Notes under the pieces: model-generated
Database searches by the model: none
Seen by the model: the letters and a program-made list of their open reading frames with translations, nothing else
Told to the model about the DNA's origin: nothing
Position numbers and translations under genes: made by a program
In this document: positions 1 to 64,000 of the stretch, piece after piece
Layout of the letters: every line of letters starts with the position of its first letter
Position numbering within the stretch: the first letter of the stretch is position 1
Source of the DNA: Chloroflexota bacterium
Lineage (GTDB): Bacteria; Chloroflexota; Dehalococcoidia; JACPPT01
Length of the DNA: 64,000 nucleotides
Reading direction: 5' to 3'
Assembly: GCA_016190815.1 (NCBI GenBank)
Contig: JACPPT010000058.1
Span: forward strand, 2,826-66,825

Positions 1-1
1 G

Positions 2-532
2 CCTCAATCAGGGAAGAAGATCTGCCCTGCATGTGCTACTATCAACGAGTCCGCCTCTGCTTATTGTTACAAATGCGGCGCTAAGTTGCCAACAGAGATT
101 CACCCCACGGCCCGAGCGGCTGGAAGTCCCGCAGGCTTTTGGGTGAGGTTCTGGGCCTACTCTATCGACCAGCTAGTCCTGACAATCGTAGGTGTTGGAC
201 TTATTCTGGCCTTTTCAGATGCCAGCGTGGGAGAAATACTGACTGAAACCTCCTGGGTCGATTTCTGGATTAGCATAGTCATTGAGGTGGCCTACTTCAC
301 GGTCGCTGTGGGCACCTGGGGCAAGACCGTGGGCAAGGCTATGCTGGGTTTGAAAATTACAAGAGTTGATGGCTCCGGCCTTACATATGCGCGTAGCTTT
401 GCCAGGTATTTTGCCTACTATCTTTCCCTTCTACCCATTGGCCTTGGATTCATAGCAATAGCCCTCAGCCCGAAGAAGAGGGGATTTCACGATTTCGCTT
501 GCGATACCAAAGTAATCAAAGTGGGGCATTAG
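2..532 (+). CDS. Zinc-ribbon + RDD-domain membrane protein (5' end outside window)
   Basis: The frame is open from nt 2. Upstream of the track's TTG-86 start it reads KKICPACATINESASAYCYKCGAKL (CxxC...CxxC zinc ribbon). Downstream is an RDD-type polytopic region (FWVRFWAYSIDQLVL ... RGFHDFACDTKV). Confidence 0.7.
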   Translation, partial: PQSGKKICPACATINESASAYCYKCGAKLPTEIHPTARAAGSPAGFWVRFWAYSIDQLVLTIVGVGLILAFSDASVGEILTETSWVDFWISIVIEVAYFTVAVGTWGKTVGKAMLGLKITRVDGSGLTYARSFARYFAYYLSLLPIGLGFIAIALSPKKRGFHDFACDTKVIKVGH

Positions 533-544
533 GGAGAGAGTGTC

Positions 545-1435
545 ATGTGGTTTGCAGTTATCTTTATCCTGGCTTTGACGCCTGGCATTTTCTGGATGTG
601 GCAAATCTATCAGAGAGACAAGTACCGACCTGAGCCTAGAGCATTGGTCGCTCGGACGTTCCTCTGGGGGATGGCAATCTCGATTCCCGTTGCAATAGTC
701 GAGAGAATCCTTTACCCCGGTTCCGTTGACACTATCGGCACAGGGCGAGCATCCGCAGTTACAATTGCCTACGTCGCATTTGTTGTTGCAGGGCTATCGG
801 AGGAGCTGGGGAAGTACCTCGTGGTGAAGAAGACAGTCTATGATTCGTCCTATTTCGACGAGCCGATTGACGGTCTTGTATATTCCTCTGCATCAGCATT
901 GGGTTTTGCCTCAATTGAGAATGTCGGCTACCTCTTCACGTTCGGCTGGCAAACTATTCTCGTGCGAGGCCCTGTTTCTACTGTGGCACACGTATTATTT
1001 TCTGCGATGTGGGGTTATGCCCTCGGGCTTAAAAAGGTTGGAACGCCAGGAGCGCGAGCACTGGTGTGGGTGGGTTTAATAGGGTCAATAGCGACTCATG
1101 GCCTGTTTGATTTCCTGCTGTTCTCTCAGAACGTACGCACCCTGTTTGTGGTGCCCTTGTTTGCTGGCGCTGCAATACTATTCCTCGGTATGCTGAAGCA
1201 TGCGCAAAGAATCTCGCCGTTCAGAGAGAAGGTTGGGGAACTACTCATAGCCTGCCCGAGTTGTGGCATGAAGGTTGCACACTACGCAACTTTCTGCACT
1301 GCGTGCGGTTTCCGGCTGATTGAGGTCGAGACAAAAGGCCAGGCTTTATGCAGCAGGTGTGGCGCTTTGGTGAACCGAGAGGTCAATTTCTGCACGTCTT
1401 GCGGTAGTCGAATTAAGAGAAGAGTGGAGCAGTAG
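545..1435 (+). CDS. PrsW-family intramembrane metalloprotease with C-terminal double zinc ribbon
   Basis: Polytopic protein with SEELGKY (EExxK) and HGLFDF (HxxxD) motifs typical of PrsW. The tail has two CxxC...CxxC ribbons (CPSCG..CTACG and CSRCG..CTSCG). Confidence 0.75.
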   Translation: MWFAVIFILALTPGIFWMWQIYQRDKYRPEPRALVARTFLWGMAISIPVAIVERILYPGSVDTIGTGRASAVTIAYVAFVVAGLSEELGKYLVVKKTVYDSSYFDEPIDGLVYSSASALGFASIENVGYLFTFGWQTILVRGPVSTVAHVLFSAMWGYALGLKKVGTPGARALVWVGLIGSIATHGLFDFLLFSQNVRTLFVVPLFAGAAILFLGMLKHAQRISPFREKVGELLIACPSCGMKVAHYATFCTACGFRLIEVETKGQALCSRCGALVNREVNFCTSCGSRIKRRVEQ

Positions 1436-1527
1436 CGTCGTTGAGACCAACAACACAAGGTCAGGGCAGGGGAGACCGTCTGTTCAGATACAGGAATAAG
1501 CTAAATTAAACGTGAAAGGCTGCCTTT

Positions 1528-3525
1528 TTGAGTGCTGAGCAACAAGTAACCGGGGGACACACCAGAAGAAGGCATCTGCTTGTTGCTGCGGGCTTGGGCC
1601 TGGCCTCTTTTGCTGTTTATTTTAGGACCCTTGCCCCTACGGTTTCCCTGGGCGATAGTGCGGAGTTTGCCACTGCGGCTTACTTTCTTGGAATTCCTCA
1701 CCCCACCGGTTACCCCCTCTACATGCTGCTCTCCAAGCTCTTTATAGTTGCCCTTCCCTTTGGAGATGTGGCTTATAGGGTGAATCTGCTTTCTGCCGTC
1801 TTTGCTGCTCTTTCCGTTGGCGTCCTTTACCTCCTCATAATCGCCATGACGTCTCGTCCCTGGGTGGCCGTGGTTTCAGTACTCAGCGTCGCCTTTGCCC
1901 ACAGTTTCTGGAGCAAGGCTGTGGTGGCCGATGTCTACAGTCTCCATGCTTTCTTCATGGTGATGTCTCTACTTGTGGTCTGGCAGTGGAGACAAACGGG
2001 TGAAAAGAAATACCTGTACATTCTGTCTGCAGTTCTTGGCTTGTCTCTAGCCCACCACGGTTTGACCCTTCTTATCATCCCTGCCCTTGTTTACGGTGTC
2101 GTCGCTCTTGGACCCTTCCGGAAGCTCAGACTAGGGCACGCTTTGTTCATGTCAGCAGTTGTCCTTCTGGGCCTTTCCTTCTATCTATACCTGCCCCTTC
2201 GCTATGCTCAGAACCCACCTATGAACTTTGCAGCGATGATAGATGTTGACCTCACCACCTTTAAAGGCTTTACTGGGTTTGTATCAGGCCGGATCTTTCG
2301 CACGGAGCTGACCTCCTTCACCACGGAAACAGTCGGGTCCCAGATGTCCCTGGCCCTGGCATCAGCCTTCGCCGACTATCTGGTGGTGGGAGCATTTTTG
2401 GTGGTCTTTGGTGCTTATGCCCATTACAAAAGGGACCGCCGGGGCTTCCTCTTTCTTCTTCTAGTCTTTCTTCCGAATCTGCTTTTTATATCTGCCTACC
2501 GTATAAGGGACATCTCAGACTACTTTATGTTTGTAGCTCTGCCCCTGAGCGTTTGGCTTGCAGAGGGCATGGGACTCCTCTCCGATGCCCTGGTCGGTTT
2601 CGCAGGTCGCCGCACCGAGACTGGTGGAGAGGCAGGGCGGCCTTTCTCGCTGGTTTTGTTGCTCTTTCTTCCCCTCGCCCTGTTCCTTTATAACTTTGGA
2701 GACGTTGATCGCAGCGGCTATCGGGTTGCCAAGGATTACTGCGATGAAAACCTGAGTGCCGTGCCCAGGGAAGCAGTGATTCTCACCAGATTCCCTGCTA
2801 GCAATCTCTGGTACTGCCACTTAGTGGATGGACTCAGACCAGACGTTACCGTGGTGGACCCAGGCCTTGCCACTTTAAGGGCCAGAGAGTTCTCCGTACC
2901 CCGCGGGGCCAGCACAGAGGAGCATATTGAAATAGTTGCCAGGGCAGAGCTTAGCGTGGTAGACGAGTATGCCAGTCGGCCTCTATTCGTGGTGAAATAT
3001 GACTCCGTTCTCGCAACCCGCTGGGCTTTCGAGGTTTACGGTGAGCTCTATAGGCTTCTTGACAAGGGAATGCCTCTGGTAGAGAGGACCCCGGAGGAGG
3101 CCTCGGAAGTGCGTCTTCCCATTTTCGATGGCTCCCTTCGTCTGGTGAAGGTTAGCCTGGAGCCGAGGGAGGTGAAGGCCGGGGATCTGCTTAGGGTTGT
3201 ATTGAGTTGGCGGGCGACGAAGGTGCCCGAGGTTGACCCATTCCTTACCTTCAGTTTTCGCAGGCGGTATGAGGGTGAGTACCGCTCCATCTCCTCTTCC
3301 TATCAGATGAAACAGGGCTACTACCTTTTGGGGCCAACCCGCTGGCCGGAAGGAAGCGTAGTTGTAGAGTACTATGACCTCCTGGTACTTTATGAGGCTG
3401 AGCCTGGCTCTTATGCTCTGGACCTCACCCTTGTGGGGGATGGGGTTGTTCTGCCCGTAGTAGCGGGTACAAGTGAAAGGGTATCCACTGGAGTTCGGCT
3501 GGGGGAGTTTCGGATCCTCGAATAA
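1528..3525 (+). CDS. DUF2723/TMEM260-like GT-C membrane glycosyltransferase
   Basis: 665 aa with a polytopic N-terminal half containing GDSAEFATAAYFLGIPHPTGYPLY, a signature I associate with DUF2723. TTG start; no in-frame ATG upstream. Confidence 0.65.
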   Translation: MSAEQQVTGGHTRRRHLLVAAGLGLASFAVYFRTLAPTVSLGDSAEFATAAYFLGIPHPTGYPLYMLLSKLFIVALPFGDVAYRVNLLSAVFAALSVGVLYLLIIAMTSRPWVAVVSVLSVAFAHSFWSKAVVADVYSLHAFFMVMSLLVVWQWRQTGEKKYLYILSAVLGLSLAHHGLTLLIIPALVYGVVALGPFRKLRLGHALFMSAVVLLGLSFYLYLPLRYAQNPPMNFAAMIDVDLTTFKGFTGFVSGRIFRTELTSFTTETVGSQMSLALASAFADYLVVGAFLVVFGAYAHYKRDRRGFLFLLLVFLPNLLFISAYRIRDISDYFMFVALPLSVWLAEGMGLLSDALVGFAGRRTETGGEAGRPFSLVLLLFLPLALFLYNFGDVDRSGYRVAKDYCDENLSAVPREAVILTRFPASNLWYCHLVDGLRPDVTVVDPGLATLRAREFSVPRGASTEEHIEIVARAELSVVDEYASRPLFVVKYDSVLATRWAFEVYGELYRLLDKGMPLVERTPEEASEVRLPIFDGSLRLVKVSLEPREVKAGDLLRVVLSWRATKVPEVDPFLTFSFRRRYEGEYRSISSSYQMKQGYYLLGPTRWPEGSVVVEYYDLLVLYEAEPGSYALDLTLVGDGVVLPVVAGTSERVSTGVRLGEFRILE

Positions 3526-3548
3526 GAAGCTCTTGAGGTGAGGTGGCT

Positions 3549-4823
3549 CTAGGGGAGATTTCCCTTAGCTTCTGACCACCAGCCCATGTATTCGCTGTTG
3601 CTGTAACCCATGGGGTCGAGGAGATGCCCTTTGTTTTCTGCATTGAGGACTTTCTCTCTGTTTATTCTAAGGTAGCGGCTTCCCGGAGAGAGGATACCCC
3701 TTTTGACACAATAATCGATGAGCTCCTGAAATCTCCTGTTGAACGAATGCTCCCTTAAGAGCCTTTCATCTACCCGAAAGCCCCGGGAAGCGTGCCCTTG
3801 AGCCTCTTGGAAAAGATGAGAGGCCAACTCGCTACTGTCCAGAACGCCGTTTTCACGGGCTTTTTCCAGAAGTTGCCGGCTCGCAAGGTTGCCCAGGGTT
3901 ATGGTGTGGAGTTCTAGGATCTTGTTTCTGGTCAAGCTGTCAAGGGCAACCTTGGAGAGGTCTCTTATACCCTTTGTTTCCTGGCCTATATTCAAAAAGA
4001 CGGTCATTCTGCCAGGAGTCATAAAATCGTACGTGATGTTTACCGGGAGAAGACGCATGTCGGCCTGCGATGTGGAGACTATACGGTGTAGCCCTTCCCT
4101 TATTCGAGAGAGGGAGCCATCCGGGCTGAGGGTGCCCTCGGGCATCATCATCAGGATGCCACCCCTGTCCAGAATGCGCGCGAAGAGGTCTAGCTGCGCT
4201 TCAATGGCTTCAGTGTGTATGGCTTTGTATTTCTTCAGATATGCTCTGTTTAGCATCAAGAGGCTTTCTTTCCTCTCCAGCAACGCTCGATACCTCCAGC
4301 CCAGGGCTTGGGCCAGCGTGAAATTTGCAGCGCTATTATTTCTGGAGCGTGTTCGGAATCTCTCTATCCACTGAGTGTTGAGGACATGACTTAGCTCTAT
4401 GTTGCCTTCCCTGGCATATACTTCTCTGAGAATCTCGATGACAAGCCTTTCGGGGATGCGGCGCATTGGGTAGGCACTGAAAGCCCTCATTATGCCTGTG
4501 AGGTTGATGGACCAAACCCAGCGGTCAATGGGCCAGGGTGGGTGTGAGTACCAGTGGAGAAAGCCTGCCACAAACAGGTCCTCCCGGGCAACAAAAGTGA
4601 TCTTTCTTCTTTCCTTCAGGCCCTGTCCCAGGTAGAGAGTTGGAGCTATGATGAGAACGTCGGAATCTCTTTTATGGTTTACTGTAATAATGGTTGCTGG
4701 AGAGCGAGTGTAATTCTCCATGCCTCTAACGTTTATGTTGTAGACCATCTTAGTGCCCATCTGGAAAAGAAAGGCCATGAAATCGTAGAACAGGCTTGGG
4801 TCATTAGATTGCTCTGCTTTCAC
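3549..4823 (-). CDS. PlsC/LPLAT-family acyltransferase with long C-terminal extension
   Basis: Hx4D acyltransferase motif (VNHKRDSDV) and PEGTLSPDG block; 424 aa. Confidence 0.6.
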   Translation of the reverse strand: MKAEQSNDPSLFYDFMAFLFQMGTKMVYNINVRGMENYTRSPATIITVNHKRDSDVLIIAPTLYLGQGLKERRKITFVAREDLFVAGFLHWYSHPPWPIDRWVWSINLTGIMRAFSAYPMRRIPERLVIEILREVYAREGNIELSHVLNTQWIERFRTRSRNNSAANFTLAQALGWRYRALLERKESLLMLNRAYLKKYKAIHTEAIEAQLDLFARILDRGGILMMMPEGTLSPDGSLSRIREGLHRIVSTSQADMRLLPVNITYDFMTPGRMTVFLNIGQETKGIRDLSKVALDSLTRNKILELHTITLGNLASRQLLEKARENGVLDSSELASHLFQEAQGHASRGFRVDERLLREHSFNRRFQELIDYCVKRGILSPGSRYLRINREKVLNAENKGHLLDPMGYSNSEYMGWWSEAKGNLP

Positions 4824-4854
4824 AATTCAGCCTCTAGCAAATCTGACTCAGCAA

Positions 4855-4884
4855 TTGAGAATACTATACGAAGGGTATTATAAT
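4855..4884 (+). promoter_or_regulatory. Candidate sigma70-type promoter for ilvD (TTGAGA-18-TATAAT)
   Basis: TTGAGA at 4855-4860 and TATAAT at 4879-4884, about 55 nt upstream of the ilvD ATG, in the divergent intergenic region. Confidence 0.35.
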
Positions 4885-4940
4885 AAGTTTAAACACCAGT
4901 ACAACAGGTTTGAGGATTACCCCTCGGAAAGGCAGGCAAT

Positions 4941-6614
4941 ATGCGTTCTGACCAGATAAAGAAGGGATTTGAGCGGGCTCCCCATCGAGCCTTGCTTAGA
5001 GCGGTGGGGGTGAAGGAAAAGGACTTCGATAAGCCCTTTATAGCGGTGTGCAACTCCTACATAGACATCATTCCCGGCCATGTTCATCTCCAGGAGTACG
5101 GTCGCATTGTCAAGGAGACCATTCGTGAGGCAGGAGGTGTGCCTTTTGAGTTCAACACCATAGGCGTTGATGATGGCATCGCTATGGGGCACATGGGGAT
5201 GAAGTATTCCCTCCCAAGCAGGGAGCTTATAGCCGATTCGGTGGAGACGATGGTGGCGGCCCACTGCTTCGATGGGATGGTCTGCATTCCCAACTGCGAC
5301 AAAATTGTTCCCGGTATGATTATGGCCGCCATGCGGCTTGACATACCGACGATTTTCGTAAGCGGAGGCCCGATGCCTGCTGGAAGGCTCTCTAACGGCA
5401 AGATTATAGACCTGGTGAACGTTTTCGAGGGTGTTGGTGCTTACAAAGCTGGAAGCCTGACCGAGTCTCAACTCAAAGAGCTTGAGGAGAAGGCCTGTCC
5501 CTCGTGCGGCTCGTGCGCCGGGCTTTTCACGGCTAACTCCATGAACTGTCTTACGGAGGCCCTGGGGCTGGCCCTGCCTGGAAATGGCACCGCCCAGGCG
5601 CTCAGCGAAGAGAGACAAGAGCTTCTTATTGAGGCTGCGCGCTTGATAGTAAAACTGGTTGAGATGAATCTAACACCTAGAAAAATAGTAACCCGTGAAG
5701 CCATCGATAATGCCTTTGCCCTGGATATGGCCATGGGAGGTTCGACTAACACGGTGCTCCATACCATCGCTGTTGCCCACGAGGGAGGCATTGATTATCC
5801 CCTGTCTCGTATTAATGAGATGGCAACTAAAGTCCCCAACATATGTAGAGTCTCTCCATCTTCTCAATACCACGTGGAGGACGTTCACAGGGCTGGAGGG
5901 GTGAGTGCCGTCCTCAAGGAGCTGAGCAAGAAGCCGGGTGTAATCGCCCTGGACCAGAGCACGGTTACTACGAGGACACTGGGCGAGAACATTGCCCATG
6001 CCAGGGTTACCGATTACGAGGTCATCCGACCTGTTGGAAAACCGTACAGCCCCAAAGGTGGTCTTGCCATCCTCTATGGGAACCTGGCACCAGGCGGAGC
6101 GGTGATAAAATCGGCGTCTGTTGATCCTGCTATGTGGAGGCACCGAGGGCCGGCCCGGGTTTTCAACTCTCAGGAGGAAGCCTGCTCAGCTATCCTTGAG
6201 GGAGCTGTTGAGGAGGGTAACGTAGTGGTCATACGCTACGAGGGACCCAAAGGCGGGCCTGGGATGCAGGAGATGCTCGCCCCGACAGCCAATATAGTGG
6301 GAATGGGTCTTGGGAGCAAGGTCGCCCTCATAACCGACGGGCGCTTCTCTGGAGGGACGCGGGGGGCTTGTATAGGTCATATCTCACCTGAAGCCGCCGA
6401 TGGAGGCCCAATAGCGACCCTACAGGATGGGGATGTAATCAGCATTGATCTGGAGGCCAATCGTCTGGATGTAGAGCTATCGGACTCTGAGATTAAGGGG
6501 CGGCTTGCCAAGCTCCCGCCTTTCAAATCTAAGGTCAAAAGCTCATACCTGAGGAGGTATGCCAGCATGGTTACCTCGGCCAGCACGGGAGCGGTGCTGA
6601 GAAACTCGGATTGA
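4941..6614 (+). CDS. ilvD: Dihydroxy-acid dehydratase
   Basis: 557 aa, full-length IlvD/Edd family by eye ([29 protein letters not shown]). Confidence 0.95.
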
Positions 6615-6724
6615 AGTTGGCTGTTGACCTCTTTCTTACTCCCTAGCACTTGTGGTATACTAATAGGTCGGGATTGGCTTTCAAAAAGACCATGTCCCAT
6701 ATTTTATGTGTGGAGGTCTATAGA

Positions 6725-6976
6725 ATGGCCTATGTGATTGCTGAGCCGTGCATAGGGGTCAAAGATAAGGCATGTGTGGACGTATGCCCTGTGGATTGCA
6801 TCCACGGCACCGATGAGGACCAGATGCTTTACATAGACCCCGACGAGTGCATAGATTGTGCAGCATGTGAGCCCGTTTGCCCAGTGACTGCCATCTTCGA
6901 GCTATCGGCGCTTCCTGAGAAATGGAAGCACTACACTCAGATAAACGCCGACTACTTTAAAGTCAAGAAAAAGTAG
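6725..6976 (+). CDS. 7Fe-type (3Fe-4S + 4Fe-4S) ferredoxin, FdxA-like
   Basis: MAYVIAEPCIGVKDKACVDVCP plus CIDCAACEPVCP cluster motifs. Start moved to ATG 6725 because homologues begin at M-x-YVI. Confidence 0.85.
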   Translation: MAYVIAEPCIGVKDKACVDVCPVDCIHGTDEDQMLYIDPDECIDCAACEPVCPVTAIFELSALPEKWKHYTQINADYFKVKKK

Positions 6977-7064
6977 GTAATCCCATTTCCTGCTGTACGG
7001 CCCCTGGATTTTCCGATAACCTGTGTTCTGGAAGAAACTGGACATGTGTTCCTAAGGGGGAGCA

Positions 7065-9005
7065 ATGAGAAAAAGCCTGACCCATAAGATTATCTCCGAG
7101 CATTTGGTGTCCGGAGAGATGGTGCCTGGTGAAGAGATAGCCATATCTATAGATCAGACTCTTACCCAAGACGCCACCGGCACGATGGCGTATCTGCAAT
7201 TTGAGGCTATGGGCATACCTCGTGTCAAGACCAAGCTTTCTGTGAGCTATGTCGACCACAATATGCTTCAGACCGGTTTTGAGAACGCCGACGATCATCG
7301 CTTCCTTCAGAGCATAGCAGCCAAGTATGGCATATATTTTTCCAGGCCGGGCAATGGGATATGCCATCAGGTACACCTTGAGAGGTTCGCCATTCCGGGC
7401 CAGACTCTCCTCGGCTCCGATAGCCATACGCCGATGTCTGGTGCCCTGGGGATGCTCGCTATTGGCGCTGGTGGCCTTGATGTGGCTGTGGCCATGGGAG
7501 GTGGTCCGTATTACCTTGCGATGCCCAGAGTTACTTTGGTGCGCCTCAAAGGCAGGCTTCGGCCGTGGGTGTCAGCAAAAGACATTATTCTTGAGCTTTT
7601 AAGACGTCTCACCGTAAAAGGTGGGACAGGGAAGGTTATTGAGTACGGGGGGGATGGTGTGGCTTCCCTTGCAGTGCCCCAGCGGGGAACCATGACCAAC
7701 ATGGGTGCTGAGCTGGGGGCAACCACGTCGATTTTCCCCAGCGACGAGCAGTCCCGAATCTTTATGAGGGCCCAGGGCAGGGTTAAAAACTGGCGTCCCC
7801 TGAGCGCTGACCCGGATGCTAAATATGACGAGGTGGTTGAGATAGACCTTTCCTCCCTTGATCCCCTCATAGCAAAGCCCAGCAATCCTGACAATGTGGT
7901 TCCGCTGAAAGAGGTGGAGGGGATACCTGTGGCCCAGGTGGCGGTGGGGAGTTGCAATAACTCCTCATATGTGGACCTGGCCACGGTTGCCGCAGTGCTC
8001 AAGGGCAAGACCGTTTCTCCCCGGGTTAGCTTGGCGGTTACGCCGGGTTCCAGGCAGGTGTTCACAATGATAGCCAGAAGCGGTGTTTTGACTTCACTGG
8101 TTAGGTCTGGAGCCAGGATACTGGAGTCTTCATGTGGCCCGTGCATCGGAATGGGTCAGGCACCGCCATCGGATGGAGTATCCATTCGGACCTTCAACAG
8201 AAACTTCCCTGGTAGGAGCGGCACACCCAACGATAAGGTCTATCTGGCTAGCCCTGAAGTAGCGGCAGCCTCTGCTCTTACAGGTGTGATCACTGACCCC
8301 AGGAAGTTAGGCGCTCCCGTTGTAATTGAGCAGCCCAAGAGGTACTTGCTGGATGATTCCATGATAATACCACCCTCTCCCGAGCCCGAGAAGGTGGAGA
8401 TAATTCGAGGCCCCAATATCAAGCCTCTACCGATAGCCAGGCCTCCGGAGGATATTATCCGGGGCCAGGTGCTTATCAAGGTGGGCGATAATATCTCTAC
8501 CGACCACATAATGCCAGCCGGGGCAAAGGTACTGCCCCTTCGTTCCAATATACCAGCCATATCCGAGTATGTCTTCACGAGGGTTGATCAAGCTTTTCCG
8601 GAGCGAGCCAAGAAGCTTGGGGGAGGGGTAATAGTTGGAGGCGGAAACTACGGTCAGGGATCGAGTCGTGAACACGCTGCCCTGGCTCCTATGTATTTGG
8701 GAGTGAAGGCCGTTGTCGCCAGGTCCTTTGCCAGAATCCACTGGGCCAACCTTGTGAACTTCGGTATAGTACCCCTGACCTTTGTGAGCGATAAGGACTA
8801 CGAGCGGGTGGAGCAGGGGGACGAGCTGGAGATTCCCGATCTGCACGCTGCCATCCAGAAGAGCAAGCGGTTGAAGGTAAAGAACCTGACCAAGGGATCT
8901 GAGTTCGAGGCTGAACACGCGCTTTCTGAGCGCCAGGTGGGGATTCTTCTTGCTGGCGGTCTCCTTAATTATATCAGGGCCTCGGGCGCTGGGAGATCAG
9001 CCTAG
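7065..9005 (+). CDS. Aconitase-family hydro-lyase (about 650-aa fused LeuC/LeuD-like aconitate hydratase type)
   Basis: 646 aa. Fe-S ligand regions GSCNNSS and SCGPCIGMG; C-terminal swivel domain with GGGNYGQGSSREHA. Confidence 0.8.
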   Translation: MRKSLTHKIISEHLVSGEMVPGEEIAISIDQTLTQDATGTMAYLQFEAMGIPRVKTKLSVSYVDHNMLQTGFENADDHRFLQSIAAKYGIYFSRPGNGICHQVHLERFAIPGQTLLGSDSHTPMSGALGMLAIGAGGLDVAVAMGGGPYYLAMPRVTLVRLKGRLRPWVSAKDIILELLRRLTVKGGTGKVIEYGGDGVASLAVPQRGTMTNMGAELGATTSIFPSDEQSRIFMRAQGRVKNWRPLSADPDAKYDEVVEIDLSSLDPLIAKPSNPDNVVPLKEVEGIPVAQVAVGSCNNSSYVDLATVAAVLKGKTVSPRVSLAVTPGSRQVFTMIARSGVLTSLVRSGARILESSCGPCIGMGQAPPSDGVSIRTFNRNFPGRSGTPNDKVYLASPEVAAASALTGVITDPRKLGAPVVIEQPKRYLLDDSMIIPPSPEPEKVEIIRGPNIKPLPIARPPEDIIRGQVLIKVGDNISTDHIMPAGAKVLPLRSNIPAISEYVFTRVDQAFPERAKKLGGGVIVGGGNYGQGSSREHAALAPMYLGVKAVVARSFARIHWANLVNFGIVPLTFVSDKDYERVEQGDELEIPDLHAAIQKSKRLKVKNLTKGSEFEAEHALSERQVGILLAGGLLNYIRASGAGRSA

Positions 9006-9070
9006 GGGCTTGTTCCTGCCTTGCTATGTGATAACCTCTTAGGGTATGCTAATGGCTTTGCGTATATCTA

Positions 9071-9274
9071 TTATTGAGTTTTCAGCTTTCGCATTATCCC
9101 GGCTAAAAGAGTGTATCTTTTCAGGATAAAGCCTGGTATAACGCCTGATAGATGAACAGCCAGGAACGGCAGAACCGGGGGGTGAAGACCCATCATCCAT
9201 TTCAAGATTGCATAGGGGACCCATGCCAGAACTCCCACGAATATGAGCCAAGTGCCCAGAGTCTCTTTTCGCAC
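9071..9274 (-). CDS. Small hypothetical membrane protein (2 predicted TM)
   Basis: 67-aa ORF with two hydrophobic helices (WLIFVGVLAWVPYAIL; FLAVHLSGVIPGFIL), not antisense to any other gene. No family recognised. Confidence 0.35.
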   Translation of the reverse strand: MRKETLGTWLIFVGVLAWVPYAILKWMMGLHPPVLPFLAVHLSGVIPGFILKRYTLLAGIMRKLKTQ

Positions 9275-9413
9275 CCGCTGATTCCTCCTGCCCCAAATCG
9301 ATAAATTATAGCACGCTTTTTCTTAATGAAAAGGTGAGAGGACTCAGTTTACATACATAAATTTGTTGTTACTTCCCTTAACGTAGTGTTCTCACTGGCT
9401 TCAAGCTGTTGAT

Positions 9414-9442
9414 TTGGACAGAGGCTGAAAAAGGGGTATAAT
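9414..9442 (+). promoter_or_regulatory. Candidate sigma70-type promoter for tldD/pmbA (TTGGAC-17-TATAAT)
   Basis: TTGGAC at 9414-9419, a 17-nt spacer, and TATAAT at 9437-9442 in an AT-rich intergenic region. Confidence 0.4.
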
Positions 9443-11071
9443 TTGGAAGTGCCCTTATACCCTTATAAGAGATTGGGGGTGAGAAAATTGAGCGGGATAA
9501 CCAAGTCGAGCGAAGGCATCACCATCGAGGTGATTCCACAGATAAAAGACCTGGTTCAGGATGTGGTTACGAGCTATATCAGAAGGTTACCTGGGATTCA
9601 GTATGCAGATATAAGGGTGGAGGTGGGTGAGGGCCAGGGAGCCTTTGCCGAAAACGGCAATGAGAAACACGCCGGCCGAGACTACAGCTTCGCCTTTGGC
9701 ATACGGGTTCTAGCTGGTAATAATGTAGTGGCTCCAGGATATTACGGGCAGCTAATAGGGGAATCAGATCGGGCGAACCTTGCCCGAATATTGAGAAAAG
9801 GTGTTCGCCATGCCCACAGGAGGGCTCTGGCAAACGCCGAGAGGAAAGCCCAGGCAAAAGGAAATTTTGTTTCTCTGGGCGAATCTCTTTACAGCACTCG
9901 TCTGGCTTCCATCGGTGTTCATCAGGATGTGGTTCCTGCGGAGTATGAGATAGACCCCCGCACAGTGCCTTTGCAGGATATAGCAAGCCATGCGAGAGAG
10001 GCGTCTAAGGCCCTTATGGGGCTGGATGGCCAGGTCAGGTTCAACGCCACAGGCATCTTTACTATGGTGACCAGAGAGCTCTTTTGCAGCTCCGAGGGCG
10101 CTAACATAGAACAAAGCTTTGCTCTGACCCAGGGCATGTCTTATGTTGTGGCTCAAGGCGAAAAAGGCAGCCAGGAACTTGTCGACTTCGTGGGGCATCA
10201 AAGGGGCTGGGAGGTGATATCCAAAGGGATAAACGAGCCTTACATTAAAGCCCCCAGTTTTCTGGACTTTTCCCTGAATCTGGGCAGGGATGCCATAGCC
10301 CTTGCCAACGCAGAGCCTCTCAAGACCACCGAGAAAGAGGTGGTTGTAGTAACAGACCCTCATTTCAACACCCTTTTGGTGCACGAAATCGTTGGGCATC
10401 CCACTGAGTTGGACAGGGCGCTGAAGATGGAAACAGCGTACGCAGGCAGGACCTGGCTCTTCAAGGATATGGGAAACAACCAGTTGGGGGAGCAAATAGC
10501 GTCTCCTTTGGTGGATGCCTTTTCTGACCCCTCCCTCCCCGGCTACGGCCATTACAAATATGACGACGAGGGCACGCCTGCCAAGAGGGTTGTCCATATA
10601 GAAAAAGGGGTGTTCAAAGGATTTATGAACAGCCGGCAGACTGCTGCCATCCTGGGGGTCGACCCCAACGGTTCCCTGAAGGCCTCGGAGGTATACCTTG
10701 TGCCTCTGATAAGGATGTCCAACACTGTTTTCGGATCTGGCGAAAGAGACCCCAGTGAGATCATTGGAGAGGTGGAGCACGGGTATTACCTTGTGGGACA
10801 TCGCATACCCTCCATCTCCGAGTCCAGGGAGAACTTCCGCGCCTCGTCGATGAAAGTCTATGAAATAAGAAACGGTGAGATTGGTAGACTTTTCCGAAAT
10901 GGCGGCATAATGGCCGATTCGAAGAGCTTTTTGATGGCTGTAGATGCTGTTGGAAACGACTTCACGCTATACCCTATACCCAACTGCGGGAAGGGCCAGC
11001 CAATGCAGGTCAAGAGGCTGGGTAATGGTGGCCCCACGATGCGCAGCCGGGCAAGACTTGCGGGGGTTTGA
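9443..11071 (+). CDS. tldD: TldD-type metalloprotease
   Basis: HEIVGHPTELD (HExxxH) motif at TldD/PmbA family length. The track start TTG-9443 abuts the predicted -10 box, so the real start may be GTG-9479 or TTG-9488. Confidence 0.8.
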   Translation: MEVPLYPYKRLGVRKLSGITKSSEGITIEVIPQIKDLVQDVVTSYIRRLPGIQYADIRVEVGEGQGAFAENGNEKHAGRDYSFAFGIRVLAGNNVVAPGYYGQLIGESDRANLARILRKGVRHAHRRALANAERKAQAKGNFVSLGESLYSTRLASIGVHQDVVPAEYEIDPRTVPLQDIASHAREASKALMGLDGQVRFNATGIFTMVTRELFCSSEGANIEQSFALTQGMSYVVAQGEKGSQELVDFVGHQRGWEVISKGINEPYIKAPSFLDFSLNLGRDAIALANAEPLKTTEKEVVVVTDPHFNTLLVHEIVGHPTELDRALKMETAYAGRTWLFKDMGNNQLGEQIASPLVDAFSDPSLPGYGHYKYDDEGTPAKRVVHIEKGVFKGFMNSRQTAAILGVDPNGSLKASEVYLVPLIRMSNTVFGSGERDPSEIIGEVEHGYYLVGHRIPSISESRENFRASSMKVYEIRNGEIGRLFRNGGIMADSKSFLMAVDAVGNDFTLYPIPNCGKGQPMQVKRLGNGGPTMRSRARLAGV

Positions 11072-11075
11072 GAAG

Positions 11076-12626
11076 ATGATAGCACTAGAGAAGCTTCGTA
11101 GGTCTGTAGAGGAGGCGCTGGCATATCTAAAGACCCTGGAGGACATTAGAGAGATAGAGGTATTTGCCTCCTGCAACGGGAATCTCACTACAAGGCTCAA
11201 TTATACCTCTCACATACCCTGCAACGGCGTAGAGGAGCCCAAGTCCACTGAATCCTACGGCCTGGGTATCAGGGCAGTTTTCAATACAGATGAGGGCATT
11301 AAGACGGGCTTTGGCTCAGAGCCTTCAAACCTTTCATTGGAGGGGGTGAGGAGAGCCCTGGAAAAGGCCAGGCGGGGGGCAGTGCGTGACCCCGAGTTTC
11401 ACTCCATCCCGCGCCTATCTAAAGAGTTGAAAAAAACCCCGAGGAAGTATCACGACCCACACCTCATGGACTTGCGAGACGAGGATCTTGTTGATGCGGG
11501 CTGGCGAGTGATCAACAAGGCTTTGGAAACCTTCTCGGCCTCGGAGGGGCTTTTGCTTGCCGCAGGTGACAAGAGCAGGCTGAAATCCATGGGGCTGATT
11601 TTAGGCGGAGACGTAACCTTCCTTCAGGAGAGGATCGCTATAGGCTCCTCTAACTTTCCCAGGGTTCAAACGGATGAGTCGACCCTTGTAATGTCTTTCG
11701 TAACTGCTATGGTGGAGTCGGCCGATGCCAAGGGCAGTGGCTGGTCAACGGGGACCCACCTCCAGGACTTCACTGGTGAGGCAGGCAGAGAGGCAGCCCT
11801 TAACGCAGTCAAGGCTATGGGGGGCCGGAGGGTGAAGACGGGCGAATACACCGTCATATTCGGTAGACAGCCTGTAGCAGACTTGCTCAACAACATCATT
11901 CTGCCTTCTCTAACTACAAGTATGTTTTATAACGCCAGCTCTGCCTTCTTGGGCAAGTTTGGCAAGAAGGTCGCTTCTGAAATGCTCTCCATCTATGACC
12001 ACGGGGCTGCTCCCGGCATGGCGGGCAGCAAAGGCATCACCTGCGAGGGATTACCCACGGGTAAGACCGAGCTCATAAAGAATGGGGTGTTGGTGGGGCT
12101 CCTCTCCAACTACTATGAAACGCAGCGGATTCTGTCTGACCCCAGAGGGAAAGAGAAGCTTGGCGTTGACCCCAGGGAATACGCTTCGGCTCTAGTGCCG
12201 AGAAACGGCTTCAGGTTTAGACTTGGAGGTGGCAGACACTTCGACACACCTCCTGTAATAGCCGCTACCAACGCCTTTGTGGATGGCAGCGACAGCACTG
12301 AGCTAAAGAGCCTGATAGGGCAGGTCCAAAATGGGATCTATATAGGCAGGATATGGTACACCTACCCAATAAATGGACTTCGGGCAGGCGATTTCACATG
12401 CACCGTGATAGGGGACTCTTATATCATAAAGGATGGCGCTCTTTCGGTCCCTCTGAAACCCAATACCATTCGTATAAACGACAACATTCACAACATACTG
12501 AACAATATCACTGGCGTCACCAAAGATAAGAGGGGCACTGTGGTTTGGGCCGCTGATGAGATCATATATGCCCCTGAAGTAGCCGTTAGCAAGGTTAGAG
12601 TGGACGAGATAGCTATACCCTCATAA
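11076..12626 (+). CDS. PmbA-like TldD/PmbA-family partner protein
   Basis: Paralogue of the upstream gene without HExxH. ATG 11076 lies 5 nt after the tldD stop. The track's earlier start (10944) overlaps tldD out of frame. Confidence 0.75.
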   Translation: MIALEKLRRSVEEALAYLKTLEDIREIEVFASCNGNLTTRLNYTSHIPCNGVEEPKSTESYGLGIRAVFNTDEGIKTGFGSEPSNLSLEGVRRALEKARRGAVRDPEFHSIPRLSKELKKTPRKYHDPHLMDLRDEDLVDAGWRVINKALETFSASEGLLLAAGDKSRLKSMGLILGGDVTFLQERIAIGSSNFPRVQTDESTLVMSFVTAMVESADAKGSGWSTGTHLQDFTGEAGREAALNAVKAMGGRRVKTGEYTVIFGRQPVADLLNNIILPSLTTSMFYNASSAFLGKFGKKVASEMLSIYDHGAAPGMAGSKGITCEGLPTGKTELIKNGVLVGLLSNYYETQRILSDPRGKEKLGVDPREYASALVPRNGFRFRLGGGRHFDTPPVIAATNAFVDGSDSTELKSLIGQVQNGIYIGRIWYTYPINGLRAGDFTCTVIGDSYIIKDGALSVPLKPNTIRINDNIHNILNNITGVTKDKRGTVVWAADEIIYAPEVAVSKVRVDEIAIPS

Positions 12627-12704
12627 TGGGATGGGCTGATTGGAGGCATGGGCCAGATACAGCCATAAATATATCTGTGCACCTATTCACACATAGCTCT
12701 CTAT

Positions 12705-13295
12705 GTGGTATTATCTGAAGGGTTTCAGTTTGGGGTGTTTTCCTTTGAGGAGTGGTTCTTGGAACTGCTAGACGTAGCAAGGATAATCCTCCGCTGGGTG
12801 CATGCAATAGCGGCTGTGACGTGGGTGGGAGGAATAATATTTTACATTGTGGCTCTGGAGCCATCCCTGCAAAGCATTGATATGTCTCTCTCCAAGGGAG
12901 AGCTGGAGAAGAGTCTGGGAAGGGCATTTAGGGAGCTGGTGGAGATAAGCATTATGGTGCTTTCGGTAACTGGGGTTCTCCTCACCGTCGATCGGCTTTC
13001 CCAGGGTGGAGTAACGGCAACATATGTTGTTATCCTTGGTGTAAAGGTTGTGGCCTCGGCAGCCATGTTCTTTATGGCAAGGGAGATGAATCGCAGAGGG
13101 GCACCAATTGTTAGTCTTAGAGAGAATTCTCCAACTGGGGCCGTCCGCCAGGGTGAGGTGAGATTGCCCATGGGCATTCGGAGCAGGATTTGGGCTCCTT
13201 CTCGGCTCTTGCTATACTTGGGGCTTTTGATATTTCTTCTTGCGATAGCTTTAAGGGCCACTTTTGAGAGCAATCTAAAGGCGGGCTTGGGGTAA
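12705..13295 (+). CDS. Hypothetical polytopic membrane protein preceding ccmE
   Basis: 4-5 predicted TM helices. Helix 1 (RWVHAIAAVTWVGGIIFY) is reminiscent of CopD/HemJ-type first helices, but no confident family call. GTG start uncertain. Confidence 0.45.
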   Translation: MVLSEGFQFGVFSFEEWFLELLDVARIILRWVHAIAAVTWVGGIIFYIVALEPSLQSIDMSLSKGELEKSLGRAFRELVEISIMVLSVTGVLLTVDRLSQGGVTATYVVILGVKVVASAAMFFMAREMNRRGAPIVSLRENSPTGAVRQGEVRLPMGIRSRIWAPSRLLLYLGLLIFLLAIALRATFESNLKAGLG

Positions 13296-13324
13296 ATGTG
13301 CGGTTGGTATGTTAAGGAGGAGCT

Positions 13325-13804
13325 GTGGTTGAGAGCGAGATTGCTAGCGTAGAACCTGTTGCCAAGCAAGGCAGGCGGACGAGCCGAAAGCTCATTGTAG
13401 TTGGGCTTCTGCTGGTCGTGGCTATAGGATACCTGTTTGCAGTAAGTATCCCGAAGTTCATGAGCTACTATATGACCCTGGATGAGCTTAAGGCCAAGGG
13501 AAACGCTGCCTACAACGAGAAATTGAGGGTGGGCGCTCGTGTGACCATCGGCTCTATAGAGAAAGACGTCAAGGCGGGGACGCTTAGATTCATCATTTCC
13601 CAGGGAGAAGATTCGCTGCCTGTGGTCTATACCGGGAGAATGGGCCAGGTGCCTGATATATTTGGGGATGACATAGAGGTAGTCGTGGAGGGCAAGTACT
13701 TGCCCTCGGGGATATTCGAAGCCTACAAGATCGAGGCCAAGTGCCCGTCCAAGATGACCGCTAAGCTGGAGACTGCTGAGGGTGGGGGACAGGGGGGCAA
13801 GTAA
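13325..13804 (+). CDS. ccmE: Cytochrome c maturation heme chaperone CcmE (Cys-type variant)
   Basis: N-terminal anchor, OB-fold core (KLRVGARVTIGSIEKD...IEVVVEGK) and a C-terminal segment EAKCPSKM that aligns to E. coli LAKHDENY. AAGGAGG sits 4 nt before GTG 13325. Confidence 0.85.
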   Translation: MVESEIASVEPVAKQGRRTSRKLIVVGLLLVVAIGYLFAVSIPKFMSYYMTLDELKAKGNAAYNEKLRVGARVTIGSIEKDVKAGTLRFIISQGEDSLPVVYTGRMGQVPDIFGDDIEVVVEGKYLPSGIFEAYKIEAKCPSKMTAKLETAEGGGQGGK

Positions 13805-13810
13805 GATCCG

Positions 13811-15808
13811 ATGAGCATAACAGACGTGGGCTATGTAGCCGTTCTTCTTTCCCTTGTCGTTGCTTTTTATTCCGGGGTGGCGGCTATTGTCAGCGCCAGA
13901 AGGGGCCTGGAGGAGCTGGAAGCGAGCGCCCGAAATGGCGTCTTCGCCATCGCTGGCTTGCTCTCTGTAGCCGGTTTCCTTCTATTCTATGCCTTTTTCT
14001 CCCATGACTTTGGCGTTCGCTACGTATATGTCAATGCAACCCGGGATATGCCCTGGTATCTCAAATTATCGGCGTTTTGGGGTGGCCAGGAGGGCTCCCT
14101 CCTGTTCTGGGCCTGGGGTCTTTCCATTTTTACCGCAGTGGTCATTTGGCAAAATCTAAGGCGCAACAGGGAGTTCATGCCCTATGTGATTGCCGTTCTA
14201 ATGGCAATTCAGAGCTTCTTCCTTGTGGTCCTGGGCTTTGTTTCCAACCCCTTTGAGCGCCTTCCCTTTAGCCCCCTCGACGGACAGGGCCTCAACCCCC
14301 TTCTAAGGGATGCAGGAATGCTGGGCCATCCACCATTCCTCCTGGCCGGCTATATGAGCTGGTCCATACCCTTTGCTTTCGCTATAGCAGCCCTTCTGAC
14401 AGGTAAGCCTGGCGCAGAGTGGATAAGGGCCGTACGTCATTACACCCTGGTAGCCTGGGCTGTCTTGTGGATAGGGCTCCTTTTCGGCGCATGGTGGGCC
14501 TACCATGTGCTGGGTTGGGGTGGTTACTGGGGCTGGGACCCAGTGGAGAACGTGGCTCTCATGCCCTGGCTCATGGGCACTGCCTTTCTCCATTCTATTA
14601 TTGTGCAGGAGAGGAGGGGCATGCTCAAGGTGTGGAACTTCGTCCTGATCATTCTAACCTTTGCCCTCTCTATATTTGGAACCTTTGTCGTGAGGAGCGG
14701 TGTTCTCTCATCGGTGCATGCCTTCGCCAAGTCCGCCATAGGCCCCTTGTTCTTCTTGTTCCTTGCAGTAATCCTCGTCTTTTCCCTGGCTCTGCTCTTC
14801 ACGAGGCTATCATCGCTTCGTTCGGAGCAGACCTTCGATGCTCTCGTTTCCAGGGAGTCCAGCTTTCTGCTGAACAATTTGCTTCTAGTGGGTATTACCT
14901 TCGCGGTTTTCTGGGGGAGCATATTGCCTCTGGTCTCTGAGGCCGTGAGAGGTGTTAAGCTAACTGTAGGGCCTCCCTTCTTCATTCAGGTAGCTGGCCC
15001 CCTCTTTCTTGCCCTGATGCTGCTTTTGGGTATATGTCCTCTGCTGGCGTGGAGAGCTGTTACATGGGCGACTCTCTGGCGCAACTTTCGCTGGCTTCTC
15101 CTGGGAACCCTGGTTGTAGCTGGGGTGCTCCCCTTTGTGGGGGTGCGTAATCCCTGGGCCATTGTAGCATACTCGGCATCTGCTTTTGCGTTGGCCAGCA
15201 TAATTCTGGAGTACTACCGGGGGGTGAGGGCCAGGCGTCGCTTCAGTGGCGAAGGGTATCCAAAGGCCCTGTCCACCCTGGTCTCTCGTAACAAGCGGAG
15301 GTACGGTGGCTATATCATCCATCTAGGTGTGGTCATAATGGCAGTGGGCATAATAGGCTCCCTCATGTTCCAGAAGGTGCGGGAGGCAACTCTATCGGCG
15401 GGAGAATCCATGAGCATAGGTGGCTATACCATTACCTACAACGGGAACGCCGAGGTCTTCATGCCAGGACACCAGATGATACAGGCAAAGCTGGACGTAT
15501 TGCAGGGTGAGAAAAAGGTTGGAGAGATGGGGCCCGGGAAGAGCATCTATCGGAACTACGAGAACCAGCCTGTCTCTCGAATAGCAATTCGAAGTGGTTT
15601 AGGTGAGGACCTTTATATCGTTCTGGCTGGCTATGAGGGCAACAGTTTAGCGACCCTCACTGTCTTTGTCAACCCTTTGGTAGCATGGGTCTGGATTGGC
15701 GGAGTGGTCCTACTGTTGGGCACCCTGGTGGCGGGCTGGCCGGAGCTTCAAGCCAGGGCTGTGCCTGTTCGTCGCCCTGTGAGGAGGGTGGTGGCAAGTG
15801 AAGCTTAG
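13811..15808 (+). CDS. ccmF: Cytochrome c heme lyase subunit CcmF
   Basis: 665-aa polytopic protein with WGGYWGWDPVENVALMPW (WWD heme-handling motif). Confidence 0.9.
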   Translation: MSITDVGYVAVLLSLVVAFYSGVAAIVSARRGLEELEASARNGVFAIAGLLSVAGFLLFYAFFSHDFGVRYVYVNATRDMPWYLKLSAFWGGQEGSLLFWAWGLSIFTAVVIWQNLRRNREFMPYVIAVLMAIQSFFLVVLGFVSNPFERLPFSPLDGQGLNPLLRDAGMLGHPPFLLAGYMSWSIPFAFAIAALLTGKPGAEWIRAVRHYTLVAWAVLWIGLLFGAWWAYHVLGWGGYWGWDPVENVALMPWLMGTAFLHSIIVQERRGMLKVWNFVLIILTFALSIFGTFVVRSGVLSSVHAFAKSAIGPLFFLFLAVILVFSLALLFTRLSSLRSEQTFDALVSRESSFLLNNLLLVGITFAVFWGSILPLVSEAVRGVKLTVGPPFFIQVAGPLFLALMLLLGICPLLAWRAVTWATLWRNFRWLLLGTLVVAGVLPFVGVRNPWAIVAYSASAFALASIILEYYRGVRARRRFSGEGYPKALSTLVSRNKRRYGGYIIHLGVVIMAVGIIGSLMFQKVREATLSAGESMSIGGYTITYNGNAEVFMPGHQMIQAKLDVLQGEKKVGEMGPGKSIYRNYENQPVSRIAIRSGLGEDLYIVLAGYEGNSLATLTVFVNPLVAWVWIGGVVLLLGTLVAGWPELQARAVPVRRPVRRVVASEA

Positions 15809-16280
15809 GGCTATTTCAGTCTTTGCCGCTCTGTTTATGGCTCTTGTTCTATGGGGGATGGCTCAGGCTCAATCTATAGATGAGAAGGTTCGGGATGTAG
15901 CTCAGGCCCTAGAGTGCCCCGTATGTGAGAACCTCTCGGTGGCAGATTCCCCCTCGGACCTCGCTCAGGAGATGAAGGCTCTCATAAGGGAAAAGCTGGA
16001 GCAGGGTCAGTCCAAGGAGGAGATCCTCCAGTATTTTGTCAGTCGCTACGGCGAGGAGATACTTAGAGACCCCCCAAAAACAGGGTTTGGTCTTGTGGTG
16101 TGGTGGGGTCCCGTTGCAGGGCTGGCCATAGGGGCTGGCGTTATTTACCTGTTTTTTAGGGAGTTATCCAGGAAGAGAGGGGCGCAGGTGCAGTTGCCTG
16201 AACCATCGGAGGAAGATGTTCGAAAATACGGGAAGCGCCTCGAAGAGGAGCTAGGCAAGCAGGGAGGGAAGCCCATTTGA
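15798..16280 (+). CDS. ccmH: Cytochrome c maturation thiol-oxidoreductase CcmH
   Basis: Signal/anchor, LECPVCENLSVADS (CxxC), ...RYGEEIL, and a C-terminal TM. The start overlaps ccmF by 11 nt. Confidence 0.85.
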   Translation: MKLRAISVFAALFMALVLWGMAQAQSIDEKVRDVAQALECPVCENLSVADSPSDLAQEMKALIREKLEQGQSKEEILQYFVSRYGEEILRDPPKTGFGLVVWWGPVAGLAIGAGVIYLFFRELSRKRGAQVQLPEPSEEDVRKYGKRLEEELGKQGGKPI

Positions 16281-16639
16281 GCCTCTTTTTTGCCGTGGCT
16301 CTAGTTGCCGTTACATTGACCCTTGTTGCCTATCCCTTGTTCGTGCCAGGAGGCAGACGCAGGCCCGAGCGTGCAGGTGATAGCAGGATGCACGAACTTC
16401 TGAACTTGAAGGAGACGATCCTCTCTGCTATAAGTGAACTGGACTTCGATTACAACCTGGGCAATCTGGCTGAGGAGGACTACCGAGAGCTACGCAGGAG
16501 GTACGAGCACCGGGCAGTGACTGTCCTTAAGTCCATAGACGAGCTGAAGCAGAGCTTGGATGAGGAAATAGAGAAGGAGGTCAGGGCAATTAGAGAGGCC
16601 AAGCCCACAATCCACAGGAAGAGAAGGGGAACAGGATGA
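16277..16639 (+). CDS. Hypothetical single-TM protein with CcmI-loop-like helix motif
   Basis: 120 aa: an N-terminal TM helix, then a charged helix with ELDFDYNLGNLAEEDYRELRRRY. TTGA overlap with ccmH and ATGA overlap with the next gene. Confidence 0.5.
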   Translation: MSLFFAVALVAVTLTLVAYPLFVPGGRRRPERAGDSRMHELLNLKETILSAISELDFDYNLGNLAEEDYRELRRRYEHRAVTVLKSIDELKQSLDEEIEKEVRAIREAKPTIHRKRRGTG

Positions 16640-17850
16640 AAGCTGCGCGGCTTTTCACCATAACCCTGGTGCTGTTTCTGCTTTTCATTGCTAATTCTGC
16701 CGGTGCAGCAGCGCAGGGAAATGGAGTCGTCGAAGGCAAGCTAACAAACGGCTCTTCGGGTGGAGATAAGGTGGGTGTAGTTCCGGTAACCCTGTATGTG
16801 ATAAAGGGTAACCAGATCGAAGAGGCGGGCCGGGGGAGTACTGACGGAGACGGAAAATTTGGCTTTGAAGGGCTTGATACCTCGCCCGATTATATCTACT
16901 GGGTTTCTGCCAAATACAGGGATGTTGACTATGAAAGCGAAGAGTTCTCTCTGGACGGTGATGGGAAAAAGACTGTCGATTTGGTGGTATACGAAAAGAC
17001 TACCGATGTCAGTGCCATAAAGCTGGCGGCAGTGAATCTGGCCATAATGGGTGCAGAGGAGACCGGCATACTTAGCATCCTGGAAGTGATTACATTCAGC
17101 AACACCTCGGACAAAACCTACGTGTCTGATGGGAAGTCTGAGACTGTAAGGTTGCCTCTGGCCTCGCAGGCTTATGACTTTGTTCTGGGCCATGGCCTTA
17201 GCATAGAAAGTGTATTTCCTGTGGAAGGAGGCTTTGCAACTGCCCAGCCGATTTACCCGGGGGAAGGTCAGATAATCTTTGCTTACAAGGTAAATTACTC
17301 CTCCACAAAATACAACTTACAAAAGTCCTTTTTGTATCCGGTGGAGGGATTTAGTCTTTTCGTACCTGATGTGGGCATTCGAGCTGAAAGCAGCCTGCTT
17401 ACCTCAGCCGGGAGTATGGAGCTGGAGGGCAGGCGTTATCAGGTATTTACAGGAGAAGACATCAAGCCTGGAAGTCAGCTAAGCATAACCTTTTCCAAAC
17501 TACCCCGAACAGGCCAGCCCTGGATATCTGGCTTGAGCACCCTGCAAAAAGGGCTTGCGATGGGGCTGATGGTTGTGGTAGCGGCAGCCGTCATAGGCTA
17601 TGTCTATTTTTCTAGAAGGAGAAGACTCGTTCCAGTTGCCGAAGAAGGCGTTCTGACGGAAGAAGTTGCCCTGCCCGTAGAGGAACTGGAGCAGGAAAGG
17701 CGGAGCCTTCTTGAGTCCATTGCTCGCTTGGATGAGGACTTCGAGGCTGGAAACATCCTGGAGAAGGAATACCACGAGCAAAGGTCTATGGCAAAACAAC
17801 GACTCTTGGACGTGATTCAACAGCTACGGGGTGGGGAGGAGGAGCCCTGA
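16636..17850 (+). CDS. Hypothetical secreted/anchored beta-rich protein with cytoplasmic CcmI-loop-like tail
   Basis: Signal peptide (ANSAGAAA/QG), carboxypeptidase-regulatory-like start (GVVEGKLTNG...DGDGKFGFEGL), TM LAMGLMVVVAAAVIGYVYF + SRRRR, then a tail with RLDEDFEAGNILEKEYHEQR. Confidence 0.55.
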   Translation: MKAARLFTITLVLFLLFIANSAGAAAQGNGVVEGKLTNGSSGGDKVGVVPVTLYVIKGNQIEEAGRGSTDGDGKFGFEGLDTSPDYIYWVSAKYRDVDYESEEFSLDGDGKKTVDLVVYEKTTDVSAIKLAAVNLAIMGAEETGILSILEVITFSNTSDKTYVSDGKSETVRLPLASQAYDFVLGHGLSIESVFPVEGGFATAQPIYPGEGQIIFAYKVNYSSTKYNLQKSFLYPVEGFSLFVPDVGIRAESSLLTSAGSMELEGRRYQVFTGEDIKPGSQLSITFSKLPRTGQPWISGLSTLQKGLAMGLMVVVAAAVIGYVYFSRRRRLVPVAEEGVLTEEVALPVEELEQERRSLLESIARLDEDFEAGNILEKEYHEQRSMAKQRLLDVIQQLRGGEEEP

Positions 17851-18584
17851 TGATAGGAGCACAGGGTTTCAAAGGGAAGAGCATCCAGGCTTCGCTACTT
17901 GCCAAATCCTTCGGCTCAATACATGCTCTTCGTGAGGTAAACCTTGAAGTAGGGGCTGGAGAGAAGGTAGCCATTTTCGGCCCCAATGGGTCCGGAAAGA
18001 CAACGCTCATAAAGGTTATGGCTACTATAATGCGGCCTTCGTCGGGTAGGTTGCATATCGCAGGTATGAACCCCGGGGAAAACGGGCATGATGTGCGAAG
18101 ACTCATAGGTGTTGTATCCCACAACACCTATTTATACGATGACCTAGCGGTGGAGGAGAACCTGGCTTTCTACGGGCGGATGTACGGAGTCGAGAACGTC
18201 AAAGCGCGCATAACGAACGGCTTGCGGAGGGTTGGCCTTGAACGTCGGAGCAGAGACAGGGTTAGGACCCTCTCCAGGGGTATGCAGCAACGCCTTTCCA
18301 TTGCTAGGGCTACACTACACGAGCCGCCCATACTTCTTCTGGATGAACCTGACACAGGGCTGGACGAGGCTGGTCAGGCTCAGCTCTGGGAGATGCTTAC
18401 CTCTGGGTACGCCGATGAGCCTACGGTCGTTATGACAACCCATAATCTGAAATTGGGGATGTCCCTTTGCAGCAGGTGGACTGTTCTTGTCGATGGGGAA
18501 ATAGTTTCGGAGGTTGCTAAGGAGAACAGCAGTAGTGAGAGCTTTCAGGCGCTCTATAGACGTTACGCCGGGGCTGGGACGTAG
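17850..18584 (+). CDS. ccmA: Heme exporter ABC ATPase CcmA
   Basis: Walker A GPNGSGKTT, signature LSRGMQQR, Walker B LLLDEP. Sits next to ccmB/ccmC. Confidence 0.85.
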   Translation: MIGAQGFKGKSIQASLLAKSFGSIHALREVNLEVGAGEKVAIFGPNGSGKTTLIKVMATIMRPSSGRLHIAGMNPGENGHDVRRLIGVVSHNTYLYDDLAVEENLAFYGRMYGVENVKARITNGLRRVGLERRSRDRVRTLSRGMQQRLSIARATLHEPPILLLDEPDTGLDEAGQAQLWEMLTSGYADEPTVVMTTHNLKLGMSLCSRWTVLVDGEIVSEVAKENSSSESFQALYRRYAGAGT

Positions 18585-18594
18585 CTTTGTTGCT

Positions 18595-19320
18595 ATGGGG
18601 GATGGATTGACTGCAGCGATTTCTATATCCAGAGCAGCGGTGGGGCCTCCCTCCTTCTTTAGGCAGGTGGGAGCCATTCTCTGGAAGGACCTGGCTGTGG
18701 AGCTCCGTACCAAAGACATCCTGAGCTCTATGCTGGTTTTTGGGCTCATTGTGCTCGTGATTTTCAATTTCGCCTTTGAGCTGCGGGGTGAAAACCTGAT
18801 ACTTGTGGCGCCCGGGGTCTTGTGGGTTGCCTTCGTCTTTGCAGGTATCCTGGGTCTTGGCCGTTCTATGGCTCAGGAGAAGGAGAGAAGTTCCATGGAG
18901 GGCTTGCTCCTTTGTCCTGTCGACAGGGGGGCCATATTCGTAGCCAAGATGTTGGGCAACCTTATTTTTATAGTGATATTGGAGGCTATTACCCTTCCCA
19001 TTTTTGCTGCCTTCTTCAATCTCCCCGTCCTCACGCCAGGCGTTGGACTTATTGTTGTTCTGGGCACGTTGGGCTTTGCCTCGGTGGGCACCCTTTTTGC
19101 CGCTATAGCAATAAACACAAGGGCAAGGGAGGTCATGCTTCCCATACTTCTTTTCCCCATCATCGTGCCTGTTATAATAGCCAGTGTCAAAGCTACAGCC
19201 TTTGTACTGGATGGAAAGCCCTGGGCGGAGATATGGCCCTGGGTTAATTTGCTCATCGCCTTTGATGTTATCTTCCTGGCTGTCTGTTTCGTCACTTTTG
19301 AGTATGTAATAGGTGAGTGA
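18595..19320 (+). CDS. ccmB: Heme exporter membrane subunit CcmB
   Basis: Six-TM protein following ccmA. ATG 18595 is preferred over the track's TTG 18514, which would overlap ccmA by 71 nt. Confidence 0.8.
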   Translation: MGDGLTAAISISRAAVGPPSFFRQVGAILWKDLAVELRTKDILSSMLVFGLIVLVIFNFAFELRGENLILVAPGVLWVAFVFAGILGLGRSMAQEKERSSMEGLLLCPVDRGAIFVAKMLGNLIFIVILEAITLPIFAAFFNLPVLTPGVGLIVVLGTLGFASVGTLFAAIAINTRAREVMLPILLFPIIVPVIIASVKATAFVLDGKPWAEIWPWVNLLIAFDVIFLAVCFVTFEYVIGE

Positions 19321-19344
19321 TCTCGTGCGAAAGAGGAGGCATCT

Positions 19345-20043
19345 ATGAGTGCTGTTTCTGGGAAAGGTGGTGTGCCGACGAGGAAGGGTGACAATCTAGT
19401 GAACATTTTGGGTTTTGTGAGCTTCCTGTTGATAGCGGCCAGCATGTATATGGGGCTGGTCTTCGCTCCTGAAGAGGCTGTTCAAGGGCCTGCCCAGCGC
19501 ATTTTTTATGTGCATCTACCTCAGGCGGTGGGTTCCTACATAGCCTTTTTCCTTGTGTTCCTGGGCAGCATATTCTATCTCTGGAAAGGGGATGTGAAGT
19601 GGGATGTGCTGGCCCGCAGTTCCGCAGAGGTGGGGGTTCTTCTCACATCTCTGGTACTCATAACAGGCTCCATCTGGGCCAAGCCGATATGGAATACATG
19701 GTGGACCTGGGAGCCTCGCCTCACCTTTACCCTGGTTCTCTGGATGATTTACGTGGCTTATCTCATGTTGCGCTGGGCGTCAGAAGGCAAACAAGGCGCC
19801 AGGTATGCAGCAGTCCTGGGAATCGTGGGCTTCTTTGATGTTCCTATAATATTTCTTTCCGTCTTTTTGTGGAGCAAGGGTTTGCATCCCAGGCCTGCTG
19901 GGATGGATCCCGGGATGCTTGCGGCTCTCATCGTTTCAATTTTTGCCTTCCTCTTGCTTTTCACCTATATCCTTATCCAGCGCTGGCGCTGGGAGACCTC
20001 TAAGGAGATGGTGGAGGAGATGAAGCTAAAGCTTGGACGCTAG
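19345..20043 (+). CDS. ccmC: Heme exporter/heme-handling protein CcmC
   Basis: WWD motif WAKPIWNTWWTWEPRLT; polytopic; 232 aa. Confidence 0.85.
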   Translation: MSAVSGKGGVPTRKGDNLVNILGFVSFLLIAASMYMGLVFAPEEAVQGPAQRIFYVHLPQAVGSYIAFFLVFLGSIFYLWKGDVKWDVLARSSAEVGVLLTSLVLITGSIWAKPIWNTWWTWEPRLTFTLVLWMIYVAYLMLRWASEGKQGARYAAVLGIVGFFDVPIIFLSVFLWSKGLHPRPAGMDPGMLAALIVSIFAFLLLFTYILIQRWRWETSKEMVEEMKLKLGR

Positions 20044-20069
20044 ATTCGAAAGAGTTAGGAGGTGCAAGG

Positions 20070-20240
20070 ATGTCGGATCTTTTCTATGCATTCGTAGCCT
20101 ATGCCATCGTTTGGGCAGCCTTCTTCGCATATGCATTCTTTCTGTCCCGCAAAGAGAGGGACTTGAGGGCTGAACTTGAGGAGCTCAGGAAGGCCATTGC
20201 CGAGAAGGAAAGGGGCAAAAAGTCGGCGAGCGGCGCCTAG
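20070..20240 (+). CDS. ccmD: CcmD-like small membrane protein (absent from ORF track)
   Basis: A 56-codon ORF, MSDLFYAFVAYAIVWAAFFAYAFFLSRKERDLRAELEELRKAIAEKERGKKSASGA, with AGGAGG 7 nt upstream of ATG 20070. One TM helix plus a basic tail, directly after ccmC. Confidence 0.6.
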   Translation: MSDLFYAFVAYAIVWAAFFAYAFFLSRKERDLRAELEELRKAIAEKERGKKSASGA

Positions 20241-20322
20241 CGGGTAAATCTGGTTCATGCAGAAAAACATCTGTCGTTTCCGTTCGGGGTAAAATATCAG
20301 ATGGTAGGTGCAAGAAAGAGGC

Positions 20323-21177
20323 ATGGAACCCTCCAGCAGCCATAAGACGTTAGACAACCCTGGTAACAAGTTTGCCCTCGTGGCATCCTTCGTTGTTCCG
20401 GCGGTGTTCGTTGTTGCCTTTCTCTTCATGTTCATCACCTTGCAGCGCGGCGCCCAGGCTGCTGTGGTTAGCATCGCTGGCCTGCTCCCTGTCGGGTATG
20501 CTTTTGCGGCGGGAATGGTTTCCAGCGTGAACCCCTGTGGCTTCTTCATGCTGCCTGTTTATATCTCTTACCACCTTGGGACTGAGGAAACAGGCTTCTA
20601 CGAGTTGCATCCAACATATCGTGTGCTGAAAGCCTTGATGCTGGGTTTGGTGGCAACACTGGGATTCGTGGTACTCTTTGCTTCCATCGGGGCCATCATC
20701 TCAGCAGGCGGCCGATGGCTGGTAACCTTTTTCCCTTATGCAGGGATCGTTATCGCAGTCGTAATGATAGGCCTGGGGTTGTGGCTCCTGATAACCCGAA
20801 GAACGCTGGGTTTTATGGCGGCGGCCAGCCGGGTATCTGTTACCCCTGAACGAAACCTGTGGAACGTTTTCTTGTTTGGTATCGGCTATGCCATAAGCTC
20901 TCTTTGCTGCACGCTTCCCATATTTCTCGTAGTCGTCGTTACCTCCTTGGCTAGTCGTGGCTTGCTGGACTCTTTCGGGCAGTTCATAGGTTATGCCATG
21001 GGCATGGGTGCCATACTCGTCGCTGTCACAATTGGCGCAGCCCTGTTTCGAGGGACGGTGGCAAGCTGGCTCCGCGGTGCCATACCCTATGTTCATCGAG
21101 TGAGCGCTCTCCTTCTGGTGGGGGCGGGCGCATACCTTATCTACTATTGGGTGTTTTACTCGAGGTTCTTTTTCTAG
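20323..21177 (+). CDS. ccdA: CcdA/DsbD-family thiol-disulfide electron transporter
   Basis: Polytopic, with conserved Cys in TM helices (SSVNPCGFFMLPVY; ISSLCCTLPIF). The start could be GTG 20308 or ATG 20323. Confidence 0.8.
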   Translation: MEPSSSHKTLDNPGNKFALVASFVVPAVFVVAFLFMFITLQRGAQAAVVSIAGLLPVGYAFAAGMVSSVNPCGFFMLPVYISYHLGTEETGFYELHPTYRVLKALMLGLVATLGFVVLFASIGAIISAGGRWLVTFFPYAGIVIAVVMIGLGLWLLITRRTLGFMAAASRVSVTPERNLWNVFLFGIGYAISSLCCTLPIFLVVVVTSLASRGLLDSFGQFIGYAMGMGAILVAVTIGAALFRGTVASWLRGAIPYVHRVSALLLVGAGAYLIYYWVFYSRFFF

Positions 21178-21195
21178 TTCGCCTCATAGAAGATA

Positions 21196-21765
21196 ATGGG
21201 AGGTCCCTTGAGCAATAAACGTCTGCTGGTCTTTGCTGGGTTCATGTTGCCGGTTATAGCCTTGCTGGCTCTGTTAGGTTGGGGTCTAATCTTTAAAACA
21301 GGGCGTGGTGGAATAGCTATTAATGTCAAATTGGGTGAGGTGCCCATAAAGCAGCAGCCGGCGAGGGAATTCAGCCTGGAACTATTCGGTGGCAGTACGC
21401 TCAAGTTATCGGACCTGAAGGGGAAGGTGGTGATGGTGGATTTCTGGGCCTCGTGGTGCCCCCCCTGCCGACAGGAGGCCCCAGGGCTGGCGCGGGTCTA
21501 TAGGGAGTATAAGGAGAAACAGGTTGAATTTGTAGGGGTCGATATCTGGGACAAAGAGGAAGACGCACTCAGGTACATAAGGCAATTTGGAATCACTTAT
21601 CCCAACGGTCTAGATAGCAAAGGCTTCATCGCCATTGATTATGGGGTGACGGGCATCCCGGAGAAGTACTTCATTAATAAGGAAGGAGTGCTTGTCAAAA
21701 AATTCATCGGCCCCATGGACGAGATAAGGTTGAAGCAGCTATTGGATGAGCTGCTGGCTGAATAG
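21196..21765 (+). CDS. TlpA/ResA/CcmG-like membrane-anchored thioredoxin
   Basis: N-terminal anchor plus a thioredoxin fold with WASWCPPCRQE. Confidence 0.8.
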   Translation: MGGPLSNKRLLVFAGFMLPVIALLALLGWGLIFKTGRGGIAINVKLGEVPIKQQPAREFSLELFGGSTLKLSDLKGKVVMVDFWASWCPPCRQEAPGLARVYREYKEKQVEFVGVDIWDKEEDALRYIRQFGITYPNGLDSKGFIAIDYGVTGIPEKYFINKEGVLVKKFIGPMDEIRLKQLLDELLAE

Positions 21766-21825
21766 GTGTCTAGAATATGGCATTTAACTAGTGCCTAATC
21801 GCATAAACAAGCGATAACGAGATTC

Positions 21826-21876
21826 TTCGCTGCGCTCAGAATGACAGGCGTATCTTGTCACCCTGAGCGGAGCGAA
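21826..21876. repeat. Imperfect 21-nt inverted repeat (REP-like hairpin) between convergent genes
   Basis: TTCGCTGCGCTCAGAATGACA (21826-21846), a 9-nt loop, then TGTCACCCTGAGCGGAGCGAA (21856-21876). 18 of 21 positions are complementary. Confidence 0.6.
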
Positions 21877-21942
21877 GGGTCTCGGTTGACATATTGCAAT
21901 ACCGACTTTTGCAATTAAGCACTAGCTTTGCTGTGGCCTTCT

Positions 21943-23331
21943 TTATAAATTTGCTTTTGCTCTTTGTTTTCTGATGTAGTTTACCAGGGCGTCTACCTGA
22001 AGGGCTGCGGTGCCGTAGTAGCCTTCTACATTCATGATTTCCTCTATTTCAGCGTCTGTGAGATATTTCGAAACCTCTTCGCTTCCTTTCAGCACCTCTG
22101 AGAAAGGCTTTCCCTCCTCGTAGCTTTTCATAGACAGGTCGTGGATCAGCCTGTGAGCTGTTACCTTCTTCCCCGTCTTTTGCCAGAGCTTCAGCATTAT
22201 CACCTCTGACATAGGTAGGCCGTTGAGTATGTACAGGTTCTGCCTCATCCTTTCGGCGTTTACCTTCAGACCACCCAGGATGTGAATAGCCCGATGGAGG
22301 CTGGCAGAGGCCAGAAGAAAGCCCTCTGGAATACAGGCGAACTGGATGGCCGTTCTGGTGGAGTCCCGCTCGTGCTGCATCTGAAGGTCCATCATGGCCA
22401 GGGCGTTGCTCCTGGCGAGCTTGGCTATGCCCTCCTGCCATTCACTGGGCTCCGGGTTTCTCTTGTGGGGCATGGTGCTGCTTCCATACTGTTTTTCCGA
22501 GTCCCACGGCTCTTCCACCTCGGCCACCTCGGTGCGCTGAAGGTCGCGAACCTCCAGTCCCACCTCGCCCAGGGTGGTGCATATCATGGCTAGATGGAAA
22601 CAAAGCTCGGCGAGGCGGTCCATCCTGTGCCCCGGGTCTATAACGGGCCTGGCGAGGCCGATCTTATCACACACCGCCTGAACAAAGGCATCCACCCTCT
22701 CAGTGCCCAGAAGGTAGGCAAAGGTGTTCTGGGTGCCTGTGGCAGCGGTGAGTTTCGCAATAAAAAGGCGTTTTTCCATCTCATGGAGCCTTTCTATATG
22801 GTCGTGAATCTCCCACGCCCATACGGCTGTCTTGAAGCCGAAGGTTATGGGCACGGCGTGCTGGCCGTGAGTTCTGCCCATCATAACCGTATGCTTGTGG
22901 CGCTCTGCCAGGTCAACGAGGATTTTCTCCAGGTCGTAGAGCTGCCGCATAATCAGGGCGTAGGCCTCTTTCATCTGGAGGGTCAGGCCTGTGTCGAAGA
23001 TGTCCTGGGTTGTGGGGCCCAGGTGGAAGTGCTCCCCTGCGGGGCCGCAAATCTTGGCGAAGGTCCTTATGAAGGATACTATGGCGTGGCCTGTCTCTGC
23101 CTTACTGCTGGCTATGGTCTCCAAAGGCAGAAACTTCATCGAGCTTTTGTTGGCGATTTCCTGAGCCGCCCACTGCGGGATGACGCCGAACTCGGCCTCG
23201 GCAAGGGCTATCGCTTTTTCGAAATCGAGCCACTTCTGTACCAGGTTCTCCTCCTCCCAAATCCTGCGCATCTCTGGGGTTCCGAAGGAGTCCCTGAACA
23301 TGAGGTATGAGTGTTTCATTTCTGCCTCCAA
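21943..23331 (-). CDS. Fumarate-lyase superfamily protein (adenylosuccinate lyase / 3-carboxymuconate cycloisomerase-like)
   Basis: Signature GSSTMPHKRNP; 462 aa. Confidence 0.75.
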   Translation of the reverse strand: MEAEMKHSYLMFRDSFGTPEMRRIWEEENLVQKWLDFEKAIALAEAEFGVIPQWAAQEIANKSSMKFLPLETIASSKAETGHAIVSFIRTFAKICGPAGEHFHLGPTTQDIFDTGLTLQMKEAYALIMRQLYDLEKILVDLAERHKHTVMMGRTHGQHAVPITFGFKTAVWAWEIHDHIERLHEMEKRLFIAKLTAATGTQNTFAYLLGTERVDAFVQAVCDKIGLARPVIDPGHRMDRLAELCFHLAMICTTLGEVGLEVRDLQRTEVAEVEEPWDSEKQYGSSTMPHKRNPEPSEWQEGIAKLARSNALAMMDLQMQHERDSTRTAIQFACIPEGFLLASASLHRAIHILGGLKVNAERMRQNLYILNGLPMSEVIMLKLWQKTGKKVTAHRLIHDLSMKSYEEGKPFSEVLKGSEEVSKYLTDAEIEEIMNVEGYYGTAALQVDALVNYIRKQRAKANL

Positions 23332-23345
23332 CGTGCAAAGCTTTG

Positions 23346-23792
23346 CTAAATGGCTCGGCCAATAATAATGAGAGCCAGCCCCAACACCACGAGAAAGGCA
23401 CCCAGAGCCAGTTTAGGGGTTATCCTCTCTATGCCCTGAAGGAATATGCTAGAGAGGAGCAGGGCGATGAGGGGGTATGTGTTGGCAACGGGGGAAACCG
23501 CTATGACAGGTGCCTTGGAGAGAGCAAAGAAGAAGAAGAGCAGGCCCATGGAGGAGGTGATGCCGGAGAGGGCGAAGAACGCAACGCCCCGTCTGTTGGT
23601 GCTGTTCAGCTCGAGCTTAATGCTGCGGATGTTGACCAACCAGTAAAGGAATGTCCCTGCCAAAAGGGATATGCTGGCCCCCACAAGGGGAGGCGCTACC
23701 TGAGTGACGCCCACTCTCGCGAGTATGTGGGATGTTCCGTAGGAGAAGGCGCTGGCCAAGGCTATGGCGTATCCCCAGGATGCGTCCCTCAT
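23346..23792 (-). CDS. Single-EamA-domain half transporter (DMT superfamily), second of a pair
   Basis: 148 aa from ATG 23792 (MRDASWGYAIALASAFSYG...), one EamA domain. Its ATG overlaps the upstream gene's stop as ATGA (23789-23792). Confidence 0.7.
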   Translation of the reverse strand: MRDASWGYAIALASAFSYGTSHILARVGVTQVAPPLVGASISLLAGTFLYWLVNIRSIKLELNSTNRRGVAFFALSGITSSMGLLFFFFALSKAPVIAVSPVANTYPLIALLLSSIFLQGIERITPKLALGAFLVVLGLALIIIGRAI

Positions 23793-24220
23793 TGCGCTTT
23801 CCTCCCGGTAATGATGAGGAACAGGCCGGTCAGGATGGATGCAGTGCCAATGAATATGGGTGGGGTGAGGTTCTCCTGGAGGAATATCACAGCCATGACC
23901 ATGGAGAAAAAGGGGGCGATGGAGATGATGGGTGTGGCCCTGGAAACACCTATGCGACTTATGGAGAGGTAGTTGAAGAACCTGCCCATGGGGAACGTGA
24001 AGACGCCAACCAGGGCGAACCAGAAGATGCTCCACGGCGATATGGAAAGGAGGTTCTTAAAATCGAAGACCAGGGTTAGGGCGACCACAAAGAGGATGCT
24101 GGTTATGAGGGAGATCAGGGTTCCCTCTCTTACATTCAGACGCTGAAGCGCCACTCTGGCCACCACGGCGTCAGCGCCCCAGGCCAGAGCCGCCCCCATA
24201 GCAATAAAAATACCCAACAT
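23789..24220 (-). CDS. Single-EamA-domain half transporter (DMT superfamily), first of a pair
   Basis: 143 aa, one EamA domain (MLGIFIAMGAALAWGADAVVARVAL...). Confidence 0.7.
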   Translation of the reverse strand: MLGIFIAMGAALAWGADAVVARVALQRLNVREGTLISLITSILFVVALTLVFDFKNLLSISPWSIFWFALVGVFTFPMGRFFNYLSISRIGVSRATPIISIAPFFSMVMAVIFLQENLTPPIFIGTASILTGLFLIITGRKAQ

Positions 24221-24418
24221 CGCTTAAGATATTAGCATAAATTTAATTAGGATGGCTCTCTTGATTTTGGACATGCTTTTCCAAAATAGGCCGTTACTTG
24301 CAGTAAGAAGAAATCTTTTTGTGTCCCATCTGCCACCCAGGGATGCCTCAGGGGGATTTGCCTTTTGAAATCCCTGGAAAAGCCCTGACCCGCTGGTGAA
24401 AGAATGTAGAGGAGACTC

Positions 24419-24865
24419 CTATCGAACCCAGGCGGTGGCCGTGCCCACGGTCACAGGCTCGCCCTTCTGGTTGACACAGGCGACATCCATCTCATAGCGC
24501 ACCGCCGAACCCACTTGCTCCTTTTTTGTTATCGTTGCTTTCATAGTGAGCACGTCGCCTGCAAAGACCAGCTTGATGTATTTGTTGAGGAGTCTTCCCC
24601 CGACAAGAAATCCTTCCCCGAAGAAATCGGTCAGCATCTCCGAGAGCCAGCAGGTGGATACCATGCCATCGGCTACGGGGGCGGGAAGCCCCTGGCTTTT
24701 GGCGTATTCGGCATCGGTGTGGATGTTTACGCCGTAGGGCGTGAACTTCCCCGCAGACACAGAGAGTATTCCATCGCCGTACTTGGTCATAAGCTCCTGA
24801 GTCATAGTTCGAGTCAGGGTGGGCAGCTCGTAGCCGACCTGGAGGTCTCTTGCGGCTTTTGCCAT
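24419..24865 (-). CDS. MaoC-like (R)-specific enoyl-CoA hydratase subunit (hot-dog fold)
   Basis: Hydratase-2 type motif YGVNIHTDAEYA; 148 aa. Confidence 0.8.
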   Translation of the reverse strand: MAKAARDLQVGYELPTLTRTMTQELMTKYGDGILSVSAGKFTPYGVNIHTDAEYAKSQGLPAPVADGMVSTCWLSEMLTDFFGEGFLVGGRLLNKYIKLVFAGDVLTMKATITKKEQVGSAVRYEMDVACVNQKGEPVTVGTATAWVR

Positions 24866-25305
24866 TATTGCCCCTCCCTTTTGTATCTAAGAAGCGTTAC
24901 GTAGTTGTAGCGCGCCACCAGGTCGCCCTTTTCATCGAAGAACTCGTAGAGGGCTGCCAGGTATGGCCTTCCCCTCTTGATGTACTTGTCGACGATTTTC
25001 CCCTTGGCTGTGATTTTTTCACCCACCTTTACAGGTTTGAAGGTCTCGACCTCGTATTGAATATGGAGAGTAGGGTTTTCGAGCTTGCCCGGGTAGGCGT
25101 GGGTCCTGAGGCGGTAGGCCAGGGCGTGGAATATGGTGGGTGAAACCACAGGCCTTCCAGAAGCAGAGCTTTTTGTGAACCATGGATTGCGGTCGCCGGA
25201 GCCATCCCCCCACCATTTCGCCATTTCAGGGGTTATGAGGATTTCCAAAGGGCCCAGTGCTTCCCCTGGCTGTGCCTCTGAATAGCTTTTCATCTGGACA
25301 GCCAT
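24865..25305 (-). CDS. MaoC N-terminal-type hot-dog fold subunit (partner of the downstream hydratase)
   Basis: 146-aa hot-dog-like sequence lacking the hydratase motif. Its stop overlaps the next ATG (TAATG at 24863-24867), as in heterodimeric hydratases. Confidence 0.65.
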   Translation of the reverse strand: MAVQMKSYSEAQPGEALGPLEILITPEMAKWWGDGSGDRNPWFTKSSASGRPVVSPTIFHALAYRLRTHAYPGKLENPTLHIQYEVETFKPVKVGEKITAKGKIVDKYIKRGRPYLAALYEFFDEKGDLVARYNYVTLLRYKREGQ

Positions 25306-25382
25306 TATATATGCCTCCTTCTTCCTCGCCAGTTTGGTTCACTAACGTCTTTTATCCCACCCGTCCACCCAGATATGTCTTT

Positions 25383-25407
25383 GGGGGGCTTCTCCCCCTG
25401 CACCCCC
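25383..25407. repeat. G/C-run repeat copy (GGGGGGCTTCTCCCCCTGCACCCCC) in the intercistronic gap
   Basis: Shares the CTGCAC(Y)CCC motif and G5/C5 runs with the elements at 37715-37797 and 43630-43843. Confidence 0.4.
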
Positions 25408-25467
25408 GTATGGCGTCCCAATAACCTGACAGAACGCTAGACGCGGGACCTGCGGGTCGGCCATACC

Positions 25468-26805
25468 TTACCCCTGATTCAGGAGATCGATGATGGGCTT
25501 AATGGAGGGGAGCGTCTCCAGGTGCTGGGTCATCTCCATAGCCTTCTTTGCAGCGTCAGCCCCCAGGGCCTTCTTCGTGTTGGAGATGAATTTCTCTCGC
25601 AGCTCCTCTTCAGTGAGGGGGTCCTCCGGGTCGCCCTTGGGCGTCTTTCTCTCGTGCTGGTAAACCTTGCCTCCTGTAGTCTCCACCCTCAGTACTATGG
25701 CATATCTTTTAGGGGCGTTTTCAAAGGAGAATTTGATGTCGAAAGCAGGGTTGTGGACCAGGGAGACCTTTTTGGCGAAGTCCAGAATTGCTTGGTCGTT
25801 GAGCCTTTTCTCGGAGACCTCCTCGGGCCCGACCTTGCCATAGACAATGGCTGCTCCCAGGAGGAATGGAATGCTATACTGGGCCTGCTCAAGGCTTCGC
25901 GGCCTCGTGCTGTTGAGCGTTGTTACCCAGTTGCGAACCTCTACTGTAACCTTGGCTATGTCCTCTTTCTTAAGTGCGTGTGCTCTTGTCAGTTCCAGGA
26001 AGCCCTCAATGGAGGTGTGTGTGGCGCGACATGCGGGATGCGGCTTGAAGTAAGAGTTGAGGATTTCCCAGGTGGAACCCAGTGTATTGAGACACGCCTT
26101 GTCGCTGCCTCCGTCATCATAGACGGTTGGGGGGCCGGTGAAGCCCCTCCTGGCCAGGAGGGCGGCCTGTACACCAATCATAGCCCCTGGCCCTATGGCC
26201 TCCTTGGTCATCGGCCCTACCTCGGCGATTCCTGTGAGCATAGACATGGGGGCGTGACACTCGGCGATGCCCAGGGCATTCGCTGTTTCGTTCTCAGAGA
26301 GGTTCAGGAGCTTCGCAACCGTCGCCGCCATGCCGTAGGCTCCGGGAGTGCCGGTTGTGTGCGTGAGGGTGGTTTTAGGCGGGGGTCTTAGGAGGTCAGC
26401 CGTTCTGAGTGTGATTTCATAGCCTGCCACCACGGCTTCTATGAGGCTTTTGCCGGAGGAGTTCACACCCTCTGCCACGGCTATGGCCCCGGGAATGACC
26501 TGCGAGGCGGGATGAACGGCGCACCAGTTACCGTCGTCGTAGTCCAGGGCGCTGGCCGCAACACTGTTGGCAAAGGCTGCCAGCATTGACGGCACTCTAG
26601 TTTTAGAGCCAAAAAGGGTGGCCTCCCCTTTTCCTGCCATCTCCTCTATTGATTCTCTTGCTATTGTCGCGGCGCTTGTTTCTACTCCCCCTACCATTAC
26701 GCCGAGGGTGTCCATAATGGTGAGCTTGGCCCGTGCCACCGCTTTGGGGGGTAGCTCCTCAAGATTTGTTTTGGCTATGAACCTGACGACATCTCTTGTA
26801 TCCAT
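25468..26805 (-). CDS. MmgE/PrpD-family protein, paralogue 1
   Basis: 445 aa. Family blocks FANSVAASALDYDDG and PMTKEAIGPG; collinear with the four neighbours. Confidence 0.85.
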   Translation of the reverse strand: MDTRDVVRFIAKTNLEELPPKAVARAKLTIMDTLGVMVGGVETSAATIARESIEEMAGKGEATLFGSKTRVPSMLAAFANSVAASALDYDDGNWCAVHPASQVIPGAIAVAEGVNSSGKSLIEAVVAGYEITLRTADLLRPPPKTTLTHTTGTPGAYGMAATVAKLLNLSENETANALGIAECHAPMSMLTGIAEVGPMTKEAIGPGAMIGVQAALLARRGFTGPPTVYDDGGSDKACLNTLGSTWEILNSYFKPHPACRATHTSIEGFLELTRAHALKKEDIAKVTVEVRNWVTTLNSTRPRSLEQAQYSIPFLLGAAIVYGKVGPEEVSEKRLNDQAILDFAKKVSLVHNPAFDIKFSFENAPKRYAIVLRVETTGGKVYQHERKTPKGDPEDPLTEEELREKFISNTKKALGADAAKKAMEMTQHLETLPSIKPIIDLLNQG

Positions 26806-26824
26806 GTCTCCTCCTTCTACAGAG

Positions 26825-28159
26825 CTATTTCCCTGGGGATGCAGCCCTCAAAAGCTCCGCAAGGCGCTCAACACCTGGCATGTCCTCCAGGTTCTGGATG
26901 GTCTCCAGAAGGCTTCTTGCCCTTCTTGTGCCCAGAGCCTTCCTTGCAGAGGAGAGGAATTTTTGCTCTATCTCCGCATTGGAGAGGGGATTTTCCACGT
27001 TTCCTTTGGCGAACTCTTTGCTCATTTCATAGTGCTTCTTATCCTTCGTCTCCACTCGAACGATATTGGGGTATCTGGCTGGATACCTGGCGTCTAGCCT
27101 TGGGTTCACCACCAACTTCACCTTTTTGGCCTGTCTCAGTATCTTTGCGTCTGCAAGCCTATCGTCCGCCATCTCTTCTGCCCCGAGCTTCCCTTCTGCC
27201 AGAACAGCACCAAGGAGGAAAGGATAGCTGTACTGGGCCTGTTCTATGGTTATGGGCCTCTTGCTGTTGAGCTTTCCTGCCCGAGTGTGGGTCTCCACAA
27301 CTACCTGTGATATGTCCTCTGAGGTCAGGGAGTGTTTCTGTATAATCTCCAGGAGAGCATCGATGGCGTTGTGGGTCAGGCGGCAGGCAGGATAGGGCTT
27401 CACATAGAAGTTCAGTGTCTCATAGGTCTTGCCCAGGGTTTCCAGCATGGACACGTCAACGTCAGGGTCGTCGAACACTGTTTTTGGTGCATAAAACCCT
27501 CTTTTTGCCAGGAGGGCGGCCGTAACGCCGGTCATAGCCCCCCAGCCGATACATTCCTTGGTCATACAGCCTGTGGTGGTGATGACCCATACTTCGGCCA
27601 GGGGTGAGTGGGTATCGGAGATTCCCAGCGCGTTGGTCATCTCTTCTCTGTTCAGGCCAAGGATTTTCCCTGCGGCCGCCGCTGCACCGTAGGCACCCCC
27701 TGCCCCCGTGGCGCGGTGTATTGGCTGTTTTTCTCTGGGGCGCCAGAGCTTATGTGCCCTTGTGGCCACCTCGTACCCAGCCACTACCGCCTCGATAAGA
27801 CCTTTGCCCGAGGCCTTCTGACTCTCGGCCATGGCCAGAGCGCCTGGAATGACTACTGCTCCTGCATGGGAGCCCACCCAGTGGCCGTCGTCCCAGTCCA
27901 GGACGCTGGCTGCTATGCTGTTAGCAAATGAAGCTGTGGGAGCAGGCACCTTGATGTGTGTTCCGAATAGGGTGGATTCCTCTACCCCTCTCATGGATGC
28001 GGCCAACTCACGGGCTATGCTTGCGGTCCTGGTCTCCAGGCCGGCTAGCATCACGCCCAGGGTATCTATTATTCCCACCTTGGCCCTGGCGACAACGCTG
28101 GCCGGCAGCTTTTGAAAGGTGGTGTTGACTGCGAAACTGGCTACACTACAAGTATCCAT
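26825..28159 (-). CDS. MmgE/PrpD-family protein, paralogue 2
   Basis: 444 aa; FANSIAASVLDWDDG, CMTKECIGWG. Confidence 0.85.
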   Translation of the reverse strand: MDTCSVASFAVNTTFQKLPASVVARAKVGIIDTLGVMLAGLETRTASIARELAASMRGVEESTLFGTHIKVPAPTASFANSIAASVLDWDDGHWVGSHAGAVVIPGALAMAESQKASGKGLIEAVVAGYEVATRAHKLWRPREKQPIHRATGAGGAYGAAAAAGKILGLNREEMTNALGISDTHSPLAEVWVITTTGCMTKECIGWGAMTGVTAALLAKRGFYAPKTVFDDPDVDVSMLETLGKTYETLNFYVKPYPACRLTHNAIDALLEIIQKHSLTSEDISQVVVETHTRAGKLNSKRPITIEQAQYSYPFLLGAVLAEGKLGAEEMADDRLADAKILRQAKKVKLVVNPRLDARYPARYPNIVRVETKDKKHYEMSKEFAKGNVENPLSNAEIEQKFLSSARKALGTRRARSLLETIQNLEDMPGVERLAELLRAASPGK

Positions 28160-28194
28160 AACATTCCTTTACATAACATAAAAATTAAATATTC

Positions 28195-29538
28195 TTATGC
28201 TGTGATGCGCAGCATTTCTGAGATGACCCCTGTTAGCTCGCTGACCCTGGGCAGGCTTTCAAGATTATCAATGGCTGCCTCCAGTTTCTTTGCCCCTGTT
28301 TCTCCCAGTTTCCTTGAGGCAAGGCTTCTGAATTTGGCCCTGAGCTCTTCCTGGGGGAGTGGATTCAGCCTGTCCCCACTGGGGTAATCCTTGCGCATCT
28401 CATACATCTTCCCCTCCCGGGTCTCTACCTTGAGAATGTTGGCAAATATCCCCTGGGGTGGAAACAGGGGGTCCAGGACAGGGTTGTTCGCCAGGGAAAC
28501 CTTATCTACCTCTCTTAAGATTGCCGGGTCAGAGAGCCTGCCATCTGCCATCTGTTCGGCACCACATCTTCCCTCGGCCAGGGCGGCCCCGAGGACAAAG
28601 GGATAACTATACTGAGCTTGCTCTATTGTTACTGGCCTCTTGCTATTAAGGAGAGTGCCCGTCTTGTGGGTCTCTACGATTACTCTTGATATATCCTTTG
28701 AGGTGAGGGAGTGCTCCTTCATAATCTCCAGAAGGATATCTACGGCCGAGTGGGTCAGCCTGCACGCTGCATAAGGCTTGAAGTAGAGGTTCATAATCTC
28801 GTAGGTTTTGCCCAGGGTTTCCAGCATCGCCCCATCGGCCTGCTGGTCTTCTAATATAGTCATGGATCCCGTGAAGCCTTTCCTTGCCAAAAGCGCTGCC
28901 AGAATCCCGGTATGACCTCCCCAGCCTATGCACTCTTTGGTCATGGGGCCTGTAGCTGGAATGACCCACGCCTCGGCTATAGGTGCATGGGCCGCAGCAA
29001 TGGAAAGGGCATTGAAAACGCCTTCCTCGTCCAGCCCGAGAATCTTAGACGCAGCCGCTGCCACTCCATAGGAGCCTGGCGCGCCGGCCCCGTGTTGAGC
29101 AGGGTGTTTGGGGGATGTGCGAAACATCCAGTTAGCCCTTATTTGCACCTCGTAGCCAGCCACCACAGCCTCGAGGAACCTCTTGCCAGTGGCGTTTTCT
29201 CGCTCGCCGATGGCCAGGGCTGCTGGAATTAGTACGGCGCCGGGGTGTCCACCCTTATGGTGGCCGTCGTCTATGTCCAGGACGCTGGCAGCAACGCAGT
29301 TGGCGAAGGCAGCAGATGCACAGGGGACCTTGAGGCCTGTCCCCCAGAGAGCGGATTCTCTCCCCTCGCCCATCTCCGCGGCTGCCTGCCTTGCTATTTG
29401 GGCCGTTTTGGTGTCCAGGCCAGCCAGGGCTGATCCAAGGACGTCCATGACGCAGGTCTTGGCCCGCAAGAGAACACCATCCGGCCATTTCTCCGCAGCG
29501 GTTTCTACAACAAAACCGGCTACCCTTCGGCTGTTCAT
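28195..29538 (-). CDS. MmgE/PrpD-family protein, paralogue 3
   Basis: 447 aa; FANCVAASVLDIDDG, KILGLDEEGVFNALSIA, ATGPMTKECIGWGG. Confidence 0.85.
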   Translation of the reverse strand: MNSRRVAGFVVETAAEKWPDGVLLRAKTCVMDVLGSALAGLDTKTAQIARQAAAEMGEGRESALWGTGLKVPCASAAFANCVAASVLDIDDGHHKGGHPGAVLIPAALAIGERENATGKRFLEAVVAGYEVQIRANWMFRTSPKHPAQHGAGAPGSYGVAAAASKILGLDEEGVFNALSIAAAHAPIAEAWVIPATGPMTKECIGWGGHTGILAALLARKGFTGSMTILEDQQADGAMLETLGKTYEIMNLYFKPYAACRLTHSAVDILLEIMKEHSLTSKDISRVIVETHKTGTLLNSKRPVTIEQAQYSYPFVLGAALAEGRCGAEQMADGRLSDPAILREVDKVSLANNPVLDPLFPPQGIFANILKVETREGKMYEMRKDYPSGDRLNPLPQEELRAKFRSLASRKLGETGAKKLEAAIDNLESLPRVSELTGVISEMLRITA

Positions 29539-29570
29539 TCTATTTCCTCCGTTCCCATTGGTTTCGGCGG

Positions 29571-30914
29571 CTAGCTTTTCAAAAGCTCAATGAGGAGGTT
29601 CACCTTTGGTAATTTCTCCAGGTGCTCCAGAGACTCGTTGATCCTCTGGGCGCTGTCCTTGCTCACACTCATCCGTTGGAGTGCACCGTCCAGCTTTGCC
29701 TTTACATCCTTTTCTGGGAGGGGGTTCCTGGGGTCCCCCCTGCCTATGTCTTTCCTTAGCTGGTATTTATTTCCGTCCTTTGTCTCCACAGTTACACTGT
29801 TGGGGTAGAGATTGGGATAGATACCGTCAAATGCTGGAACGTGGACAACAACCACCTTGTCGGCAAGTTGCAGTATTCTGGGGTCTGTGAGTCTCGAATC
29901 GGCAATTTGTTGTGGCCCTACGGCTCCTTCGAGGAGGGCTGCTGCCATACAGAAGGGATAGCTATACTGTGCCTGCTCTATAGTCGTGGGCCTTGTGCTG
30001 TTTAGCGGCGCCGCCCCCCGGTGGGTTTCCACCACAATCCTTGAGACGTTTTCCGCTTTGAGGGAGTGCTTCTTTCTTAACTCTAGAATGGCGTCAATGC
30101 CCGAGTGAGTAACCCGGCAGGCGGCGTAGGGTTTAAAGTAGGTATTTAGAATTTCATAGGTCTTGCCGAACGTTTCCAGGCAGCTCTTATCTGTCTTCTC
30201 TTCGTCATAGATGGTGAGGGAGCCGGTGAACCCTCTTCTGGCCAGGAGGGCTGAGACAACCCCTGTGAACCCGCCCCAGCCTATAGCCTCTTTGGTCATT
30301 GCTCCCGTGGTGGGCAGCTTGGAGCTATCAGACGTGGGCGCGTGGGCTCCTGCTATGCTGATGGCGTTGAATATGCCGTTCTCGTTCAGACCCAGGACCT
30401 TGGCGCATGCTGTTGCTGCACCGTAGGTTCCTGCTGCGCCTGCGCCGTGGGGAACGCGCCCCCCCGATGGGAGAGGATGATTTGGTGATGCTCGGAACAG
30501 AAGGCCTGCCCTTGTGGCAAGCTCATACCCAGCTACGACCGCTTCGAGGAGGGTTTTTCCTGGCGCTTCCGCGAACTCAGAAACGGCCAGGGCGGCTGGA
30601 ATTATAGGTGCTGCGGGATGAAGGCCTGACCTCGAGTGGCCATCGTCCCAGTCCAGGTCGCTGGCGGCGATGCTGTTAGCAAAGGCGGCGGCTGCACATG
30701 AGATTTTGTCCCTTGTTCCGAAGAGGGTGGCCTCTTTTCTGCTGCCGAACTCCTTTGCTGTTTCTCGGGCCATTTGTGCAGCGCTGGTGTCCAGGCCAGA
30801 CAGCATTGTACCGAGGACGTCCCAGACATGGAGCTTGGCCCTCTCCACGACCTCTTTGGGCAGGGTCTCCAGGCTGGTTTTGGCGGCAAAACTTGCTGCC
30901 CTATGAGTATCCAT
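29571..30914 (-). CDS. MmgE/PrpD-family protein, paralogue 4
   Basis: 447 aa; FANSIAASDLDWDDG, AMTKEAIGWGG. Confidence 0.85.
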   Translation of the reverse strand: MDTHRAASFAAKTSLETLPKEVVERAKLHVWDVLGTMLSGLDTSAAQMARETAKEFGSRKEATLFGTRDKISCAAAAFANSIAASDLDWDDGHSRSGLHPAAPIIPAALAVSEFAEAPGKTLLEAVVAGYELATRAGLLFRASPNHPLPSGGRVPHGAGAAGTYGAATACAKVLGLNENGIFNAISIAGAHAPTSDSSKLPTTGAMTKEAIGWGGFTGVVSALLARRGFTGSLTIYDEEKTDKSCLETFGKTYEILNTYFKPYAACRVTHSGIDAILELRKKHSLKAENVSRIVVETHRGAAPLNSTRPTTIEQAQYSYPFCMAAALLEGAVGPQQIADSRLTDPRILQLADKVVVVHVPAFDGIYPNLYPNSVTVETKDGNKYQLRKDIGRGDPRNPLPEKDVKAKLDGALQRMSVSKDSAQRINESLEHLEKLPKVNLLIELLKS

Positions 30915-31022
30915 GCTCCTCCTCCCCGCGAGCTCTCTTTGTCTGCTCGCTTGTGTGAATTAATAACGAGTTCAAATTTTCTTTAGCTCCGTTTGCCGCT
31001 ATGAGAGGCAAACTTCTTAGCG

Positions 31023-32387
31023 TTACCCCTTGGGAAGCGCTACCGGGGCATGTTTTTTGGTGCTCAGTATTAGCAGGTCTATGAGAGGTCCAACGTTTGT
31101 AAGCGTCTCCAGACGGTCTATACTTTTGGAAAGTATCCCTGTGCTCTCTTCGCCTATTTCATTAGTCGCTAGAGCGTAAAACTTGGCTCTAAGTTCCTCC
31201 TCGGAGAGAGGGTCTTTCACATCTCCCCTCGGTATATCCCTTCGGAGCTGGTATTTATTGCCGTCCTTTGTCTCAACCGTTACGCTGCTGGGATATTGGC
31301 CCGGGTAGAGACTGTCGAAGACAGGGTTGTGCTTGAGGACAACCTTGTCGGCCTCTCTCAAGATCTCAGGGTCAGAGAGCCTGGAGTCTTGCATCTGGCG
31401 AGGTCCTACCGCCCTTTCGGCGATGGCTGCCCCGATGACAAAGGGAAAGCTATACTGTGCCTGTTCAATGCTTACGGGTCTCCTGCTGCTGAGAAGGTTG
31501 GCCGTTTTGTGGGTTTCCACTGTAACCTTCGAGACCTTTTCCGGAGTAATTGAGTGCTTCTTTACGATTTCTAGGGCAGCGTCTATTGCAGCGTGGGTTA
31601 TTCGACACGCTGTATGGGGTTTGAAGTAGAGGTTCAGGATTTCGTAGGTCTTGCCCAGGGTTTCCAGCACGCTTCTATCGGTCTCTGTTTCATCGTAAAT
31701 AGTGAGGGAGCCCGTGAAGTGCCTTTTTGCCAGAAGGGCTGAGGCCACGCTACTGAGTCCTCCCCAGCCTATGCATTCCTTGGTCATTGGGCCGGTGGCA
31801 GTTATGATCCATGCCTCAGCTATGGGTGCATGTGCCCCAGCTATTGACAGGGCGTTGAAAACGCCTTCTTCATCAAGGCCTAAGATCTTGGCACACGCAG
31901 CCGCAGCGCCGTATGAGCCGCCTGCGCCTGAGCCATGAAGGAATGGATGTTTTGGAGAGTAGCGGAACATGTGGTTGGCTCTTATGCCAGCCTCGCAGCC
32001 AGCCACCACTGCCTCGATAAAGGTCTTCCCAGACACCTTCTCGCGCTCAGCCAGGGCCAACGCTGCGGGCACTATGACGGCGGTGGGATGAAGGCCCGAG
32101 ATGGCATGGCCGTCATCGTAGTCCAGGACGCTCGCGGCGACGCAGTTGGCGAAGGCTGCTGCTGTACATGGGGCTTTCTTGCCTGCCCCGAAAACGGTAG
32201 CTTCCTCTCTGCCACCTAGTTCCTCCAGTGCCATCTGTCGGGCGATGGTGGCCGTCTTGGTTCCAAGGCCCCCGAGCATGGTTCCAAAAACGTCCCGTAT
32301 GCAGACCTTGGCCCGGGCGACAACCTGTGGGGACAACTTCCCGAAGTTTGTCATAGCTACGAAGTTCGCTATTCTTCTTGTGGGCAT
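31023..32387 (-). CDS. MmgE/PrpD-family protein, paralogue 5
   Basis: 454 aa from ATG 32387 (MPTRRIANFVAMTNF aligns with the N-termini of the other four). The track's longer start would overlap the upstream hydratase gene. Confidence 0.85.
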   Translation of the reverse strand: MPTRRIANFVAMTNFGKLSPQVVARAKVCIRDVFGTMLGGLGTKTATIARQMALEELGGREEATVFGAGKKAPCTAAAFANCVAASVLDYDDGHAISGLHPTAVIVPAALALAEREKVSGKTFIEAVVAGCEAGIRANHMFRYSPKHPFLHGSGAGGSYGAAAACAKILGLDEEGVFNALSIAGAHAPIAEAWIITATGPMTKECIGWGGLSSVASALLAKRHFTGSLTIYDETETDRSVLETLGKTYEILNLYFKPHTACRITHAAIDAALEIVKKHSITPEKVSKVTVETHKTANLLSSRRPVSIEQAQYSFPFVIGAAIAERAVGPRQMQDSRLSDPEILREADKVVLKHNPVFDSLYPGQYPSSVTVETKDGNKYQLRRDIPRGDVKDPLSEEELRAKFYALATNEIGEESTGILSKSIDRLETLTNVGPLIDLLILSTKKHAPVALPKG

Positions 32388-32418
32388 GTTCTTCTCCTTC
32401 TTCTCTTTTAATACAGAG

Positions 32419-33189
32419 TTACCTTCCCTTAAAAACAGGCTTTCGTTTTTCGGAGAAGGCCATTGGCCCCTCCTTCGTATCCTCGGATTCATAGACTATG
32501 GCTCGCAAAGCCCAGAAGAGACGAATTGCTTGGTCAAGGGGCATGTTTGCCCCCCGAAGAGCGAGCTCCTTGGTTACCTTTACCGCCATGGGGCCGTTCT
32601 CACAGATTGCGTCTGCTATCTCCATGGCGGTGGGCATGAGCTTTGACGAAGGAACTACGCGACTCACAAGTCCTATGCGCAGAGCTTCCTTGGCGTCTAT
32701 CCTTTTGCCTGTGAGGAGGAGTTCCATGGCTGAGGCGAGGGGTATGGCTTGGACAAGCCTGAGGGCACCGTATCCGTGCAGGAGGTTCCAGCGAACCTCG
32801 GGAGCTCCGAATGAGGAGTTCTCGGAGGCTATCCGAATGTCGCAGAACGTGGCCAGTTCCAGCGCGCCTGCTAGGCAGTAGCCATTTATTGCGGCTATGA
32901 GGGGTTTTGCCACATTCAAACCCAGGTAGAACTGGTCCTGTCGCCACGGCTGCCAGAACTCATCTGGTACGTGACGGCTGTGCATCTTTTTGAGGTCGGC
33001 CCCGGCGGAGAAGGCCTTATCGCCTGCCCCTGTAACAATCCCTACGCGTATATTGGGGTCGGTGTCTATGTCGTGGAAGGCCTGGTTCAGTCCGTTGTAG
33101 ACATCCTGATCCATAGCGTTCATCACCTCCGGGCGGTTAAGGGTGATGTACGCTACGTTTCCCTTCTTCTCGTACAATACTGCGGGCAT
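32419..33189 (-). CDS. Enoyl-CoA hydratase/isomerase (crotonase) family protein
   Basis: ITLNRPEVMNAM, GAGDKAFSAGADL, INGYCLAGALELA. AAGGAGG sits 5 nt before the second ATG (33189). Confidence 0.85.
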   Translation of the reverse strand: MPAVLYEKKGNVAYITLNRPEVMNAMDQDVYNGLNQAFHDIDTDPNIRVGIVTGAGDKAFSAGADLKKMHSRHVPDEFWQPWRQDQFYLGLNVAKPLIAAINGYCLAGALELATFCDIRIASENSSFGAPEVRWNLLHGYGALRLVQAIPLASAMELLLTGKRIDAKEALRIGLVSRVVPSSKLMPTAMEIADAICENGPMAVKVTKELALRGANMPLDQAIRLFWALRAIVYESEDTKEGPMAFSEKRKPVFKGR

Positions 33190-34474
33190 CATTTCCTCCT
33201 TCAGTTTTATTAAGATTACCAGCAGGTATGGCTGCTTCGGTTCCAATAATACCACTCTGAGCAAACGACTCTATGTCCCGGGTAGGGATTCCCAGGAGCT
33301 CGCTCAGAACATACTTGTTGTGCTCTCCCAAGAGCGGAGCGGGCATCCTTATATGACAGGGCGTCCTGGAGAGCTTTACGGACACGCCATGATGGGGATA
33401 TGTCCCAACTTCAGGGTGGGTTACCTCCTCAAAAAAGCCCCTGGCCTTTATATGTGGGTCTTGGAAAAGGTCTTTACCTGTAAGGACTGCTCCAGCAGCA
33501 ACGCCAGCCTTTTGCAGGAGATTCATTACGTAGTACTTATCATGCCGGGATGTCCATTGGTTTACCTTCTCATTGAGGATGTCCTGGTTCTTGTAACGGC
33601 TGTGGGAATCGACGAAGCGGGTATCATTTATAAGCTCTGGCATGTCCATACACTTACAAAGGGCTTGCCACTCCTCATCTGAGGAGGCAGCAATGGCAAC
33701 CCATGAATCCTCGCCCGAGCATCGATAGGCTCCATGGGGTGCCATAAAAGAATGGCGGTTGCCCCCCCGCTTCGGAGCCCTTTTGTTCATCGAGTAGTCC
33801 AGGATGGCCTCCCCGATGAAGCGGGTGAGGGTTTCATACTGGGCCAGGTCTATGTGCTGGCCCTTCCCCGTCCTTTTTCTATATTCCAGGGCAGCCATGA
33901 CGGCGAAAGCGGCGTGGAAGGCTGCGACGGGGTCAGCGTAAGGTATGCCTGTTCTTGTGGGTGAGCCATCCTTGTATCCTGTGAGACTGGAAAGGCCAGA
34001 CATCGGCTCAATGTTGGCTCCGTATGCCACGTAGTCTCGGTAAGGCCCATTTGCTCCAAAGCCTGAAAGAGAGATCATGATTATGTCTGGTTTTACCTGC
34101 CTCAAGACGGCGTAGTCGAGGCCAAAGTTCTTCATGACCCTGGGGCTATAGTTTTCTATGACTACATCGCTAATTCTTACCAGGTCTTTGAATATCTTTA
34201 CGCCTTGTGGTGTGTTGAGCTCCAGGGTAACGCAGAATTTGTTCCGGTTTATATCTTGATAGAAGCCCCCGCGGTCGTAGGGCCGCTCGCCTCTTATTCC
34301 ATTTGGGAGCGCACCGAACCTTGTCTGGTCTATGTGCACCCTCGATTCTACCTTTATGACCTCGGCTCCCATATCCGCTAGAAACTGGGCAGCCAGGGGC
34401 CCGGCCCAGACCCAGGAGACATCCAGGATTCGCAGGTCTGCCAGGGGCAATTTGCTCGCCTGTTTTCTCTCCAT
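33137..34474 (-). CDS. Family III (CaiB/BaiF) CoA-transferase with C-terminal extension
   Basis: ILDVSWVWAGPLAAQFLADMGAEVIKVE N-terminus. Runs 35 aa beyond the ...GII end shared with its two paralogues and overlaps the hydratase start by 53 nt. Confidence 0.85.
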   Translation of the reverse strand: MERKQASKLPLADLRILDVSWVWAGPLAAQFLADMGAEVIKVESRVHIDQTRFGALPNGIRGERPYDRGGFYQDINRNKFCVTLELNTPQGVKIFKDLVRISDVVIENYSPRVMKNFGLDYAVLRQVKPDIIMISLSGFGANGPYRDYVAYGANIEPMSGLSSLTGYKDGSPTRTGIPYADPVAAFHAAFAVMAALEYRKRTGKGQHIDLAQYETLTRFIGEAILDYSMNKRAPKRGGNRHSFMAPHGAYRCSGEDSWVAIAASSDEEWQALCKCMDMPELINDTRFVDSHSRYKNQDILNEKVNQWTSRHDKYYVMNLLQKAGVAAGAVLTGKDLFQDPHIKARGFFEEVTHPEVGTYPHHGVSVKLSRTPCHIRMPAPLLGEHNKYVLSELLGIPTRDIESFAQSGIIGTEAAIPAGNLNKTEGGNDARSIVREEGKRSVHHP

Positions 34475-34476
34475 TT

Positions 34477-35682
34477 TTAGATAATACCCATCTCCTTTAG
34501 CTTCACCAGTTCCTTTTTGGAGTATCCCAGACGCCCGCAGTATATTTCCTCGTTGTGCTCTCCCAGAAGAGGGGCTCGCCTGAGCTCAGCAGGAGTCTCG
34601 CTCATACGGAAGGCAGCGCTGGGGTATTTCACCCTTCCTGCTTCTGGATGCTCTAGCTCAATGAAAAACTTTCTGGCGGCGAACTGTTCGTTGTTGAGAA
34701 GCTCGTCAACGCCAAGGACCGGCCCAATGGGTATCCGTCGTGTTTGAGCACCGTGAAATACCTCTTCCTTTGGCTGGCTCTTGAACCAGGGGGTCATTAT
34801 TTTCTCTAGGTCGCCCCCGTGCGCTGGAACCTTGAACCAGTCATTGAATCTGGGGTCGTCTGGGAGCTCCGGCATGCCGATGAACTCACAGAAGGAGACA
34901 AACTGGTGCTCCCGAAGGATGCTAGTGCTGATGTAGCCGTCTTTACACTCGTAGATGCCCACCAGGGGGCCGAACCTGGCATCCCGGTTGTCTGCCCGGG
35001 GCCTTATCGTGCCCTGATAGGCGTACATAAGGGCGGTGGTCTCGATAATGGCAAGGAGGGTTTCTTGTATTGAGATGTCAACATGCTGTCCAGATCCCAG
35101 CAGGTCTCGGCTGTGAAGAGCGACCAGGGTCGCGAAGGCGGCGTTGGTTCCTGCGAGGTACTGGGCCTGGGTACCCCATGCCTTTAGTGGCTCTCTGTGG
35201 GGCGACCCGAAAGTATACATTAGCCCGCCAAGGGCGTATTCCACAACCTCTGCGGCCTTGTAATCTCTGTAGGGGCCATCCTTACCAAAGTTAGATATAG
35301 AGGTCATAACCAGCTCGGGCTTCACCTTAGAAAGGGTCTCGTAGTCCAGCCGCAGGTTGGGCATAGCACTTGGCTTGAAGTTCTCAACCAGCGCATCAGT
35401 CTCTTGAAGGAGCTCGTGGAAGATCCTTCGCCCGGTTTCACTCTTGAGATTGAGAGTTATGCTCTTCTTGTTAGTGTTAAGGTAAAGGAATAGAGCGCTT
35501 TTCTCCTGGTGAGGCATGTCCCCGGGGAAGGGGCCTTTTTTGCGGGCTGGGTCGCCAGGGACTGGCCTTTCGACTTTTACCACTTCGGCCCCCAACTCTG
35601 CTAGAAGCTTGGTGCAGTAAGGGCCGGCAACGTGGTGGCTAAGGTCTAAGATATTAATGTGACTTAAAGCCTGCCCAGACAA
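34477..35682 (-). CDS. Family III (CaiB/BaiF) CoA-transferase
   Basis: ILDLSHHVAGPYCTKLLAELGAEVVKVE; 401 aa; ends ...LKEMGII. Confidence 0.85.
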   Translation of the reverse strand: MSGQALSHINILDLSHHVAGPYCTKLLAELGAEVVKVERPVPGDPARKKGPFPGDMPHQEKSALFLYLNTNKKSITLNLKSETGRRIFHELLQETDALVENFKPSAMPNLRLDYETLSKVKPELVMTSISNFGKDGPYRDYKAAEVVEYALGGLMYTFGSPHREPLKAWGTQAQYLAGTNAAFATLVALHSRDLLGSGQHVDISIQETLLAIIETTALMYAYQGTIRPRADNRDARFGPLVGIYECKDGYISTSILREHQFVSFCEFIGMPELPDDPRFNDWFKVPAHGGDLEKIMTPWFKSQPKEEVFHGAQTRRIPIGPVLGVDELLNNEQFAARKFFIELEHPEAGRVKYPSAAFRMSETPAELRRAPLLGEHNEEIYCGRLGYSKKELVKLKEMGII

Positions 35683-35778
35683 TGAGACCTCCCGCCGATA
35701 TCAAGCTATGGGGGAAATTGGCCTAAATTATAGCACAACTGTCTACTGTTGGATGGGCAACGCACTGATGACAGCTCG

Positions 35779-36594
35779 TCATCGAGAACGAGGTGCAGGT
35801 GCCTGTACTCTTTGCGTCTTCAAGGTCAGGGCAACTATAGCAGAAAGCGCAACGATGAGCACGATCAGGGAAATGACCTGCGCTTGCTGTAGCCCCAAAA
35901 GCGTGATGTCTTCTCGCCTTACGAAGGTTAGAGTGAAGCGTCCCAGAGCGTAAACTGAGGCGTAGGTCAGGAATAGAAGCCCGTCAGACTTTGGCTGTTT
36001 TCGCCAAGCCCACAGGCCAGCGAAGAGAGCCGCATCCCATAGTATCTCGTAAAGGGGATATGGGTGGGTGGGCACGCCAAAGAACTCGGGGGGTATCAGA
36101 GATCCCGGGTTAACGTAGACGAAAGCCCAGGGTAGTGAGGTGGGGCCACCATAGGCATCCCCGTTCACAATGCATCCCAGTCGCCCGATCATCTGGCCGG
36201 CTAGAATGCTCACCGCCGCTACATCCGCTGTCCGAGCAATTGGGAGACCGACCCGCCAGGCGTATATAATGCCTGTAAGCCCGCCTACAAGGATGCCTCC
36301 CCATATGGCCAGCCCCCCCTGATAGACAGCCAGGATTTGTGCCGGATTCTCTAAATAATAGCTCAGCTTGTCCACCACATGGAAAAGCCTTGCGCCTATT
36401 AGGCCGACCAGCACAGACCATATAGCGAGAGACATCATCTTGTCCTGATTAAGCCCTTTTCGCCTGGACTCGCGGAGGGCAAGCCATATGGCAACGACAA
36501 TGCCCCCCGTTACGGCCAGGGTATACCAGTGTAGGCCAAAGGGCCCTACGTGTAGTATGATGGGATCAACGTTAATGGTTATGGATCTCAGCAT
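35779..36594 (-). CDS. lgt: Prolipoprotein diacylglyceryl transferase
   Basis: 271-aa polytopic protein with GARLFHV, QGGLAIWGGILVG and the Lgt-like layout. Confidence 0.85.
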   Translation of the reverse strand: MLRSITINVDPIILHVGPFGLHWYTLAVTGGIVVAIWLALRESRRKGLNQDKMMSLAIWSVLVGLIGARLFHVVDKLSYYLENPAQILAVYQGGLAIWGGILVGGLTGIIYAWRVGLPIARTADVAAVSILAGQMIGRLGCIVNGDAYGGPTSLPWAFVYVNPGSLIPPEFFGVPTHPYPLYEILWDAALFAGLWAWRKQPKSDGLLFLTYASVYALGRFTLTFVRREDITLLGLQQAQVISLIVLIVALSAIVALTLKTQRVQAPAPRSR

Positions 36595-36770
36595 GAATTG
36601 CCTCCGATGGATAGTTCAAAAGACTAGAGCATTGCTCTTTTCTTATCAGGATGTCTTTCACATTATATAGATAACCCTGCAAAAGTAAAGCGATGTTGCT
36701 CTACTCTCGTGAAACAGCGTATTTTAGATGCTAGGCACTTGCCTTTTCTTTAGGGCATACAGCGATGTAA

Positions 36771-37580
36771 CTATTTACCTTTCCACTGAGGCGCACGCTT
36801 TTCAGCAAATGCCCTGGGGCCTTCGTCATGGTCCTCTGTCACTTCTACCTGACGTAGGTACACATGTCCTTTGGTCTCGGCTTCATCAAGAGAAAGGCCC
36901 AGTCCCCTCAATATCCCCAGCTTGGTTCCCCTCACAGCCAGAGGGGCATTACGACAGATTATCTCTGCTATCTCCGTTGCCCTGGCCATCAGGCGTTCCT
37001 GGGGCATCATCTCGCTCACCAGCCCCAGTTCATAGGCTCTTTTGGCGTCCATTCTCTCATGCACACCCATAAGGGCCATTCGCAGACAGATGCCCAGGGG
37101 GATTCGACGGCTCATCTGTATCATCTCGTGGGCTGAGACCCAGCCTATGGAGACGTGGGGGTCGAAGAAGGTGGCGTTCTCCGAGCAGATAGCGATGTCG
37201 CTTTCCGTTACGAAGTCCAGGCCGCCACCGCAGCATATCCCGTTGACAGCGGCGATGACGGGCTTGGTTACATTGTGGGTTCTGGGGCCCCAGCGATAAG
37301 GAGTTACCTCTCCCACCTTGGCTTGAATGGTGTAGTATTCTCCTCTTGCTTTTCTATCGGCGGCGTCCCTCACGTCTGCCCCGCTGCACATCGCCCTGTT
37401 TCCTGCGCCGGTTACTATTGCTACCCAGAGGTTGTCATCCTTTTCGAAGTTCTGCCATATCTCCGTAAGCTCCAGGCGCATCTTCGTGTTGAAGGCGTTC
37501 AGCCTCTCTGGGCGATTGAGGGTTATGTAGGCGATCCTCCCCTTTTTCTCATAGATGACCGTTTCGTAAGGCAATTCCAT
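36771..37580 (-). CDS. Enoyl-CoA hydratase/isomerase (crotonase) family protein
   Basis: ITLNRPERLNAF, GAGNRAMCSGADV, NGICCGGGLDF; 269 aa. Confidence 0.85.
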   Translation of the reverse strand: MELPYETVIYEKKGRIAYITLNRPERLNAFNTKMRLELTEIWQNFEKDDNLWVAIVTGAGNRAMCSGADVRDAADRKARGEYYTIQAKVGEVTPYRWGPRTHNVTKPVIAAVNGICCGGGLDFVTESDIAICSENATFFDPHVSIGWVSAHEMIQMSRRIPLGICLRMALMGVHERMDAKRAYELGLVSEMMPQERLMARATEIAEIICRNAPLAVRGTKLGILRGLGLSLDEAETKGHVYLRQVEVTEDHDEGPRAFAEKRAPQWKGK

Positions 37581-37714
37581 CCTCCTTTCAGGTTTGGGCG
37601 GTCTTCCCTGCTGCTATGGTTTTGGCTTTTGCAGGCATAAAGAATACACCATTTCTGCGATTTAGCCAATAAGGTAGAAGGAGACCGTTTAGAAACGCCT
37701 TTCAACTCCCTGAA

Positions 37715-37797
37715 TCCCCCATTCTTGGGGGACTTTCTAAAGCTGGGGGATACCCCCAGTCCCCCAGCAAAGGGGGCAAAGCCCCTCTGCACTCCCC
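37715..37797. repeat. Array of short G5/C5 hairpins (intergenic repeat family, copy A)
   Basis: TCCCCC-6nt-GGGGGA (37715-37732), CTGGGGG-ATA-CCCCCAG (37743-37759), CCCCC-6nt-GGGGG (37761-37776), GGGGC-AAA-GCCCC (37773-37785), then CTGCACTCCCC. Lies in a divergent promoter region. Confidence 0.55.
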
Positions 37798-37881
37798 TTT
37801 TTAAACAGCCTCTAGAAGAAGCTGATTGGACATATCCTGGAACGCTACAGTAGAGTTGGTTTGCGCCTGGTTTTAGGTGTC

Positions 37882-37911
37882 TTGACAGCCGCTGGGCAAG
37901 GAGCCTAATAT
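37882..37911 (+). promoter_or_regulatory. Candidate sigma70-type promoter for the molybdoenzyme gene (TTGACA-18-TAATAT)
   Basis: TTGACA at 37882-37887 and TAATAT at 37906-37911, about 110 nt upstream of ATG 38024. Confidence 0.35.
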
Positions 37912-38023
37912 GCCCCTATAGCAATTTTCGAGGGAATCTGCGTTTGGTGTACTTAGGGAGCAGCAATAGCTCAGAGATATAAACTATTGATAAGATTATG
38001 GGGGCAATTCGGGAGGTGAACAC

Positions 38024-40240
38024 ATGGGCCCTGGTAAGGGGAAACGGTCGCAAGGTGACATAACGGTGATTTCCACGGGTTGTGGTCATGACTGTGGGGG
38101 AAGGTGTGTCCTCAAAGCCTACATCAAGGATGGGGTGGTTGTCCGAGTGGAGACCGATGATGGAGAGGAACCTCAGCTCCGAGCCTGCCTCAGAGGTCGC
38201 GCCATGCGTCAAGAGCTATATTCCCCGGACAGGCTGAAATTCCCCATGAAGAGAGTAGGGGAGAGGGGGGAGGGTAAGTTCGAACGGATTTCCTGGGGCG
38301 AGGCCCTGGATACTGTTGCCACTCGTCTCCAGCAGGTCAAGAAAACCTATGGGCCGTCTGCCATTTTCTACATTGGCTATACAGGTACCATAGGATACCT
38401 TCACAACCCCAGCACTGTGCAGCGATTGCTTAACATGCTCGGCGGCTGCACCACTGCTTGGGGTGACTCGTCTGCTGGTGGAGCCCGCTCTGCTTCTATG
38501 GCCACATATGGCACCGTGACTACTGCAAATAGCCGGGATGACTTGCTCAACTCTCGTATGATTATCATGTGGGGGTGGAATCCTACAACCACAATACACG
38601 TAACTACTACCACCTATTACCTGCGCAAAGCGAAGGAGGCCGGGATCAGGATTATATGCGTTGACCCCGTATTCAGTAATTCTGTTGCAACCTTTGCTGA
38701 CCAATGGATACCCGTCAGACCCGGCACTGATACCGCTATGCTCATCGCCATGGCTTATGTGATCATCAAAGAAAACCTTCAGGATCAAGGTTTCATCGAT
38801 GCCTACACCGTTGGCTTCGACAAATACAAGGACTATCTCCTGGGGCTTGAGGATGGCGTGCCCAAGACACCAGCCTGGGCAGAAAAAATAACCGGAGTGC
38901 CAGCCGCCACTATTCAGAAACTTGCCAGGGAGTATGCCACTGCAAAACCAGCGGCGTTGTTACCGGGTTGGGGCCCAGGGCGCACCGCCTACGGCGAGCA
39001 GTATCACAGGGCAGCTATGACTCTGGCAACGATGACAGGCAATGTGGGTGTCCACGGAGGTAATGCCGCTGGCTACGACAATGGGTATATGGGGATCACT
39101 CTGGGAAGTGGGATACCTGCTGGCAGCAACCCCGCAGAGGAAGGGATCCTGCCGCCACCGAACGGTGCCCTGGAAACTCGTTCACATGCTGGTCTGCATA
39201 GGTGCAGGATGTGGGACGCAATTCTAGGTGAAGAATCTGGCGGCTACCACAGGGACATCAAGATGCTCTATGTTGTGGCTTCGAACCCTTTGAACCAGGC
39301 CCCGAATCTTAACAAGGGCGTAAGAGCCTTGAAGAAGCTTGACTTTATCGTTGTTCATGAGCAGTTCATGACTGCTACCGCAAGGTTTGCTGACATTTTG
39401 TTGCCAATCAATACCAATTGGGAGAGGAACGATATTACTCGCCCCTGGGTTCATGGCACCTATTTCATTCACGTCAGCAAGCTTGTCGACTCTTTAGGTG
39501 AGTCCAAGTCGGACTTCGAGATATGCGTTGAACTGGCCCGCCGACTGGGAATTGAAAACTACAGTGACAAGACAGAGGGCGAGTGGCTGAGAGAGATCTG
39601 CAAATCGCTCTATGGTCAGCCTGACTATGACACGCTGAAGAAGAACGGTGTCTACAGAGTTAAATCTCTGGAGACTTACATTTCCTTTGAGAAGCAGGTC
39701 AATGACCCCAAGCACTACCCATTTCCTACTCCATCGGGGAAAATTGAAATATACTCACAGCTTTACGAAGGTCTCAACAATCCCGAGCTTCCATCCGTAC
39801 CCAAATACATAGAGTCCTGGGAGGGGCACAGCGACCCCCTGACACAGAATTATCCTCTGCAACTCATAACTGCCAGGTCCAAAAGGCGAGCTCACTCCTG
39901 CTACGAAACTATTCCTTGGCTGCAAGAGCTCGAGCGCCAGGCGATATGGATTAATCCCAGGGATGCCTCATCTCGGGGCGTTGCTGAAGGGGATGAGATT
40001 AAGGTATTCAATGAGCGGGGGCAAATGATTCTGCCCGTCCGCGTTACCGAGCGCATTATGCCTGGTGTGGTCTTGATAAATGAGGGCGCTTGGTATCTCC
40101 CAGATGAGGAAGGCATAGATAGAGGCGGGTGTCCGAACACTCTCACCAAAGATACGTATTCACCGGGAGGAGCATTCCCCTACAATACCTGTCTCGTCCA
40201 GGTTGAAAGAGCAGGCGGCTTTGGGATCGGCCCGAAATAA
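38024..40240 (+). CDS. Molybdopterin (DMSO-reductase family) oxidoreductase, cytoplasmic
   Basis: 738 aa. N-terminal Fe-S Cys group CGHDCGGRC. C-terminal molybdopterin dinucleotide-binding domain (INPRDASSRGVAEGDEIKVFNERGQMILPVRVTERIMPGVV). No twin-arginine signal. Confidence 0.85.
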   Translation: MGPGKGKRSQGDITVISTGCGHDCGGRCVLKAYIKDGVVVRVETDDGEEPQLRACLRGRAMRQELYSPDRLKFPMKRVGERGEGKFERISWGEALDTVATRLQQVKKTYGPSAIFYIGYTGTIGYLHNPSTVQRLLNMLGGCTTAWGDSSAGGARSASMATYGTVTTANSRDDLLNSRMIIMWGWNPTTTIHVTTTTYYLRKAKEAGIRIICVDPVFSNSVATFADQWIPVRPGTDTAMLIAMAYVIIKENLQDQGFIDAYTVGFDKYKDYLLGLEDGVPKTPAWAEKITGVPAATIQKLAREYATAKPAALLPGWGPGRTAYGEQYHRAAMTLATMTGNVGVHGGNAAGYDNGYMGITLGSGIPAGSNPAEEGILPPPNGALETRSHAGLHRCRMWDAILGEESGGYHRDIKMLYVVASNPLNQAPNLNKGVRALKKLDFIVVHEQFMTATARFADILLPINTNWERNDITRPWVHGTYFIHVSKLVDSLGESKSDFEICVELARRLGIENYSDKTEGEWLREICKSLYGQPDYDTLKKNGVYRVKSLETYISFEKQVNDPKHYPFPTPSGKIEIYSQLYEGLNNPELPSVPKYIESWEGHSDPLTQNYPLQLITARSKRRAHSCYETIPWLQELERQAIWINPRDASSRGVAEGDEIKVFNERGQMILPVRVTERIMPGVVLINEGAWYLPDEEGIDRGGCPNTLTKDTYSPGGAFPYNTCLVQVERAGGFGIGPK

Positions 40241-40288
40241 AGAAAAGCTTATCGCCCGTGTTACGAAGGCATTCTGTGCTCATGTGTC

Positions 40289-41614
40289 ATGGGGACGGAG
40301 AAAAGGATGAGCTCTATGGAGAAAGAGACTGACGTAGTCATCATTGGAGCGGGAATCTCCGGCTGCGCTACCGCCTATAATCTCGCCAAGCGTGGCACGA
40401 GGGTCGTAGTGATAGATAAGCAGGGGGTGGCTTCTGAGGCTTCAGGCAGGACGATGGCAGCCATAAGGCAGCACGGAAGACACCCAGCGGAAATGTCTTT
40501 GATGAGGGAGGCCATAAAGATATGGGGACGCCTGGATGAGGAGCTGGGATACGAGACGGAGTTCGTGCAAGGTGGGAATCTGATTGTAGCCGAGGATGAT
40601 AAGCATTTGGAGAGGCTTGCAGAGTACGAAAGGCTCGCCAAAGAGGCAGAGGTAGACTCCAGGCTATTGACCTACGAGGAGGTAAAAAAGCTGGTTCCCT
40701 CCCTCGAATACCCCGTTCGTGCTGCGTTGTACTCTCCTGGAGATGGCCACTGTAATCCTGTGAAGGCCACAGTCGGCTTTGCCAAAGTGGCCGAGGAACG
40801 GGGCGCCAGGTTCTACAGCAACACTGTGGCGCTGGGGATCGAAACAACCGCTGGTCGGGTTAGCTCGGTGACCACAGATAAAGGCGAGATAAAAACACCT
40901 GTCGTTGTAAACGCCGCTGGAATCTGGGCCAATCGAGTGGCCAGGATGGTCGGGCTGTATCTTCCTATAAAGGTAACTGTTTCCCATGTTGGGGAAACAG
41001 AGCCTCTTCCTCCCCTCTTCAAGACTTTCCTCTGGATGCCCAAGCTGAGCTGTCGTCAAACAGCTAGCGGGACCCTGCGCTTTGGTGGTGGGTACCTCGG
41101 GGTTCGTGACCACTATATTGGCCTGGATAGTTTTGACAACCTGGGTTTGTGGCTCCCTCGGCTTTTGCGCTTCAGGCGTTTTATCCGTCTAGTATTCAAC
41201 GGTTCGCACCTCTGGAGAGAGATAAGGCGGGATTTCCCGCTGGGGAAGAAGGACAGGCGCCTGCTTGAGTTCGCTGCGGGATGGGAGCCTAGGGCTAACA
41301 ATAGGTATCTGAGCCATCAGGCTCAGATACTTTGGCAGAGGATGCCAGGTCTCAAGGGCACGAAAATTATGAGGACATGGGCGGGACTAAATGGTCTAAC
41401 AGCAGACTTGCTTCCGATCATGGGGAGAGTAGAGCACCCAGATGGCTTTTTTGTGGTCTGCTTCCCCTCTCATGGCTTTGCTCCGGGGCCTGTAACCGGC
41501 AAGCTGGTCTCTGAGCTCATTCTGAATGGCAAAACGTCCATTCCCATTGATGCCTTCAACCCCATGCGCTTTTACAAGAAGAAGGCCGTCGCCATGCCCT
41601 CTGACGTGCTTTAG
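40289..41614 (+). CDS. FAD-dependent oxidoreductase (DAO / sarcosine-oxidase-beta-like)
   Basis: DVVIIGAGISGCATAYNLAKRG dinucleotide-binding motif; 441 aa. The start may be the internal ATG at MSSMEKE. Confidence 0.8.
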   Translation: MGTEKRMSSMEKETDVVIIGAGISGCATAYNLAKRGTRVVVIDKQGVASEASGRTMAAIRQHGRHPAEMSLMREAIKIWGRLDEELGYETEFVQGGNLIVAEDDKHLERLAEYERLAKEAEVDSRLLTYEEVKKLVPSLEYPVRAALYSPGDGHCNPVKATVGFAKVAEERGARFYSNTVALGIETTAGRVSSVTTDKGEIKTPVVVNAAGIWANRVARMVGLYLPIKVTVSHVGETEPLPPLFKTFLWMPKLSCRQTASGTLRFGGGYLGVRDHYIGLDSFDNLGLWLPRLLRFRRFIRLVFNGSHLWREIRRDFPLGKKDRRLLEFAAGWEPRANNRYLSHQAQILWQRMPGLKGTKIMRTWAGLNGLTADLLPIMGRVEHPDGFFVVCFPSHGFAPGPVTGKLVSELILNGKTSIPIDAFNPMRFYKKKAVAMPSDVL

Positions 41615-41658
41615 TAGACTACAAGCTGTCCCAGCTTACTTTGGAATCATCTTCAGCC

Positions 41659-43293
41659 CTAAAGTGGGACAAGGCTCAAGTCCACAGGGACGGCCTGGGG
41701 ATGCATTTTCTCCTCAATTTGGCTGATAAGGATGTTCTTCAGCCAGCTTTTATTGTCTTCCTCAGGGAAGTCGCTGCGGAAATGGGCGCCACGGCTTTCG
41801 GTGCGCATCAATGCTGCTCGGCACACCATCTCGGCGACGGTGAGCATGTTTTGAAGTTCCAGCTTTTTCCTGAGTTCCAGCGGGGTGACAGCACCGGCCT
41901 GGGGCAAAGCCTTGCCCAGATGAGCGATTTCCCTCAAGGCGCTGGTCAAGCTCTTTTCGTCCCTGACTATCCCCACATTGAGCCACATAGTCTCTTTTAG
42001 ATGTCGCCGGAGATCGTCCACTCGGCTACCTGGAGTGGTCATGGCTCTAAGGCGGTCCAATTCCATTGACAGTGTTCCAGGAGAAACCTCCGGGAGCAGC
42101 CCTCTCAATATGGATGCTTCCCTTCCAGCTATGGCACCGAAGACAAATATTTCAGTCAAGGCGTTGCCGCCCAGACGGTTGGCCCCATGGACACCGCCGC
42201 AAACTTCCCCGCATGCCAGCAGACCATGTATGGAGGTATGAGCCGCCTGATCGATGACAACGCCGCCCATTTGGAAATGGACTGTCGGCGCTACCAGTAG
42301 GTGGTGCTGTCCTCTGATCCTGCGGGGAAGCATTGTGAGCAGTCTCTCCAATGTCCCATCAGGCACTGGAGTCAAGTCCAGCATTACTTTGCCTTGTATT
42401 CCTCTGCCTTCCTGGATTTCTGCCCACATCGCTCGGGTAAGACGGTCGCGCACCAGGGCATTCTGGAGGCGGTGACGCTGGATGATGTCCTCTCCTAGAG
42501 AGTTAAGGAGACGAGCCCCTGCGCGGAAGACAAAGGCCTCATAGCTGATATCGCGTCCACCCAGTTTCCCGACGGCAGTGGGGTAAAACTGGACAAACTC
42601 CATATCCACCAGAGGAAGGCCTGCCTGGTAGGCCAGGGCATAGCCATCGCCCGTGATGCCAGCAGCGTTATTGGTGTGAAGGTATATCTGGCCCAGACCG
42701 CCGCAGGCCAGGATGGTGGCTTTCGCTTTGAAGACAACCATCTCCCCCCTGGGGTCGATTCCTACCGCTCCCACTGCCTGGTCTCCAGCTATGAGGAGGC
42801 GGGTGACCATTATTCCCTCCAGAAACTTGATGCCCAACTTCTGGGCATAGGCCCTCAAAGGCAGGGAGAGATCAGTGCCGATATTGTTTTCCCCATAGGC
42901 ATTCCTGGGGTAAGAGTGTCCGGGCGACTGGGCCATCCAGATTCTGCCTTCCTCCTTGCGGAAGGGGATGCCGAAGGAGTCCAGGTCGGCAACCTGCTGA
43001 GGGCCACCCGTGGCCAGCACTTCCGCCAGCCGCTGCTGATTGATAAAGCGCCCTCCCAGGACCATATCTCGAAGGTGAATCTGAGGATTGTCCCTCGGGT
43101 CCCTGCCGCCCGTTGCACTGGCCATGCCGGCACCGGACTTGGCGGTGTTGCTGCCGTAGCCCACCCGGGACTTGGATACTATTAAAACCTCGGAGCCACT
43201 CTTGCGGGCCTCAATCGCTGCTCGCATCCCGGCTCCGCCCCCGCCAAGGATGAGAACGTCGGTGCTGATCACCTCGGGTGGCAAGCTAAGCAT
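41659..43293 (-). CDS. Succinate dehydrogenase/fumarate reductase/L-aspartate oxidase-type FAD flavoprotein
   Basis: DVLILGGGGAGMRAAIEA, HFQMGGV, ANRLGGNAL, ESRGAHFRSDFPEEDN; 544 aa. No adjacent Fe-S or membrane subunit. Confidence 0.8.
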   Translation of the reverse strand: MLSLPPEVISTDVLILGGGGAGMRAAIEARKSGSEVLIVSKSRVGYGSNTAKSGAGMASATGGRDPRDNPQIHLRDMVLGGRFINQQRLAEVLATGGPQQVADLDSFGIPFRKEEGRIWMAQSPGHSYPRNAYGENNIGTDLSLPLRAYAQKLGIKFLEGIMVTRLLIAGDQAVGAVGIDPRGEMVVFKAKATILACGGLGQIYLHTNNAAGITGDGYALAYQAGLPLVDMEFVQFYPTAVGKLGGRDISYEAFVFRAGARLLNSLGEDIIQRHRLQNALVRDRLTRAMWAEIQEGRGIQGKVMLDLTPVPDGTLERLLTMLPRRIRGQHHLLVAPTVHFQMGGVVIDQAAHTSIHGLLACGEVCGGVHGANRLGGNALTEIFVFGAIAGREASILRGLLPEVSPGTLSMELDRLRAMTTPGSRVDDLRRHLKETMWLNVGIVRDEKSLTSALREIAHLGKALPQAGAVTPLELRKKLELQNMLTVAEMVCRAALMRTESRGAHFRSDFPEEDNKSWLKNILISQIEEKMHPQAVPVDLSLVPL

Positions 43294-43629
43294 CCTTCAC
43301 CTCCTGAGAACCTGTAGCGTTGTCCGATTTTGATAAGCGGTTCCCTTGCCTTTGACTCGCCTCACCATTTTACCGCCCTCGCCTCTCGGCTTTACGGCAA
43401 ATGGTATCAGAAAAGCCTCACAAGTCAAACTGCAACCCGCATTGAAAGGCAGTCCAGTCACCCCCTCTGGATTCCCACGATGACTCCGAAGCATCCGTAC
43501 GCTGATTTACATAAACAAGTTCTAGGTAGGGCAAAGGCTATAGCGGATAGGATGATAGAATATTTGTGCAGCCCCCGTCCTAAAACTAGCAATTGACCTG
43601 TAAGTGGCTGTGACACAGACTACTGAACA

Positions 43630-43843
43630 CCCCCTCTTAGGTCTAAGAGGGGGAGAAAAAAGAAACTCAGGGGGACACCCCTTCGGCAGGCTCAGGGCAG
43701 GCCCCTGGAACCCCTGGCAAAAGGGCTTCGCTCTTCTGCACTTCCCATGAGGCGCAGGAGGACCCTGGGAACCCTGGTTCCCAGGTGGGGGTCTGGGGGA
43801 TACCCCCAGATTCACATTTCCCCTTCTCCTGCAGGAGAAGGGG
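43630..43843. repeat. Array of perfect short palindromic hairpins (intergenic repeat family, copy B)
   Basis: CCCCCTCTTAG/CTAAGAGGGGG (43630-43653), CCTGGGAACC/GGTTCCCAGG (43764-43785), CTGGGGG-ATA-CCCCCAG (43793-43809, identical 17-mer to 37743-37759), CCCCTTCTCC-TGCA-GGAGAAGGGG (43820-43843). Confidence 0.6.
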
Positions 43844-44040
43844 GCAGGGGATGAGGTATCAGATCACTCCAGGGGTGAATCATAGGGGAAACCCAGTGAG
43901 CATGAACCCAACCAGCATCATACGGGTGAAGCTGGGTAAAGCTGAATCACTGATTTCGGGCCCATACACCGTATTGCCCGTTCCAGGTTCCTGTGCTATA
44001 ATCCAGACGTCTCCATTACAGTCAAGATATATGGTGTTAG

Positions 44041-47000
44041 ATGCTTAAGAGCGCTGTATTACTACCATTTTTGAACAAAACAGTGACACCTAGAGGTCGA
44101 AAGGACACGCTTCGACGGCAGAGGCTGCTGGACATCCTCGGCACGGTCTCGGAAAGGAGACTGGTAGTGGTCTGGGCTCCCGCGGGTTATGGCAAGACCA
44201 CTCTGCTCGTAGACTTTGCTAAAGACTCGACCGCCGAGGTGTGCTGGCTCACCCTCAACGAAGAGGACCAGGACCCTCAAGCCTTCTTGCAATATCTTAT
44301 TGCATCCCTGCGCGCACGCTTTCCTGATTTTGGTTTTGCGGCGGAGCGATATCTTTGCAGCGAACAGCTATCCGAGAAAGACTGGACCACCGCCGCAGGC
44401 ATTCTCTTAAGCGAGTTTCACCAGGATATTTCAAAGGATGTGGCGATTGTTCTGGAAGACCTTCACAAGCTTGAAGACGGCCGTGCTATCAGTAGACTCA
44501 TCAATCTACTGATAGAGCGGGCTCCTTCTAACATGCATTTTGTCATTTCCAGTCGGGATTTTCCCCAGTTGCCCTGTCTCCCGTCTCTGCTCGCAAGGAG
44601 AGAGGCCACTCTCATCAGCAGAGAAGACCTGAGGTTCAACCCACAGGAGACTGTGGCTTTGCTCAGCGAGGGTCTGGGCATGGTCACCTCAATAGAGAAT
44701 GCGATGCAGCTAACAGCACGCACGGAAGGCTGGATCACAGGCATAATTTTGCTTGCTACAACCTCACAGGACTGGACAACAGGTTTGTATTCCTCGGAGA
44801 GGATTTCCCACCAGATCCTTTTCGACTACCTTGTCGCTGAGGTTCTGAGCAGATTACCTGAAGACATGCAAAAGTTTCTACTACGTACTAGCGTGTTGAG
44901 TCAGATAGAGGAGATGTTCTGTGCATCTCTTTTGATGGATTCCAAGGTTGGGTCATATTTGGAGCAGCTAGATGAAAAGGGCCTGTTTATCCAGATAAGA
45001 CAGGGGACGCCGAGGGTCTATGTCTATCACGACCTATTCCGAACTTTCTTGGAAGCACGCTTCAAGTCCCTTGATCCAGTGGGATATAAAGAGCTTAACT
45101 TACGAGTTGCTGAACTCTATGAACAAAAAGGCGACTCGGAGCAGGCTATAGAGCATAGGTTTAAAGCTGGCTCCTATGAAATGGCAGCGGCATCAATAGA
45201 GAGAGTCGCATCGGATTACTTACGCGCAGGTCGTTGGATACGGCTAAAGGAGTGGTTAGAACGATTACCTAACGATATCAGGACTTCACGGCCAGCCCTT
45301 GTTCTCGCCGAGGCCCAGTGTCTTATAAGGGCTGGGGAAACGAGCGAAGCCCTTTCCAGTCTGACTGGACTATTGCGAAACCCGAAGGCAGAGGAGAGCT
45401 TTGATATTTTGAGCACTGCCCTTGCCTTAAAGAGCTCGGTCTTGAGACTCCTTGGGAGATTACAGGCAGCTCGAGAAGCAGCAGAGGAGGCCCTGACACT
45501 GGCAACCGGGCATGACGGTTCTGCATCCCTGGTGGCAGAGATTCACAGGCAATTGGGCAGCATCTTTGCAAGCCAGGGCGAGTTCGGCAGGGCAAAACAT
45601 CATTTAGAAGTGGCTCTGGAGCTTACGCAGGGCCAGCCCGATCACGCCTTGTCGTATCTGCTTCATGATGCCCTGGGTACAGTTCTGGGTGAAACGGGGG
45701 ATTTGAGCAGCGCCCTATCCCATTTCGAAGTTGCTCGACAAGGCTGGTCGAAACTGAAGAACGAGGGAGCCCTGGCGTTCACCCTTAACAATACTGCAAT
45801 GCTGTATTACGAAAAAGGCGAGGTCGAGCTAGCGCTGGAGTGTGCAGACCAGGCGGTAGCTGCTGCTGAGACAGCCAATTATACGGCGGCCAGGGCCTAT
45901 GCTTTGGTCACCAGGGGCAGAGCCCTGCGGGCTCAAAAAAAATTCAAACAAGCGGTAGATTCTTTCAGCAACGCTCTGGAACTCGCTCGTCAGGCGCAGG
46001 AATCGAGAATCGTCGCCGATGCTCTAAATGGCCTGGGCATGTCCTATAGCTCTATCGGCAATTACCACAAAGCTGAAGTATTGCTAGAGCAGGCGTTGGC
46101 GGAGACAGAAAGAACGGGGCAACGCTACTCGTCTGGCAAGTTCGCCCTCTCTCTGGGGATTGTTAAGGCCAAGCAGGAGAAGTGGGAGGACGCCAGTCGA
46201 TATCTGGAACAGGCCTGTCTCTTCTTGGACGCTGAAGAGGCTATCCGGGAGCTGGCAAAGGCGCAGCTTTGGCAAGCCTACATACTTTATATCGAGAGGA
46301 AAGGAGCTCAGGCGTTACTTAAGTTAAAGGGAGTAGCGCAACTCATCGAGAAGTTAGGTTATGGCGGGTTCATGCAGGAGCACGTTGTAGAGATGCCGGA
46401 ACTGATTCGCTATGCCGCAGCCAAGAGGGTGGGGGGTGAGCACTTTATAAGACTTTTCGAATGGCTGAGTTATACACCGGAAAAGCAAGGCCAAGCGGCC
46501 GCATCTGCCGGCGTAGAAAGCCTGCGGTTCCCTCAGGTAAGGGCCAGCGCATTCGGGACGGCAAAGGTAGCAGTAGAAGGACATGAGCTGAGTGACCTGG
46601 ACTGGCGTAGCAAAAAGGCTAAAGAGTTCTTTTTCTATCTTCTCTGTTGCAGGGGTATGCACCGCAAAGAGAAATTGCTGGCAGATATCTGGCCAGAGTT
46701 GGAGCCAGAAAAGGGTCACAGCACGTTCCATTCAAACCTCCACAGACTTAGACAAGCTGTCTTCCCGGCTGTGGTGGTTGAACAGGACGGGAAATATGTG
46801 ATAAACCCTGGTGCCGACATCTGGTTTGACCTGGAGGAGTTCAACAGGAGTGTGGATGCTGCTGGCAAACTTCCCAGGGGAACTGAAGAGAGAGCGTCTT
46901 TTCTTGAAAGGTCTGTAAACTTGTACGCTGGTCCGTTGCTCGAAGAGTTCGACTCTGAATGGGTGGCAGCTATTCAGAGGCAGACTGAGACGAAATACCT

Positions 47001-47286
47001 GAAAGCGATAGTGTCTCTAGGGGGCTACTATGTTGCGCAAGAAGAGTACCAAAGCGGTGTAGCCTTATTGGAAAAGGCGTTGAGCATGGATCCCCTGGAA
47101 GAAACCCTGTGGTATGAAATGATACGCCTCCATGCCCTCCAGGGAGAGCTACCCGTGTCTCTGAAGCTGTATGAACAATACAGTCGCCTCGCGAGAAGGG
47201 AGCTTGAGACAGAGCCGTCGGAACAGATGAAGGCCTTGCGCAATCTTCTGGTGAGAGGAGACTTGGCGAAGCTCAGGGCAAGCTAA
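44041..47286 (+). CDS. Large transcriptional regulator: MalT-like STAND ATPase + TPR + C-terminal SARP (wHTH + BTAD) module
   Basis: N-terminal LVVVWAPAGYGKTTL P-loop with MalT-like context. Central TPR-like repeats. C-terminal DLDWRSKKAKEFFFYLL...LHRLRQAV (OmpR-type wHTH) followed by a BTAD-like LYAGPLLEEFDSEWV...DPLEETLWYEMIRLHALQG. Confidence 0.8.
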   Translation: MLKSAVLLPFLNKTVTPRGRKDTLRRQRLLDILGTVSERRLVVVWAPAGYGKTTLLVDFAKDSTAEVCWLTLNEEDQDPQAFLQYLIASLRARFPDFGFAAERYLCSEQLSEKDWTTAAGILLSEFHQDISKDVAIVLEDLHKLEDGRAISRLINLLIERAPSNMHFVISSRDFPQLPCLPSLLARREATLISREDLRFNPQETVALLSEGLGMVTSIENAMQLTARTEGWITGIILLATTSQDWTTGLYSSERISHQILFDYLVAEVLSRLPEDMQKFLLRTSVLSQIEEMFCASLLMDSKVGSYLEQLDEKGLFIQIRQGTPRVYVYHDLFRTFLEARFKSLDPVGYKELNLRVAELYEQKGDSEQAIEHRFKAGSYEMAAASIERVASDYLRAGRWIRLKEWLERLPNDIRTSRPALVLAEAQCLIRAGETSEALSSLTGLLRNPKAEESFDILSTALALKSSVLRLLGRLQAAREAAEEALTLATGHDGSASLVAEIHRQLGSIFASQGEFGRAKHHLEVALELTQGQPDHALSYLLHDALGTVLGETGDLSSALSHFEVARQGWSKLKNEGALAFTLNNTAMLYYEKGEVELALECADQAVAAAETANYTAARAYALVTRGRALRAQKKFKQAVDSFSNALELARQAQESRIVADALNGLGMSYSSIGNYHKAEVLLEQALAETERTGQRYSSGKFALSLGIVKAKQEKWEDASRYLEQACLFLDAEEAIRELAKAQLWQAYILYIERKGAQALLKLKGVAQLIEKLGYGGFMQEHVVEMPELIRYAAAKRVGGEHFIRLFEWLSYTPEKQGQAAASAGVESLRFPQVRASAFGTAKVAVEGHELSDLDWRSKKAKEFFFYLLCCRGMHRKEKLLADIWPELEPEKGHSTFHSNLHRLRQAVFPAVVVEQDGKYVINPGADIWFDLEEFNRSVDAAGKLPRGTEERASFLERSVNLYAGPLLEEFDSEWVAAIQRQTETKYLKAIVSLGGYYVAQEEYQSGVALLEKALSMDPLEETLWYEMIRLHALQGELPVSLKLYEQYSRLARRELETEPSEQMKALRNLLVRGDLAKLRAS

Positions 47287-47414
47287 AGTAAACTTCCTGA
47301 TATTGTGAGGGCTACACTACGTAGTCCTCTTTTGTTTATTTAGCTATGGCAAGCGTTTGGCGACCACCTTCTGCTTAGAATGACACTAACCTACAGCGAA
47401 GGAGGTGCAGCGCC

Positions 47415-47525
47415 ATGGATCGATTCAAGAAAACCTGGCATTGGTTGGCCCCCATCATAATCAGCGCAGCTCTAGTAGCGGCCACAGCCATTACGATCCT
47501 TGCGGACTGGGTATATCCGCCATAA
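47415..47525 (+). CDS. Possible 36-aa single-TM peptide (not in ORF track)
   Basis: MDRFKKTWHWLAPIIISAALVAATAITILADWVYPP, with GAAGGAGG 8 nt upstream of the ATG and a hairpin + T-tract downstream. Confidence 0.35.
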   Translation: MDRFKKTWHWLAPIIISAALVAATAITILADWVYPP

Positions 47526-47555
47526 CTGCCAGACGCAGGGAGCTACACGGAATAG

Positions 47556-47607
47556 TGGGGTGGCTCCAGAAGAGTATTTCTTTAGGCCACCCCAACTTTT
47601 TTATTTG
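47556..47607 (+). terminator. Candidate rho-independent terminator
   Basis: 9-bp stem TGGGGTGGC (47556-47564) / GCCACCCCA (47586-47594) with a 21-nt loop, followed by ACTTTTTTATTTG. Confidence 0.5.
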
Positions 47608-47616
47608 TGGTGAACT

Positions 47617-48213
47617 ATGAGGACACTGCCAGGTCTGAGAATCAGGTTCGGATGGATTATCGTAATTTCATTTACGATCTATTTAAGGGGAGTCTATTTT
47701 GTTCCTGCAAATGACGAGACTCTCAGGAGCATCGTTATTCTGTCCTCCATGACTATCCTCGCTTTCGGTGTGCTCTTCAACTTGCATCTCTGGGCCTTTA
47801 GATTCATGGCGATCGGCCTCTTGCTGAACCTCCTGGTAATGGCAAGCAACGGTGGCTTCATGCCTATTTCACCGGAAACCCTCAAGGAGATAGGTGTAGA
47901 ACAGGATGCGCAGGTTCTGGAAATGGGGAAAGTCAGGGAACATCCCAAAGTCATTCTGCTGCCTGTGGAGCAGACGAGAATGCCTCTGCTTTCTGATACG
48001 TTGATAATACCAGGAGTAAGAAACGCCTATAGTCCAGGAGACTTTTTCGTTATGGCGGGTGTCCTGGGGTTCATTTTTGAACTGTCGGCAAGTCTCTGGT
48101 CAACCCGAAAGCATTCCAAGGTAGAAAGAGGAGAGGAGATGCGCAATGCAACAGGAGATATCATCTCGGAGAGAGGGCACTGTACTGTGGGTGAATCCTA
48201 TGGATCTGAATGA
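47617..48213 (+). CDS. DUF5317-like membrane protein
   Basis: Polytopic, with LLVMASNGGFMPISPE (ANGGxMP motif) and a SPGDFFVMAGVLGF C-terminal block, as I recall for DUF5317. Confidence 0.5.
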   Translation: MRTLPGLRIRFGWIIVISFTIYLRGVYFVPANDETLRSIVILSSMTILAFGVLFNLHLWAFRFMAIGLLLNLLVMASNGGFMPISPETLKEIGVEQDAQVLEMGKVREHPKVILLPVEQTRMPLLSDTLIIPGVRNAYSPGDFFVMAGVLGFIFELSASLWSTRKHSKVERGEEMRNATGDIISERGHCTVGESYGSE

Positions 48214-48481
48214 AGCAAGTTACTGGGTGTTGCTGGACAGCCTTGCGAGGTCTGTAATTAAATGTGACCCTGAAAGGTCTCTGGATGGCGATGCAGTGGA
48301 TGTTCTTAAGAATTTAGGTTTGTCCGGCTCCTACGATCTCTTACGCAAGGACTATCAGGCTCTCCTGAAGGAGCTTGAGAATGCCCTGAGGCAGTTGAAA
48401 GAGCATGCTCTAAGTCCCGGCATGGTTGCGGCTCTGGGAATGACCTTAGCGAGGATCGAGCAGTACCTCGAAGGTAAATAA
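48200..48481 (+). CDS. Hypothetical helical protein upstream of the MEDS gene
   Basis: 93 aa from ATG 48200 (MDLNEASYWVLL...). Its stop is 1 nt before the MEDS start. No family recognised; start uncertain. Confidence 0.4.
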   Translation: MDLNEASYWVLLDSLARSVIKCDPERSLDGDAVDVLKNLGLSGSYDLLRKDYQALLKELENALRQLKEHALSPGMVAALGMTLARIEQYLEGK

Positions 48482-48482
48482 C

Positions 48483-49364
48483 ATGGGGCAGAACCTTGTT
48501 GAAGCCCTCCGCGACCTGAAGCTGGGAGACCACGTTTGCTCAATCTATGAAACCAAAGAGCAGATGGTGGGGATTGTGCCGTTTATCATGCAGGGTATCG
48601 AGAGAAGCGAGCGGTGCCTGTATATCGCAGATGAAAACTCAGTCGCGGAGGTGATGGAGGCCTTCGAAAGGCAAGGCGTCAACGTATCAGCGCTTATCAG
48701 GTCGGGCAGGCTCAGCATAATTACAAAGGTAGAGTCCTATATCAGGGAAGGTCACTTTGACCCTGATAAAATGATAAGCCTCATCCGTGACACCGCAGAG
48801 ACCGCTGTCCGTGAGGGGTACAAAGGGCTGTGTGCCACGGGTGAGATGACATGGTCCCTGGCCGGACACCAGGGCAGTGAGAAGCTCATCGAATATGAGG
48901 CCAAATTGAATTACTTCTTTCCTCAGTCTAGGGCTTTAGCTGTTTGCCAGTACAATGCAGATAAGTTCCCGGCTGAGACGCTAACGCAGATGCTAAAAGT
49001 CCATCCCCTGGTCATATACGGGGATTTTGTTTGTCGGAACTTCTACTACGTTCCACCTGACGAGTTCTTGCGGGAGGAGAAAGACCCCAAATATGAGCTC
49101 GATAGGTGTCTTCGTTATCTACAGGAGAGGGAAGGGCTGGAAAGAAAACTGAGAGAATATGTAGCCGATCTTGATCATAAGATTCGCGAGCTCAACGCGC
49201 TCAATGCGATGTTCACAAAACATCTCGCAGAGCACTTTGAGCTGCAACAGGCTTATGGCTCGATGATGGATAACATCAAGATGCTCACAGACATGATGGA
49301 GGCGGGTAAAAAAGAAACGGGGTTGAGTGAAGACATCCTGCATCCTCACACCGGCACGACATGA
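48483..49364 (+). CDS. MEDS-domain protein with C-terminal coiled coil
   Basis: GDHVCSIYETKEQMVGIVPFIMQGIERSERCLYIADE and ...ALAVCQYNADKF are typical MEDS blocks. The tail (REGLERKLREYVADLDHKIRELNALNAMF) looks coiled-coil. No HTH or kinase domain. Confidence 0.7.
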   Translation: MGQNLVEALRDLKLGDHVCSIYETKEQMVGIVPFIMQGIERSERCLYIADENSVAEVMEAFERQGVNVSALIRSGRLSIITKVESYIREGHFDPDKMISLIRDTAETAVREGYKGLCATGEMTWSLAGHQGSEKLIEYEAKLNYFFPQSRALAVCQYNADKFPAETLTQMLKVHPLVIYGDFVCRNFYYVPPDEFLREEKDPKYELDRCLRYLQEREGLERKLREYVADLDHKIRELNALNAMFTKHLAEHFELQQAYGSMMDNIKMLTDMMEAGKKETGLSEDILHPHTGTT

Positions 49365-49441
49365 GCACTCTCATATACTTCAGTCGGTATTCGCATCCCA
49401 CACGCTGCGGCTCTTTTTATTGTGTTCTCAGTAGTGCGATG

Positions 49442-50236
49442 CTAGGCAAGGGCTCGGCGTCTTCCTCCGTCCACCTGGATAGTCGCCCCCGTAACGTAGC
49501 TGGCACGCTCTGAGGCAAGAAATGCGATAACCTCGGCAACTTCCTCGGGTCGGCCTGGGCGTCCCATTGGGATACCCTTCTCGAACATATCGTTTCTCAC
49601 CTTCTCCAACGGACGCTTAAGCCTGGCTGCGTGAAACCGAAAGCTTTCCGCCAATATGTCTGTCTCGAAGATGCCGAGCAAGACGGAGTTGACGAGGATG
49701 TTCTCCCTTGCTAACTCAGTAGAAAGCCTCTTGGAAAATGCCAGAACGCCTACGCGAACCGTGCTGCTCAGTCCGCCATACTCAAGGGGTTGCACCGCTG
49801 CGACCGCCACAACGTTGACAATTCGACCCCAGCCTTGTTTGCGCATGTATGGGATGGCCTCGCGAGTAAGGCGAACCGCACTAAGCAGGTTTAACTCTAC
49901 CGCCTGATGCCACTGCTCTTCAGAATAATCAAGAAGAGGCCCGCGAGGCGAATCTCCTGTGTTATTGACTAGTATATCGATTCTACCAAACCTCTCCACA
50001 GTCTGCTGCACCAACCTTTTGATGTCTTCGTATTTTGCTAAATCCACTGCTACAGGGAGGACGTGTGAAGAAGTAGCAGATTCTATCTCTCTGGCTGAAG
50101 TGAAAAGCATGTCCTTGTTTCTAGCGCAAATGGCTACATTCACGCCCTCTCTGGCAAGAACCGATGCTGTTGCCTTGCCAATACCTTTACTGGAAGCGCT
50201 CACAATGGCAACCTTTCCTTTTAGCCCGAGATCCAT
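49442..50236 (-). CDS. SDR-family protein (FabG-like) with non-canonical active-site positions
   Basis: Cofactor motifs VSASSKGIGKA and NNTG are present. The region aligning to FabG NYAASKAG reads LSSTVRVG. Confidence 0.85.
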   Translation of the reverse strand: MDLGLKGKVAIVSASSKGIGKATASVLAREGVNVAICARNKDMLFTSAREIESATSSHVLPVAVDLAKYEDIKRLVQQTVERFGRIDILVNNTGDSPRGPLLDYSEEQWHQAVELNLLSAVRLTREAIPYMRKQGWGRIVNVVAVAAVQPLEYGGLSSTVRVGVLAFSKRLSTELARENILVNSVLLGIFETDILAESFRFHAARLKRPLEKVRNDMFEKGIPMGRPGRPEEVAEVIAFLASERASYVTGATIQVDGGRRRALA

Positions 50237-50476
50237 GTACGCCTCCTTATTGCTTACCAGGCACCTGAGCCAGTTAACTTTGTGGCTCCCCTAAATCGTT
50301 TCGCCTTTTCAGAAAGGCTTGAACATGAAAAAGTGAAACAACGGTCTATTTGCTGGCGAGAGTACTCCTGGTCGCTACACAGCATATAGCTTGGTCAAAT
50401 TATAATCAAAGGCGATGTTTTTTACGACAACCGTCAAGGGGACCGAAAACTCTCTGGTTCAGACGGGAAAAGTGTG

Positions 50477-51709
50477 CTAAATCACGCCCTCTTTTCTTAG
50501 TTGGGCGATCTCATCCCAGCTATAGCCGCCCACTCCTAAGAGCACTTCCTCTGTATGTTGTCCCAATTCAGGGGCAGGCGAACCCACTCCAGCAGGGGTT
50601 TTGGAGAACCTAACAGGAACCCCCACCGTCTTTATCTCGCCCAGAGTGGGGTGGTCAACTTCTACGACATATTCATTTTCCAATGCTTGCCTGTCAGTAG
50701 CCAGATCAAAAACACTGTTGACCGGACCATAAGCAAATCGCTCAAAGTCTCCCTCCGCGAAGCGTTTAAGCCATTCCTTCCTACTCTTGGTAATAAAAGC
50801 CTTGTCGAGAATAGGGATCAGATCCGCGTGGTTCTCTTCCCTTCCCTTCACGGTAGCAAACCTGGGGTCATCCACCAGTTTTCCCAAATTCAGTGCATTG
50901 CATATTGCACGCCACCATCGGTCGCTGTTTACCTCAGCTATCACGAGCCACTTACCGTCGGCGCACCGATAATAGTTATTTAGGGGATTTTCGCGATGTC
51001 TTCGAGAAAATCTAGTAAAAGGGTCTTTGATCCAAAGGGCACGGTTTACGTTTATCACCTGTAGGTGAATTGCAGTGCCGAATAACGATGTCTCAACCTC
51101 TTGACCGATGCCCCAGCGCTCTCTAGCTAACAATGCCGCAAGGATTGCATACACGCACATAGTGGCGCCTGCTTGGTCAAAAATGGCACCTGCCCCTTGT
51201 GTCCACCATGGCTCTTGGCTATCCCTATCTGCCAGTGCATCCATGAATCCAGTCCTGGCCTGGACTAGTCCATCCATCGCTCGACTCTCACTATCTGGCC
51301 CTCTGCTTCCGTAACCACCGTTATATGCATAGATAAGCTTTGAGTTGTACTTAGACAAGGTCTGATAATCTACGCTCAGCTTGGCTTGAAGGCTCTTGGG
51401 GAAGTTGGTAAAGAACACGTCAGACTTCTCCACCAGACGGTAGAGAACTTCTCTGCCCCTCTGTTTTTTGAGGTCCAGGACTATGCCTCTTTTGCTGCGG
51501 TTGACAGCTTCAAAATTCATTATCCTGTCGCCTGGCAGAATGTTGCTGTGGCCAAAGGAGCTGAGTATCCTCCGGAACTCGTCGCCATCGCCCGGCTTTT
51601 CTATCTTTATTACATCTGCTCCCAAATCGCCGAGCATATAACCTGCTCCAGCTCCATTGAGATGGACGGCCCACTCCAATACCCTTATGCCTTCAAGGGG
51701 CTGAACCAT
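50477..51709 (-). CDS. Family III (CaiB/BaiF) CoA-transferase
   Basis: 410 aa; VLEWAVHLNGAGAGYMLGDLGADVIKIE N-terminus; ends ...LRKEGVI like its paralogues. Confidence 0.85.
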   Translation of the reverse strand: MVQPLEGIRVLEWAVHLNGAGAGYMLGDLGADVIKIEKPGDGDEFRRILSSFGHSNILPGDRIMNFEAVNRSKRGIVLDLKKQRGREVLYRLVEKSDVFFTNFPKSLQAKLSVDYQTLSKYNSKLIYAYNGGYGSRGPDSESRAMDGLVQARTGFMDALADRDSQEPWWTQGAGAIFDQAGATMCVYAILAALLARERWGIGQEVETSLFGTAIHLQVINVNRALWIKDPFTRFSRRHRENPLNNYYRCADGKWLVIAEVNSDRWWRAICNALNLGKLVDDPRFATVKGREENHADLIPILDKAFITKSRKEWLKRFAEGDFERFAYGPVNSVFDLATDRQALENEYVVEVDHPTLGEIKTVGVPVRFSKTPAGVGSPAPELGQHTEEVLLGVGGYSWDEIAQLRKEGVI

Positions 51710-51733
51710 ACTTCTCCTCCAGAAACGGTTTGA

Positions 51734-52909
51734 CTAGGATGCTCTCTTTGCCAGACCCCTACATGCCTTTTCTCTTTCCACCCGCTGAGGACTTTGGATG
51801 ACTTCCTTCCAGGGGAAGAGGCATCCTTTATACGCCTTCGATCCCAGCTTGAAATGCTTGGCTTGTTCAAAGGTTTCAATAAATGGCAAATCCATAGGAT
51901 ACCATTTGTCTGGGCTTACAGGTCTTGGCCCTGCTTTAGAGATGTGCCCGAACGTCGTGTATCCTATGATCTTCTCAAGGAGCCAAACGCAATCGATGAT
52001 TCTGTCCAAGTCAACCCCTGTCTTGATGCCTATACCCTCCAACATGTGCATAAAATCTTCTGTGGGCATCATCCCGGTCGCACGGCCATCACCGCAGTAC
52101 GGGCAACCTCCTATTCCTCCAACGCTCCCGTCGAAGATCACTGTGTCCTCAGGTCCCAGCGTCTTCAGGGCAGCATAGGCAGACACGATGGCCATTCCTC
52201 TAGCATTATGAAGATGCAGATGAAATTCAGTGATTTCGGGCCACCTGGTTTTCACGGCCAAGAGCGTTTCTTCCACCTGGTTGGGGGTGTTCCAGGACAT
52301 GCCCTCATAGAGCGCACAGGCAACCACCTTGATCCCCGCCTCTTCCCAAAGCTGATGTTGCCGCTCCAGCCACTGCATTTGCTCTTCCAAACCGAACTCC
52401 CCAACCCAGTTGGAGCCCCAAGTGCTACCCAAACCGATGCGTGCCTCTTTGTCGCCCCTCTCCTTGGCTCTGGCTACGATCCCTGGCCAACTGGCTACTC
52501 CGTCTAGGTGACTCCTGTTTATGTTGCGCCTCGTGAAGACATCGCACATGGCGAACGCCGTGGTGGGCAGGAGCCTTGAGTCCTGCCCATATCCGAAATC
52601 CATGCTGGGAGGAAGAGTCAGAGGGGGTGAGTACTGTCTCGCCCTCTCCAAACCGCGCTGGTTTAGCAGGTGGGTGCTGTAGGTGACCCCGGGCTTGGGC
52701 TTGAACCGTTGCATCAACTCGTCCATACATGCCATCTGTGGTACCCAACGCGGGCTTACAAAACTTCCCACATCAATATGTTTCAGGCCCGTCTCACCAA
52801 GAGCGTCCAACAACCGCAGTTTGTCGTCCACCGAGATACTGGTTTCCTGAATCTGAAGCCCATCCCGCATGACCTCATCTACGTACTCGACCTTCGGATA
52901 CTTGCTCAT
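51734..52909 (-). CDS. HMG-CoA-lyase-like (DRE-TIM / pyruvate carboxyltransferase fold) protein
   Basis: EVMRDGLQ N-terminal motif and FHLHLHNARGMA metal-binding block. At 391 aa it is longer than classical HMG-CoA lyase. Confidence 0.8.
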   Translation of the reverse strand: MSKYPKVEYVDEVMRDGLQIQETSISVDDKLRLLDALGETGLKHIDVGSFVSPRWVPQMACMDELMQRFKPKPGVTYSTHLLNQRGLERARQYSPPLTLPPSMDFGYGQDSRLLPTTAFAMCDVFTRRNINRSHLDGVASWPGIVARAKERGDKEARIGLGSTWGSNWVGEFGLEEQMQWLERQHQLWEEAGIKVVACALYEGMSWNTPNQVEETLLAVKTRWPEITEFHLHLHNARGMAIVSAYAALKTLGPEDTVIFDGSVGGIGGCPYCGDGRATGMMPTEDFMHMLEGIGIKTGVDLDRIIDCVWLLEKIIGYTTFGHISKAGPRPVSPDKWYPMDLPFIETFEQAKHFKLGSKAYKGCLFPWKEVIQSPQRVEREKACRGLAKRAS

Positions 52910-52978
52910 TTCTCCACCTCTTGCTCTTTTTGTGCAGGCGATATCAGATATATAAGGGATGACTTACCATTACATCAC

Positions 52979-54130
52979 TTACTTCCCCCATACTCTGTTC
53001 CATCTATCGATAATGTCTGGCAGGTTCTTGACCAAAGCATCTCGATTTACATCCACTTTCTTTTCGTAATCCGAGGGTGTCCAAACTACAGGCTTTACCT
53101 TATCGCTTACCGATGCATCACTCCTGACTGGCCCCATGATTATTTTCTCTGCCACTGCATCCTGAACATCCCTGGATATCATGTGGTTCATCCATAGCTG
53201 GGCACATATAGGGTTGGCGGCATTCTTCGTGGCCTGCCAGCCCATATAGTCGGCACCAGTCCCTTCCTTTGGGATCACCATGGTTACAGGGGCCCCGCTC
53301 GCATAAAGCTGGGCGACCCTGGCTGAAGTTCCCACCCCTACCCATATGGAGCCTTCCTCAAGGAGCTTCTGCCACTCGGCCAAACCGGCAACAGCCAAAA
53401 CGTTGGGCTTCAGCTTTGTATCCATCCAATCGAAGGCTCGCCCGTAATCATTTTGGCTTCCCCCTAAGGCAGTGGCAACATGAAGAACCCACTCCTGCAT
53501 TGTAGTAGTTTGGATTGTAGCAAGGCCTACTTTACCTTTGTATACCGGGTTTGCCACGTCCAGCCAGGACTGAGGCATAGGCAGGTTATTCGCCTTGAGT
53601 TTATCATGGCGGACTCCCATCACAGCCCCTATTTGTATGACCCAAGGGATACCAACGTCATCCGGCTCTAAGAGCTTGGGAAGAACGGACTTTAAGTTAG
53701 TGAGAATCTCTCGGTTATTTTTCTGCAGGAGGCCCATCATTTTTGCTTCAAGGCTACCGGTAACATTCAGGTCTGTCGCATCCACTGTGGGTTTCCCGGC
53801 CTCTGCCTTTATCCGGGCTAATATGGCACTACTTATGCCGCCAAAGTAGGTGACCTTACACCCTGTATCTTTCTCGAACTTTGGTATCCACAAGTCTCGG
53901 GTGAGCTGTTCCCATATTCCCATGCCGTAAACAACCACTTGGCCCTCGCCCTTGATGGGGGTTGGTGTGGGTTTGGGTGTAGGGGTAGCTGTGGCTAGGG
54001 GCCTTGGTGTAGGTGTAGGCGTAGGCTTGGGTGTCGGTGTCGGAGTAGGCTGCGCGCAACCAATAAGAAACAGCATTAGCACTATCATGACGCTAAACCA
54101 CATCGTAGAGAATTTGCTTTTGCAAAACAT
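52979..54130 (-). CDS. ABC-type extracellular solute-binding lipoprotein (family 1) with Thr/Pro-rich linker
   Basis: Start at ATG 54130 (GAGGAGG SD). Lipobox LFLIGC, then (TP)n linker QPTPTPTPKPTPTPTPRPLATATPTPKPTPTP, then a PotD/AfuA-like SBP body. No permease or ATPase gene is adjacent. Confidence 0.75.
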   Translation of the reverse strand: MFCKSKFSTMWFSVMIVLMLFLIGCAQPTPTPTPKPTPTPTPRPLATATPTPKPTPTPIKGEGQVVVYGMGIWEQLTRDLWIPKFEKDTGCKVTYFGGISSAILARIKAEAGKPTVDATDLNVTGSLEAKMMGLLQKNNREILTNLKSVLPKLLEPDDVGIPWVIQIGAVMGVRHDKLKANNLPMPQSWLDVANPVYKGKVGLATIQTTTMQEWVLHVATALGGSQNDYGRAFDWMDTKLKPNVLAVAGLAEWQKLLEEGSIWVGVGTSARVAQLYASGAPVTMVIPKEGTGADYMGWQATKNAANPICAQLWMNHMISRDVQDAVAEKIIMGPVRSDASVSDKVKPVVWTPSDYEKKVDVNRDALVKNLPDIIDRWNRVWGK

Positions 54131-54266
54131 ATTGCCTCCTCTTTCAATATTCGTGCTCTTGGGTAGTTTGAGGCCATAAGTTAGCACAGAAAGCTGCTAT
54201 TGTCAACCATTTAGAGTACAAAACATAGATATTGCTAGCAAAAGATATAGCTTCCCGAATACGAGC

Positions 54267-54295
54267 TTGACAGCTAGACGTCAGGAGTATACAAT
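54267..54295 (+). promoter_or_regulatory. Candidate sigma70-type promoter (TTGACA-17-TACAAT) for the DUF4387 operon
   Basis: TTGACA at 54267-54272, a 17-nt spacer, TACAAT at 54290-54295, followed by repeated CTAATT boxes. Confidence 0.45.
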
Positions 54296-54455
54296 TCGCC
54301 CTGCTAATTAGTTATGGTTATCTAATTGGGGATGAGAGTCGGGAATTCATTTTGTCATTCAGGCAATTCATCTTCTAGTATGGCTTTATATCGTCTGGCG
54401 CATGAGTTGCGTACACTTTCAGATCGATTCCTGTTCGACGCTGAGGGGAGGGCCA

Positions 54456-54773
54456 ATGACACGCATTGTTGACCTTGCGGAGGTCATTAGGAGTCAGAGG
54501 GCAGGTATCTATTGTCACTCCATAGACATCGTCTTCCGCCACAGGCAAGATTACGAACGCGTCAAGGCCGGCGGAGCCGTAACGCAAGAGAGCATCGCTC
54601 GTCTCTATCATACCTCGGCAGAGAACATCCGCAGCCTTGAGTACTTCGACGCTGGAAAGGCCATCAAGATTGTCCTCCTTCGTCCCGGGGGAACGCCATC
54701 AGGAGGCCATCAGGAAACAGACGTTCTGGGTGTGTCTCAGTACCTGCCTTTAGAAGACCTCGACGTGCCCTGA
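54456..54773 (+). CDS. DUF4387-domain protein
   Basis: MTRIVDLAEVIRSQRAGIYCHSIDIVFRHRQDYERVK... matches my recollection of DUF4387 (L..A.vIRSKNAGP...D..F.....YerVk). Start moved to ATG 54456. Confidence 0.7.
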   Translation: MTRIVDLAEVIRSQRAGIYCHSIDIVFRHRQDYERVKAGGAVTQESIARLYHTSAENIRSLEYFDAGKAIKIVLLRPGGTPSGGHQETDVLGVSQYLPLEDLDVP

Positions 54774-54786
54774 AGTCAGGCCAGAG

Positions 54787-56190
54787 ATGGAGGGTTCAAG
54801 AATGGACGCATTTCGCATTGTTGTCGTTAAGAGTCACATTGGAACTGCCGAGACCGATCGGGCTTCTTACTTGTCCGCTTTGAAGCATAAACCGGATGTC
54901 GTTGGCCTGCAGGGAAGCAGCGTTGACTTTGGGCCCTATTATCTGGGGGCAAGTCAATGCAACAAATCAAGGACAAAGATGAAAGAGGATTTGGAACTGG
55001 TGCTACCTGCTGCCCTCAGCCAAAACGCCAAGGTTATACTTGGGGGAATGGGTTACGCCGGCACACGCTCTCGGGTAGACTGGTTCCTGGAGATCCTGCG
55101 AGAGGTGTCGACAGCCCACGAACTTCGGTTCAAGCTGGCAGTCATTTATTCGGATGTGCCTCATGACTACCTTCGTGAGCGGGCGCTCCGGGAGCGGATC
55201 CAGCATCTTGAGCTTTCGGGCAATTATCTTACACCCGAAGATGTGGACGCCAGTACCAATATAGTAGCCCTGATGGGGGCTGAGCCGATTGTTCGGGCTC
55301 TCTCCCTTGGGGCACAAGTCGTTGTTACCGGGCGCTGCTGCGATGCCGCTATCTTCGCGGCGCCTGCCCAATGGGCTGGATTCGACCGCGGTCTGGCCTG
55401 GCACATGGGTACCCTGATGGAGTGCGGTGGCCTGGCAGCAAGACCCCAGCGGGGTGACGTGGCTCTATTAAGCACTCTTAACCAGAACCATTTCATCATC
55501 GAAAGCACGAGCTCGGAGGCCCGGTGCACCGTGGAGTCCATTACGGACCATCAGATGTACGAGCGCCCCTCTGCCACGCGAGAGCATTTCCCAGGGGGTT
55601 TCTTCGACGCCTCATCAGCTACATATGAGGATGTGGGGCCGGGGCAGGTACGAGTTGCGGGAGCAGTCTTTCACCCCAGCCACCAGTACGAGGTGCTCAT
55701 TAATGGCGCAGGCCCCATGGGGTTCCGTTCTATCTCCATTGGTGGGGTGCGTGACCCCCTTGTTATACCGCGGCTGGGCCAGTTAGAGGAAGAGGCCAAG
55801 GCGAGGGTATCTAGAGACCTGGGAGAAAAAGCCGACTATGAGGTTCGCTTCATCAATTATGGCATAGATGGGGTTCTGGGGCCATACGAGCACCGACGGG
55901 AGGTGTTGTCCAAGGAGGTTGGGGTTATTATTGATGTGGTTGCGAGTGCCCAGGAGTTGGCCACCGATGTCGCAGCCCGTCTCTGCGGCATTCTAGATGC
56001 TCGCACGGCATATCCCAATCGAGTGCTGGGCCAGCGGAATTTCGCTATCCCGTTCTCTCCGGCTGTGCAGGAGCTGGGAGTGGCTTACCGGTTCACCATT
56101 GACCACCTGTTGCCACTGGATGATCCCCTGGAGATCTTCCCCATCACCCTCCATAAGGTCAAGGGAGACAAATGGCGTTTGCTGTCCTAA
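54787..56190 (+). CDS. DUF1446 / AtuA-like protein (divergent)
   Basis: 467 aa. VVVTGRCCDAAIFAAP and HMGTLMECGG resemble the DUF1446 blocks (TGRv.D..l...P; GHl.ECG). It is the usual partner of DUF4387. Confidence 0.6.
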   Translation: MEGSRMDAFRIVVVKSHIGTAETDRASYLSALKHKPDVVGLQGSSVDFGPYYLGASQCNKSRTKMKEDLELVLPAALSQNAKVILGGMGYAGTRSRVDWFLEILREVSTAHELRFKLAVIYSDVPHDYLRERALRERIQHLELSGNYLTPEDVDASTNIVALMGAEPIVRALSLGAQVVVTGRCCDAAIFAAPAQWAGFDRGLAWHMGTLMECGGLAARPQRGDVALLSTLNQNHFIIESTSSEARCTVESITDHQMYERPSATREHFPGGFFDASSATYEDVGPGQVRVAGAVFHPSHQYEVLINGAGPMGFRSISIGGVRDPLVIPRLGQLEEEAKARVSRDLGEKADYEVRFINYGIDGVLGPYEHRREVLSKEVGVIIDVVASAQELATDVAARLCGILDARTAYPNRVLGQRNFAIPFSPAVQELGVAYRFTIDHLLPLDDPLEIFPITLHKVKGDKWRLLS

Positions 56191-56307
56191 TGATCTTGTC
56201 TAAAAACCCACTGTTCTATTAGCATAAATACTCACAGTAAGGTGAATAGAATGAACAGCCTTATAAGTAGCTGAAATCCCCACTGATAAGAAGATCCAGG
56301 AGGAGTA

Positions 56308-58056
56308 ATGGAGTACCCGATTATAGAGAAGCCGCCTATACATAAGATGGAGCCAAGGCCAAATTTAGTCGACTATGAGAGCGTACGTAGGAACTTCCAG
56401 TGGGAGGATGTGAAGAAGGAACTGGACGGTCTTCCCGGTGGAGGACTGAACATTGCCCACGAAGCAATAGACCGTCACACGATGACCCAAAGGCGGGGCA
56501 GGGTAGCCCTCTATTGGGAGGGGAAGAGTGGGGAAACAGAAACGTACACCTTCGCCCAGCTCAAGGAGGAAACTGATAAGTTCGCTAATGTGCTTACCAC
56601 ACTGGGTATTAGGAAAGGCGACAGAGTGTTCATATTCATGGAGCGTGTGCCTGAACTCTATATTGCCTTCTTCGGCATTCTTAAGGCAGGTGCAGTAGCA
56701 GGTCCTCTCTTCTCAGCCTTCGGCCCAGAGCCGGTGCGTGATCGTCTCAAGGACAGCGGGGCATCGGTACTAATAACCCAACCAGAGCTAAGGCGACGTA
56801 TCTCTCACATGCTCCCGGAGCTCCCGGAGCTTAAGCATATTATCGTTGTGAATAAGAAGAACCGCGATCTGTACCCCTTACAAGATAACGACCTGAGCTA
56901 CGAGGAACTTATGGCCTCGGCATCTCCTCAATTCCGAATTGTCCACACCACGAGAGATGACCCAGCCATAATGCACTACACTTCAGGTACCACAGGAAAG
57001 CCCAAAGGGGCTCTTCATATACATGGGGCGGTGCTGGGCCACTACATCACCGGCAAGTGGGTGCTCGATATGCATGATGAAGACATCTACTGGTGCACCG
57101 CAGACCCAGGCTGGGTAACAGGCACCTCCTATGGAATGTCTGCCCCTTGGACCAACGGCATTAGTCAGATCATATATGAAGGGATGTTTAGGGCTAACGC
57201 CTGGTATGGCATGATCCAGAAATATAAAGTAAGCGTCTGGTATACTGCGCCGACTGCCATAAGGATGCTTATGAAGGCAGGGGAGCATCTCCCAAAACAA
57301 TACGATCTTTCGAGCCTGAGGTATATATGTAGCGTGGGCGAGCCCCTTAACCCTGAAGCGGTAATGTGGGGGTTGAAGGCTATTGGCCTACCTATTCACG
57401 ACAATTGGTGGCAGACGGAGACCGGCTGCATCCTTATTGGTAACTACCCTCTCATGCCAATAAGACCCGGCTCTATGGGGAAACCTATTCCTGGAGTCTC
57501 GCCAGCGATCCTAGATGACAATTACAACGTGCTCCCATCAGGCAAAGAGGGGCAACTTGCTGTAAAGCCTGGCTGGCCCTCTATGTTTGTTACCTACTGG
57601 AAAAACGCTTCTCTTTACCAATCCAGATTCAAGAACGGATGGTACATAACTGGGGACCGTGCCAACATGGACAAGGATGGTTACTTCTGGTTTGTTGGAC
57701 GGGCTGATGACGTAATAAAGACGGCGGGGCACTTAGTTGGCCCCTTCGAGGTTGAGAGTGTGCTAATAGAACACCCTGCTGTGGCAGAGGCAGGGGTTAT
57801 CGGTAAGCCCGATCCTCTGGCTTATGAGATTGTGAAAGCCTTTGTATCTCTTAAAGATGGCTACTTGCAGTCAGAAGCCCTGCGTAAGGAGATCCTCCAG
57901 TTCGCAAGGCAGAGGCTGCAGTCTATCGCGCCGAGGGAGCTAGACTTTGTGCCTTCGTTGCCAAAAACTAGGAGTGGCAAGATAATGCGGAGGCTCCTCA
58001 AGGCTAGGGAACTCGGTCTGCCTGAGGGGGATACGTCGACCCTTGAGGACGATTAA
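56308..58056 (+). CDS. AMP-forming acyl-CoA synthetase (acetyl-CoA synthetase-like)
   Basis: YTSGTTGKPKG AMP-binding motif and C-terminal LPKTRSGKIMRR; 582 aa; AGGAGG SD. Confidence 0.85.
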   Translation: MEYPIIEKPPIHKMEPRPNLVDYESVRRNFQWEDVKKELDGLPGGGLNIAHEAIDRHTMTQRRGRVALYWEGKSGETETYTFAQLKEETDKFANVLTTLGIRKGDRVFIFMERVPELYIAFFGILKAGAVAGPLFSAFGPEPVRDRLKDSGASVLITQPELRRRISHMLPELPELKHIIVVNKKNRDLYPLQDNDLSYEELMASASPQFRIVHTTRDDPAIMHYTSGTTGKPKGALHIHGAVLGHYITGKWVLDMHDEDIYWCTADPGWVTGTSYGMSAPWTNGISQIIYEGMFRANAWYGMIQKYKVSVWYTAPTAIRMLMKAGEHLPKQYDLSSLRYICSVGEPLNPEAVMWGLKAIGLPIHDNWWQTETGCILIGNYPLMPIRPGSMGKPIPGVSPAILDDNYNVLPSGKEGQLAVKPGWPSMFVTYWKNASLYQSRFKNGWYITGDRANMDKDGYFWFVGRADDVIKTAGHLVGPFEVESVLIEHPAVAEAGVIGKPDPLAYEIVKAFVSLKDGYLQSEALRKEILQFARQRLQSIAPRELDFVPSLPKTRSGKIMRRLLKARELGLPEGDTSTLEDD

Positions 58057-58092
58057 GAAAAGTTGGGGCAGAAATGCAATTGGGAGGGAGAG

Positions 58093-59475
58093 ATGGTCCA
58101 CTATTCGGTCAATCCGCAAAAACACTTCTACAACTTCCAAGGTAAGATACCAACGGCAACCCTTGGAGCCCAACCTGCGCAGATACCTCCAGATTCACCC
58201 CACACGCAGCCGAAGTTAATAACGGATACTACCTTGAGAGACGGTGCCCAGGATCCACGTTTTGCCATATTCCCGAACAAGAGCAAGCTCAAATACTATG
58301 ACTTCCTTCATACGCTGGACAACGGCACAGGCGTTATCGAGGCGGTTGAAGTGTTCATCTACCAGGACAGAGACCTCTGGGTATTGGACAGACTCCTCGA
58401 ACGCGACTATGAGTATCCTAAGGTCACTACCTGGACCAGAGCGACCCCAAAAGATATAAAACTTCTCTCAGAGGTCTCCCAGGGTAGGATAAAGGAGACT
58501 GGGATGCTCGCCTCTTCCTCAGACCACCATATCTTCGATAAGCTGAGCTTCCGTAGCAAAGAGGAAGCTATCGAGAAGTATTTGGAGCCTATCCTCACGG
58601 CCTGCAAACTTGGCATAAGGCCTAGGGTGCATCTTGAGGATGCCACCAAGGCGGATATATACGGTTGGGTCATACCTTTTATGCGGCGTGTTATGGAGGA
58701 GACCAAAGGGCAAGCCTGTTTCCGAATCTGCGATACCGTTGGACTTGGCATCCCTGACCCCTTTGCTACAATCCCTTTTGGTGTACCACATCTAGTGTCC
58801 ACCCTTGCAAGGGAGGTCGGTGCCGAATTAGAATTCCACGGCCATAATGATTTCGGCCTAGCTACAGCCAACAGCATCGCTGCTTGGACATATGGCTGTA
58901 AGCGTGTCAATTGCGCTTTTGGTGGCCTCGGCGAGCGCACAGGCAATACTCCCCTTGAGCAGGTGATAGCGAACTACATTCGTCTATACGGCGACCCGGG
59001 CTTCAAACTGGATGTGCTGATAGAAATAGCAGAGCTCATAAACAGTGAGGTTGTACCCATACCTGAGAAGCAACCTGTTATTGGTACAGATATATTTACT
59101 ACCCAGGCGGGCCTACACCAGACAGGGGTGGAGCGTCACAGACGTGCCGAAGGTGGTCCTATTTACCTGCCGTACGACCCCGCAGTTGTAGGCAGGAATA
59201 GTATAGAGCTGAGCCGGGTAGGCAGCCTTGCTGGGATGGATGGCATCGTGTCGGTCCTTAATCGGGCTATTCAAGAGTCAACGGGTGAAGAAGGTCACTA
59301 CACAGTTGTCAGCAAGACGGTTAAGTACATTTACGATAGCGTGCACAAGGCTTACGACGGTACGTATGATGCTGCCCAAGGCCGGTATGTAAACTACCGC
59401 GCTACTTTCTTCGAGCCCCGAGAACTCCTGACTATAGCTAGGGAATACGAGGCGAAGAGAAGCTCAGGTTCCTGA
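58093..59475 (+). CDS. IPMS/homocitrate/citramalate-synthase-family (HMGL-like) acyl-CoA:2-oxoacid condensing enzyme
   Basis: TDTTLRDGAQ and EFHGHNDFGLATAN...GLGERTGNTPLEQV motifs. Start moved to ATG 58093 (GGGAGG SD). Confidence 0.8.
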   Translation: MVHYSVNPQKHFYNFQGKIPTATLGAQPAQIPPDSPHTQPKLITDTTLRDGAQDPRFAIFPNKSKLKYYDFLHTLDNGTGVIEAVEVFIYQDRDLWVLDRLLERDYEYPKVTTWTRATPKDIKLLSEVSQGRIKETGMLASSSDHHIFDKLSFRSKEEAIEKYLEPILTACKLGIRPRVHLEDATKADIYGWVIPFMRRVMEETKGQACFRICDTVGLGIPDPFATIPFGVPHLVSTLAREVGAELEFHGHNDFGLATANSIAAWTYGCKRVNCAFGGLGERTGNTPLEQVIANYIRLYGDPGFKLDVLIEIAELINSEVVPIPEKQPVIGTDIFTTQAGLHQTGVERHRRAEGGPIYLPYDPAVVGRNSIELSRVGSLAGMDGIVSVLNRAIQESTGEEGHYTVVSKTVKYIYDSVHKAYDGTYDAAQGRYVNYRATFFEPRELLTIAREYEAKRSSGS

Positions 59476-59693
59476 TGTCTATGGTTCCGACCTCCTCAAC
59501 TGTGTCATCAATGTATCTCAGCACGTCCAGCGTCCCACGCCCTCAATCTGGACAACGCCGACACTCGGGAGTCGGTGCACCAGAACTGGGACGACGATGT
59601 CTTTCAGGTGCCAGGGTAGGCTTCACCCTCGCTCCTGCCAGCAACCCCTCGTGTAAGTGCCCTTAAACGCTGTGGCTCTCTTCATCTCAGCAA

Positions 59694-59722
59694 TTGACAA
59701 CAACCAGCAATATCAGTAAACT
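59694..59722 (+). promoter_or_regulatory. Candidate sigma70-type promoter of the methylation module (TTGACA-17-TAAACT)
   Basis: TTGACA at 59694-59699, a 17-nt spacer, TAAACT at 59717-59722. GAGGAG SD sits 10 nt before ATG 59767. Confidence 0.4.
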
Positions 59723-59766
59723 ACTGCCAAACTCGGTTTTCTGGCTTCGAGAGGAGCGCCAACTGA

Positions 59767-59967
59767 ATGGACCCCAGTAATGCCGTCTTGACCATAGGTG
59801 AGCTTGCCGACTACTTGAAAATCCCTAAGTCAACGGTCTACAAGCTGGCCCAGCAGGGGAAGATTCCGGGGCAAAAGATCGGGCGTCATTGGCGCTTCTC
59901 AAAACAGGCAATCGACCAATGGCTAGAGCAGACGCACAAGCTTGGCAAGGGAACTGGCCGGCGATGA
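59767..59967 (+). CDS. Excisionase-family (MerR-like) helix-turn-helix DNA-binding protein
   Basis: LTIGELADYLKIPKSTVYKLAQQGKIPGQKIGRHWRFSKQAIDQWL, the classic excisionase-type HTH; 66 aa. Confidence 0.8.
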   Translation: MDPSNAVLTIGELADYLKIPKSTVYKLAQQGKIPGQKIGRHWRFSKQAIDQWLEQTHKLGKGTGRR

Positions 59968-60686
59968 AGAAATCCCGCGAAGGGAGAACGGCTCCCGAGG
60001 GGGAGTCTCCTTTGTTGTCCAGAGAATACTGGGCGGCCATTCGAGTGTGGTACAAGTCAGGGGGGCGACACCATTTACCCTGGCGCCAAAATGCCACCCC
60101 ATGGAACATCATGCTGGCAGAAACGCTTCTCCACCGGACACGCGCTGACGCTATTCAAGTTCTCTATCCTCGGATAACGGAAGAGTTCCCGGGCCCAGCC
60201 GCGATCGTCAAACGTGAGTCTGAATGGCTGGAGATGAGCAGATCTGCCGGTTTGACATGGCGTGCCGTTACCTTTGTCTCTGCCTGCAAGGAATTGTTGG
60301 CACAGCACGGGGGACTCGTGCCGAGTGAGCGCGAGGCTTTGTTGGCGCTTCCGGGGGTTGGGCACTACATAGCCAGCGCGGTTCGGTGTTTCGGTTTCGG
60401 TATCCCTGAGGTCATCGTGGATAGCAACACAATCAGGCTGTCAAGCCGCATTTCAGGTCGAGCGCTTGTGGCCTCTCGTCATCGTTCGAGAGAGGTACAG
60501 AAGGCGGTGGCAAGTCTTGGGGAAGTGGGTAGACCCTCCAGTCCGGCTGATAACTACGCACTCCTGGATCTGGCGACAAAAGTTTGCCGGATCACCAAGC
60601 CCGACCACTGGGGATGTCCAATTCGAGCGACTTGTGCAACGGGAAAGCACGTCATTGCAGGGAGCGCTTCCACCTCCGCCACTTGA
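59964..60686 (+). CDS. HhH-GPD superfamily DNA glycosylase (MutY/Mig-like)
   Basis: LPWRQNATPWNIMLAETLLHRT, HhH LLALPGVGHYIASAV, catalytic-Asp block VDSNTIRL, and an Fe-S loop reading CRITKPDHWGCPIRATC. The ATG overlaps the HTH stop (ATGA at 59964-59967). Confidence 0.75.
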   Translation: MKKSREGRTAPEGESPLLSREYWAAIRVWYKSGGRHHLPWRQNATPWNIMLAETLLHRTRADAIQVLYPRITEEFPGPAAIVKRESEWLEMSRSAGLTWRAVTFVSACKELLAQHGGLVPSEREALLALPGVGHYIASAVRCFGFGIPEVIVDSNTIRLSSRISGRALVASRHRSREVQKAVASLGEVGRPSSPADNYALLDLATKVCRITKPDHWGCPIRATCATGKHVIAGSASTSAT

Positions 60687-60750
60687 GAATTGCGTGAAGG
60701 AGATTTGCATGCGTATGGACTCATCGGCGCAAAGGAACACTGGGTGACAG

Positions 60751-62148
60751 GTGCAGGATGCCTCTGATTCTATCGCAGAAACTTGGTGCTCTGGAGGTGA
60801 TTATCAGCGGCATTCCTCATTTAGTCCGGAGGAATCTCCTGTGACTGCGAACGCCGAATCTACAGTAACTGCTGGGGCCACTGTTCGTGAGGCGGTGGCA
60901 ATGAATGCGGAACCTCCGAGGCTCAAGCTTCCAACCTTTAAGGGAAAACGGCTCAAGCTCGGCCGGCGTCCCGGTTCGCCAGATCCCGAGGACGTGGGAC
61001 TCTCAAGGCGATGGGTCGGCTCCCAGTCGAGGCCTTGGGCGGTAGATCTCTTCGCTGGCGCCGGAGGACTCAGCCTCGGGCTCAGAGATGCCGGCATCAA
61101 CGTGATCGCCGCTGCGGAGGAAGACCCCGTTGCTGCCGAAACACATGCCGCAAATCTCGGTGGGCTGACATGGGTGGGTGATCTGCGGGATTCATCGTCC
61201 TTCGTCTGCTTTCTTAGAGAAAGGGGCATCGACCAGGTGGATATCGTGGCAGGTGGCCCCCCTTGCCAGCCGTTTTCGAACGCCGGACTGGCAAAGATAC
61301 GTAGCCTCCCGAGGCGTCAGAATGATGAACGCACAGGACTCTGGAGAGCGTTCTTCGGGGTGATTGACGAACTTGCTCCAAGGGTGGTTCTGCTGGAGAA
61401 TGTTCCAGCCTTTGCCAGCATGCAAGAAGGGGCAATCCTGGCGGCCTTCGTGGGGGAACTGGAGGAGCGAGGATTCAACACGCAGGCCAGAGTGGTGGAG
61501 GCCTGGAAGTATGGCGTTCCACAACATCGCAAGCGCCTGTTCGTGGTTGCCACCCGTGAGGGTGAATCCTTTCGCTGGCCCCGACCAAGCAGGAAGGTGC
61601 CCACGTTGCGGGATGCGATCGGCGACCTCCCGGTCGTGGGGCCAGGCCACAGGGAGGAGGTTATAACCAGAGAGCGTCGTCCCAGCAGCCCACTGGCAAG
61701 ACGTCTGAGAAAGAACTTGGCCGAGACGGAGATTGGTACTGTCACCGACCACATCACCAGGGAGGTTCGCTCCGACGATGCGGAGATCTTCGCTCTCATG
61801 AGGCCAGGACAGACCTACGCGGATGTTCCGCCCGCGATGCGCCGATATCGGGCCGATATCTTCGATGACAAGTACACCAGATTGTCGTGGGACGCACTGA
61901 GCAGGTCGATCACTGCCCACATTGCTAAGGATGGCTACTGGTACATTCATCCAGAGCAGGACCGGACGCTGTCTGTCCGGGAGGCCGCCCGGATTCAGAC
62001 CTTTCCCGACTGGTTCAGGTTTGCCGGGCATCCATCGAACAGGTTGCGGCAGATCGGGAATGCTGTTCCACCGATGCTGGCCGCTGTACCTGATATTAGG
62101 CAAAGTTGCCTGATCATATTCGGGCGTCACGCAAGAGGAGCAACCTAA
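60751..62148 (+). CDS. DNA (cytosine-5)-methyltransferase
   Basis: Motif I DLFAGAGGLSLGL, IV GGPPCQPFS, VI LLENV, VIII QHRKRLFVVA, IX-X TFPDWFRF...RQIGNAVPP. The N-terminal about 100 aa is low-complexity. The start could be GTG 60751 or ATG 60901. Confidence 0.9.
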   Translation: MQDASDSIAETWCSGGDYQRHSSFSPEESPVTANAESTVTAGATVREAVAMNAEPPRLKLPTFKGKRLKLGRRPGSPDPEDVGLSRRWVGSQSRPWAVDLFAGAGGLSLGLRDAGINVIAAAEEDPVAAETHAANLGGLTWVGDLRDSSSFVCFLRERGIDQVDIVAGGPPCQPFSNAGLAKIRSLPRRQNDERTGLWRAFFGVIDELAPRVVLLENVPAFASMQEGAILAAFVGELEERGFNTQARVVEAWKYGVPQHRKRLFVVATREGESFRWPRPSRKVPTLRDAIGDLPVVGPGHREEVITRERRPSSPLARRLRKNLAETEIGTVTDHITREVRSDDAEIFALMRPGQTYADVPPAMRRYRADIFDDKYTRLSWDALSRSITAHIAKDGYWYIHPEQDRTLSVREAARIQTFPDWFRFAGHPSNRLRQIGNAVPPMLAAVPDIRQSCLIIFGRHARGAT

Positions 62149-62996
62149 TGCCCCAGGACTGGACGCGCGAGGAAGTGGAGGCTACAGTCGCCGACTACCT
62201 CGCCATGCTCAGCGCCGAGCACATAGGCCAGGAGTACAGCAAAGCCGAGCACCGACGCAACCTGGGCAAGCTCTTGAACAACCGGAGCGACGGGGCGATC
62301 GAACGGAAGCATCAGAACATCAGTGCCATCCTGATCGAACTTGGCCTGCCGTATGTCGACGGGTACAAGCCGCTTCGCAACTTTCAGCAGCTCCTCTTTG
62401 AGGTCATTGAAGATCGACTTCGCAATACTCCCCAACTCATCACTATGGTTGAGGAAGAGGTCCAGCGTCCCGCCGAACTACCGACAGTCGATGACATTCT
62501 GTCGGCCCTGGTGGAGCCACCGCGAAGGTCGACTCGGCCCAATTCCGCTTCGATACGGGTGTCCGACCGGCACATTCCCCTACCACGAATCAACTACCTG
62601 GCCATGGAGGCCGGCAACAGGTCACTAGGCCGGGCTGGCGAGGAATTCGTGGTGCGATTCGAGGTTGCCAGGCTTACAGCCGTACGGCAGGAACGACTTG
62701 CAGCACAGATAGAGCATGTTGCAGTGACCCGCGGTGATGGCGCGGGCTACGACGTACTCTCGTACGAGACGACAGGCCAAGAACGGCTCATCGAAGTGAA
62801 GACAACCTCCTACGGACCACAAACGCCCTTCTTCGTAACTAGAAACGAACTCGCGGTATCACATGATCGCGCGGCCGGGTACCATCTCTATCGCGTCTTC
62901 AGCTTTCGTAAGACGCCTCGGCTATTTCACAAACGAGGTAGGATTGACGAGCAGTTCGCACTCGCGCCCGAGCAATACCTTGCGCGGGTTGTGTGA
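62148..62996 (+). CDS. DUF3883-type PD-(D/E)xK nuclease-like protein (candidate restriction endonuclease)
   Basis: C-terminal GRAGEEFVVRFE...GYDVLSY...ERLIEVKTT...FFVTRNELAVS...YHLYRVF matches DUF3883 with a D...E-x-K motif. ATG 62148 overlaps the dcm stop (TAATG). Confidence 0.65.
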   Translation: MPQDWTREEVEATVADYLAMLSAEHIGQEYSKAEHRRNLGKLLNNRSDGAIERKHQNISAILIELGLPYVDGYKPLRNFQQLLFEVIEDRLRNTPQLITMVEEEVQRPAELPTVDDILSALVEPPRRSTRPNSASIRVSDRHIPLPRINYLAMEAGNRSLGRAGEEFVVRFEVARLTAVRQERLAAQIEHVAVTRGDGAGYDVLSYETTGQERLIEVKTTSYGPQTPFFVTRNELAVSHDRAAGYHLYRVFSFRKTPRLFHKRGRIDEQFALAPEQYLARVV

Positions 62997-63098
62997 CGCC
63001 TGATGAGCGCATGAACCTGATGAGCCGCCGTCGGTGGTGGGTTCGCTTTACTGATTCCTACCCAGGTCGGCTAATACGCGTATACAGGCCGGGCCAGA

Positions 63099-63142
63099 CG
63101 TAGCGGCGCCCCAACAGTATCGGGGCGCCGCTACGACCGCTT
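63099..63142 (+). terminator. Strong GC hairpin closing the methylation module (terminator-like)
   Basis: Perfect 14-bp stem CGTAGCGGCGCCCC (63099-63112) / GGGGCGCCGCTACG (63122-63135) with a 9-nt loop, followed by ACCGCTTTATT (weak U-tract). Confidence 0.6.
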
Positions 63143-63279
63143 TATTGACACCTATGTTCATTAGCAGTCCAAGCAGACATCAATAATTGCAGTAGCCGTA
63201 GTGCAATAATGAGCGTACTGCCCACCCCATCGGATTGCTGTAGAACCCGGCCAGTACGCCCCCCTGGGATCGTCGCGGC

Positions 63280-64000
63280 ATGGTTGTCGGCCACGTGCAG
63301 TCGGGTAAGACTGCAAACTATGCCGGTCTGATATGCAAGGCCGCCGATGCCGGGTACAAGCTGGTCGTCATCATTGCGGGAATCCACAACATACTACGGA
63401 ATCAGACGCAACTGAGGATCGACGAGAGTTTCGTCGGTCGCGATAGCGCCAGGCTGCTCTCGAAGAAGGATGATCGTTTCATCGGCGTGGGCCGCTTCGA
63501 TCAGACCCGGCGCCCCGTGACGTTCACGAACTCGGTCAAGGACTTCAGCAAAGCAATGGCCACCAGCGTCGGCCTCCCGCTCCAGAATCTCAACGAGCCC
63601 GCTGCGTTCGTGATCAAGAAGAACAGCACCACATTGAAGAATCTGCTCGAGTGGCTCAGGGAACACAGCGCCCGAGGAGGTGCTCGGACGATAGACGCCC
63701 CCATGCTCCTCATCGACGACGAAGCCGACAACGCGTCGATCAACATCCGACACGGCAAGGGGGAAGTGTCGCGCATCAACGGACAGATTCGAGACCTGCT
63801 TCACCTGTTTGAAAGAAGCTGCTATGTCGGATACACGGCGACACCCTTTGCCAACATCTTCATCGACCCTGATACCGATGACGAGATGCTAGGCGAGGAC
63901 CTGTTCCCTCGGAATTTCATCGTGAGCCTCGATCCGCCCTCCAATTACTTCGGCCCGGACAGGGTCTTCCTCCACGAATCCGAGAATTTCATCCGTCATA
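63280..64000 (+). CDS. Z1-domain-family P-loop protein, 3' end outside window (absent from ORF track); possibly 5'-truncated
   Basis: The plus-strand frame is open from 63244 to the window edge: MVVGHVQSGKTANYAGLICKAADAGYKLVVIIAGIHNILRNQTQ...LLIDDEADNASIN...CYVGYTATPFANIFIDP. In-frame TAG codons at 63199 and 63241 leave only 5 residues before the Walker A. Confidence 0.7.
   Translation, partial: MVVGHVQSGKTANYAGLICKAADAGYKLVVIIAGIHNILRNQTQLRIDESFVGRDSARLLSKKDDRFIGVGRFDQTRRPVTFTNSVKDFSKAMATSVGLPLQNLNEPAAFVIKKNSTTLKNLLEWLREHSARGGARTIDAPMLLIDDEADNASINIRHGKGEVSRINGQIRDLLHLFERSCYVGYTATPFANIFIDPDTDDEMLGEDLFPRNFIVSLDPPSNYFGPDRVFLHESENFIRH

Follow-up and report, generated by a model that had tools for sequence, protein, structure and literature searches.

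The closest described parallel to the locus analysed here is the itaconate-methylsuccinate cluster of Pseudomonas and Cupriavidus, in which the (S)-(R)-methylsuccinate isomerase Msi, a single MmgE/PrpD-family gene, lies beside a family-III CoA-transferase (Ict) and a MaoC-type hydratase (Gonner et al. 2025, PMC12290011). Msi acts on the free acid only, isomerising the dicarboxylate for the stereoselective CoA-transferase; its genes 'always' adjoin methylsuccinyl-CoA dehydrogenase, 96% of them come from Pseudomonadota, and the known substrates of the family all have a 1,4-dicarboxylate backbone (PMC12290011). Characterised family members are dimers, and the activity of cis-aconitate decarboxylase (CAD) needs Thr97, His277 and Tyr318 (PMC6789909). 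A second parallel is the Bbs module for benzylsuccinate beta-oxidation (the CoA-transferase BbsEF and the crotonase BbsH), where two adjacent family-III CoA-transferase genes are followed by a crotonase, the substrate class is 2-substituted succinates and MmgE/PrpD genes are absent. In SAR202 and other Chloroflexota, the lineage-specific multiplication of single catabolic enzyme families (enolase superfamily, FMNO and the like) has been read as giving access to a broader spectrum of refractory or chirally complex substrates; MmgE/PrpD is not mentioned in the SAR202 papers found.

The five-gene array and its active site

The window, a 64,000-nt stretch of a Chloroflexota metagenome-assembled genome (MAG) from groundwater, carries five consecutive full-length MmgE/PrpD genes of 444-454 aa on the minus strand at 25468-32387. 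In transcription order these are PrpD_A (31023-32387, 454 aa), PrpD_B (29571-30914, 447 aa), PrpD_C (28195-29538, 447 aa), PrpD_D (26825-28159, 444 aa) and PrpD_E (25468-26805, 445 aa), the most divergent copy, with gaps of 108, 32, 35 and 19 nt from A to E. Pfam matched all five end to end, both to MmgE_PrpD_N (E 1e-50 to 2e-55) and to MmgE_PrpD_C (E 1e-34 to 3e-39). The number, length and 19-108-nt spacing of the copies agree with an earlier sequence-only reading, as do the blocks FAN(S/C)(I/V)AAS.LD.DDG and MTKE(A/C)IG(W/P)G, which are present. The long identical runs which that reading placed in copies 3 and 5, counted along the plus strand, are KILGLDEEGVFNALSIA and ATGPMTKECIGWGG, common to PrpD_C and PrpD_A.

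Its description of a genuine array of diverged paralogues was likewise upheld. Pairwise identity between copies is 45-60% for amino acids and 53-63% for nucleotides, with saturation at synonymous sites. Among conserved codons the third positions agree at a level of only 0.46-0.56, within the shared runs as well, and gene conversion is therefore excluded. Judged by these comparisons, the array is one of old, diverged duplicates under selection, and the locus an ancient, lineage-specific tandem expansion of a distinct, uncharacterised MmgE/PrpD subfamily. The SAR202 expansions share this lineage-specific multiplication but concern other enzyme families, whereas the copies here are strictly tandem and come from groundwater.

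By fold and sequence, this subfamily is CAD/IDS-epimerase-like and distinct from 2-methylcitrate dehydratase. The AF2 model of PrpD_A (pLDDT 95.4) aligned in Foldseek with CAD and iminodisuccinate (IDS) epimerase at TM 0.84-0.85, and with true PrpD/MmgE, which belong to the same Pfam superfamily and have the same overall fold, at a lower TM of 0.69-0.78. IDS epimerase (2HP0/2HP3) is the closest solved protein by sequence (E 2e-29, identity ~24%) and has the highest TM-score, 0.85, while CAD/IRG1 (6R6T/6R6U) has the top Foldseek E-value, with TM 0.84.

The residue alignment shows D88, D91, H99, E131, K198 and K266 (IDS numbering) to be invariant in all five copies, which on this evidence keep the enolate-forming core of Asp-x-x-Asp, catalytic His and two Lys. 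IDS epimerase shares D88, H99, H150, K198, K266 and a Cys at 271 with the copies; CAD shares Asp93, His103, Lys207 and Lys272, and His159 in four of the five. The exception is PrpD_D, the sole copy with Arg in the His150/His159-equivalent column and a His one residue earlier. The subfamily is marked by Ser at the carboxylate-ligand position His85 (5/5 copies) and by an invariant K-P-[YH]-x-A-C-R-x-T-H, in which every clade member, unlike IDS epimerase, has Arg after Cys271. The copies do not conserve the second catalytic base of the two known epimerases at its position (Tyr145, as proposed for IDS epimerase; Tyr148 in Msi), and together with the His85-to-Ser change this means that the chemistry could differ from theirs. 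Msi, compared by its published description, has the same fold and agrees in the catalytic His and in the two Lys that stabilise the enolate, but its His88 equivalent is Ser here. Variation among the copies falls mainly in three pocket loops flanking the catalytic residues (93-99, 141-150 and 186-199, IDS numbering), and in PrpD_B the loop preceding the His150-equivalent carries 6 inserted residues.

The flanking CoA-ester genes

Upstream of the array, on the same strand, the two adjacent family-III CoA-transferases and the crotonase of the earlier reading were confirmed (CoA_transf_3 twice, ECH_1). CoAT1 (34477-35682, minus strand, 401 aa, Pfam CoA_transf_3 E 2.6e-102) has a TTG start behind a GGGAGG Shine-Dalgarno sequence, and every NCBIfam equivalog scored far below its cut-off. 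CoAT2 (33137-34474, minus strand, 445 aa, CoA_transf_3 E 1.7e-120) follows 2 nt later and is 33.5% identical to it. Their best solved matches are reciprocal, to chains A and B of benzylsuccinate CoA-transferase (PDB 9fn0), at low identity and with narrow margins: CoAT1 scored 178 bits with 9fn0_A, 174 with SUGCT and 144 with 9fn0_B, and CoAT2 scored 237 with 9fn0_B (~34% identity, BbsF), 222 with SUGCT and 97 with 9fn0_A. All such matches are dicarboxylate enzymes, and CoAT2 is probably the second subunit of a heteromeric dicarboxylate CoA-transferase. The crotonase-family enoyl-CoA hydratase/isomerase (32419-33192, minus strand, 256-257 aa, ECH_1 E 1.2e-62) overlaps the C-terminal tail of CoAT2 by ~56 nt at its start; its best NCBIfam and PDB matches (EchA19, 3-hydroxypropionyl-CoA dehydratase) are generic and below equivalog cut-offs. 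The order of these three genes is that of the Bbs module, of which BbsG, the BbsCD dehydrogenase and the BbsAB thiolase have no counterpart here.

Downstream of the array lies a hot-dog pair, HD1 (24865-25305, minus strand, 146 aa) and HD2 (24419-24865, minus strand, 148 aa), whose TAATG coupling was seen as described, the two genes sharing one base. Their assignment to types fared less well. HD1, which NCBI names a MaoC N-terminal domain protein, matched the MaoC-N/FAS1_DH_region model only below threshold (E 9e-4, 19.8 vs 22 bits), and its motif GDRNPWF keeps the Asp and has Phe instead of His. HD2 matched Pfam MaoC_dehydratas (E 5.7e-9), but its hydratase-2 motif is degenerate: in alignment to PDB 1q6w the His is kept, and the catalytic Asp position is taken by another residue after a short insertion. 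A hot-dog pair also lies close to PrpD-like genes at a related locus (L002); HD1 is 31% identical to its PF13452 partner and HD2 32% identical to its MaoC partner. Downstream of HD2, at a distance of 198 nt, lies a pair of half-size genes for EamA (DMT) transporters (23789-24220 and 23346-23792, minus strand, Pfam EamA on both halves), coupled by an ATGA overlap. Their products are possible carriers of the substrates, with uncertain membership of the cluster; EamA genes also adjoin PrpD-like genes at two related loci (L012, L091).

The cluster is operon-like, with one strand, gaps of 2-162 nt and a strong Shine-Dalgarno sequence for nearly every gene. The eleven genes first counted are ten: 24419-35682 holds ten ORFs, and in the 162 nt that separate PrpD_E from HD1 no ORF exceeds a trivial 40 aa. 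A candidate extended −10 element, TGcTATAAT (35727-35732, minus strand), may lie in the 96-nt gap upstream of CoAT1; a scan for the two-hexamer promoter consensus found nothing above chance in the region, and promoter and terminator scans of the cluster stayed at chance level. The array thus shares its strand, at close spacing, with genes for a family-III CoA-transferase of dicarboxylate type and probably two subunits, for a crotonase and for a MaoC hot-dog hydratase divided between two genes.

Proposed function and alternatives

The reading that we tentatively favour, at somewhat under even odds, is that the array is a battery of enzymes, diversified in substrate and stereochemistry, that work on free substituted C4-dicarboxylates before a selective CoA-transferase takes over. 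Its predicted function is probably to make a variety of substituted succinates ready for CoA-linked degradation. The five enzymes would act without cofactor on free acids with a succinate backbone, each tuned to a different substituent or stereoisomer; proton abstraction and return at C2 would give epimerisation or isomerisation, or possibly beta-elimination. The product would be the form accepted by a regio- and stereoselective, succinyl-CoA-dependent CoA-transferase, and the CoA esters would pass to two hydratases from families of opposite typical stereospecificity, with dehydrogenation and C-C cleavage encoded elsewhere. Overall this would be the logic of methylsuccinate isomerase, Ict and Ich, multiplied five-fold. 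The earlier idea of free-acid enzymes feeding a CoA-transferase/MaoC route thus has a published precedent in Msi and Ict, but the cluster, with no acyl-CoA dehydrogenase and no lyase, does not amount to a complete itaconate/mesaconate-type pathway; unlike the Msi cluster, it has no adjacent citramalyl-CoA lyase either. With no thiolase in the cluster as well, the route after CoA transfer is incomplete. The missing catalytic Asp of HD2 also counts against the favoured reading, as do the low identity of the CoA-transferases to BbsF (~34%), their small lead over SUGCT and the chance-level promoter and terminator scans.

Alternatively, two modules may be juxtaposed, the array acting on N-substituted aspartates or amino-/imino-dicarboxylates and being unrelated to its CoA neighbours. 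This is unlikely, though it draws on the closest solved sequence being an IDS epimerase and on the neighbourhoods of relatives. A CoA-transferase is nearby in only a handful of ~165 related loci, and most relatives are single-copy genes in very different contexts, not beside CoA genes (aminotransferases/RidA, MttB/OpuAC/CN-hydrolase, glycyl-radical eliminase, creatinase/amidohydrolase and others), so genes that lie side by side here need not belong to one pathway. In a second Chloroflexota MAG, two class-III aminotransferases come after a nine-copy array, together with PNPOx-like and RidA-like genes; L002 has DHDPS and two aminotransferases, and L003 a creatinase and an amidohydrolase. In about 30 Desulfobacterales loci the gene occurs with MttB, a betaine-type ABC transporter and a CN-hydrolase, and a pair on H. 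volcanii pHV4 comes after an amino-acid-type ABC transporter. Against this, genes for CoA-ester enzymes border the array at either end on the same strand, across gaps of 31 and 162 nt, and there is no aminotransferase, oxidase or C-N lyase inside the cluster; a Lyase_1 gene located downstream scores above the cut-off of the purB equivalog and is thus probably housekeeping, and, in contrast to IDS epimerase, no C-N lyase partner was identified. Linkage to CoA genes, although not general, recurs: family-III CoA-transferases adjoin PrpD-like genes in L090, the closest metagenomic relative, in L140, where a fused double CoA-transferase lies between two of them, and in L076, L078 and L002.

A single obligate hetero-oligomeric enzyme built from all five proteins, which the sequence-only reading had offered as an option, is improbable and less likely than a diversified battery. 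The dimeric state of characterised members speaks for it, as do frequent tandem pairs (H. volcanii pHV4, L002, L081, L122 and numerous plasmid records with two places each), and the altered His150 of PrpD_D and the loss of this His in several copies of the nine-gene array could mark non-catalytic subunits. Copy numbers of 1, 2, 3, 5 or 9 among relatives, with single copies by far the commonest, are hard to reconcile with it. The full catalytic core is kept in every window copy, so none looks like a scaffold subunit, and at least two further same-clade paralogues (P0004, P0007) lie on other contigs of this MAG. PrpD_B is sister to P0004 (69% identity), PrpD_C to P0003 (78%), and PrpD_E groups with a Desulfobacterales protein and P0009 (82% bootstrap), whose gene has a glycyl-radical enzyme on one side and the activase of that enzyme on the other. 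The copies of the nine-copy array form a single clade (100% bootstrap), and the tree makes the expansions in the two MAGs independent; with the variable copy number, this indicates diversification rather than a fixed complex. It also bears out the expectation that paralogue expansion is a real phenomenon here.

Amplification of an orthodox enzyme is very improbable and largely refuted, even though annotation pipelines name many relatives '2-methylcitrate dehydratase PrpD' and the copies retain the catalytic His and the two Lys. The tree sets the copies apart from E. coli PrpD, mouse CAD and IDS epimerase, and the dehydratase/decarboxylase chemistry first suggested is not favoured. As 2-methylcitrate dehydratase they were rejected on scores of 18-46 bits with PrpD equivalog models (cut-offs 458-950 bits) and on the absence of prpB and prpC, and hence of a prp operon, from the window; E. 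coli PrpD also differs at several aligned active-site columns. CAD is excluded by the replacement of Thr97, His277 and Tyr318 with Gly, Cys and Phe. Methylsuccinate isomerase is excluded by the lack of any acyl-CoA dehydrogenase gene in the window and by its mostly pseudomonadotal distribution, the host here being a member of the Chloroflexota. That the array arose in assembly or binning, for instance as a collapsed or chimeric repeat, can be set aside for all practical purposes: although the source is a MAG and the independent Logan contig stops directly behind copy C, that contig (SRR12113390) matches window 28166-37190 at 99.98% over ~9 kb, with copies A, B and C in order and upstream genes included, the copies are too unlike to mis-assemble (at most 81% nucleotide identity in any 90-nt window), and all five reading frames are intact, each behind its own Shine-Dalgarno site.

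Organisation and authenticity of the array

The source contig (79 kb, from a Chloroflexota MAG; proteins MBI2847112-15) carries ten minus-strand ORFs in the window region 24419-35682, one fewer than in the "eleven-gene operon" of the sequence-only reading. In the order of transcription, the cluster begins with two genes bearing the Pfam CoA_transf_3 domain, CoAT1 (34477-35682, 401 aa) and CoAT2 (33137-34474, 445 aa), and a crotonase with an ECH_1 domain (32419-33192, 256-257 aa). These are followed by five MmgE/PrpD genes, each with both the MmgE_PrpD_N and the MmgE_PrpD_C domain: PrpD_A (31023-32387, 454 aa), PrpD_B (29571-30914, 447 aa), PrpD_C (28195-29538, 447 aa), PrpD_D (26825-28159, 444 aa) and PrpD_E (25468-26805, 445 aa). 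The last two genes encode a hot-dog pair, HD1 (24865-25305, 146 aa), with a sub-threshold match to FAS1_DH_region (formerly MaoC-N), and HD2 (24419-24865, 148 aa), with a MaoC_dehydratas domain. The gaps from CoAT1 to HD2 are 2, −56, 31, 108, 32, 35, 19, 162 and −1 nt, and a GGAGG-type Shine-Dalgarno site precedes almost all of the genes. The motifs, ORF lengths, spacings and TAATG coupling quoted earlier were all correct on re-reading of the sequence.

A TGcTATAAT element is present at 35727-35732, in the gap upstream of CoAT1. A generic promoter and terminator scan of the DNA gave signals at chance level, so that only spacing and strand argue for a single operon, from which we infer co-transcription. 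Rfam and tRNA scans gave no matches. GC-rich inverted repeats that are not followed by a T-run were seen in two of the gaps, GTTTGCC...GGCAAAC and GCGAGC...GCTCGC in 30915-31022 and GGGGG..CCCCCC in 25306-25467; these may be processing or attenuation sites. The C-terminal tail of CoAT2 extends about 35 residues past the CoA-transferase domain and overlaps the start of the crotonase by about 56 nt (33137-33192), indicating that one of these two gene boundaries may be mis-set.

The five PrpD copies share 45-60% amino-acid identity and 53-63% nucleotide identity in pairwise comparisons, and between-copy nucleotide identity was at most 81% in every 90-nt window. Third-codon-position identity among the copies was 0.46-0.56 in codons for conserved residues. 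In the long runs common to PrpD_A and PrpD_C, third-position matches (7/17 and 8/14) were no higher than elsewhere, reflecting purifying selection and not gene conversion. Furthermore, an independent Logan assembly of SRR12113390 matches 28166-37190 at 99.98%, with copies A to C included. The array is thus a set of genuine, old and diverged paralogues, as had been proposed: the nucleotide divergence, the saturated synonymous sites and the independent contig rule out gene conversion, and leave the chance of an assembly artefact negligible. Two more paralogues of the same clade, P0004 (MBI2847322) and P0007 (MBI2846737), are found on other contigs of the source MAG.

Subfamily identity and active site

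All five copies match Pfam PF03972 and PF19305, at 170-188 and 120-135 bits respectively against a cut-off of 32.1 bits. An AlphaFold2 model of PrpD_A (pLDDT 95.4) matched the structures of cis-aconitate decarboxylase (CAD), iminodisuccinate (IDS) epimerase and PrpD with a probability of 1.00. The TM scores were 0.84-0.85 to CAD and IDS epimerase and 0.69-0.78 to true PrpD/MmgE dehydratases. Among solved sequences, IDS epimerase was the closest (E 2e-29) and CAD came next.

The active sites were compared by aligning the five copies with IDS epimerase, mouse CAD and E. coli PrpD, using IDS numbering. D88, D91, H99, E131, K198 and K266 are invariant in all five copies. Four copies (A, B, C and E) retain H150, while PrpD_D has Arg in this column and a His one residue before it. 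H85 is replaced by Ser in every copy. Tyr145, which has been proposed to act beside His99 as the second base in the epimerases, is not conserved; Lys or Asn is found here, in a variable loop where the alignment is uncertain. The clade has an invariant signature, K-P-[YH]-x-A-C-R-x-T-H, the Cys of which is common to IDS epimerase (C271), and Tyr312 (PrpD_A numbering) is also invariant. Variation among the copies is concentrated in three loops adjoining the catalytic residues (93-99, 141-150 and 186-199), and loop 141-150 carries a 6-residue insertion in PrpD_B that is also found in its sister P0004. An invariant catalytic core with three variable loops points to an intact proton-abstracting and enolate-stabilising machinery in a pocket whose surroundings have diversified. 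As judged from these residues, the copies may catalyse a two-base epimerisation, or a one-base isomerisation, elimination or decarboxylation.

It is very improbable that the array is made up of orthodox PrpD, CAD or methylsuccinate isomerase (Msi). As 2-methylcitrate dehydratases, the copies scored 18-46 bits against NCBIfam cut-offs of 458, 575 and 950 (TIGR02330, NF006943 and NF042438), and no prpB or prpC domain (methylisocitrate lyase, methylcitrate synthase) was found among the scanned ORFs of the window. Among the eight active-site residues that CAD has been shown to need (Asp93, Thr97, His103, His159, Lys207, Lys272, His277 and Tyr318; PMC6789909), five are conserved, and CAD was rejected on Gly, Cys and Phe in all five copies at Thr97, His277 and Tyr318. 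The Msi gene always adjoins a (RS)-methylsuccinyl-CoA dehydrogenase gene (PMC12290011), and no scanned ORF of the 64-kb window contains an acyl-CoA dehydrogenase domain; Msi was likewise rejected. A plasmid tblastn search for Msi-like sequences returned only unannotated relatives at 30-35% identity.

Expansions and gene contexts in relatives

Phylogeny was analysed by a bootstrapped neighbour-joining tree that included E. coli PrpD, mouse CAD and IDS epimerase. PrpD_B was sister to P0004 (100% bootstrap, 69% identity) and PrpD_C to the related protein P0003 (78% identity), while P0007 lay near PrpD_D. PrpD_E grouped with a Desulfobacterales protein and the metagenomic protein P0009 (82% bootstrap).

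Scans for relatives gave 79 loci from GTDB and 80 from metagenomes, almost all of them with one copy, and synteny of the whole operon was not found in either set. Nine tandem same-strand MmgE/PrpD genes occur at 489-13031 of locus L006 (JACQUK010000118.1, Chloroflexi bacterium NC_groundwater_1435), as well as in L011 and partly in L007. The nine-copy MAG is a separate 65%-GC Chloroflexota from the same groundwater project. Its copies (443-453 aa) have 50-71% mutual identity and are monophyletic at 100% bootstrap, indicating an expansion independent of that in the window; the His150 equivalent is lost in seven of the nine. Small arrays of two or three copies were present in L002, L003, L081, L122 and L140. 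A literature search found no published description of MmgE/PrpD tandem expansions, and the papers on SAR202 paralogue expansions do not mention the family. The array belongs to an MmgE/PrpD subfamily that is uncharacterised and whose tandem expansions are unusual, a finding surprising in degree.

The L002 pair and L003 triple (ENA long-read contigs ERZ26167216 and ERZ26166691) lie among many transposase genes, and one L002 copy, with Pro at the catalytic His99 position, may be a decaying gene. A tandem pair with 30% mutual identity is present on pHV4 of Haloferax volcanii DS2 (585347-588090; L170 7001-9744). Both genes carry the K...[AS]CR (ACR/SCR) signature, giving an entry to the subfamily in a genetically tractable organism. 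An amino-acid-type ABC transporter precedes the pair, and an IclR regulator comes after it.

The gene contexts of the relatives were varied. Family-III CoA-transferases adjoin PrpD-like genes in L090, L140, L076, L078 and, as a fragment, L002, and EamA transporters recur beside PrpD-like genes in L012 and L091. Behind the nine-copy array come two class-III aminotransferases, two PNPOx-like genes, a 384-aa RidA-like gene, FrhB and POR. L002 has DHDPS and aminotransferases nearby, and L003 a creatinase and an amidohydrolase. In L013 (4369-12290) and about 30 other Desulfobacterales loci (within L015-L084), the PrpD-like gene is single-copy and belongs to a conserved cluster that also encodes a CN-hydrolase, an MttB-family methyltransferase and an ABC transporter of the glycine-betaine type (OpuAC, permease, ATPase), which suggests a role in the catabolism of quaternary amines or amino-acid derivatives. 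P0009, which is PrpD_E-like, is encoded between an 810-aa glycyl-radical enzyme and a radical-SAM activase (L088 264-5051, Logan SRR14699983), and the three genes would form an uncharacterised glycyl-radical enzyme module. This glycyl-radical enzyme is of the eliminase class, like HypD, CutC and sulfopropanediol dehydratase, and scores below all equivalog cut-offs; it is not an X-succinate synthase, and a link to fumarate addition through this neighbour was rejected.

The subfamily is located mostly outside CoA-gene contexts, and what its contexts share is an accessory position beside a selective downstream enzyme. One alternative for the window array is action on nitrogen-containing acids, independent of the CoA genes; aminotransferase and betaine-type contexts in some relatives speak for this and CoA-transferases adjoining PrpD-like genes in others speak against it, and we consider it unlikely. 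An obligate hetero-oligomer, one of the two forms that the sequence-only reading had allowed, is less probable still, being disfavoured by the variable copy number and the dispersed paralogues.

Enzymes around the array and proposed role

The best PDB matches of the two CoA-transferases were reciprocal, CoAT1 to chain A and CoAT2 to chain B of benzylsuccinate CoA-transferase BbsEF (9fn0_A and 9fn0_B; ~34% identity for 9fn0_B), with another dicarboxylate enzyme, SUGCT, scoring nearly as high. The 2-nt spacing of CoAT1 and CoAT2, together with a fused double CoA-transferase in L140, makes it plausible that the two form a heteromeric dicarboxylate CoA-transferase. The fused protein (751 aa, two CoA_transf_3 domains) is encoded between two PrpD-like genes on a JGI metagenome contig (L140 382-9606). 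In L090, a PrpD-like gene with 47% identity is immediately preceded by a CoAT1-like gene (404 aa).

The crotonase gave generic matches only. HD1 and HD2 are ~31-32% identical to a PF13452 and MaoC pair located 5 kb from the L002 PrpD pair. In pairs of the HadAB/ChsH1-ChsH2 type, taken as the reference, an N-type subunit accompanies a catalytic subunit with an Asp-x4-His motif. HD1 keeps the Asp in GDRNPWF with Phe in place of His, and HD2 keeps the His (...GVNIH...) and has lost the Asp position after a short insertion, so the hydratase dyad appears to be split between the two subunits. A word-indexed protein search with HD1 returned only HD1 itself, and its PDB matches to OspA were spurious, arising from low complexity.

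Of the other enzymes of the benzylsuccinate beta-oxidation (bbs) operon, the cluster contains no BbsG (acyl-CoA dehydrogenase), BbsCD (SDR) or BbsAB (thiolase). From the Ict-Ich-Ccl itaconate cluster it has a transferase and a non-canonical MaoC pair, but no citramalyl-CoA lyase; HMGL-like genes are 26 kb and 33 kb away.

MmgE/PrpD proteins are found in about one-fifth of prokaryotic species and only five activities are known; all known substrates have a 1,4-dicarboxylate backbone and a common enolate mechanism is likely (PMC12290011). Gonner et al. (2025, PMC12290011) identified the MmgE/PrpD protein of the itaconate cluster as a (S)-(R)-methylsuccinate isomerase, which accepts the free acid only and supplies Ict, a stereoselective family-III CoA-transferase. 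The window cluster has the same logic, but lacks an adjacent acyl-CoA dehydrogenase and a lyase, does not conserve the Tyr, and belongs to another phylum.

From the MAG sequence and gene context, we give a nearly even chance to a reading in which the copies are cofactor-free isomerases, diversified in substrate and stereochemistry, that convert substituted C4-dicarboxylates as free acids ahead of a selective CoA-transferase. Here we infer the free-acid substrates, the type of chemistry and the coupling to the transferase. The latter would be succinyl-CoA-dependent and probably heteromeric, the crotonase and MaoC pair would process the CoA esters so formed, and the redox and cleavage steps would be encoded elsewhere. 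The earlier observation of a five-copy array beside CoA-transferases and hydratases is confirmed, while its interpretation as a dehydratase/decarboxylase battery feeding CoA-ester hydration is supported only in part. If the copies are such specialised isomerases, the fold would cover more reactions than are now known for it, a set of stereoselective, cofactor-free biocatalysts would be gained, and the ability of slow-growing subsurface bacteria to handle dicarboxylic acids of mixed chirality and structure would have a concrete enzymatic basis.

The window locus and the nine-copy array represent one uncharacterised subfamily, which has been multiplied more than once in Chloroflexota from groundwater and is linked in each case to other enzymes downstream. 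It is conceivable, if somewhat doubtful, that cofactor-independent batteries of five to nine copies are an unrecognised strategy of subsurface Chloroflexota, with a new catalytic variant of the fold. Such batteries could 'normalise' chemically and stereochemically mixed substituted succinate- or aspartate-type acids for single downstream enzymes: the selective CoA-transferase in the window and the aminotransferases in the nine-copy MAG. The acids could be racemised or fumarate-addition-derived products of aquifer organic matter. The variant would be defined by the clade-invariant Cys-Arg and the loss of His85 and Tyr145. It would pair His with Cys or with Tyr312 in a two-base mechanism, and CoA esters might be among its substrates.

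Other genes of the window were also annotated. A split EamA/DMT transporter follows the PrpD cluster on the minus strand (23346-24220); its two halves (143 and 148 aa) are separate genes with one EamA domain each, joined by an ATGA stop/start overlap. Just downstream of the cluster, also on the minus strand, an adenylosuccinate-lyase-family (Lyase_1) gene (21943-23331) scored 348 bits against the purB equivalog cut-off of 326, with the XcbD (3-sulfopropionylcysteine synthase) model scoring equally. Since it passes the purB cut-off, this gene is probably housekeeping, and was rejected as an IDS-type C-N lyase partner. In L081, a Lyase_1 gene comes after two PrpD-like genes. Two further CoA modules at 49442-59475 contain a solute-binding protein, an HMGL-like lyase, a third family-III CoA-transferase and an SDR on the minus strand, and DUF4387, an AtuA-family protein, an AMP-dependent ligase and a 470-aa HMGL-like protein on the plus strand; these could supply the lyase steps absent from the PrpD cluster. 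Within 38024-47286 and 60751-62996 are a DMSO-reductase-family molybdoenzyme, a sarcosine-oxidase-like FAD enzyme, a TfrA-like fumarate-reductase flavoprotein, a 1081-aa STAND/TPR/BTAD regulator, and a C5 cytosine methylase with a NOV_C-domain protein.

Follow-up and report, generated by a model that had tools for sequence, protein, structure and literature searches.

The closest described counterpart of the glycosylase-methylase pair studied here is found on the Methanothermobacter plasmid pFV1, where the T/G mismatch glycosylase Mig.MthI is encoded next to the C5 methylase M.MthTI. Two further systems resemble the downstream part of the locus: the mzaABCDE system, which PMC9523054 cites from Gao et al. 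2020, and the combinations of Z1, DUF4420 and a cytosine methylase described by Miller et al. 2022, which are associated with DNA-repair endonucleases and a regulator (PMC9523054). The DUF3883 nuclease domain is known from the YenY4I and McaZI group of modification-dependent enzymes, some of which lie beside C5 methylases (PMC6765204), and from PD-T4-1 / TmtA; some enzymes of this type are stand-alone genes near C5 methylases. An archaeal restriction-modification survey counted a DUF3883 group among presumed Type II endonucleases (PMC10609329). PADLOC also holds PDC-S36, a single-gene phage-defence candidate for which a literature search returned no mention.

We analysed a 64,000-nt stretch of DNA from a Chloroflexota bacterium (the window). 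A first-pass annotation had described a compact, translationally coupled cytosine-methylation module of four genes near its right-hand end, and the features it listed were all found in their places. The locus reads as follows.

59476-59766: left spacer, 291 nt
59694..59722, + strand: sigma-70-like hexamers (TTGACA-17-TAAACT, 10/12 positions matching) that lie 45 nt ahead of the HTH start codon
59767..59967, + strand: excisionase-family (HTH_17) DNA-binding protein, 66 aa (PF12728, 7.6e-20)
59964..60686, + strand: Mig.MthI-like monofunctional HhH-GPD / Fe-S DNA glycosylase (predicted), 240 aa
60895..62148, + strand: C5 cytosine methyltransferase (Dcm; PF00145, 2e-58), C-terminal glycosylase domain lost
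62118..63041, + strand: mobile cassette of ~0.93 kb, in which short conserved sequences flank the DUF3883 / PDC-S36 gene
62148-62996, + strand: gene 4, 282 aa, with a DUF3883 / NOV_C PD-(D/E)XK nuclease domain (PF13020, PDC-S36)
63042..63260, no strand: junction DNA between cassette and truncated mzaC, holding a 14-bp GC hairpin (63099-63135)
63244..64000, + strand: 5'-truncated mzaC (Z1-domain protein), first ATG at 63280, running off the window

We put at about 0.7 the probability that this region is a mosaic of at least three pieces and not a single operon-designed restriction-modification module: the methylase and glycosylase would be the surviving modification arm of an Mza-type phage-defence locus that has decayed and taken in a separately mobile nuclease gene. 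As in mzaABCDE and the Miller systems, homologues of MzaC and MzaD lie downstream, and close relatives of the window carry a full Dcm, MzaB, MzaC, MzaD and MzaE. The window locus differs from those systems in having no mzaB, a 5'-truncated mzaC, a Mig-like glycosylase in place of Vsr as its repair gene, and an inserted foreign nuclease cassette; any mzaE would lie beyond the end of L001, the contig that supplies the downstream view and ends at mzaD.

Breakpoints were located against L173, a locus that is about 81% identical and lacks the cassette. Positions 60896-62081 of the window match L173 4715-5900 at 82%, where homology stops, and positions 63261-65518 (extended with L001) match L173 8522-10782 at 80%. 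Between them, 1179 bp of the window (62082-63260) stand in place of 2621 bp of L173 that hold the C-terminal glycosylase domain of Dcm, the entire mzaB gene and some 128 mzaC codons. The cassette and about 220 nt of unrelated DNA would thus have replaced 2.6 kb of the ancestral locus. A second event is visible in another, divergent Mza locus, where the cassette in L083 (3258-4236) takes the place of 1232 bp of L088 (3515-4746), the two loci being otherwise 95-96% identical. Window and L083 share about 90% nucleotide identity across the cassette, as against 45-50% in the flanking Dcm body, and the flank sequences of the cassette are common to the window and L003. The same cassette sits directly 3' of Dcm in two divergent Mza loci (the window; L083 and L089). 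The junction DNA at 63042-63260 showed no homology to L083, L088 or L173.

These breakpoints bear on the coupling of the genes. The ATGA overlap of the HTH stop with the glycosylase start (59964-59967) and the TAATG overlap of the dcm stop with the DUF3883 start (62146-62150) are both real. The Dcm frame is open from 60751 to its stop at 62146-62148, giving 435 aa from GTG 60841 or 417 aa from GTG 60895; the latter is most likely the start, because homology to L173 begins there, at the start of the L173 gene. With that start, 208 nt separate the glycosylase from Dcm, and the four genes do not form one tightly coupled string. Native Dcm sequence ends at about 62081 and the last 22 codons come from the 5' flank of the cassette. 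Since 62082-63260 replaced 2.6 kb of an L173-type locus, the TAATG overlap is, on this alignment, a junction artefact produced by Dcm reading into the cassette flank; in L083 the two genes do not overlap and are separated by 35 nt. For the same reason the hairpin, proposed as a terminal one, falls in junction DNA. Its perfect 14-bp stem was confirmed (63099-63112 pairing with 63122-63135 across a 9-nt loop), and an 81-nt stretch around it has a folding energy of -35.5 kcal/mol (z = -3.7), but it has no adjacent T-run and a terminator scan made no call. It is single-copy in the window and occurs elsewhere only in contigs of the same organism.

Dcm itself carries the canonical motifs reported for it (DLFAGAGG, GGPPCQPFS, ENV, QHRKR and GNAVPP are all readable in the translation) and would methylate cytosine C5. 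Its best homologues are longer (560-690 aa in 117/120), and for many of them HhH or EndoIII Fe-S domains are among the precomputed matches. The C-terminal domain of the L173 Dcm matches the window's glycosylase family, and L173 is ordered as a Dcm::glycosylase fusion (647 aa), MzaB (499 aa) and MzaC. The domain matches support fusion of methylase and glycosylase as one protein in most close relatives of the window Dcm, which would descend from a family with a C-terminal Mig-like glycosylase domain heading a Mza-type defence operon.

In gene 4, PF13020 matches residues 165-260 (1.5e-20) and PD-T4-1 residues 141-258 (5e-19), while the match to PDC-S36 is full-length (1.3e-102, positions 5-279 of the 280 in the profile) with no structural difference. 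D197, D202, E216 and K218 are invariant, the last three in 24 homologues, so that the reported intact D...E-x-K motif stands; the N-terminal part before the assigned domain measures about 160 aa, not about 190, and comprises a conserved helical domain of ~105 aa (residues 1 to about 105) and a variable linker. Gene 4 shares the C-terminal PD-(D/E)XK (DUF3883) domain of YenY4I, the McaZI group and PD-T4-1 / TmtA; unlike them it has its own helical N-domain and no PUA, EVE or DUF3427 readers or ATPase. An AlphaFold2 model (mean pLDDT 69.5) gave weak fold matches to PD-(D/E)XK nucleases. We propose that the protein would be a conditional PD-(D/E)XK DNA nuclease whose helical N-domain would sense or target non-self DNA.

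The neighbourhoods of this family were surveyed in 80 genomes. Eight had Dcm no more than 8 kb from the DUF3883 gene and 72 did not, and Dcm and/or Vsr lay within 8 kb in 11, directly adjacent in about six. By rough estimate this well exceeds random expectation, and hence there may be a link with cytosine methylation. Neither the glycosylase nor the HTH had a homologue within 8 kb in any of the 80, and the 499 neighbouring proteins fell into 456 clusters with no conserved partner. The family keeps 50-60% identity across phyla, and its Dcm neighbours are only distantly related to the window Dcm; L003 carries an 81% identical copy between metabolic genes. An intact 43%-identical relative occurs on 1,178 plasmids (868 conjugative) spanning Escherichia, Klebsiella, Acinetobacter and Pseudomonas. 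In the two plasmids that were inspected, its neighbour is aac(3)-IId or IS26, and no annotated methylase adjoins it.

How the nuclease chooses its target is a matter of mechanism, and a Type IV-like answer is compatible with the mosaic history: gene 4 would be a modification-dependent nuclease sensing foreign cytosine modifications in non-host sequence contexts. Such sensing would account for the frequency of Dcm/Vsr modules near members of the family. DUF3883 provides catalysis in enzymes whose dependence on modification is proven or predicted (PMC6765204). The N-domain recurs in 2,476 representative clusters, following an EVE reader domain in P0352 and joined to a McrA-type HNH nuclease in P0328 (6GHC, 1e-5), which also speaks for this reading. 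Against it, a domain search recognised no reader domain in gene 4, and the N-domain had no significant fold match. E. coli is mostly Dcm+ and Dam+, and since 469 of the 1,178 plasmid records are from this species, common 5mC or 6mA contexts cannot be the target of the plasmid relative. We consider the Type IV-like mechanism possible but less likely than not.

The ancestral Mza operon would have encoded MzaB (MutL-like ATPase), MzaC (Z1), MzaD (DUF4420 nuclease) and MzaE (AIPR), and L088 remains intact, with glycosylase, Dcm (657 aa), MzaB (541 aa), MzaC (916 aa), MzaD and MzaE. In L001 a 775-aa mzaC remnant is followed by mzaD. Its match begins at profile position 124/806 (NCBIfam) or 140/952 (PADLOC), and the alignment of the reading frame with L088 MzaC begins at residue 126 and takes in 12 codons that precede the ATG. 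From the replacement of the Dcm C-terminal domain, mzaB and the mzaC 5' end, we infer that the Mza effector arm is probably dead. Some function may persist, since mzaD is intact and the truncated mzaC still has an intact Walker A motif as well as an in-frame ATG. It is very unlikely that this amounts to a working hybrid, in which the DUF3883 nuclease takes over from MzaB and the MzaC N-terminus and works together with truncated MzaC, MzaD and Dcm. The window, L083, L084 and L089 share the order Dcm, DUF3883 gene, MzaC, MzaD, and the retained start codon and Walker A motif would suit such a hybrid, but the breakpoint on the right falls inside mzaB in L083 and inside mzaC in the window, L083 mzaC is split into 99-aa and 779-aa pieces in a pattern of progressive decay, and 79/80 genomes carry the DUF3883 gene without any Mza gene.

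A Type II-like restriction-modification unit had been proposed, in which the DUF3883 protein cuts unmethylated sites, Dcm protects, the glycosylase repairs and the HTH controls. Adjacency on one strand with a stop/start overlap, the intact catalytic motif, the 11/80 genomes with Dcm and/or Vsr nearby, the cassette adjoining Dcm in two divergent loci and the presumed Type II status of the group in the archaeal survey (PMC10609329) are consistent with it. We nevertheless consider it highly unlikely. The four genes were seen together only in contigs identical to the window, the TAATG overlap arises from the cassette flank, and the insertion destroyed part of Dcm. The proposal that gene 4 is the cognate endonuclease of Dcm is not supported: against it stand this truncation, the membership of gene 4 in the single-gene family PDC-S36, the absence of a conserved partner or nearby Dcm in most family members, and the distance between the Dcm genes beside its well-conserved homologues and that of the window. 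A classical endonuclease moving between genera on plasmids, as the relative does, would also kill new hosts. Gene 4 most likely works independently of the window Dcm.

The HTH is not conserved and stands as a candidate controller protein only. It matches TIGR01764 in NCBIfam above the cut-off (69.6 bits) and MAD1 below it (71 bits; cut-off 80), and, apart from contigs identical to the window, only the close relative L091 has a homologue 5' of the glycosylase. A search for operator-like inverted repeats upstream of the HTH and near the promoter-like site gave none, and that site, although present as predicted, is no more frequent than chance (three in the region vs 2.1 expected). The HTH is likely a local regulator of the HTH-glycosylase pair, which would be a separate two-gene unit joined upstream of Dcm. 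The suggestion of an acquired island held up: GC content of the module is 58.2% vs 53.1 ± 1.5% in same-size windows (z = 3.4), a value reached by 0/558.

The glycosylase is placed in the HhH-GPD superfamily, as proposed, by NCBIfam, PDB and PADLOC matches; Pfam did not call PF00730, only HHH (3.6e-4). The best solved relative of its family profile is Mig.MthI (1KEA, 2.3e-39), followed by MutY (about 1e-35). Like Mig.MthI, it is a small HhH-GPD / Fe-S protein (about 220-240 aa) without the MutY C-terminal domain, is encoded beside Dcm, and has the catalytic Asp and Glu, Tyr at the Y126 position, Ala at A50 and Arg at R47. By the published list of specificity positions (PMC2714593), A61, R58 and Y135 are Mig-type residues, and E53, D153 and Y135 are invariant across the family. 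Unlike Mig.MthI, it is bacterial and not archaeal, shares about 30-35% identity as read from the alignment, has Tyr for Leu at L187 and Leu for Phe at F27, carries His at the second Fe-S ligand (C-x6-H-x2-C-x5-C; Cys in 25/25 aligned homologues), and belongs to a family often found in Mza-type loci or fused to Dcm, with its activity being predicted. Dcm lies <400 bp from the homologue in 46/80 metagenome loci, and in 24/39 loci having enough flank. An ordinary housekeeping MutY or EndoIII beside Dcm by chance is very improbable: MutY catalytic domains score slightly above Mig in a single-sequence search (84 vs 76 bits) and several sources name homologues 'A/G-specific adenine glycosylase', but NCBIfam scores fall far under cut-offs (mutY 115 vs 286 bits, nth 53 vs 212 bits), the MutY C-terminal domain is missing, the family profile prefers Mig, the residue at the MutY V45 position is Ala and that at the Q182 position is Tyr in place of Gln, and adjacency and fusion to Dcm are systematic. 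The proposal that the glycosylase substitutes for Vsr is supported by the Mig match and residues and by this association with Dcm. It is predicted to be the T:G and U:G mismatch repair partner of Dcm, and, where 5-methylcytosine or cytosine has been deaminated, would excise the T or U that faces G, the job of Vsr elsewhere.

Under the mosaic reading, the set that remains would now consist of an orphan methylase, the repair glycosylase of that methylase and an unrelated stand-alone nuclease, and the history of the region is one of ordinary defence-island turnover.

The first-pass annotation had read the HTH, glycosylase, Dcm and DUF3883 genes at 59694-63142 as one coupled restriction-modification module. 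Reading of the ORFs together with Pfam searches recovered the four genes, both overlaps, the domain calls and the Dcm motifs as claimed, and motifs I, IV, VI, VIII and X were all read directly in the Dcm translation.

Features of the module (window coordinates)
59767-59967, + strand: HTH gene; HTH_17, Pfam 7.6e-20
59964-60686, + strand: glycosylase gene, 240 aa; NCBIfam, PDB and PADLOC matches
60751-62148, + strand: Dcm ORF; Pfam PF00145 (DNA_methylase), 2e-58
62148-62996, + strand: DUF3883 gene (gene 4), 282 aa; Pfam NOV_C/DUF3883, 1.5e-20, residues 165-260
59964-59967: ATGA overlap of the HTH and glycosylase genes
62146-62150: TAATG overlap of the Dcm and DUF3883 genes

All components are of known kinds. 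While the observation itself is confirmed, and the ideas of a Vsr substitute and of an acquired island are supported, the four genes probably do not form a single restriction-modification unit. We propose instead that an Mza-type defence locus decayed, leaving an orphan truncated Dcm and a Mig-like repair glycosylase, and that a nuclease cassette of the PADLOC family PDC-S36 would have been spliced into the decayed locus.

The signals thought to bracket the genes were only partly borne out. Promoter-like hexamers exist (10 of 12 positions match), but a scan of the region found them no more often than chance allows (3 sites vs. 2.1 expected). The 14-bp hairpin at 63099-63135 is likewise real, with the surrounding 81 nt folding at -35.5 kcal/mol (z = -3.7), but it has no adjoining T-run and lies within approximately 220 nt of junction DNA lacking a homologue in related loci. 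The hairpin has no second copy in the window; across the loci compared, it recurs only on contigs of the same organism. The GC content of the module (58.2% vs. 53.1 ± 1.5%) is matched by none of 558 same-size windows elsewhere, which supports a foreign origin and backs the acquired-island idea. An Rfam scan of 59000-64000 (E <= 0.1) gave no match. No tRNA was detected in the window, so there is no attachment-site evidence at this locus. A tRNA gene is a typical integration site of islands, and on L083, a comparison locus with a related Mza island, a tRNA-Gly(TCC) gene (1020-1094) is located ~240 nt upstream of the island.

The ORF that follows the hairpin and runs off the window encodes a Z1-domain protein, matching MzaC from position 124 of the 806-position profile. 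On a contig of identical sequence (L001), this ORF is lengthened to 775 aa and is followed by a DUF4420 protein that matches MzaD (4.4e-19). Z1, a DUF4420 nuclease and a cytosine methylase make up the core of a putative defence system that is often accompanied by repair endonucleases, AIPR, a MORC-type ATPase and a regulator, and that is related to mzaABCDE (Miller et al., PMC9523054); the PADLOC paper does not mention mza. Because Z1 and DUF4420 genes lie downstream as in that system, Dcm and the glycosylase can be placed at the head of an Mza-type locus. Compared with an intact Mza locus, however, this one has no mzaB (the MutL-like ATPase gene) and its mzaC is not full-length, the MzaD homologue being found on L001, whose sequence extends as far as mzaD. 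No mzaB sequence is present at 62997-63260; the gene itself occurs in the two insert-free loci used for comparison, L088 and L173. The window MzaC is missing ~125-137 N-terminal residues; its ORF aligns to L088 MzaC from residue 126, with homology reaching 12 codons upstream of the first ATG, to the stop codon.

Two pairs of loci reveal how gene 4 came to adjoin Dcm. The first pair consists of L083, which also bears a DUF3883 gene (product 90% identical to that of gene 4), and L088. These loci are 95-96% identical except that L083 3258-4236 stands in place of L088 3515-4746. L088 is intact, with the glycosylase, a Dcm of 657 aa, MzaB of 541 aa, MzaC of 916 aa, MzaD and MzaE, whereas in L083 the cassette has taken out the C-terminal extension of Dcm along with the part of MzaB that holds the ATPase. 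The 352-aa ORF left over in L083 was considered as a native short MzaB and rejected, since it starts within the cassette flank and covers only MzaB profile positions 157-488 of 500. In L083 and L084, mzaC is split into 99-aa and 779-aa pieces (L083 5247-5546 and 5660-7999) vs. one gene in the 96% identical L088 (5757-8507), reflecting either decay after cassette insertion or an assembly frameshift.

The second pair is the window and L173. The window Dcm shares 82-85% protein identity with proteins of 647-689 aa, and one such Dcm, in L173, precedes the genes for a 499-aa HATPase_c_3 protein (MzaB) and MzaC. By blastn, window 60896-62081 corresponds to L173 4715-5900 (82%) and window 63261-65518 to L173 8522-10782 (80%). 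Thus, 1179 bp of the window, comprising the Dcm tail, the cassette and the hairpin segment, stands in place of 2621 bp of L173 that hold the Dcm C-terminal domain, the whole of mzaB and ~128 mzaC codons.

Between the window and L083, the cassette (62118-63041) is ~90% identical and the Dcm body 45-50%, which indicates that one ~0.93 kb unit occupies two divergent Mza loci. In each of them it sits shortly past Dcm motif X. On the right the breakpoints are unlike, inside mzaB in L083 and inside mzaC in the window, and the two insertions are read from these sequences as separate events. The TAATG overlap arises from the truncated Dcm running on into the 5' flank of the cassette; at the same junction in L083, 35 nt separate Dcm from the DUF3883 gene. 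The translational coupling claimed for this gene pair is therefore a product of the junction, and we rejected a new compact restriction-modification design because both the adjacency and the stop/start overlap came from recent cassette replacement.

A G-rich 3' flank (AGCCGCGGTGGGGTGGGGCTTTGG in L083) directly follows the stop codon in three close cassette copies whose surroundings are unrelated (window 63019-63041; L083 4214-4236; L003 ~8840-8862). The window version is more diverged and contains a terminator-like match at 63025-63040. No conserved flank motifs were found across 79 PDC-S36 loci, flank conservation being limited to close Chloroflexi copies. A stretch reading 'RMNLMSRR' after gene 4 was considered as an mzaB remnant and proved to be cassette flank.

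The left side of the module appears to be a further, separately joined piece: homology to L173 begins exactly at the L173 Dcm start codon (GTG 60895 in the window), and an unrelated 531-aa gene lies upstream of the L173 Dcm, which sets the HTH-glycosylase pair apart. Counted from this GTG, the gap between glycosylase and Dcm is 208 nt. The suggestion that the HTH protein serves as the controller (C protein) of a restriction-modification system gained no support. Its domain is a generic excisionase-family one, scoring under the MAD1 cut-off in NCBIfam and classed by Pfam as HTH_17 (excisionase), not Xre; a homologue was found upstream of the glycosylase only in L091, where the glycosylase is 73% identical; and neither inverted repeats nor operator-like C-boxes were detected at 59470-59790. 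The only repeat in the left spacer is a weak 14-nt direct one. In L088, the extended glycosylase ORF starts with an unrelated upstream segment that looks ribbon-helix-helix-like by eye.

Gene 4 had been nominated as the cognate endonuclease of Dcm. It matches PDC-S36, a single-gene candidate in PADLOC, over its full length (1.3e-102, profile positions 5-279 of 280); a literature search found no paper on 'PDC-S36'. The family is large, with 7,995 of 8,000 scored candidates at E <= 1e-5, and its members are ~282 aa long and 50-60% identical across phyla. Their alignment shows a strongly conserved N-terminal domain (DW..EVEATV.DY..ML, RS.GAIERKHQNISA, GYKP..NYQ), a variable linker and a nuclease core (GDG.G.D ... 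E.KTT). A Type II pairing of Dcm with the DUF3883 protein would require linkage across homologues, yet Dcm occurs within 8 kb of the DUF3883 gene in only 8 of 80 GTDB genomes, no glycosylase or HTH homologue lies nearby in any of the 80, and the 499 proteins encoded within four genes fall into 456 clusters with no conserved neighbour. We rejected the pairing on these counts, the family being a solitary one. Immediate neighbours include housekeeping genes (MutS and topoisomerase among them) and toxin-antitoxin or defence genes (Fic/SoFic, AbiEi, Type I endonuclease and other PDC candidates), and, of the copies outside Mza loci, the most similar (L003, 81% identical) sits between a Rieske oxygenase gene and a LUD/Fe-S gene.

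WP_000080860.1 is a plasmid-borne DUF3883 relative of 378 aa, 43% identical to gene 4 along the entire length, in which the N-terminal domain and catalytic motifs are intact. It is carried by 1,178 PLSDB plasmids, 868 of them conjugative, in Escherichia, Klebsiella, Salmonella, Acinetobacter and other, mostly clinical Gram-negative, genera. On the two plasmids inspected (NZ_CP059131.1 and NC_021734.1; positions 5713-6849 of L167 and L168), the gene adjoins aac(3)-IId and an 'AAA family ATPase' gene or sits between IS26 copies, and no annotated methylase adjoins it. A classical methylation-restrained endonuclease is unlikely to survive such a plasmid lifestyle.

On the other side of the question, ~11 of the 80 genomes have Dcm and/or Vsr near the DUF3883 gene; these represent several phyla, and the genes are arranged divergently, convergently or interleaved (L021, L026, L046, L069, L082, L066, L020, L008 and L019 among them, each at ~position 8000). 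In L082, the PDC-S36 gene lies between Dcm and Vsr on the opposite strand. By rough estimate, this rate exceeds random expectation, and some link between gene 4 and cytosine methylation may exist.

The C-terminal domain of gene 4 is predicted to be a PD-(D/E)XK nuclease with intact catalytic residues. An AlphaFold2 model (pLDDT 69.5) gave weak PD-(D/E)XK matches (best E = 0.0095) to a SPARDA effector nuclease, Hjc and Type II enzymes, and no fold match for the N-terminal domain. Pfam returned no meaningful match to that domain at E <= 5 and recognised no modified-base reader domain in gene 4. Searched with residues 1-105, the N-terminal domain yielded 2,476 representative clusters, mostly of the same 283-aa architecture. 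The exceptions were P0352 (an EVE modified-base reader followed by the N-domain and DUF3883), P0318 (DUF6416 followed by the core) and P0328 (the N-domain and a McrA-type HNH nuclease; 6GHC, 1e-5). In modification-dependent enzymes DUF3883 has been described as the catalytic domain, and some of these lie beside C5 methylases (PMC6765204). On our reading, gene 4 probably encodes a conditional nuclease, Type IV-like or infection-triggered, that acts independently of this Dcm; we regard a Type IV-like nature, taken by itself, as doubtful. A broader hypothesis, which we hold tentatively and consider rather unlikely as a whole, is that PDC-S36 is a large class of stand-alone defence nucleases including the plasmid relative, that the conserved helical N-domain shared with EVE- and McrA-HNH-fused relatives is a new sensor for DNA that is foreign or modified, and that the cassette prefers to land beside cytosine-methylase modules, overwriting effector genes.

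The glycosylase gave a sub-threshold HHH match in Pfam, matches far under the cut-offs of both the mutY and nth models of NCBIfam, and a match of 1e-20 to the 221-position PADLOC profile 'Type II nicking endonuclease'. Its family (191 matches at E <= 1e-10, all ~225-250 aa) lacks the MutY C-terminal domain, and the best solved match of the family profile is Mig.MthI (1KEA; 2.3e-39, 138 bits vs. 126 bits for MutY). Positions that discriminate Mig from MutY were taken from PMC2714593, and the glycosylase residues were read off the family and 1KEA alignments, the Mig comparison being made through this PDB entry.

Glycosylase residues at positions discriminating Mig from MutY
Mig A50 / MutY V45: A61, Mig type
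Mig R47: R58, Mig type
Mig Y126: Y135, invariant, Mig type
E. coli MutY Q25: R41, Arg as in Mig (Bacillus MutY likewise has Arg)
Mig L187 / MutY Q182: Y198, neither Leu nor Gln
Mig F27 / MutY L22: L38, MutY type

Within the family, the catalytic residues E53 and D153 do not vary. The EndoIII lysine position is occupied by Tyr135, giving an HhH-GPD fold without the Lys nucleophile, as expected of a monofunctional enzyme. The Fe-S loop of the family has four Cys (C-x6-C-x2-C-x5-C), and the window copy reads C-x6-H-x2-C-x5-C; this His at the second ligand (residue 215, ~60606-60608), found in the window copy alone among 26 aligned, could reflect a 3Cys-1His cluster or relaxed selection.

The glycosylase is also a recurrent companion of Dcm. 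Of 80 metagenome loci with a glycosylase homologue, 46 have Dcm within 400 bp of it; among the 39 in which each flank reaches 1.2 kb or more, the figure is 24. Seven of the 80 carry Mza genes. Of the best 120 homologues of the window Dcm, 117 are 560-690 aa long, and many long homologues have precomputed HhH, EndoIII Fe-S or HhH-GPD matches C-terminal to the methylase domain. Examples with a long C-terminal part are found at L173 4714-6657, L169 1766-3709 and P0392-P0510. The C-terminal domain of the L173 Dcm matches the window glycosylase (2.3e-44) and keeps every catalytic and Fe-S residue, and P0392, one of these long homologues (85% identical), lies in a phage-like element without Mza genes. 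The long Dcm homologues resemble an extensive family of proteins that fuse a methylase to a repair domain. The glycosylase-like domain joined to Dcm in L088 (3507-4217) is degenerate, without the catalytic Asp or an HhH motif; it retains the Fe-S loop and reaches 32.6 bits against the family profile. Upstream of this Dcm lies a separate, intact glycosylase gene, and the pattern suggests that the fused domain lost function after duplication or replacement. The Mig-type profile match, the Dcm adjacency and the Dcm fusions support the earlier proposal that the enzyme is a Vsr substitute, predicted to excise T or U opposite G.

Comparative evidence from adjacency and fusion is clear that Mig-like glycosylases regularly partner bacterial C5 methylases, and such enzymes may stand in for Vsr in Mza-type systems. 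PDC-S36, the family flagged by this work, is very widespread and highly conserved, with a relative on many resistance-gene-bearing plasmids. The two pairwise comparisons with insert-free loci show defence loci being overwritten and decaying, and they call for caution in operon-based inference in defence islands, where adjacency, and even overlap, may arise by cassette replacement.

Follow-up and report, generated by a model that had tools for sequence, protein, structure and literature searches.

The type-3 prokaryotic MORC/paraMORC restriction-modification operon described by Iyer, Abhiman & Aravind in 2008 (PMC2292703) is composed of a GHKL ATPase, an SFII helicase with a C-terminal DThhQXuRhFG domain (Z1), a novel RE-fold protein, AIPR, Dcm and Vsr. 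In the intact system, as presumed after these authors, Dcm would mark self DNA, a GHKL-Z1 motor would engage unmarked DNA, and the DUF4420 protein and/or AIPR would be the effector. A putative 'type II' defence system with a similar inventory was reported by Miller et al. in 2022 (PMC9523054), with ~20% identity to the validated mzaBCDE genes, and includes a 925-aa Z1 protein, a PD-(D/E)XK DUF protein, a cytosine methyltransferase, AIPR and a MORC-family protein. MzaABCDE itself is given as an anti-phage system in Gao et al. 2020, as cited in PMC9523054, where MzaA is described as a sigma factor. The stretch of 64,000 nucleotides analysed here (the window, C43:2826-66825), from a groundwater Chloroflexota-like MAG, carries an operon of this known type, and the window copy is a damaged member.

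The gene in question is the plus-strand ORF 63280..63999(+), which starts at ATG 63280 and is 3'-open at the window edge, as the first-pass annotation had stated; on the contig it reaches 775 aa (L003 606-2933) and its end is extrapolated to position 65607. The translation reads MVVGHVQSGKTANYAGLICKAADAGYKLVVIIAGIHNILRNQTQ..., LLIDDEADNASIN and YVGYTATPFANIFIDP. These blocks had been quoted as Z1-family signatures, and they are indeed present, but they belong to the P-loop/helicase part of the protein. The Pfam Z1 model (PF10593), a search that had been proposed as a check, matches the full 775-aa ORF at aa 264-493 over the full model length (1.4e-79, 267 bits, cutoff 25); because this domain lies beyond base 64000, the in-window part of the ORF has no match to the Z1 model, only one to AAA_22 at 0.0096. 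The translation keeps the SFII/P-loop motifs, namely the Walker A GHVQSGKT, the DDEAD box (LLIDDEADNAS) and the TATP motif (GYTATPF), and the DThhQXuRhFG motif, as defined in PMC2292703, is present beyond the window as YDTLMQMGRWFGY, such that both the profile score and the motifs place the protein in the Z1-domain family. We take the window frame (63280..64000, plus strand) to be the 3' 85%, codons 136-909, of a Z1 SFII-helicase-like P-loop gene, similar to MzaC. Relative to one related gene it shows 92% nucleotide and 94% amino acid identity, with about three synonymous changes per nonsynonymous change, which identifies plus as the coding strand and bears out the earlier view that the overlapping minus-strand ORFs are antisense shadows.

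Upstream lies a methylation module, all on the plus strand. Its first gene (59767..59967) encodes a small HTH_17 regulator of the excisionase/MerR-like type (Pfam HTH_17 7.6e-20; PADLOC mad1 1.1e-12), and is followed by a HhH-GPD (MutY/Nth/Mig-like) DNA glycosylase gene at 59964..60686, for which the ORF listing gives the start TTG 59889. The glycosylase matches NCBIfam mutY (4.3e-33) and nth (4.2e-14), both below cutoffs, as well as the PADLOC 'type II nicking endonuclease' model (1.5e-20), and shares 60% amino acid identity with the HhH gene of locus L096; it is probably the T:G mismatch repair partner of Dcm, replacing Vsr. The C5 cytosine DNA methyltransferase, Dcm, follows at 60751..62148 (Pfam DNA_methylase 2.2e-58; TIGR00675 4e-47, above cutoff), and the 3' 240 nt of its gene are 85% identical to L010. 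The fourth gene (62148..62996) encodes a DUF3883/NOV_C protein of PD-(D/E)XK type with 282 aa (NOV_C 1.6e-20; PADLOC PDC-S36 1.4e-102), the same length as its homologues, and has 90% amino acid identity to those of L010, L011 and L096. Pairing of Dcm with HhH-GPD, and not with Vsr, is also seen in the reference Dehalococcoidia and other Chloroflexota-type loci L015-L024, L026, L029, L032, L033, L038, L068 and L075, while Vsr is the Dcm partner in proteobacterial loci; the replacement of the T:G repair partner thus looks lineage-specific.

Beyond base 64000 the Z1 gene is followed, in order, by DUF4420, AIPR, an RHH gene, a tyrosine integrase and tRNA-Arg(TCT), in agreement with the earlier expectation that more of a system would lie there and that the Z1 P-loop gene belongs to a multi-gene, dcm-linked defence locus. 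The DUF4420 PD-(D/E)XK gene is intact (334/343 aa; Pfam 7.8e-67), and so is the AIPR gene (691 aa; Pfam AIPR 1.5e-98, AIPR_N 1.3e-40). Early stops downstream, which had been named as a sign against a surviving system, are absent, the three remaining ORFs (Z1, DUF4420 and AIPR) being fully open. The island in which these genes reside has a GC content of 0.586, versus 0.534 for the genome, with the integrase and tRNA-Arg adjacent. Its end was extrapolated to 69235-71527 (L003 6561-8853), a segment with the RHH gene, an unassigned 202-aa ORF, the tyrosine integrase and the tRNA-Arg(TCT); an att direct repeat of the 3' part of this tRNA was not found on the 79-kb contig.

Compared with the operon of Iyer et al. 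2008, the locus shares the Z1 helicase with its diagnostic motif, the RE-fold DUF4420, AIPR and Dcm, in the same order as in relatives, and the linked Dcm is accompanied by a probable T:G repair gene upstream. In contrast, a HhH-GPD glycosylase takes the place of Vsr, as in many Dehalococcoidia loci, a DUF3883 cassette is found at the break, the helicase is without its first 135 residues, and there is no GHKL ATPase gene adjacent to it. The first-pass annotation had expected a HATPase partner downstream, but this gene is normally directly upstream of Z1, and here it is missing: no GHKL gene was found in the window, the contig or the assembly, which is 71% complete, so that the gene could sit in the unassembled part. 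The parts list of the type II system of Miller et al. 2022 is that of the intact relatives of the window (L005-L008) and of the 80 reference loci, whereas the window copy is truncated and without a MORC/GHKL partner, and the defence role of both is putative. As for MZA, Z1, DUF4420 and AIPR match the MzaC, MzaD and MzaE models (NCBIfam NF041933-5) at 4.6e-146, 5.1e-37 and 1.9e-107, but with scores of 488, 128 and 360 bits against equivalog cutoffs of 1500, 420 and 1050, respectively, so that the downstream genes, although present and intact, and the Z1 gene, aligned to positions 135-788 of the 806 of NF041933, all remain below the cutoffs. No match to the MzaB GHKL/MutL-like ATPase was detected in the window, contig or 71%-complete assembly, and none to MzaA by PADLOC among the small flanking genes. 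The window locus, which is dcm-linked and lacks MzaA and MzaB, is therefore, as far as these scores tell, a distant MZA-like relative and not an MZA system.

The suspicion that the N-terminus is missing was well founded. Comparison with the 897-917-aa homologues and with the MzaC profiles shows that the Z1 gene is truly 5'-truncated, by ~135 residues. Of the 119 best database homologues (the window's own protein excluded), 118 have 895-917 aa, the nearest, P0002, having 909 aa and 94% identity. Residue 1 of the ORF enters the MzaC profiles at position 135 of 806 (NCBIfam) and 140 of 952 (PADLOC). The N-terminus is carried in 77/80 reference-genome loci, where the match to P0002 begins within the first 17 residues; the other three are ambiguous, L043 starting at residue 12, L078 being cut by the contig end, and L077, with an apparent start at residue 48, having in fact a frame of full length (943 codons) whose N-terminus is divergent. 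Relatives read ...LGLMENPSREGPWDRRGMVVGHVQSGKT, from which ATG 63280 is recognised as the conserved internal Met136 of the 909-aa form, within ...PWDRRGMVVGHVQSGKT. It is also the only possible start, as had been proposed: TAG codons stand in frame at 63199 and 63241, and no ATG, GTG or TTG occurs between 63244 and 63279. What the ORF lacks, relative to a full-length Z1 protein, is a ~135-residue N-terminal helical domain with a PWDRRG linker, in which P77, W78, L79, P88-W91, R93, Y94, D112, T115, R117, W131 and R133-G135 are near-invariant. In an AlphaFold model of the intact relative P0002, of moderate confidence (pLDDT 62, pTM 0.45), residues 1-121 form six helices and 122-135 a linker, and residues 136-139 (MVVG) form strand beta-1 before the P-loop, so the window protein would begin exactly at beta-1 of the P-loop fold. 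A PDB sequence search gave no match for the Z1 protein, and only matches to MORC2/MutL ATPase domains for the GHKL partner.

The region between the methylation module and ATG 63280 has a composite structure. The NOV_C cassette, which abuts the break, includes a 3' flank of 45 nt (62997..63041, plus strand) with 82-90% identity to L010 4258-4300 and L096; the similarity to L010, L011 and L096 ends at 63041, and in L010 the same flank leads directly into codon ~161 of the GHKL gene. It is followed by an orphan spacer of 166 nt (63042..63207), in which the in-register identity to Z1 genes is 11-30%, i.e. at chance level, and which has no match in its own genome, the fetched loci, GHKL proteins or, above threshold, Rfam. 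The spacer contains a perfect 14-bp GC-rich hairpin at 63099-63135 (dG -34.8 kcal/mol, z -4.7), which ends 145 nt before the ATG, as the first-pass annotation had noted in calling it a terminator, but its U-tract is weak; it could be the end of a mobile element, or a terminator that arrived with an element since lost. The next 54 nt (63208..63261, plus strand) are a degraded, untranslatable Z1 remnant corresponding to codons ~112-129, with the in-frame TAG 63241, and have an in-register identity of 48-59% to L004, L005, L007 and L010 (p<=1.5e-4 against shuffles); the translation, NERTAHPIGLL*NPASTP, aligns with DAETDRILGLMENPSREG. At 63261..63262 the identity to L004 rises abruptly, from 54% on the left to 94% on the right, and in BLASTN of the window versus five relatives the alignments all begin at 63261/63262. 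The remnant is 54% identical to the L004 clade and 59% to L010, which are themselves 52% identical there, and so is about equally far from both lineages, while the window branch of the gene body has only ~3% substitutions, which indicates different histories for the two. We infer that the remnant derives from a different Z1 lineage than the gene body, and that 63261/2 is a recombination joint within the conserved PWDRRG/P-loop box; if so, the joint sits exactly where sequence conservation in the helicase gene is highest.

Several readings would have nothing lost at this point. That some Z1 proteins begin naturally just before the P-loop is suggested by gene calls such as the 779-aa Z1 of L010 and L011, starting MVVGQVQSGKT, and the 786-aa P0008, and homologues of this kind had been named as an observation against truncation. 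However, the frame in L010/L011 is open upstream and homologous to long-form residues 66-149, and an adjacent 99-aa ORF holds codons 1-~65 in another frame, so these genes are frameshifted long genes; P0008, whose first base is base 6 of its contig, is cut by the contig edge, and both MzaC profiles include the ~135-140 N-terminal positions. A natural short family is thus most improbable. Slightly less so, though still very unlikely, is an assembly error in the MAG, either a chimeric join or a frameshift, behind which the full-length gene would be intact; the frameshift had been raised as an alternative to truncation. The assembly is fragmentary (71% complete, 81 contigs), and at a conserved box such as that of the joint an assembler can switch from one strain to another; on the other hand, two runs assembled separately (Logan run-level assemblies, contigs of 4.8 and 1.9 kb, 99.98-100% identity) agree in all 304 nt spanning the junction. 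Nor could the gene be restored by a frameshift, because neither Z1 codons 1-111 nor the GHKL gene has a homologous match in any upstream frame; codons 1-111 were likewise not found elsewhere in the incomplete assembly. There is also next to no chance that TAG is recoded or suppressed upstream and a longer protein made. The frame upstream of the ATG does encode PWDRRG and, if TAG 63241 is read through, a weak Z1-like stretch, but TAG is a normal stop in this genome, where it closes 200 of 487 long frames, no tRNA with a CTA anticodon was found, and even with read-through the homology stops at codon ~112, with no start codon.

The first-pass annotation had named insertion of the four-gene methylation module as a possible cause of the truncation, an explanation that finds no support here, since Dcm and a mismatch-repair gene are native neighbours of such operons; instead, the break itself has the end of the NOV_C cassette (63041), the orphan spacer, the remnant from the other lineage and the joint at 63261/2. 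In relatives the order is HATPase_c_3 GHKL ATPase (498-499 aa), Z1 (909 aa), DUF4420 (334 aa) and AIPR (~690 aa), and the Z1 start overlaps the GHKL ATPase stop. A complete GHKL gene is found directly upstream of Z1 in 75/80 reference loci. Of the other five, three stop short at a contig end, in L077 no GHKL gene could be detected, and L081 retains only 50 residues of one. Dcm with Vsr or a HhH glycosylase is near the Z1 operon in most of the 80. NOV_C is absent from all 80 reference Z1 loci, and when 80 NOV_C loci were considered, only 4 had any Z1 sequence in the vicinity, in each case a broken piece or an unrelated neighbour, so the window architecture is unique in both sets. No relative of the genome nearer than class level was found, and of the 41 genomes searched, its own among them, only three have any Z1 relative.

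The metagenomic loci L010, L011 and L096 have the arrangement HhH-Dcm-NOV_C-deltaGHKL-frameshifted Z1-DUF4420-AIPR. Like the window, they have the same left module, including the NOV_C gene and its 45-nt flank, and a damaged GHKL-Z1 pair, but unlike the window they keep GHKL codons 161 to the end and all Z1 codons, although frameshifted, and their Z1-AIPR genes are of another lineage, with ~71% nucleotide identity in patches. The '352-aa' gene of L010/L011 encodes GHKL from residue ~161 onwards and lacks the ATPase domain, the part with the MORC2 and MutL structure matches. In these two samples (L010 4254-8064 and L011 1210-5002) the Z1 gene is frameshifted near codon 65 and DUF4420 and AIPR look intact, which represents a second, independent decay state of this operon type. 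NOV_C (PDC-S36) cassettes, at 62148-63041 in the window, L010 3409-4300, L096 4089-4980, L101 23-1023 and L131 716-1649, are found beside broken GHKL-Z1 sequences in three configurations: at Z1 codon ~112 in the window, at GHKL codon ~161 in L010/L011/L096, and, in L101/L131, next to a reversed 45-aa Z1 fragment (residues 526-572). This cassette may repeatedly land in, or recombine with, GHKL-Z1 operons.

In our view, with a probability of roughly 75%, the locus is a truncated remnant of the known dcm-linked GHKL-Z1-DUF4420-AIPR operon in a GC-rich island, which has lost its 5' part and is probably inactive. The whole GHKL gene and Z1 codons 1-~111 are missing from the operon and would have been lost by recombination or deletion linked to the DUF3883/NOV_C cassette. 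L010, L011 and L096, in which NOV_C is fused to a GHKL gene without ATPase domain and Z1 is frameshifted, could represent an intermediate stage, and the gene body from codon 129 onwards would have been joined at the PWDRRG/P-loop box to the remnant of another Z1 lineage. Without the six-helix N-domain, the PWDRRG linker and the ATPase partner, and placed behind a hairpin with no recognisable promoter (a sigma-70-like promoter was not found upstream of the Z1 ORF), the machine is probably inactive as defence. Translation is possible, since Met136 is conserved and a weak GGGA stands 11 nt upstream of ATG 63280. A docking role of the N-domain toward GHKL is plausible, because this domain was lost together with the translationally coupled GHKL gene. 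We also consider it rather likely, though with less confidence than the remnant reading as a whole, that the inactivation was recent. With substitutions polarised, N/S is 18/59 along the branch to the window copy and 10/30 along that to its intact sister (p = 0.82), so there is no signal of relaxed selection in the retained codons, a result that says little on the time since truncation if the body was recently recombined in. From the lack of relaxed constraint it follows that either the event is recent or some function remains.

The latter option, that a Z1 protein without its N-domain acts with DUF4420 and AIPR as a functional minimal variant, in defence or abortive infection and without GHKL, seems to us unlikely, yet it deserves more weight than the readings without any loss. 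The DUF3883 nuclease or Dcm might in that case supply the input. The three ORFs are intact, the window branch has the same N/S as its intact sister, the Walker A, DDEAD box, TATP and Z1-domain motifs are all retained, the same arrangement is seen in three assemblies, and NOV_C is itself a PADLOC defence candidate. The three assemblies, however, probably sample one population, the pairing of NOV_C with Z1 has no counterpart in the reference loci and only broken or unrelated ones in the NOV_C loci, no promoter was found, and the stable hairpin of the spacer lies upstream. Furthermore, the N-domain and linker are nearly invariant in the family, and by the model the ORF starts exactly at beta-1 of the P-loop fold. 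The stronger form of this proposal, a GHKL-independent module of P-loop-start Z1 core, DUF4420 and AIPR that selection maintains and that remains able to restrict phage or plasmid DNA, with DUF3883 perhaps replacing the input of the ATPase and N-domain, we regard as more doubtful still; it would imply that the N-domain and GHKL ATPase are regulatory, and not essential, in the operon family.

Taken as a damaged remnant, the locus is a small, well-resolved case of defence-island turnover; if the remnant does work, it would define dispensable parts of a widespread operon family. It also holds a lesson for annotation: the Z1 ORF would pass in gene calling as a clean 775-aa "Z1 domain-containing protein", and defence-finding software might score the locus as a partial MZA-like system, despite the lost ATPase partner and conserved domain. 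Incomplete copies were also observed among the reference loci: in L072 the Z1 gene ends at residue ~662 and there is no DUF4420 or AIPR, and these two genes are likewise absent from L081, in addition to the reduction of its GHKL gene. Operons of this type seem to have decayed in part more than once.
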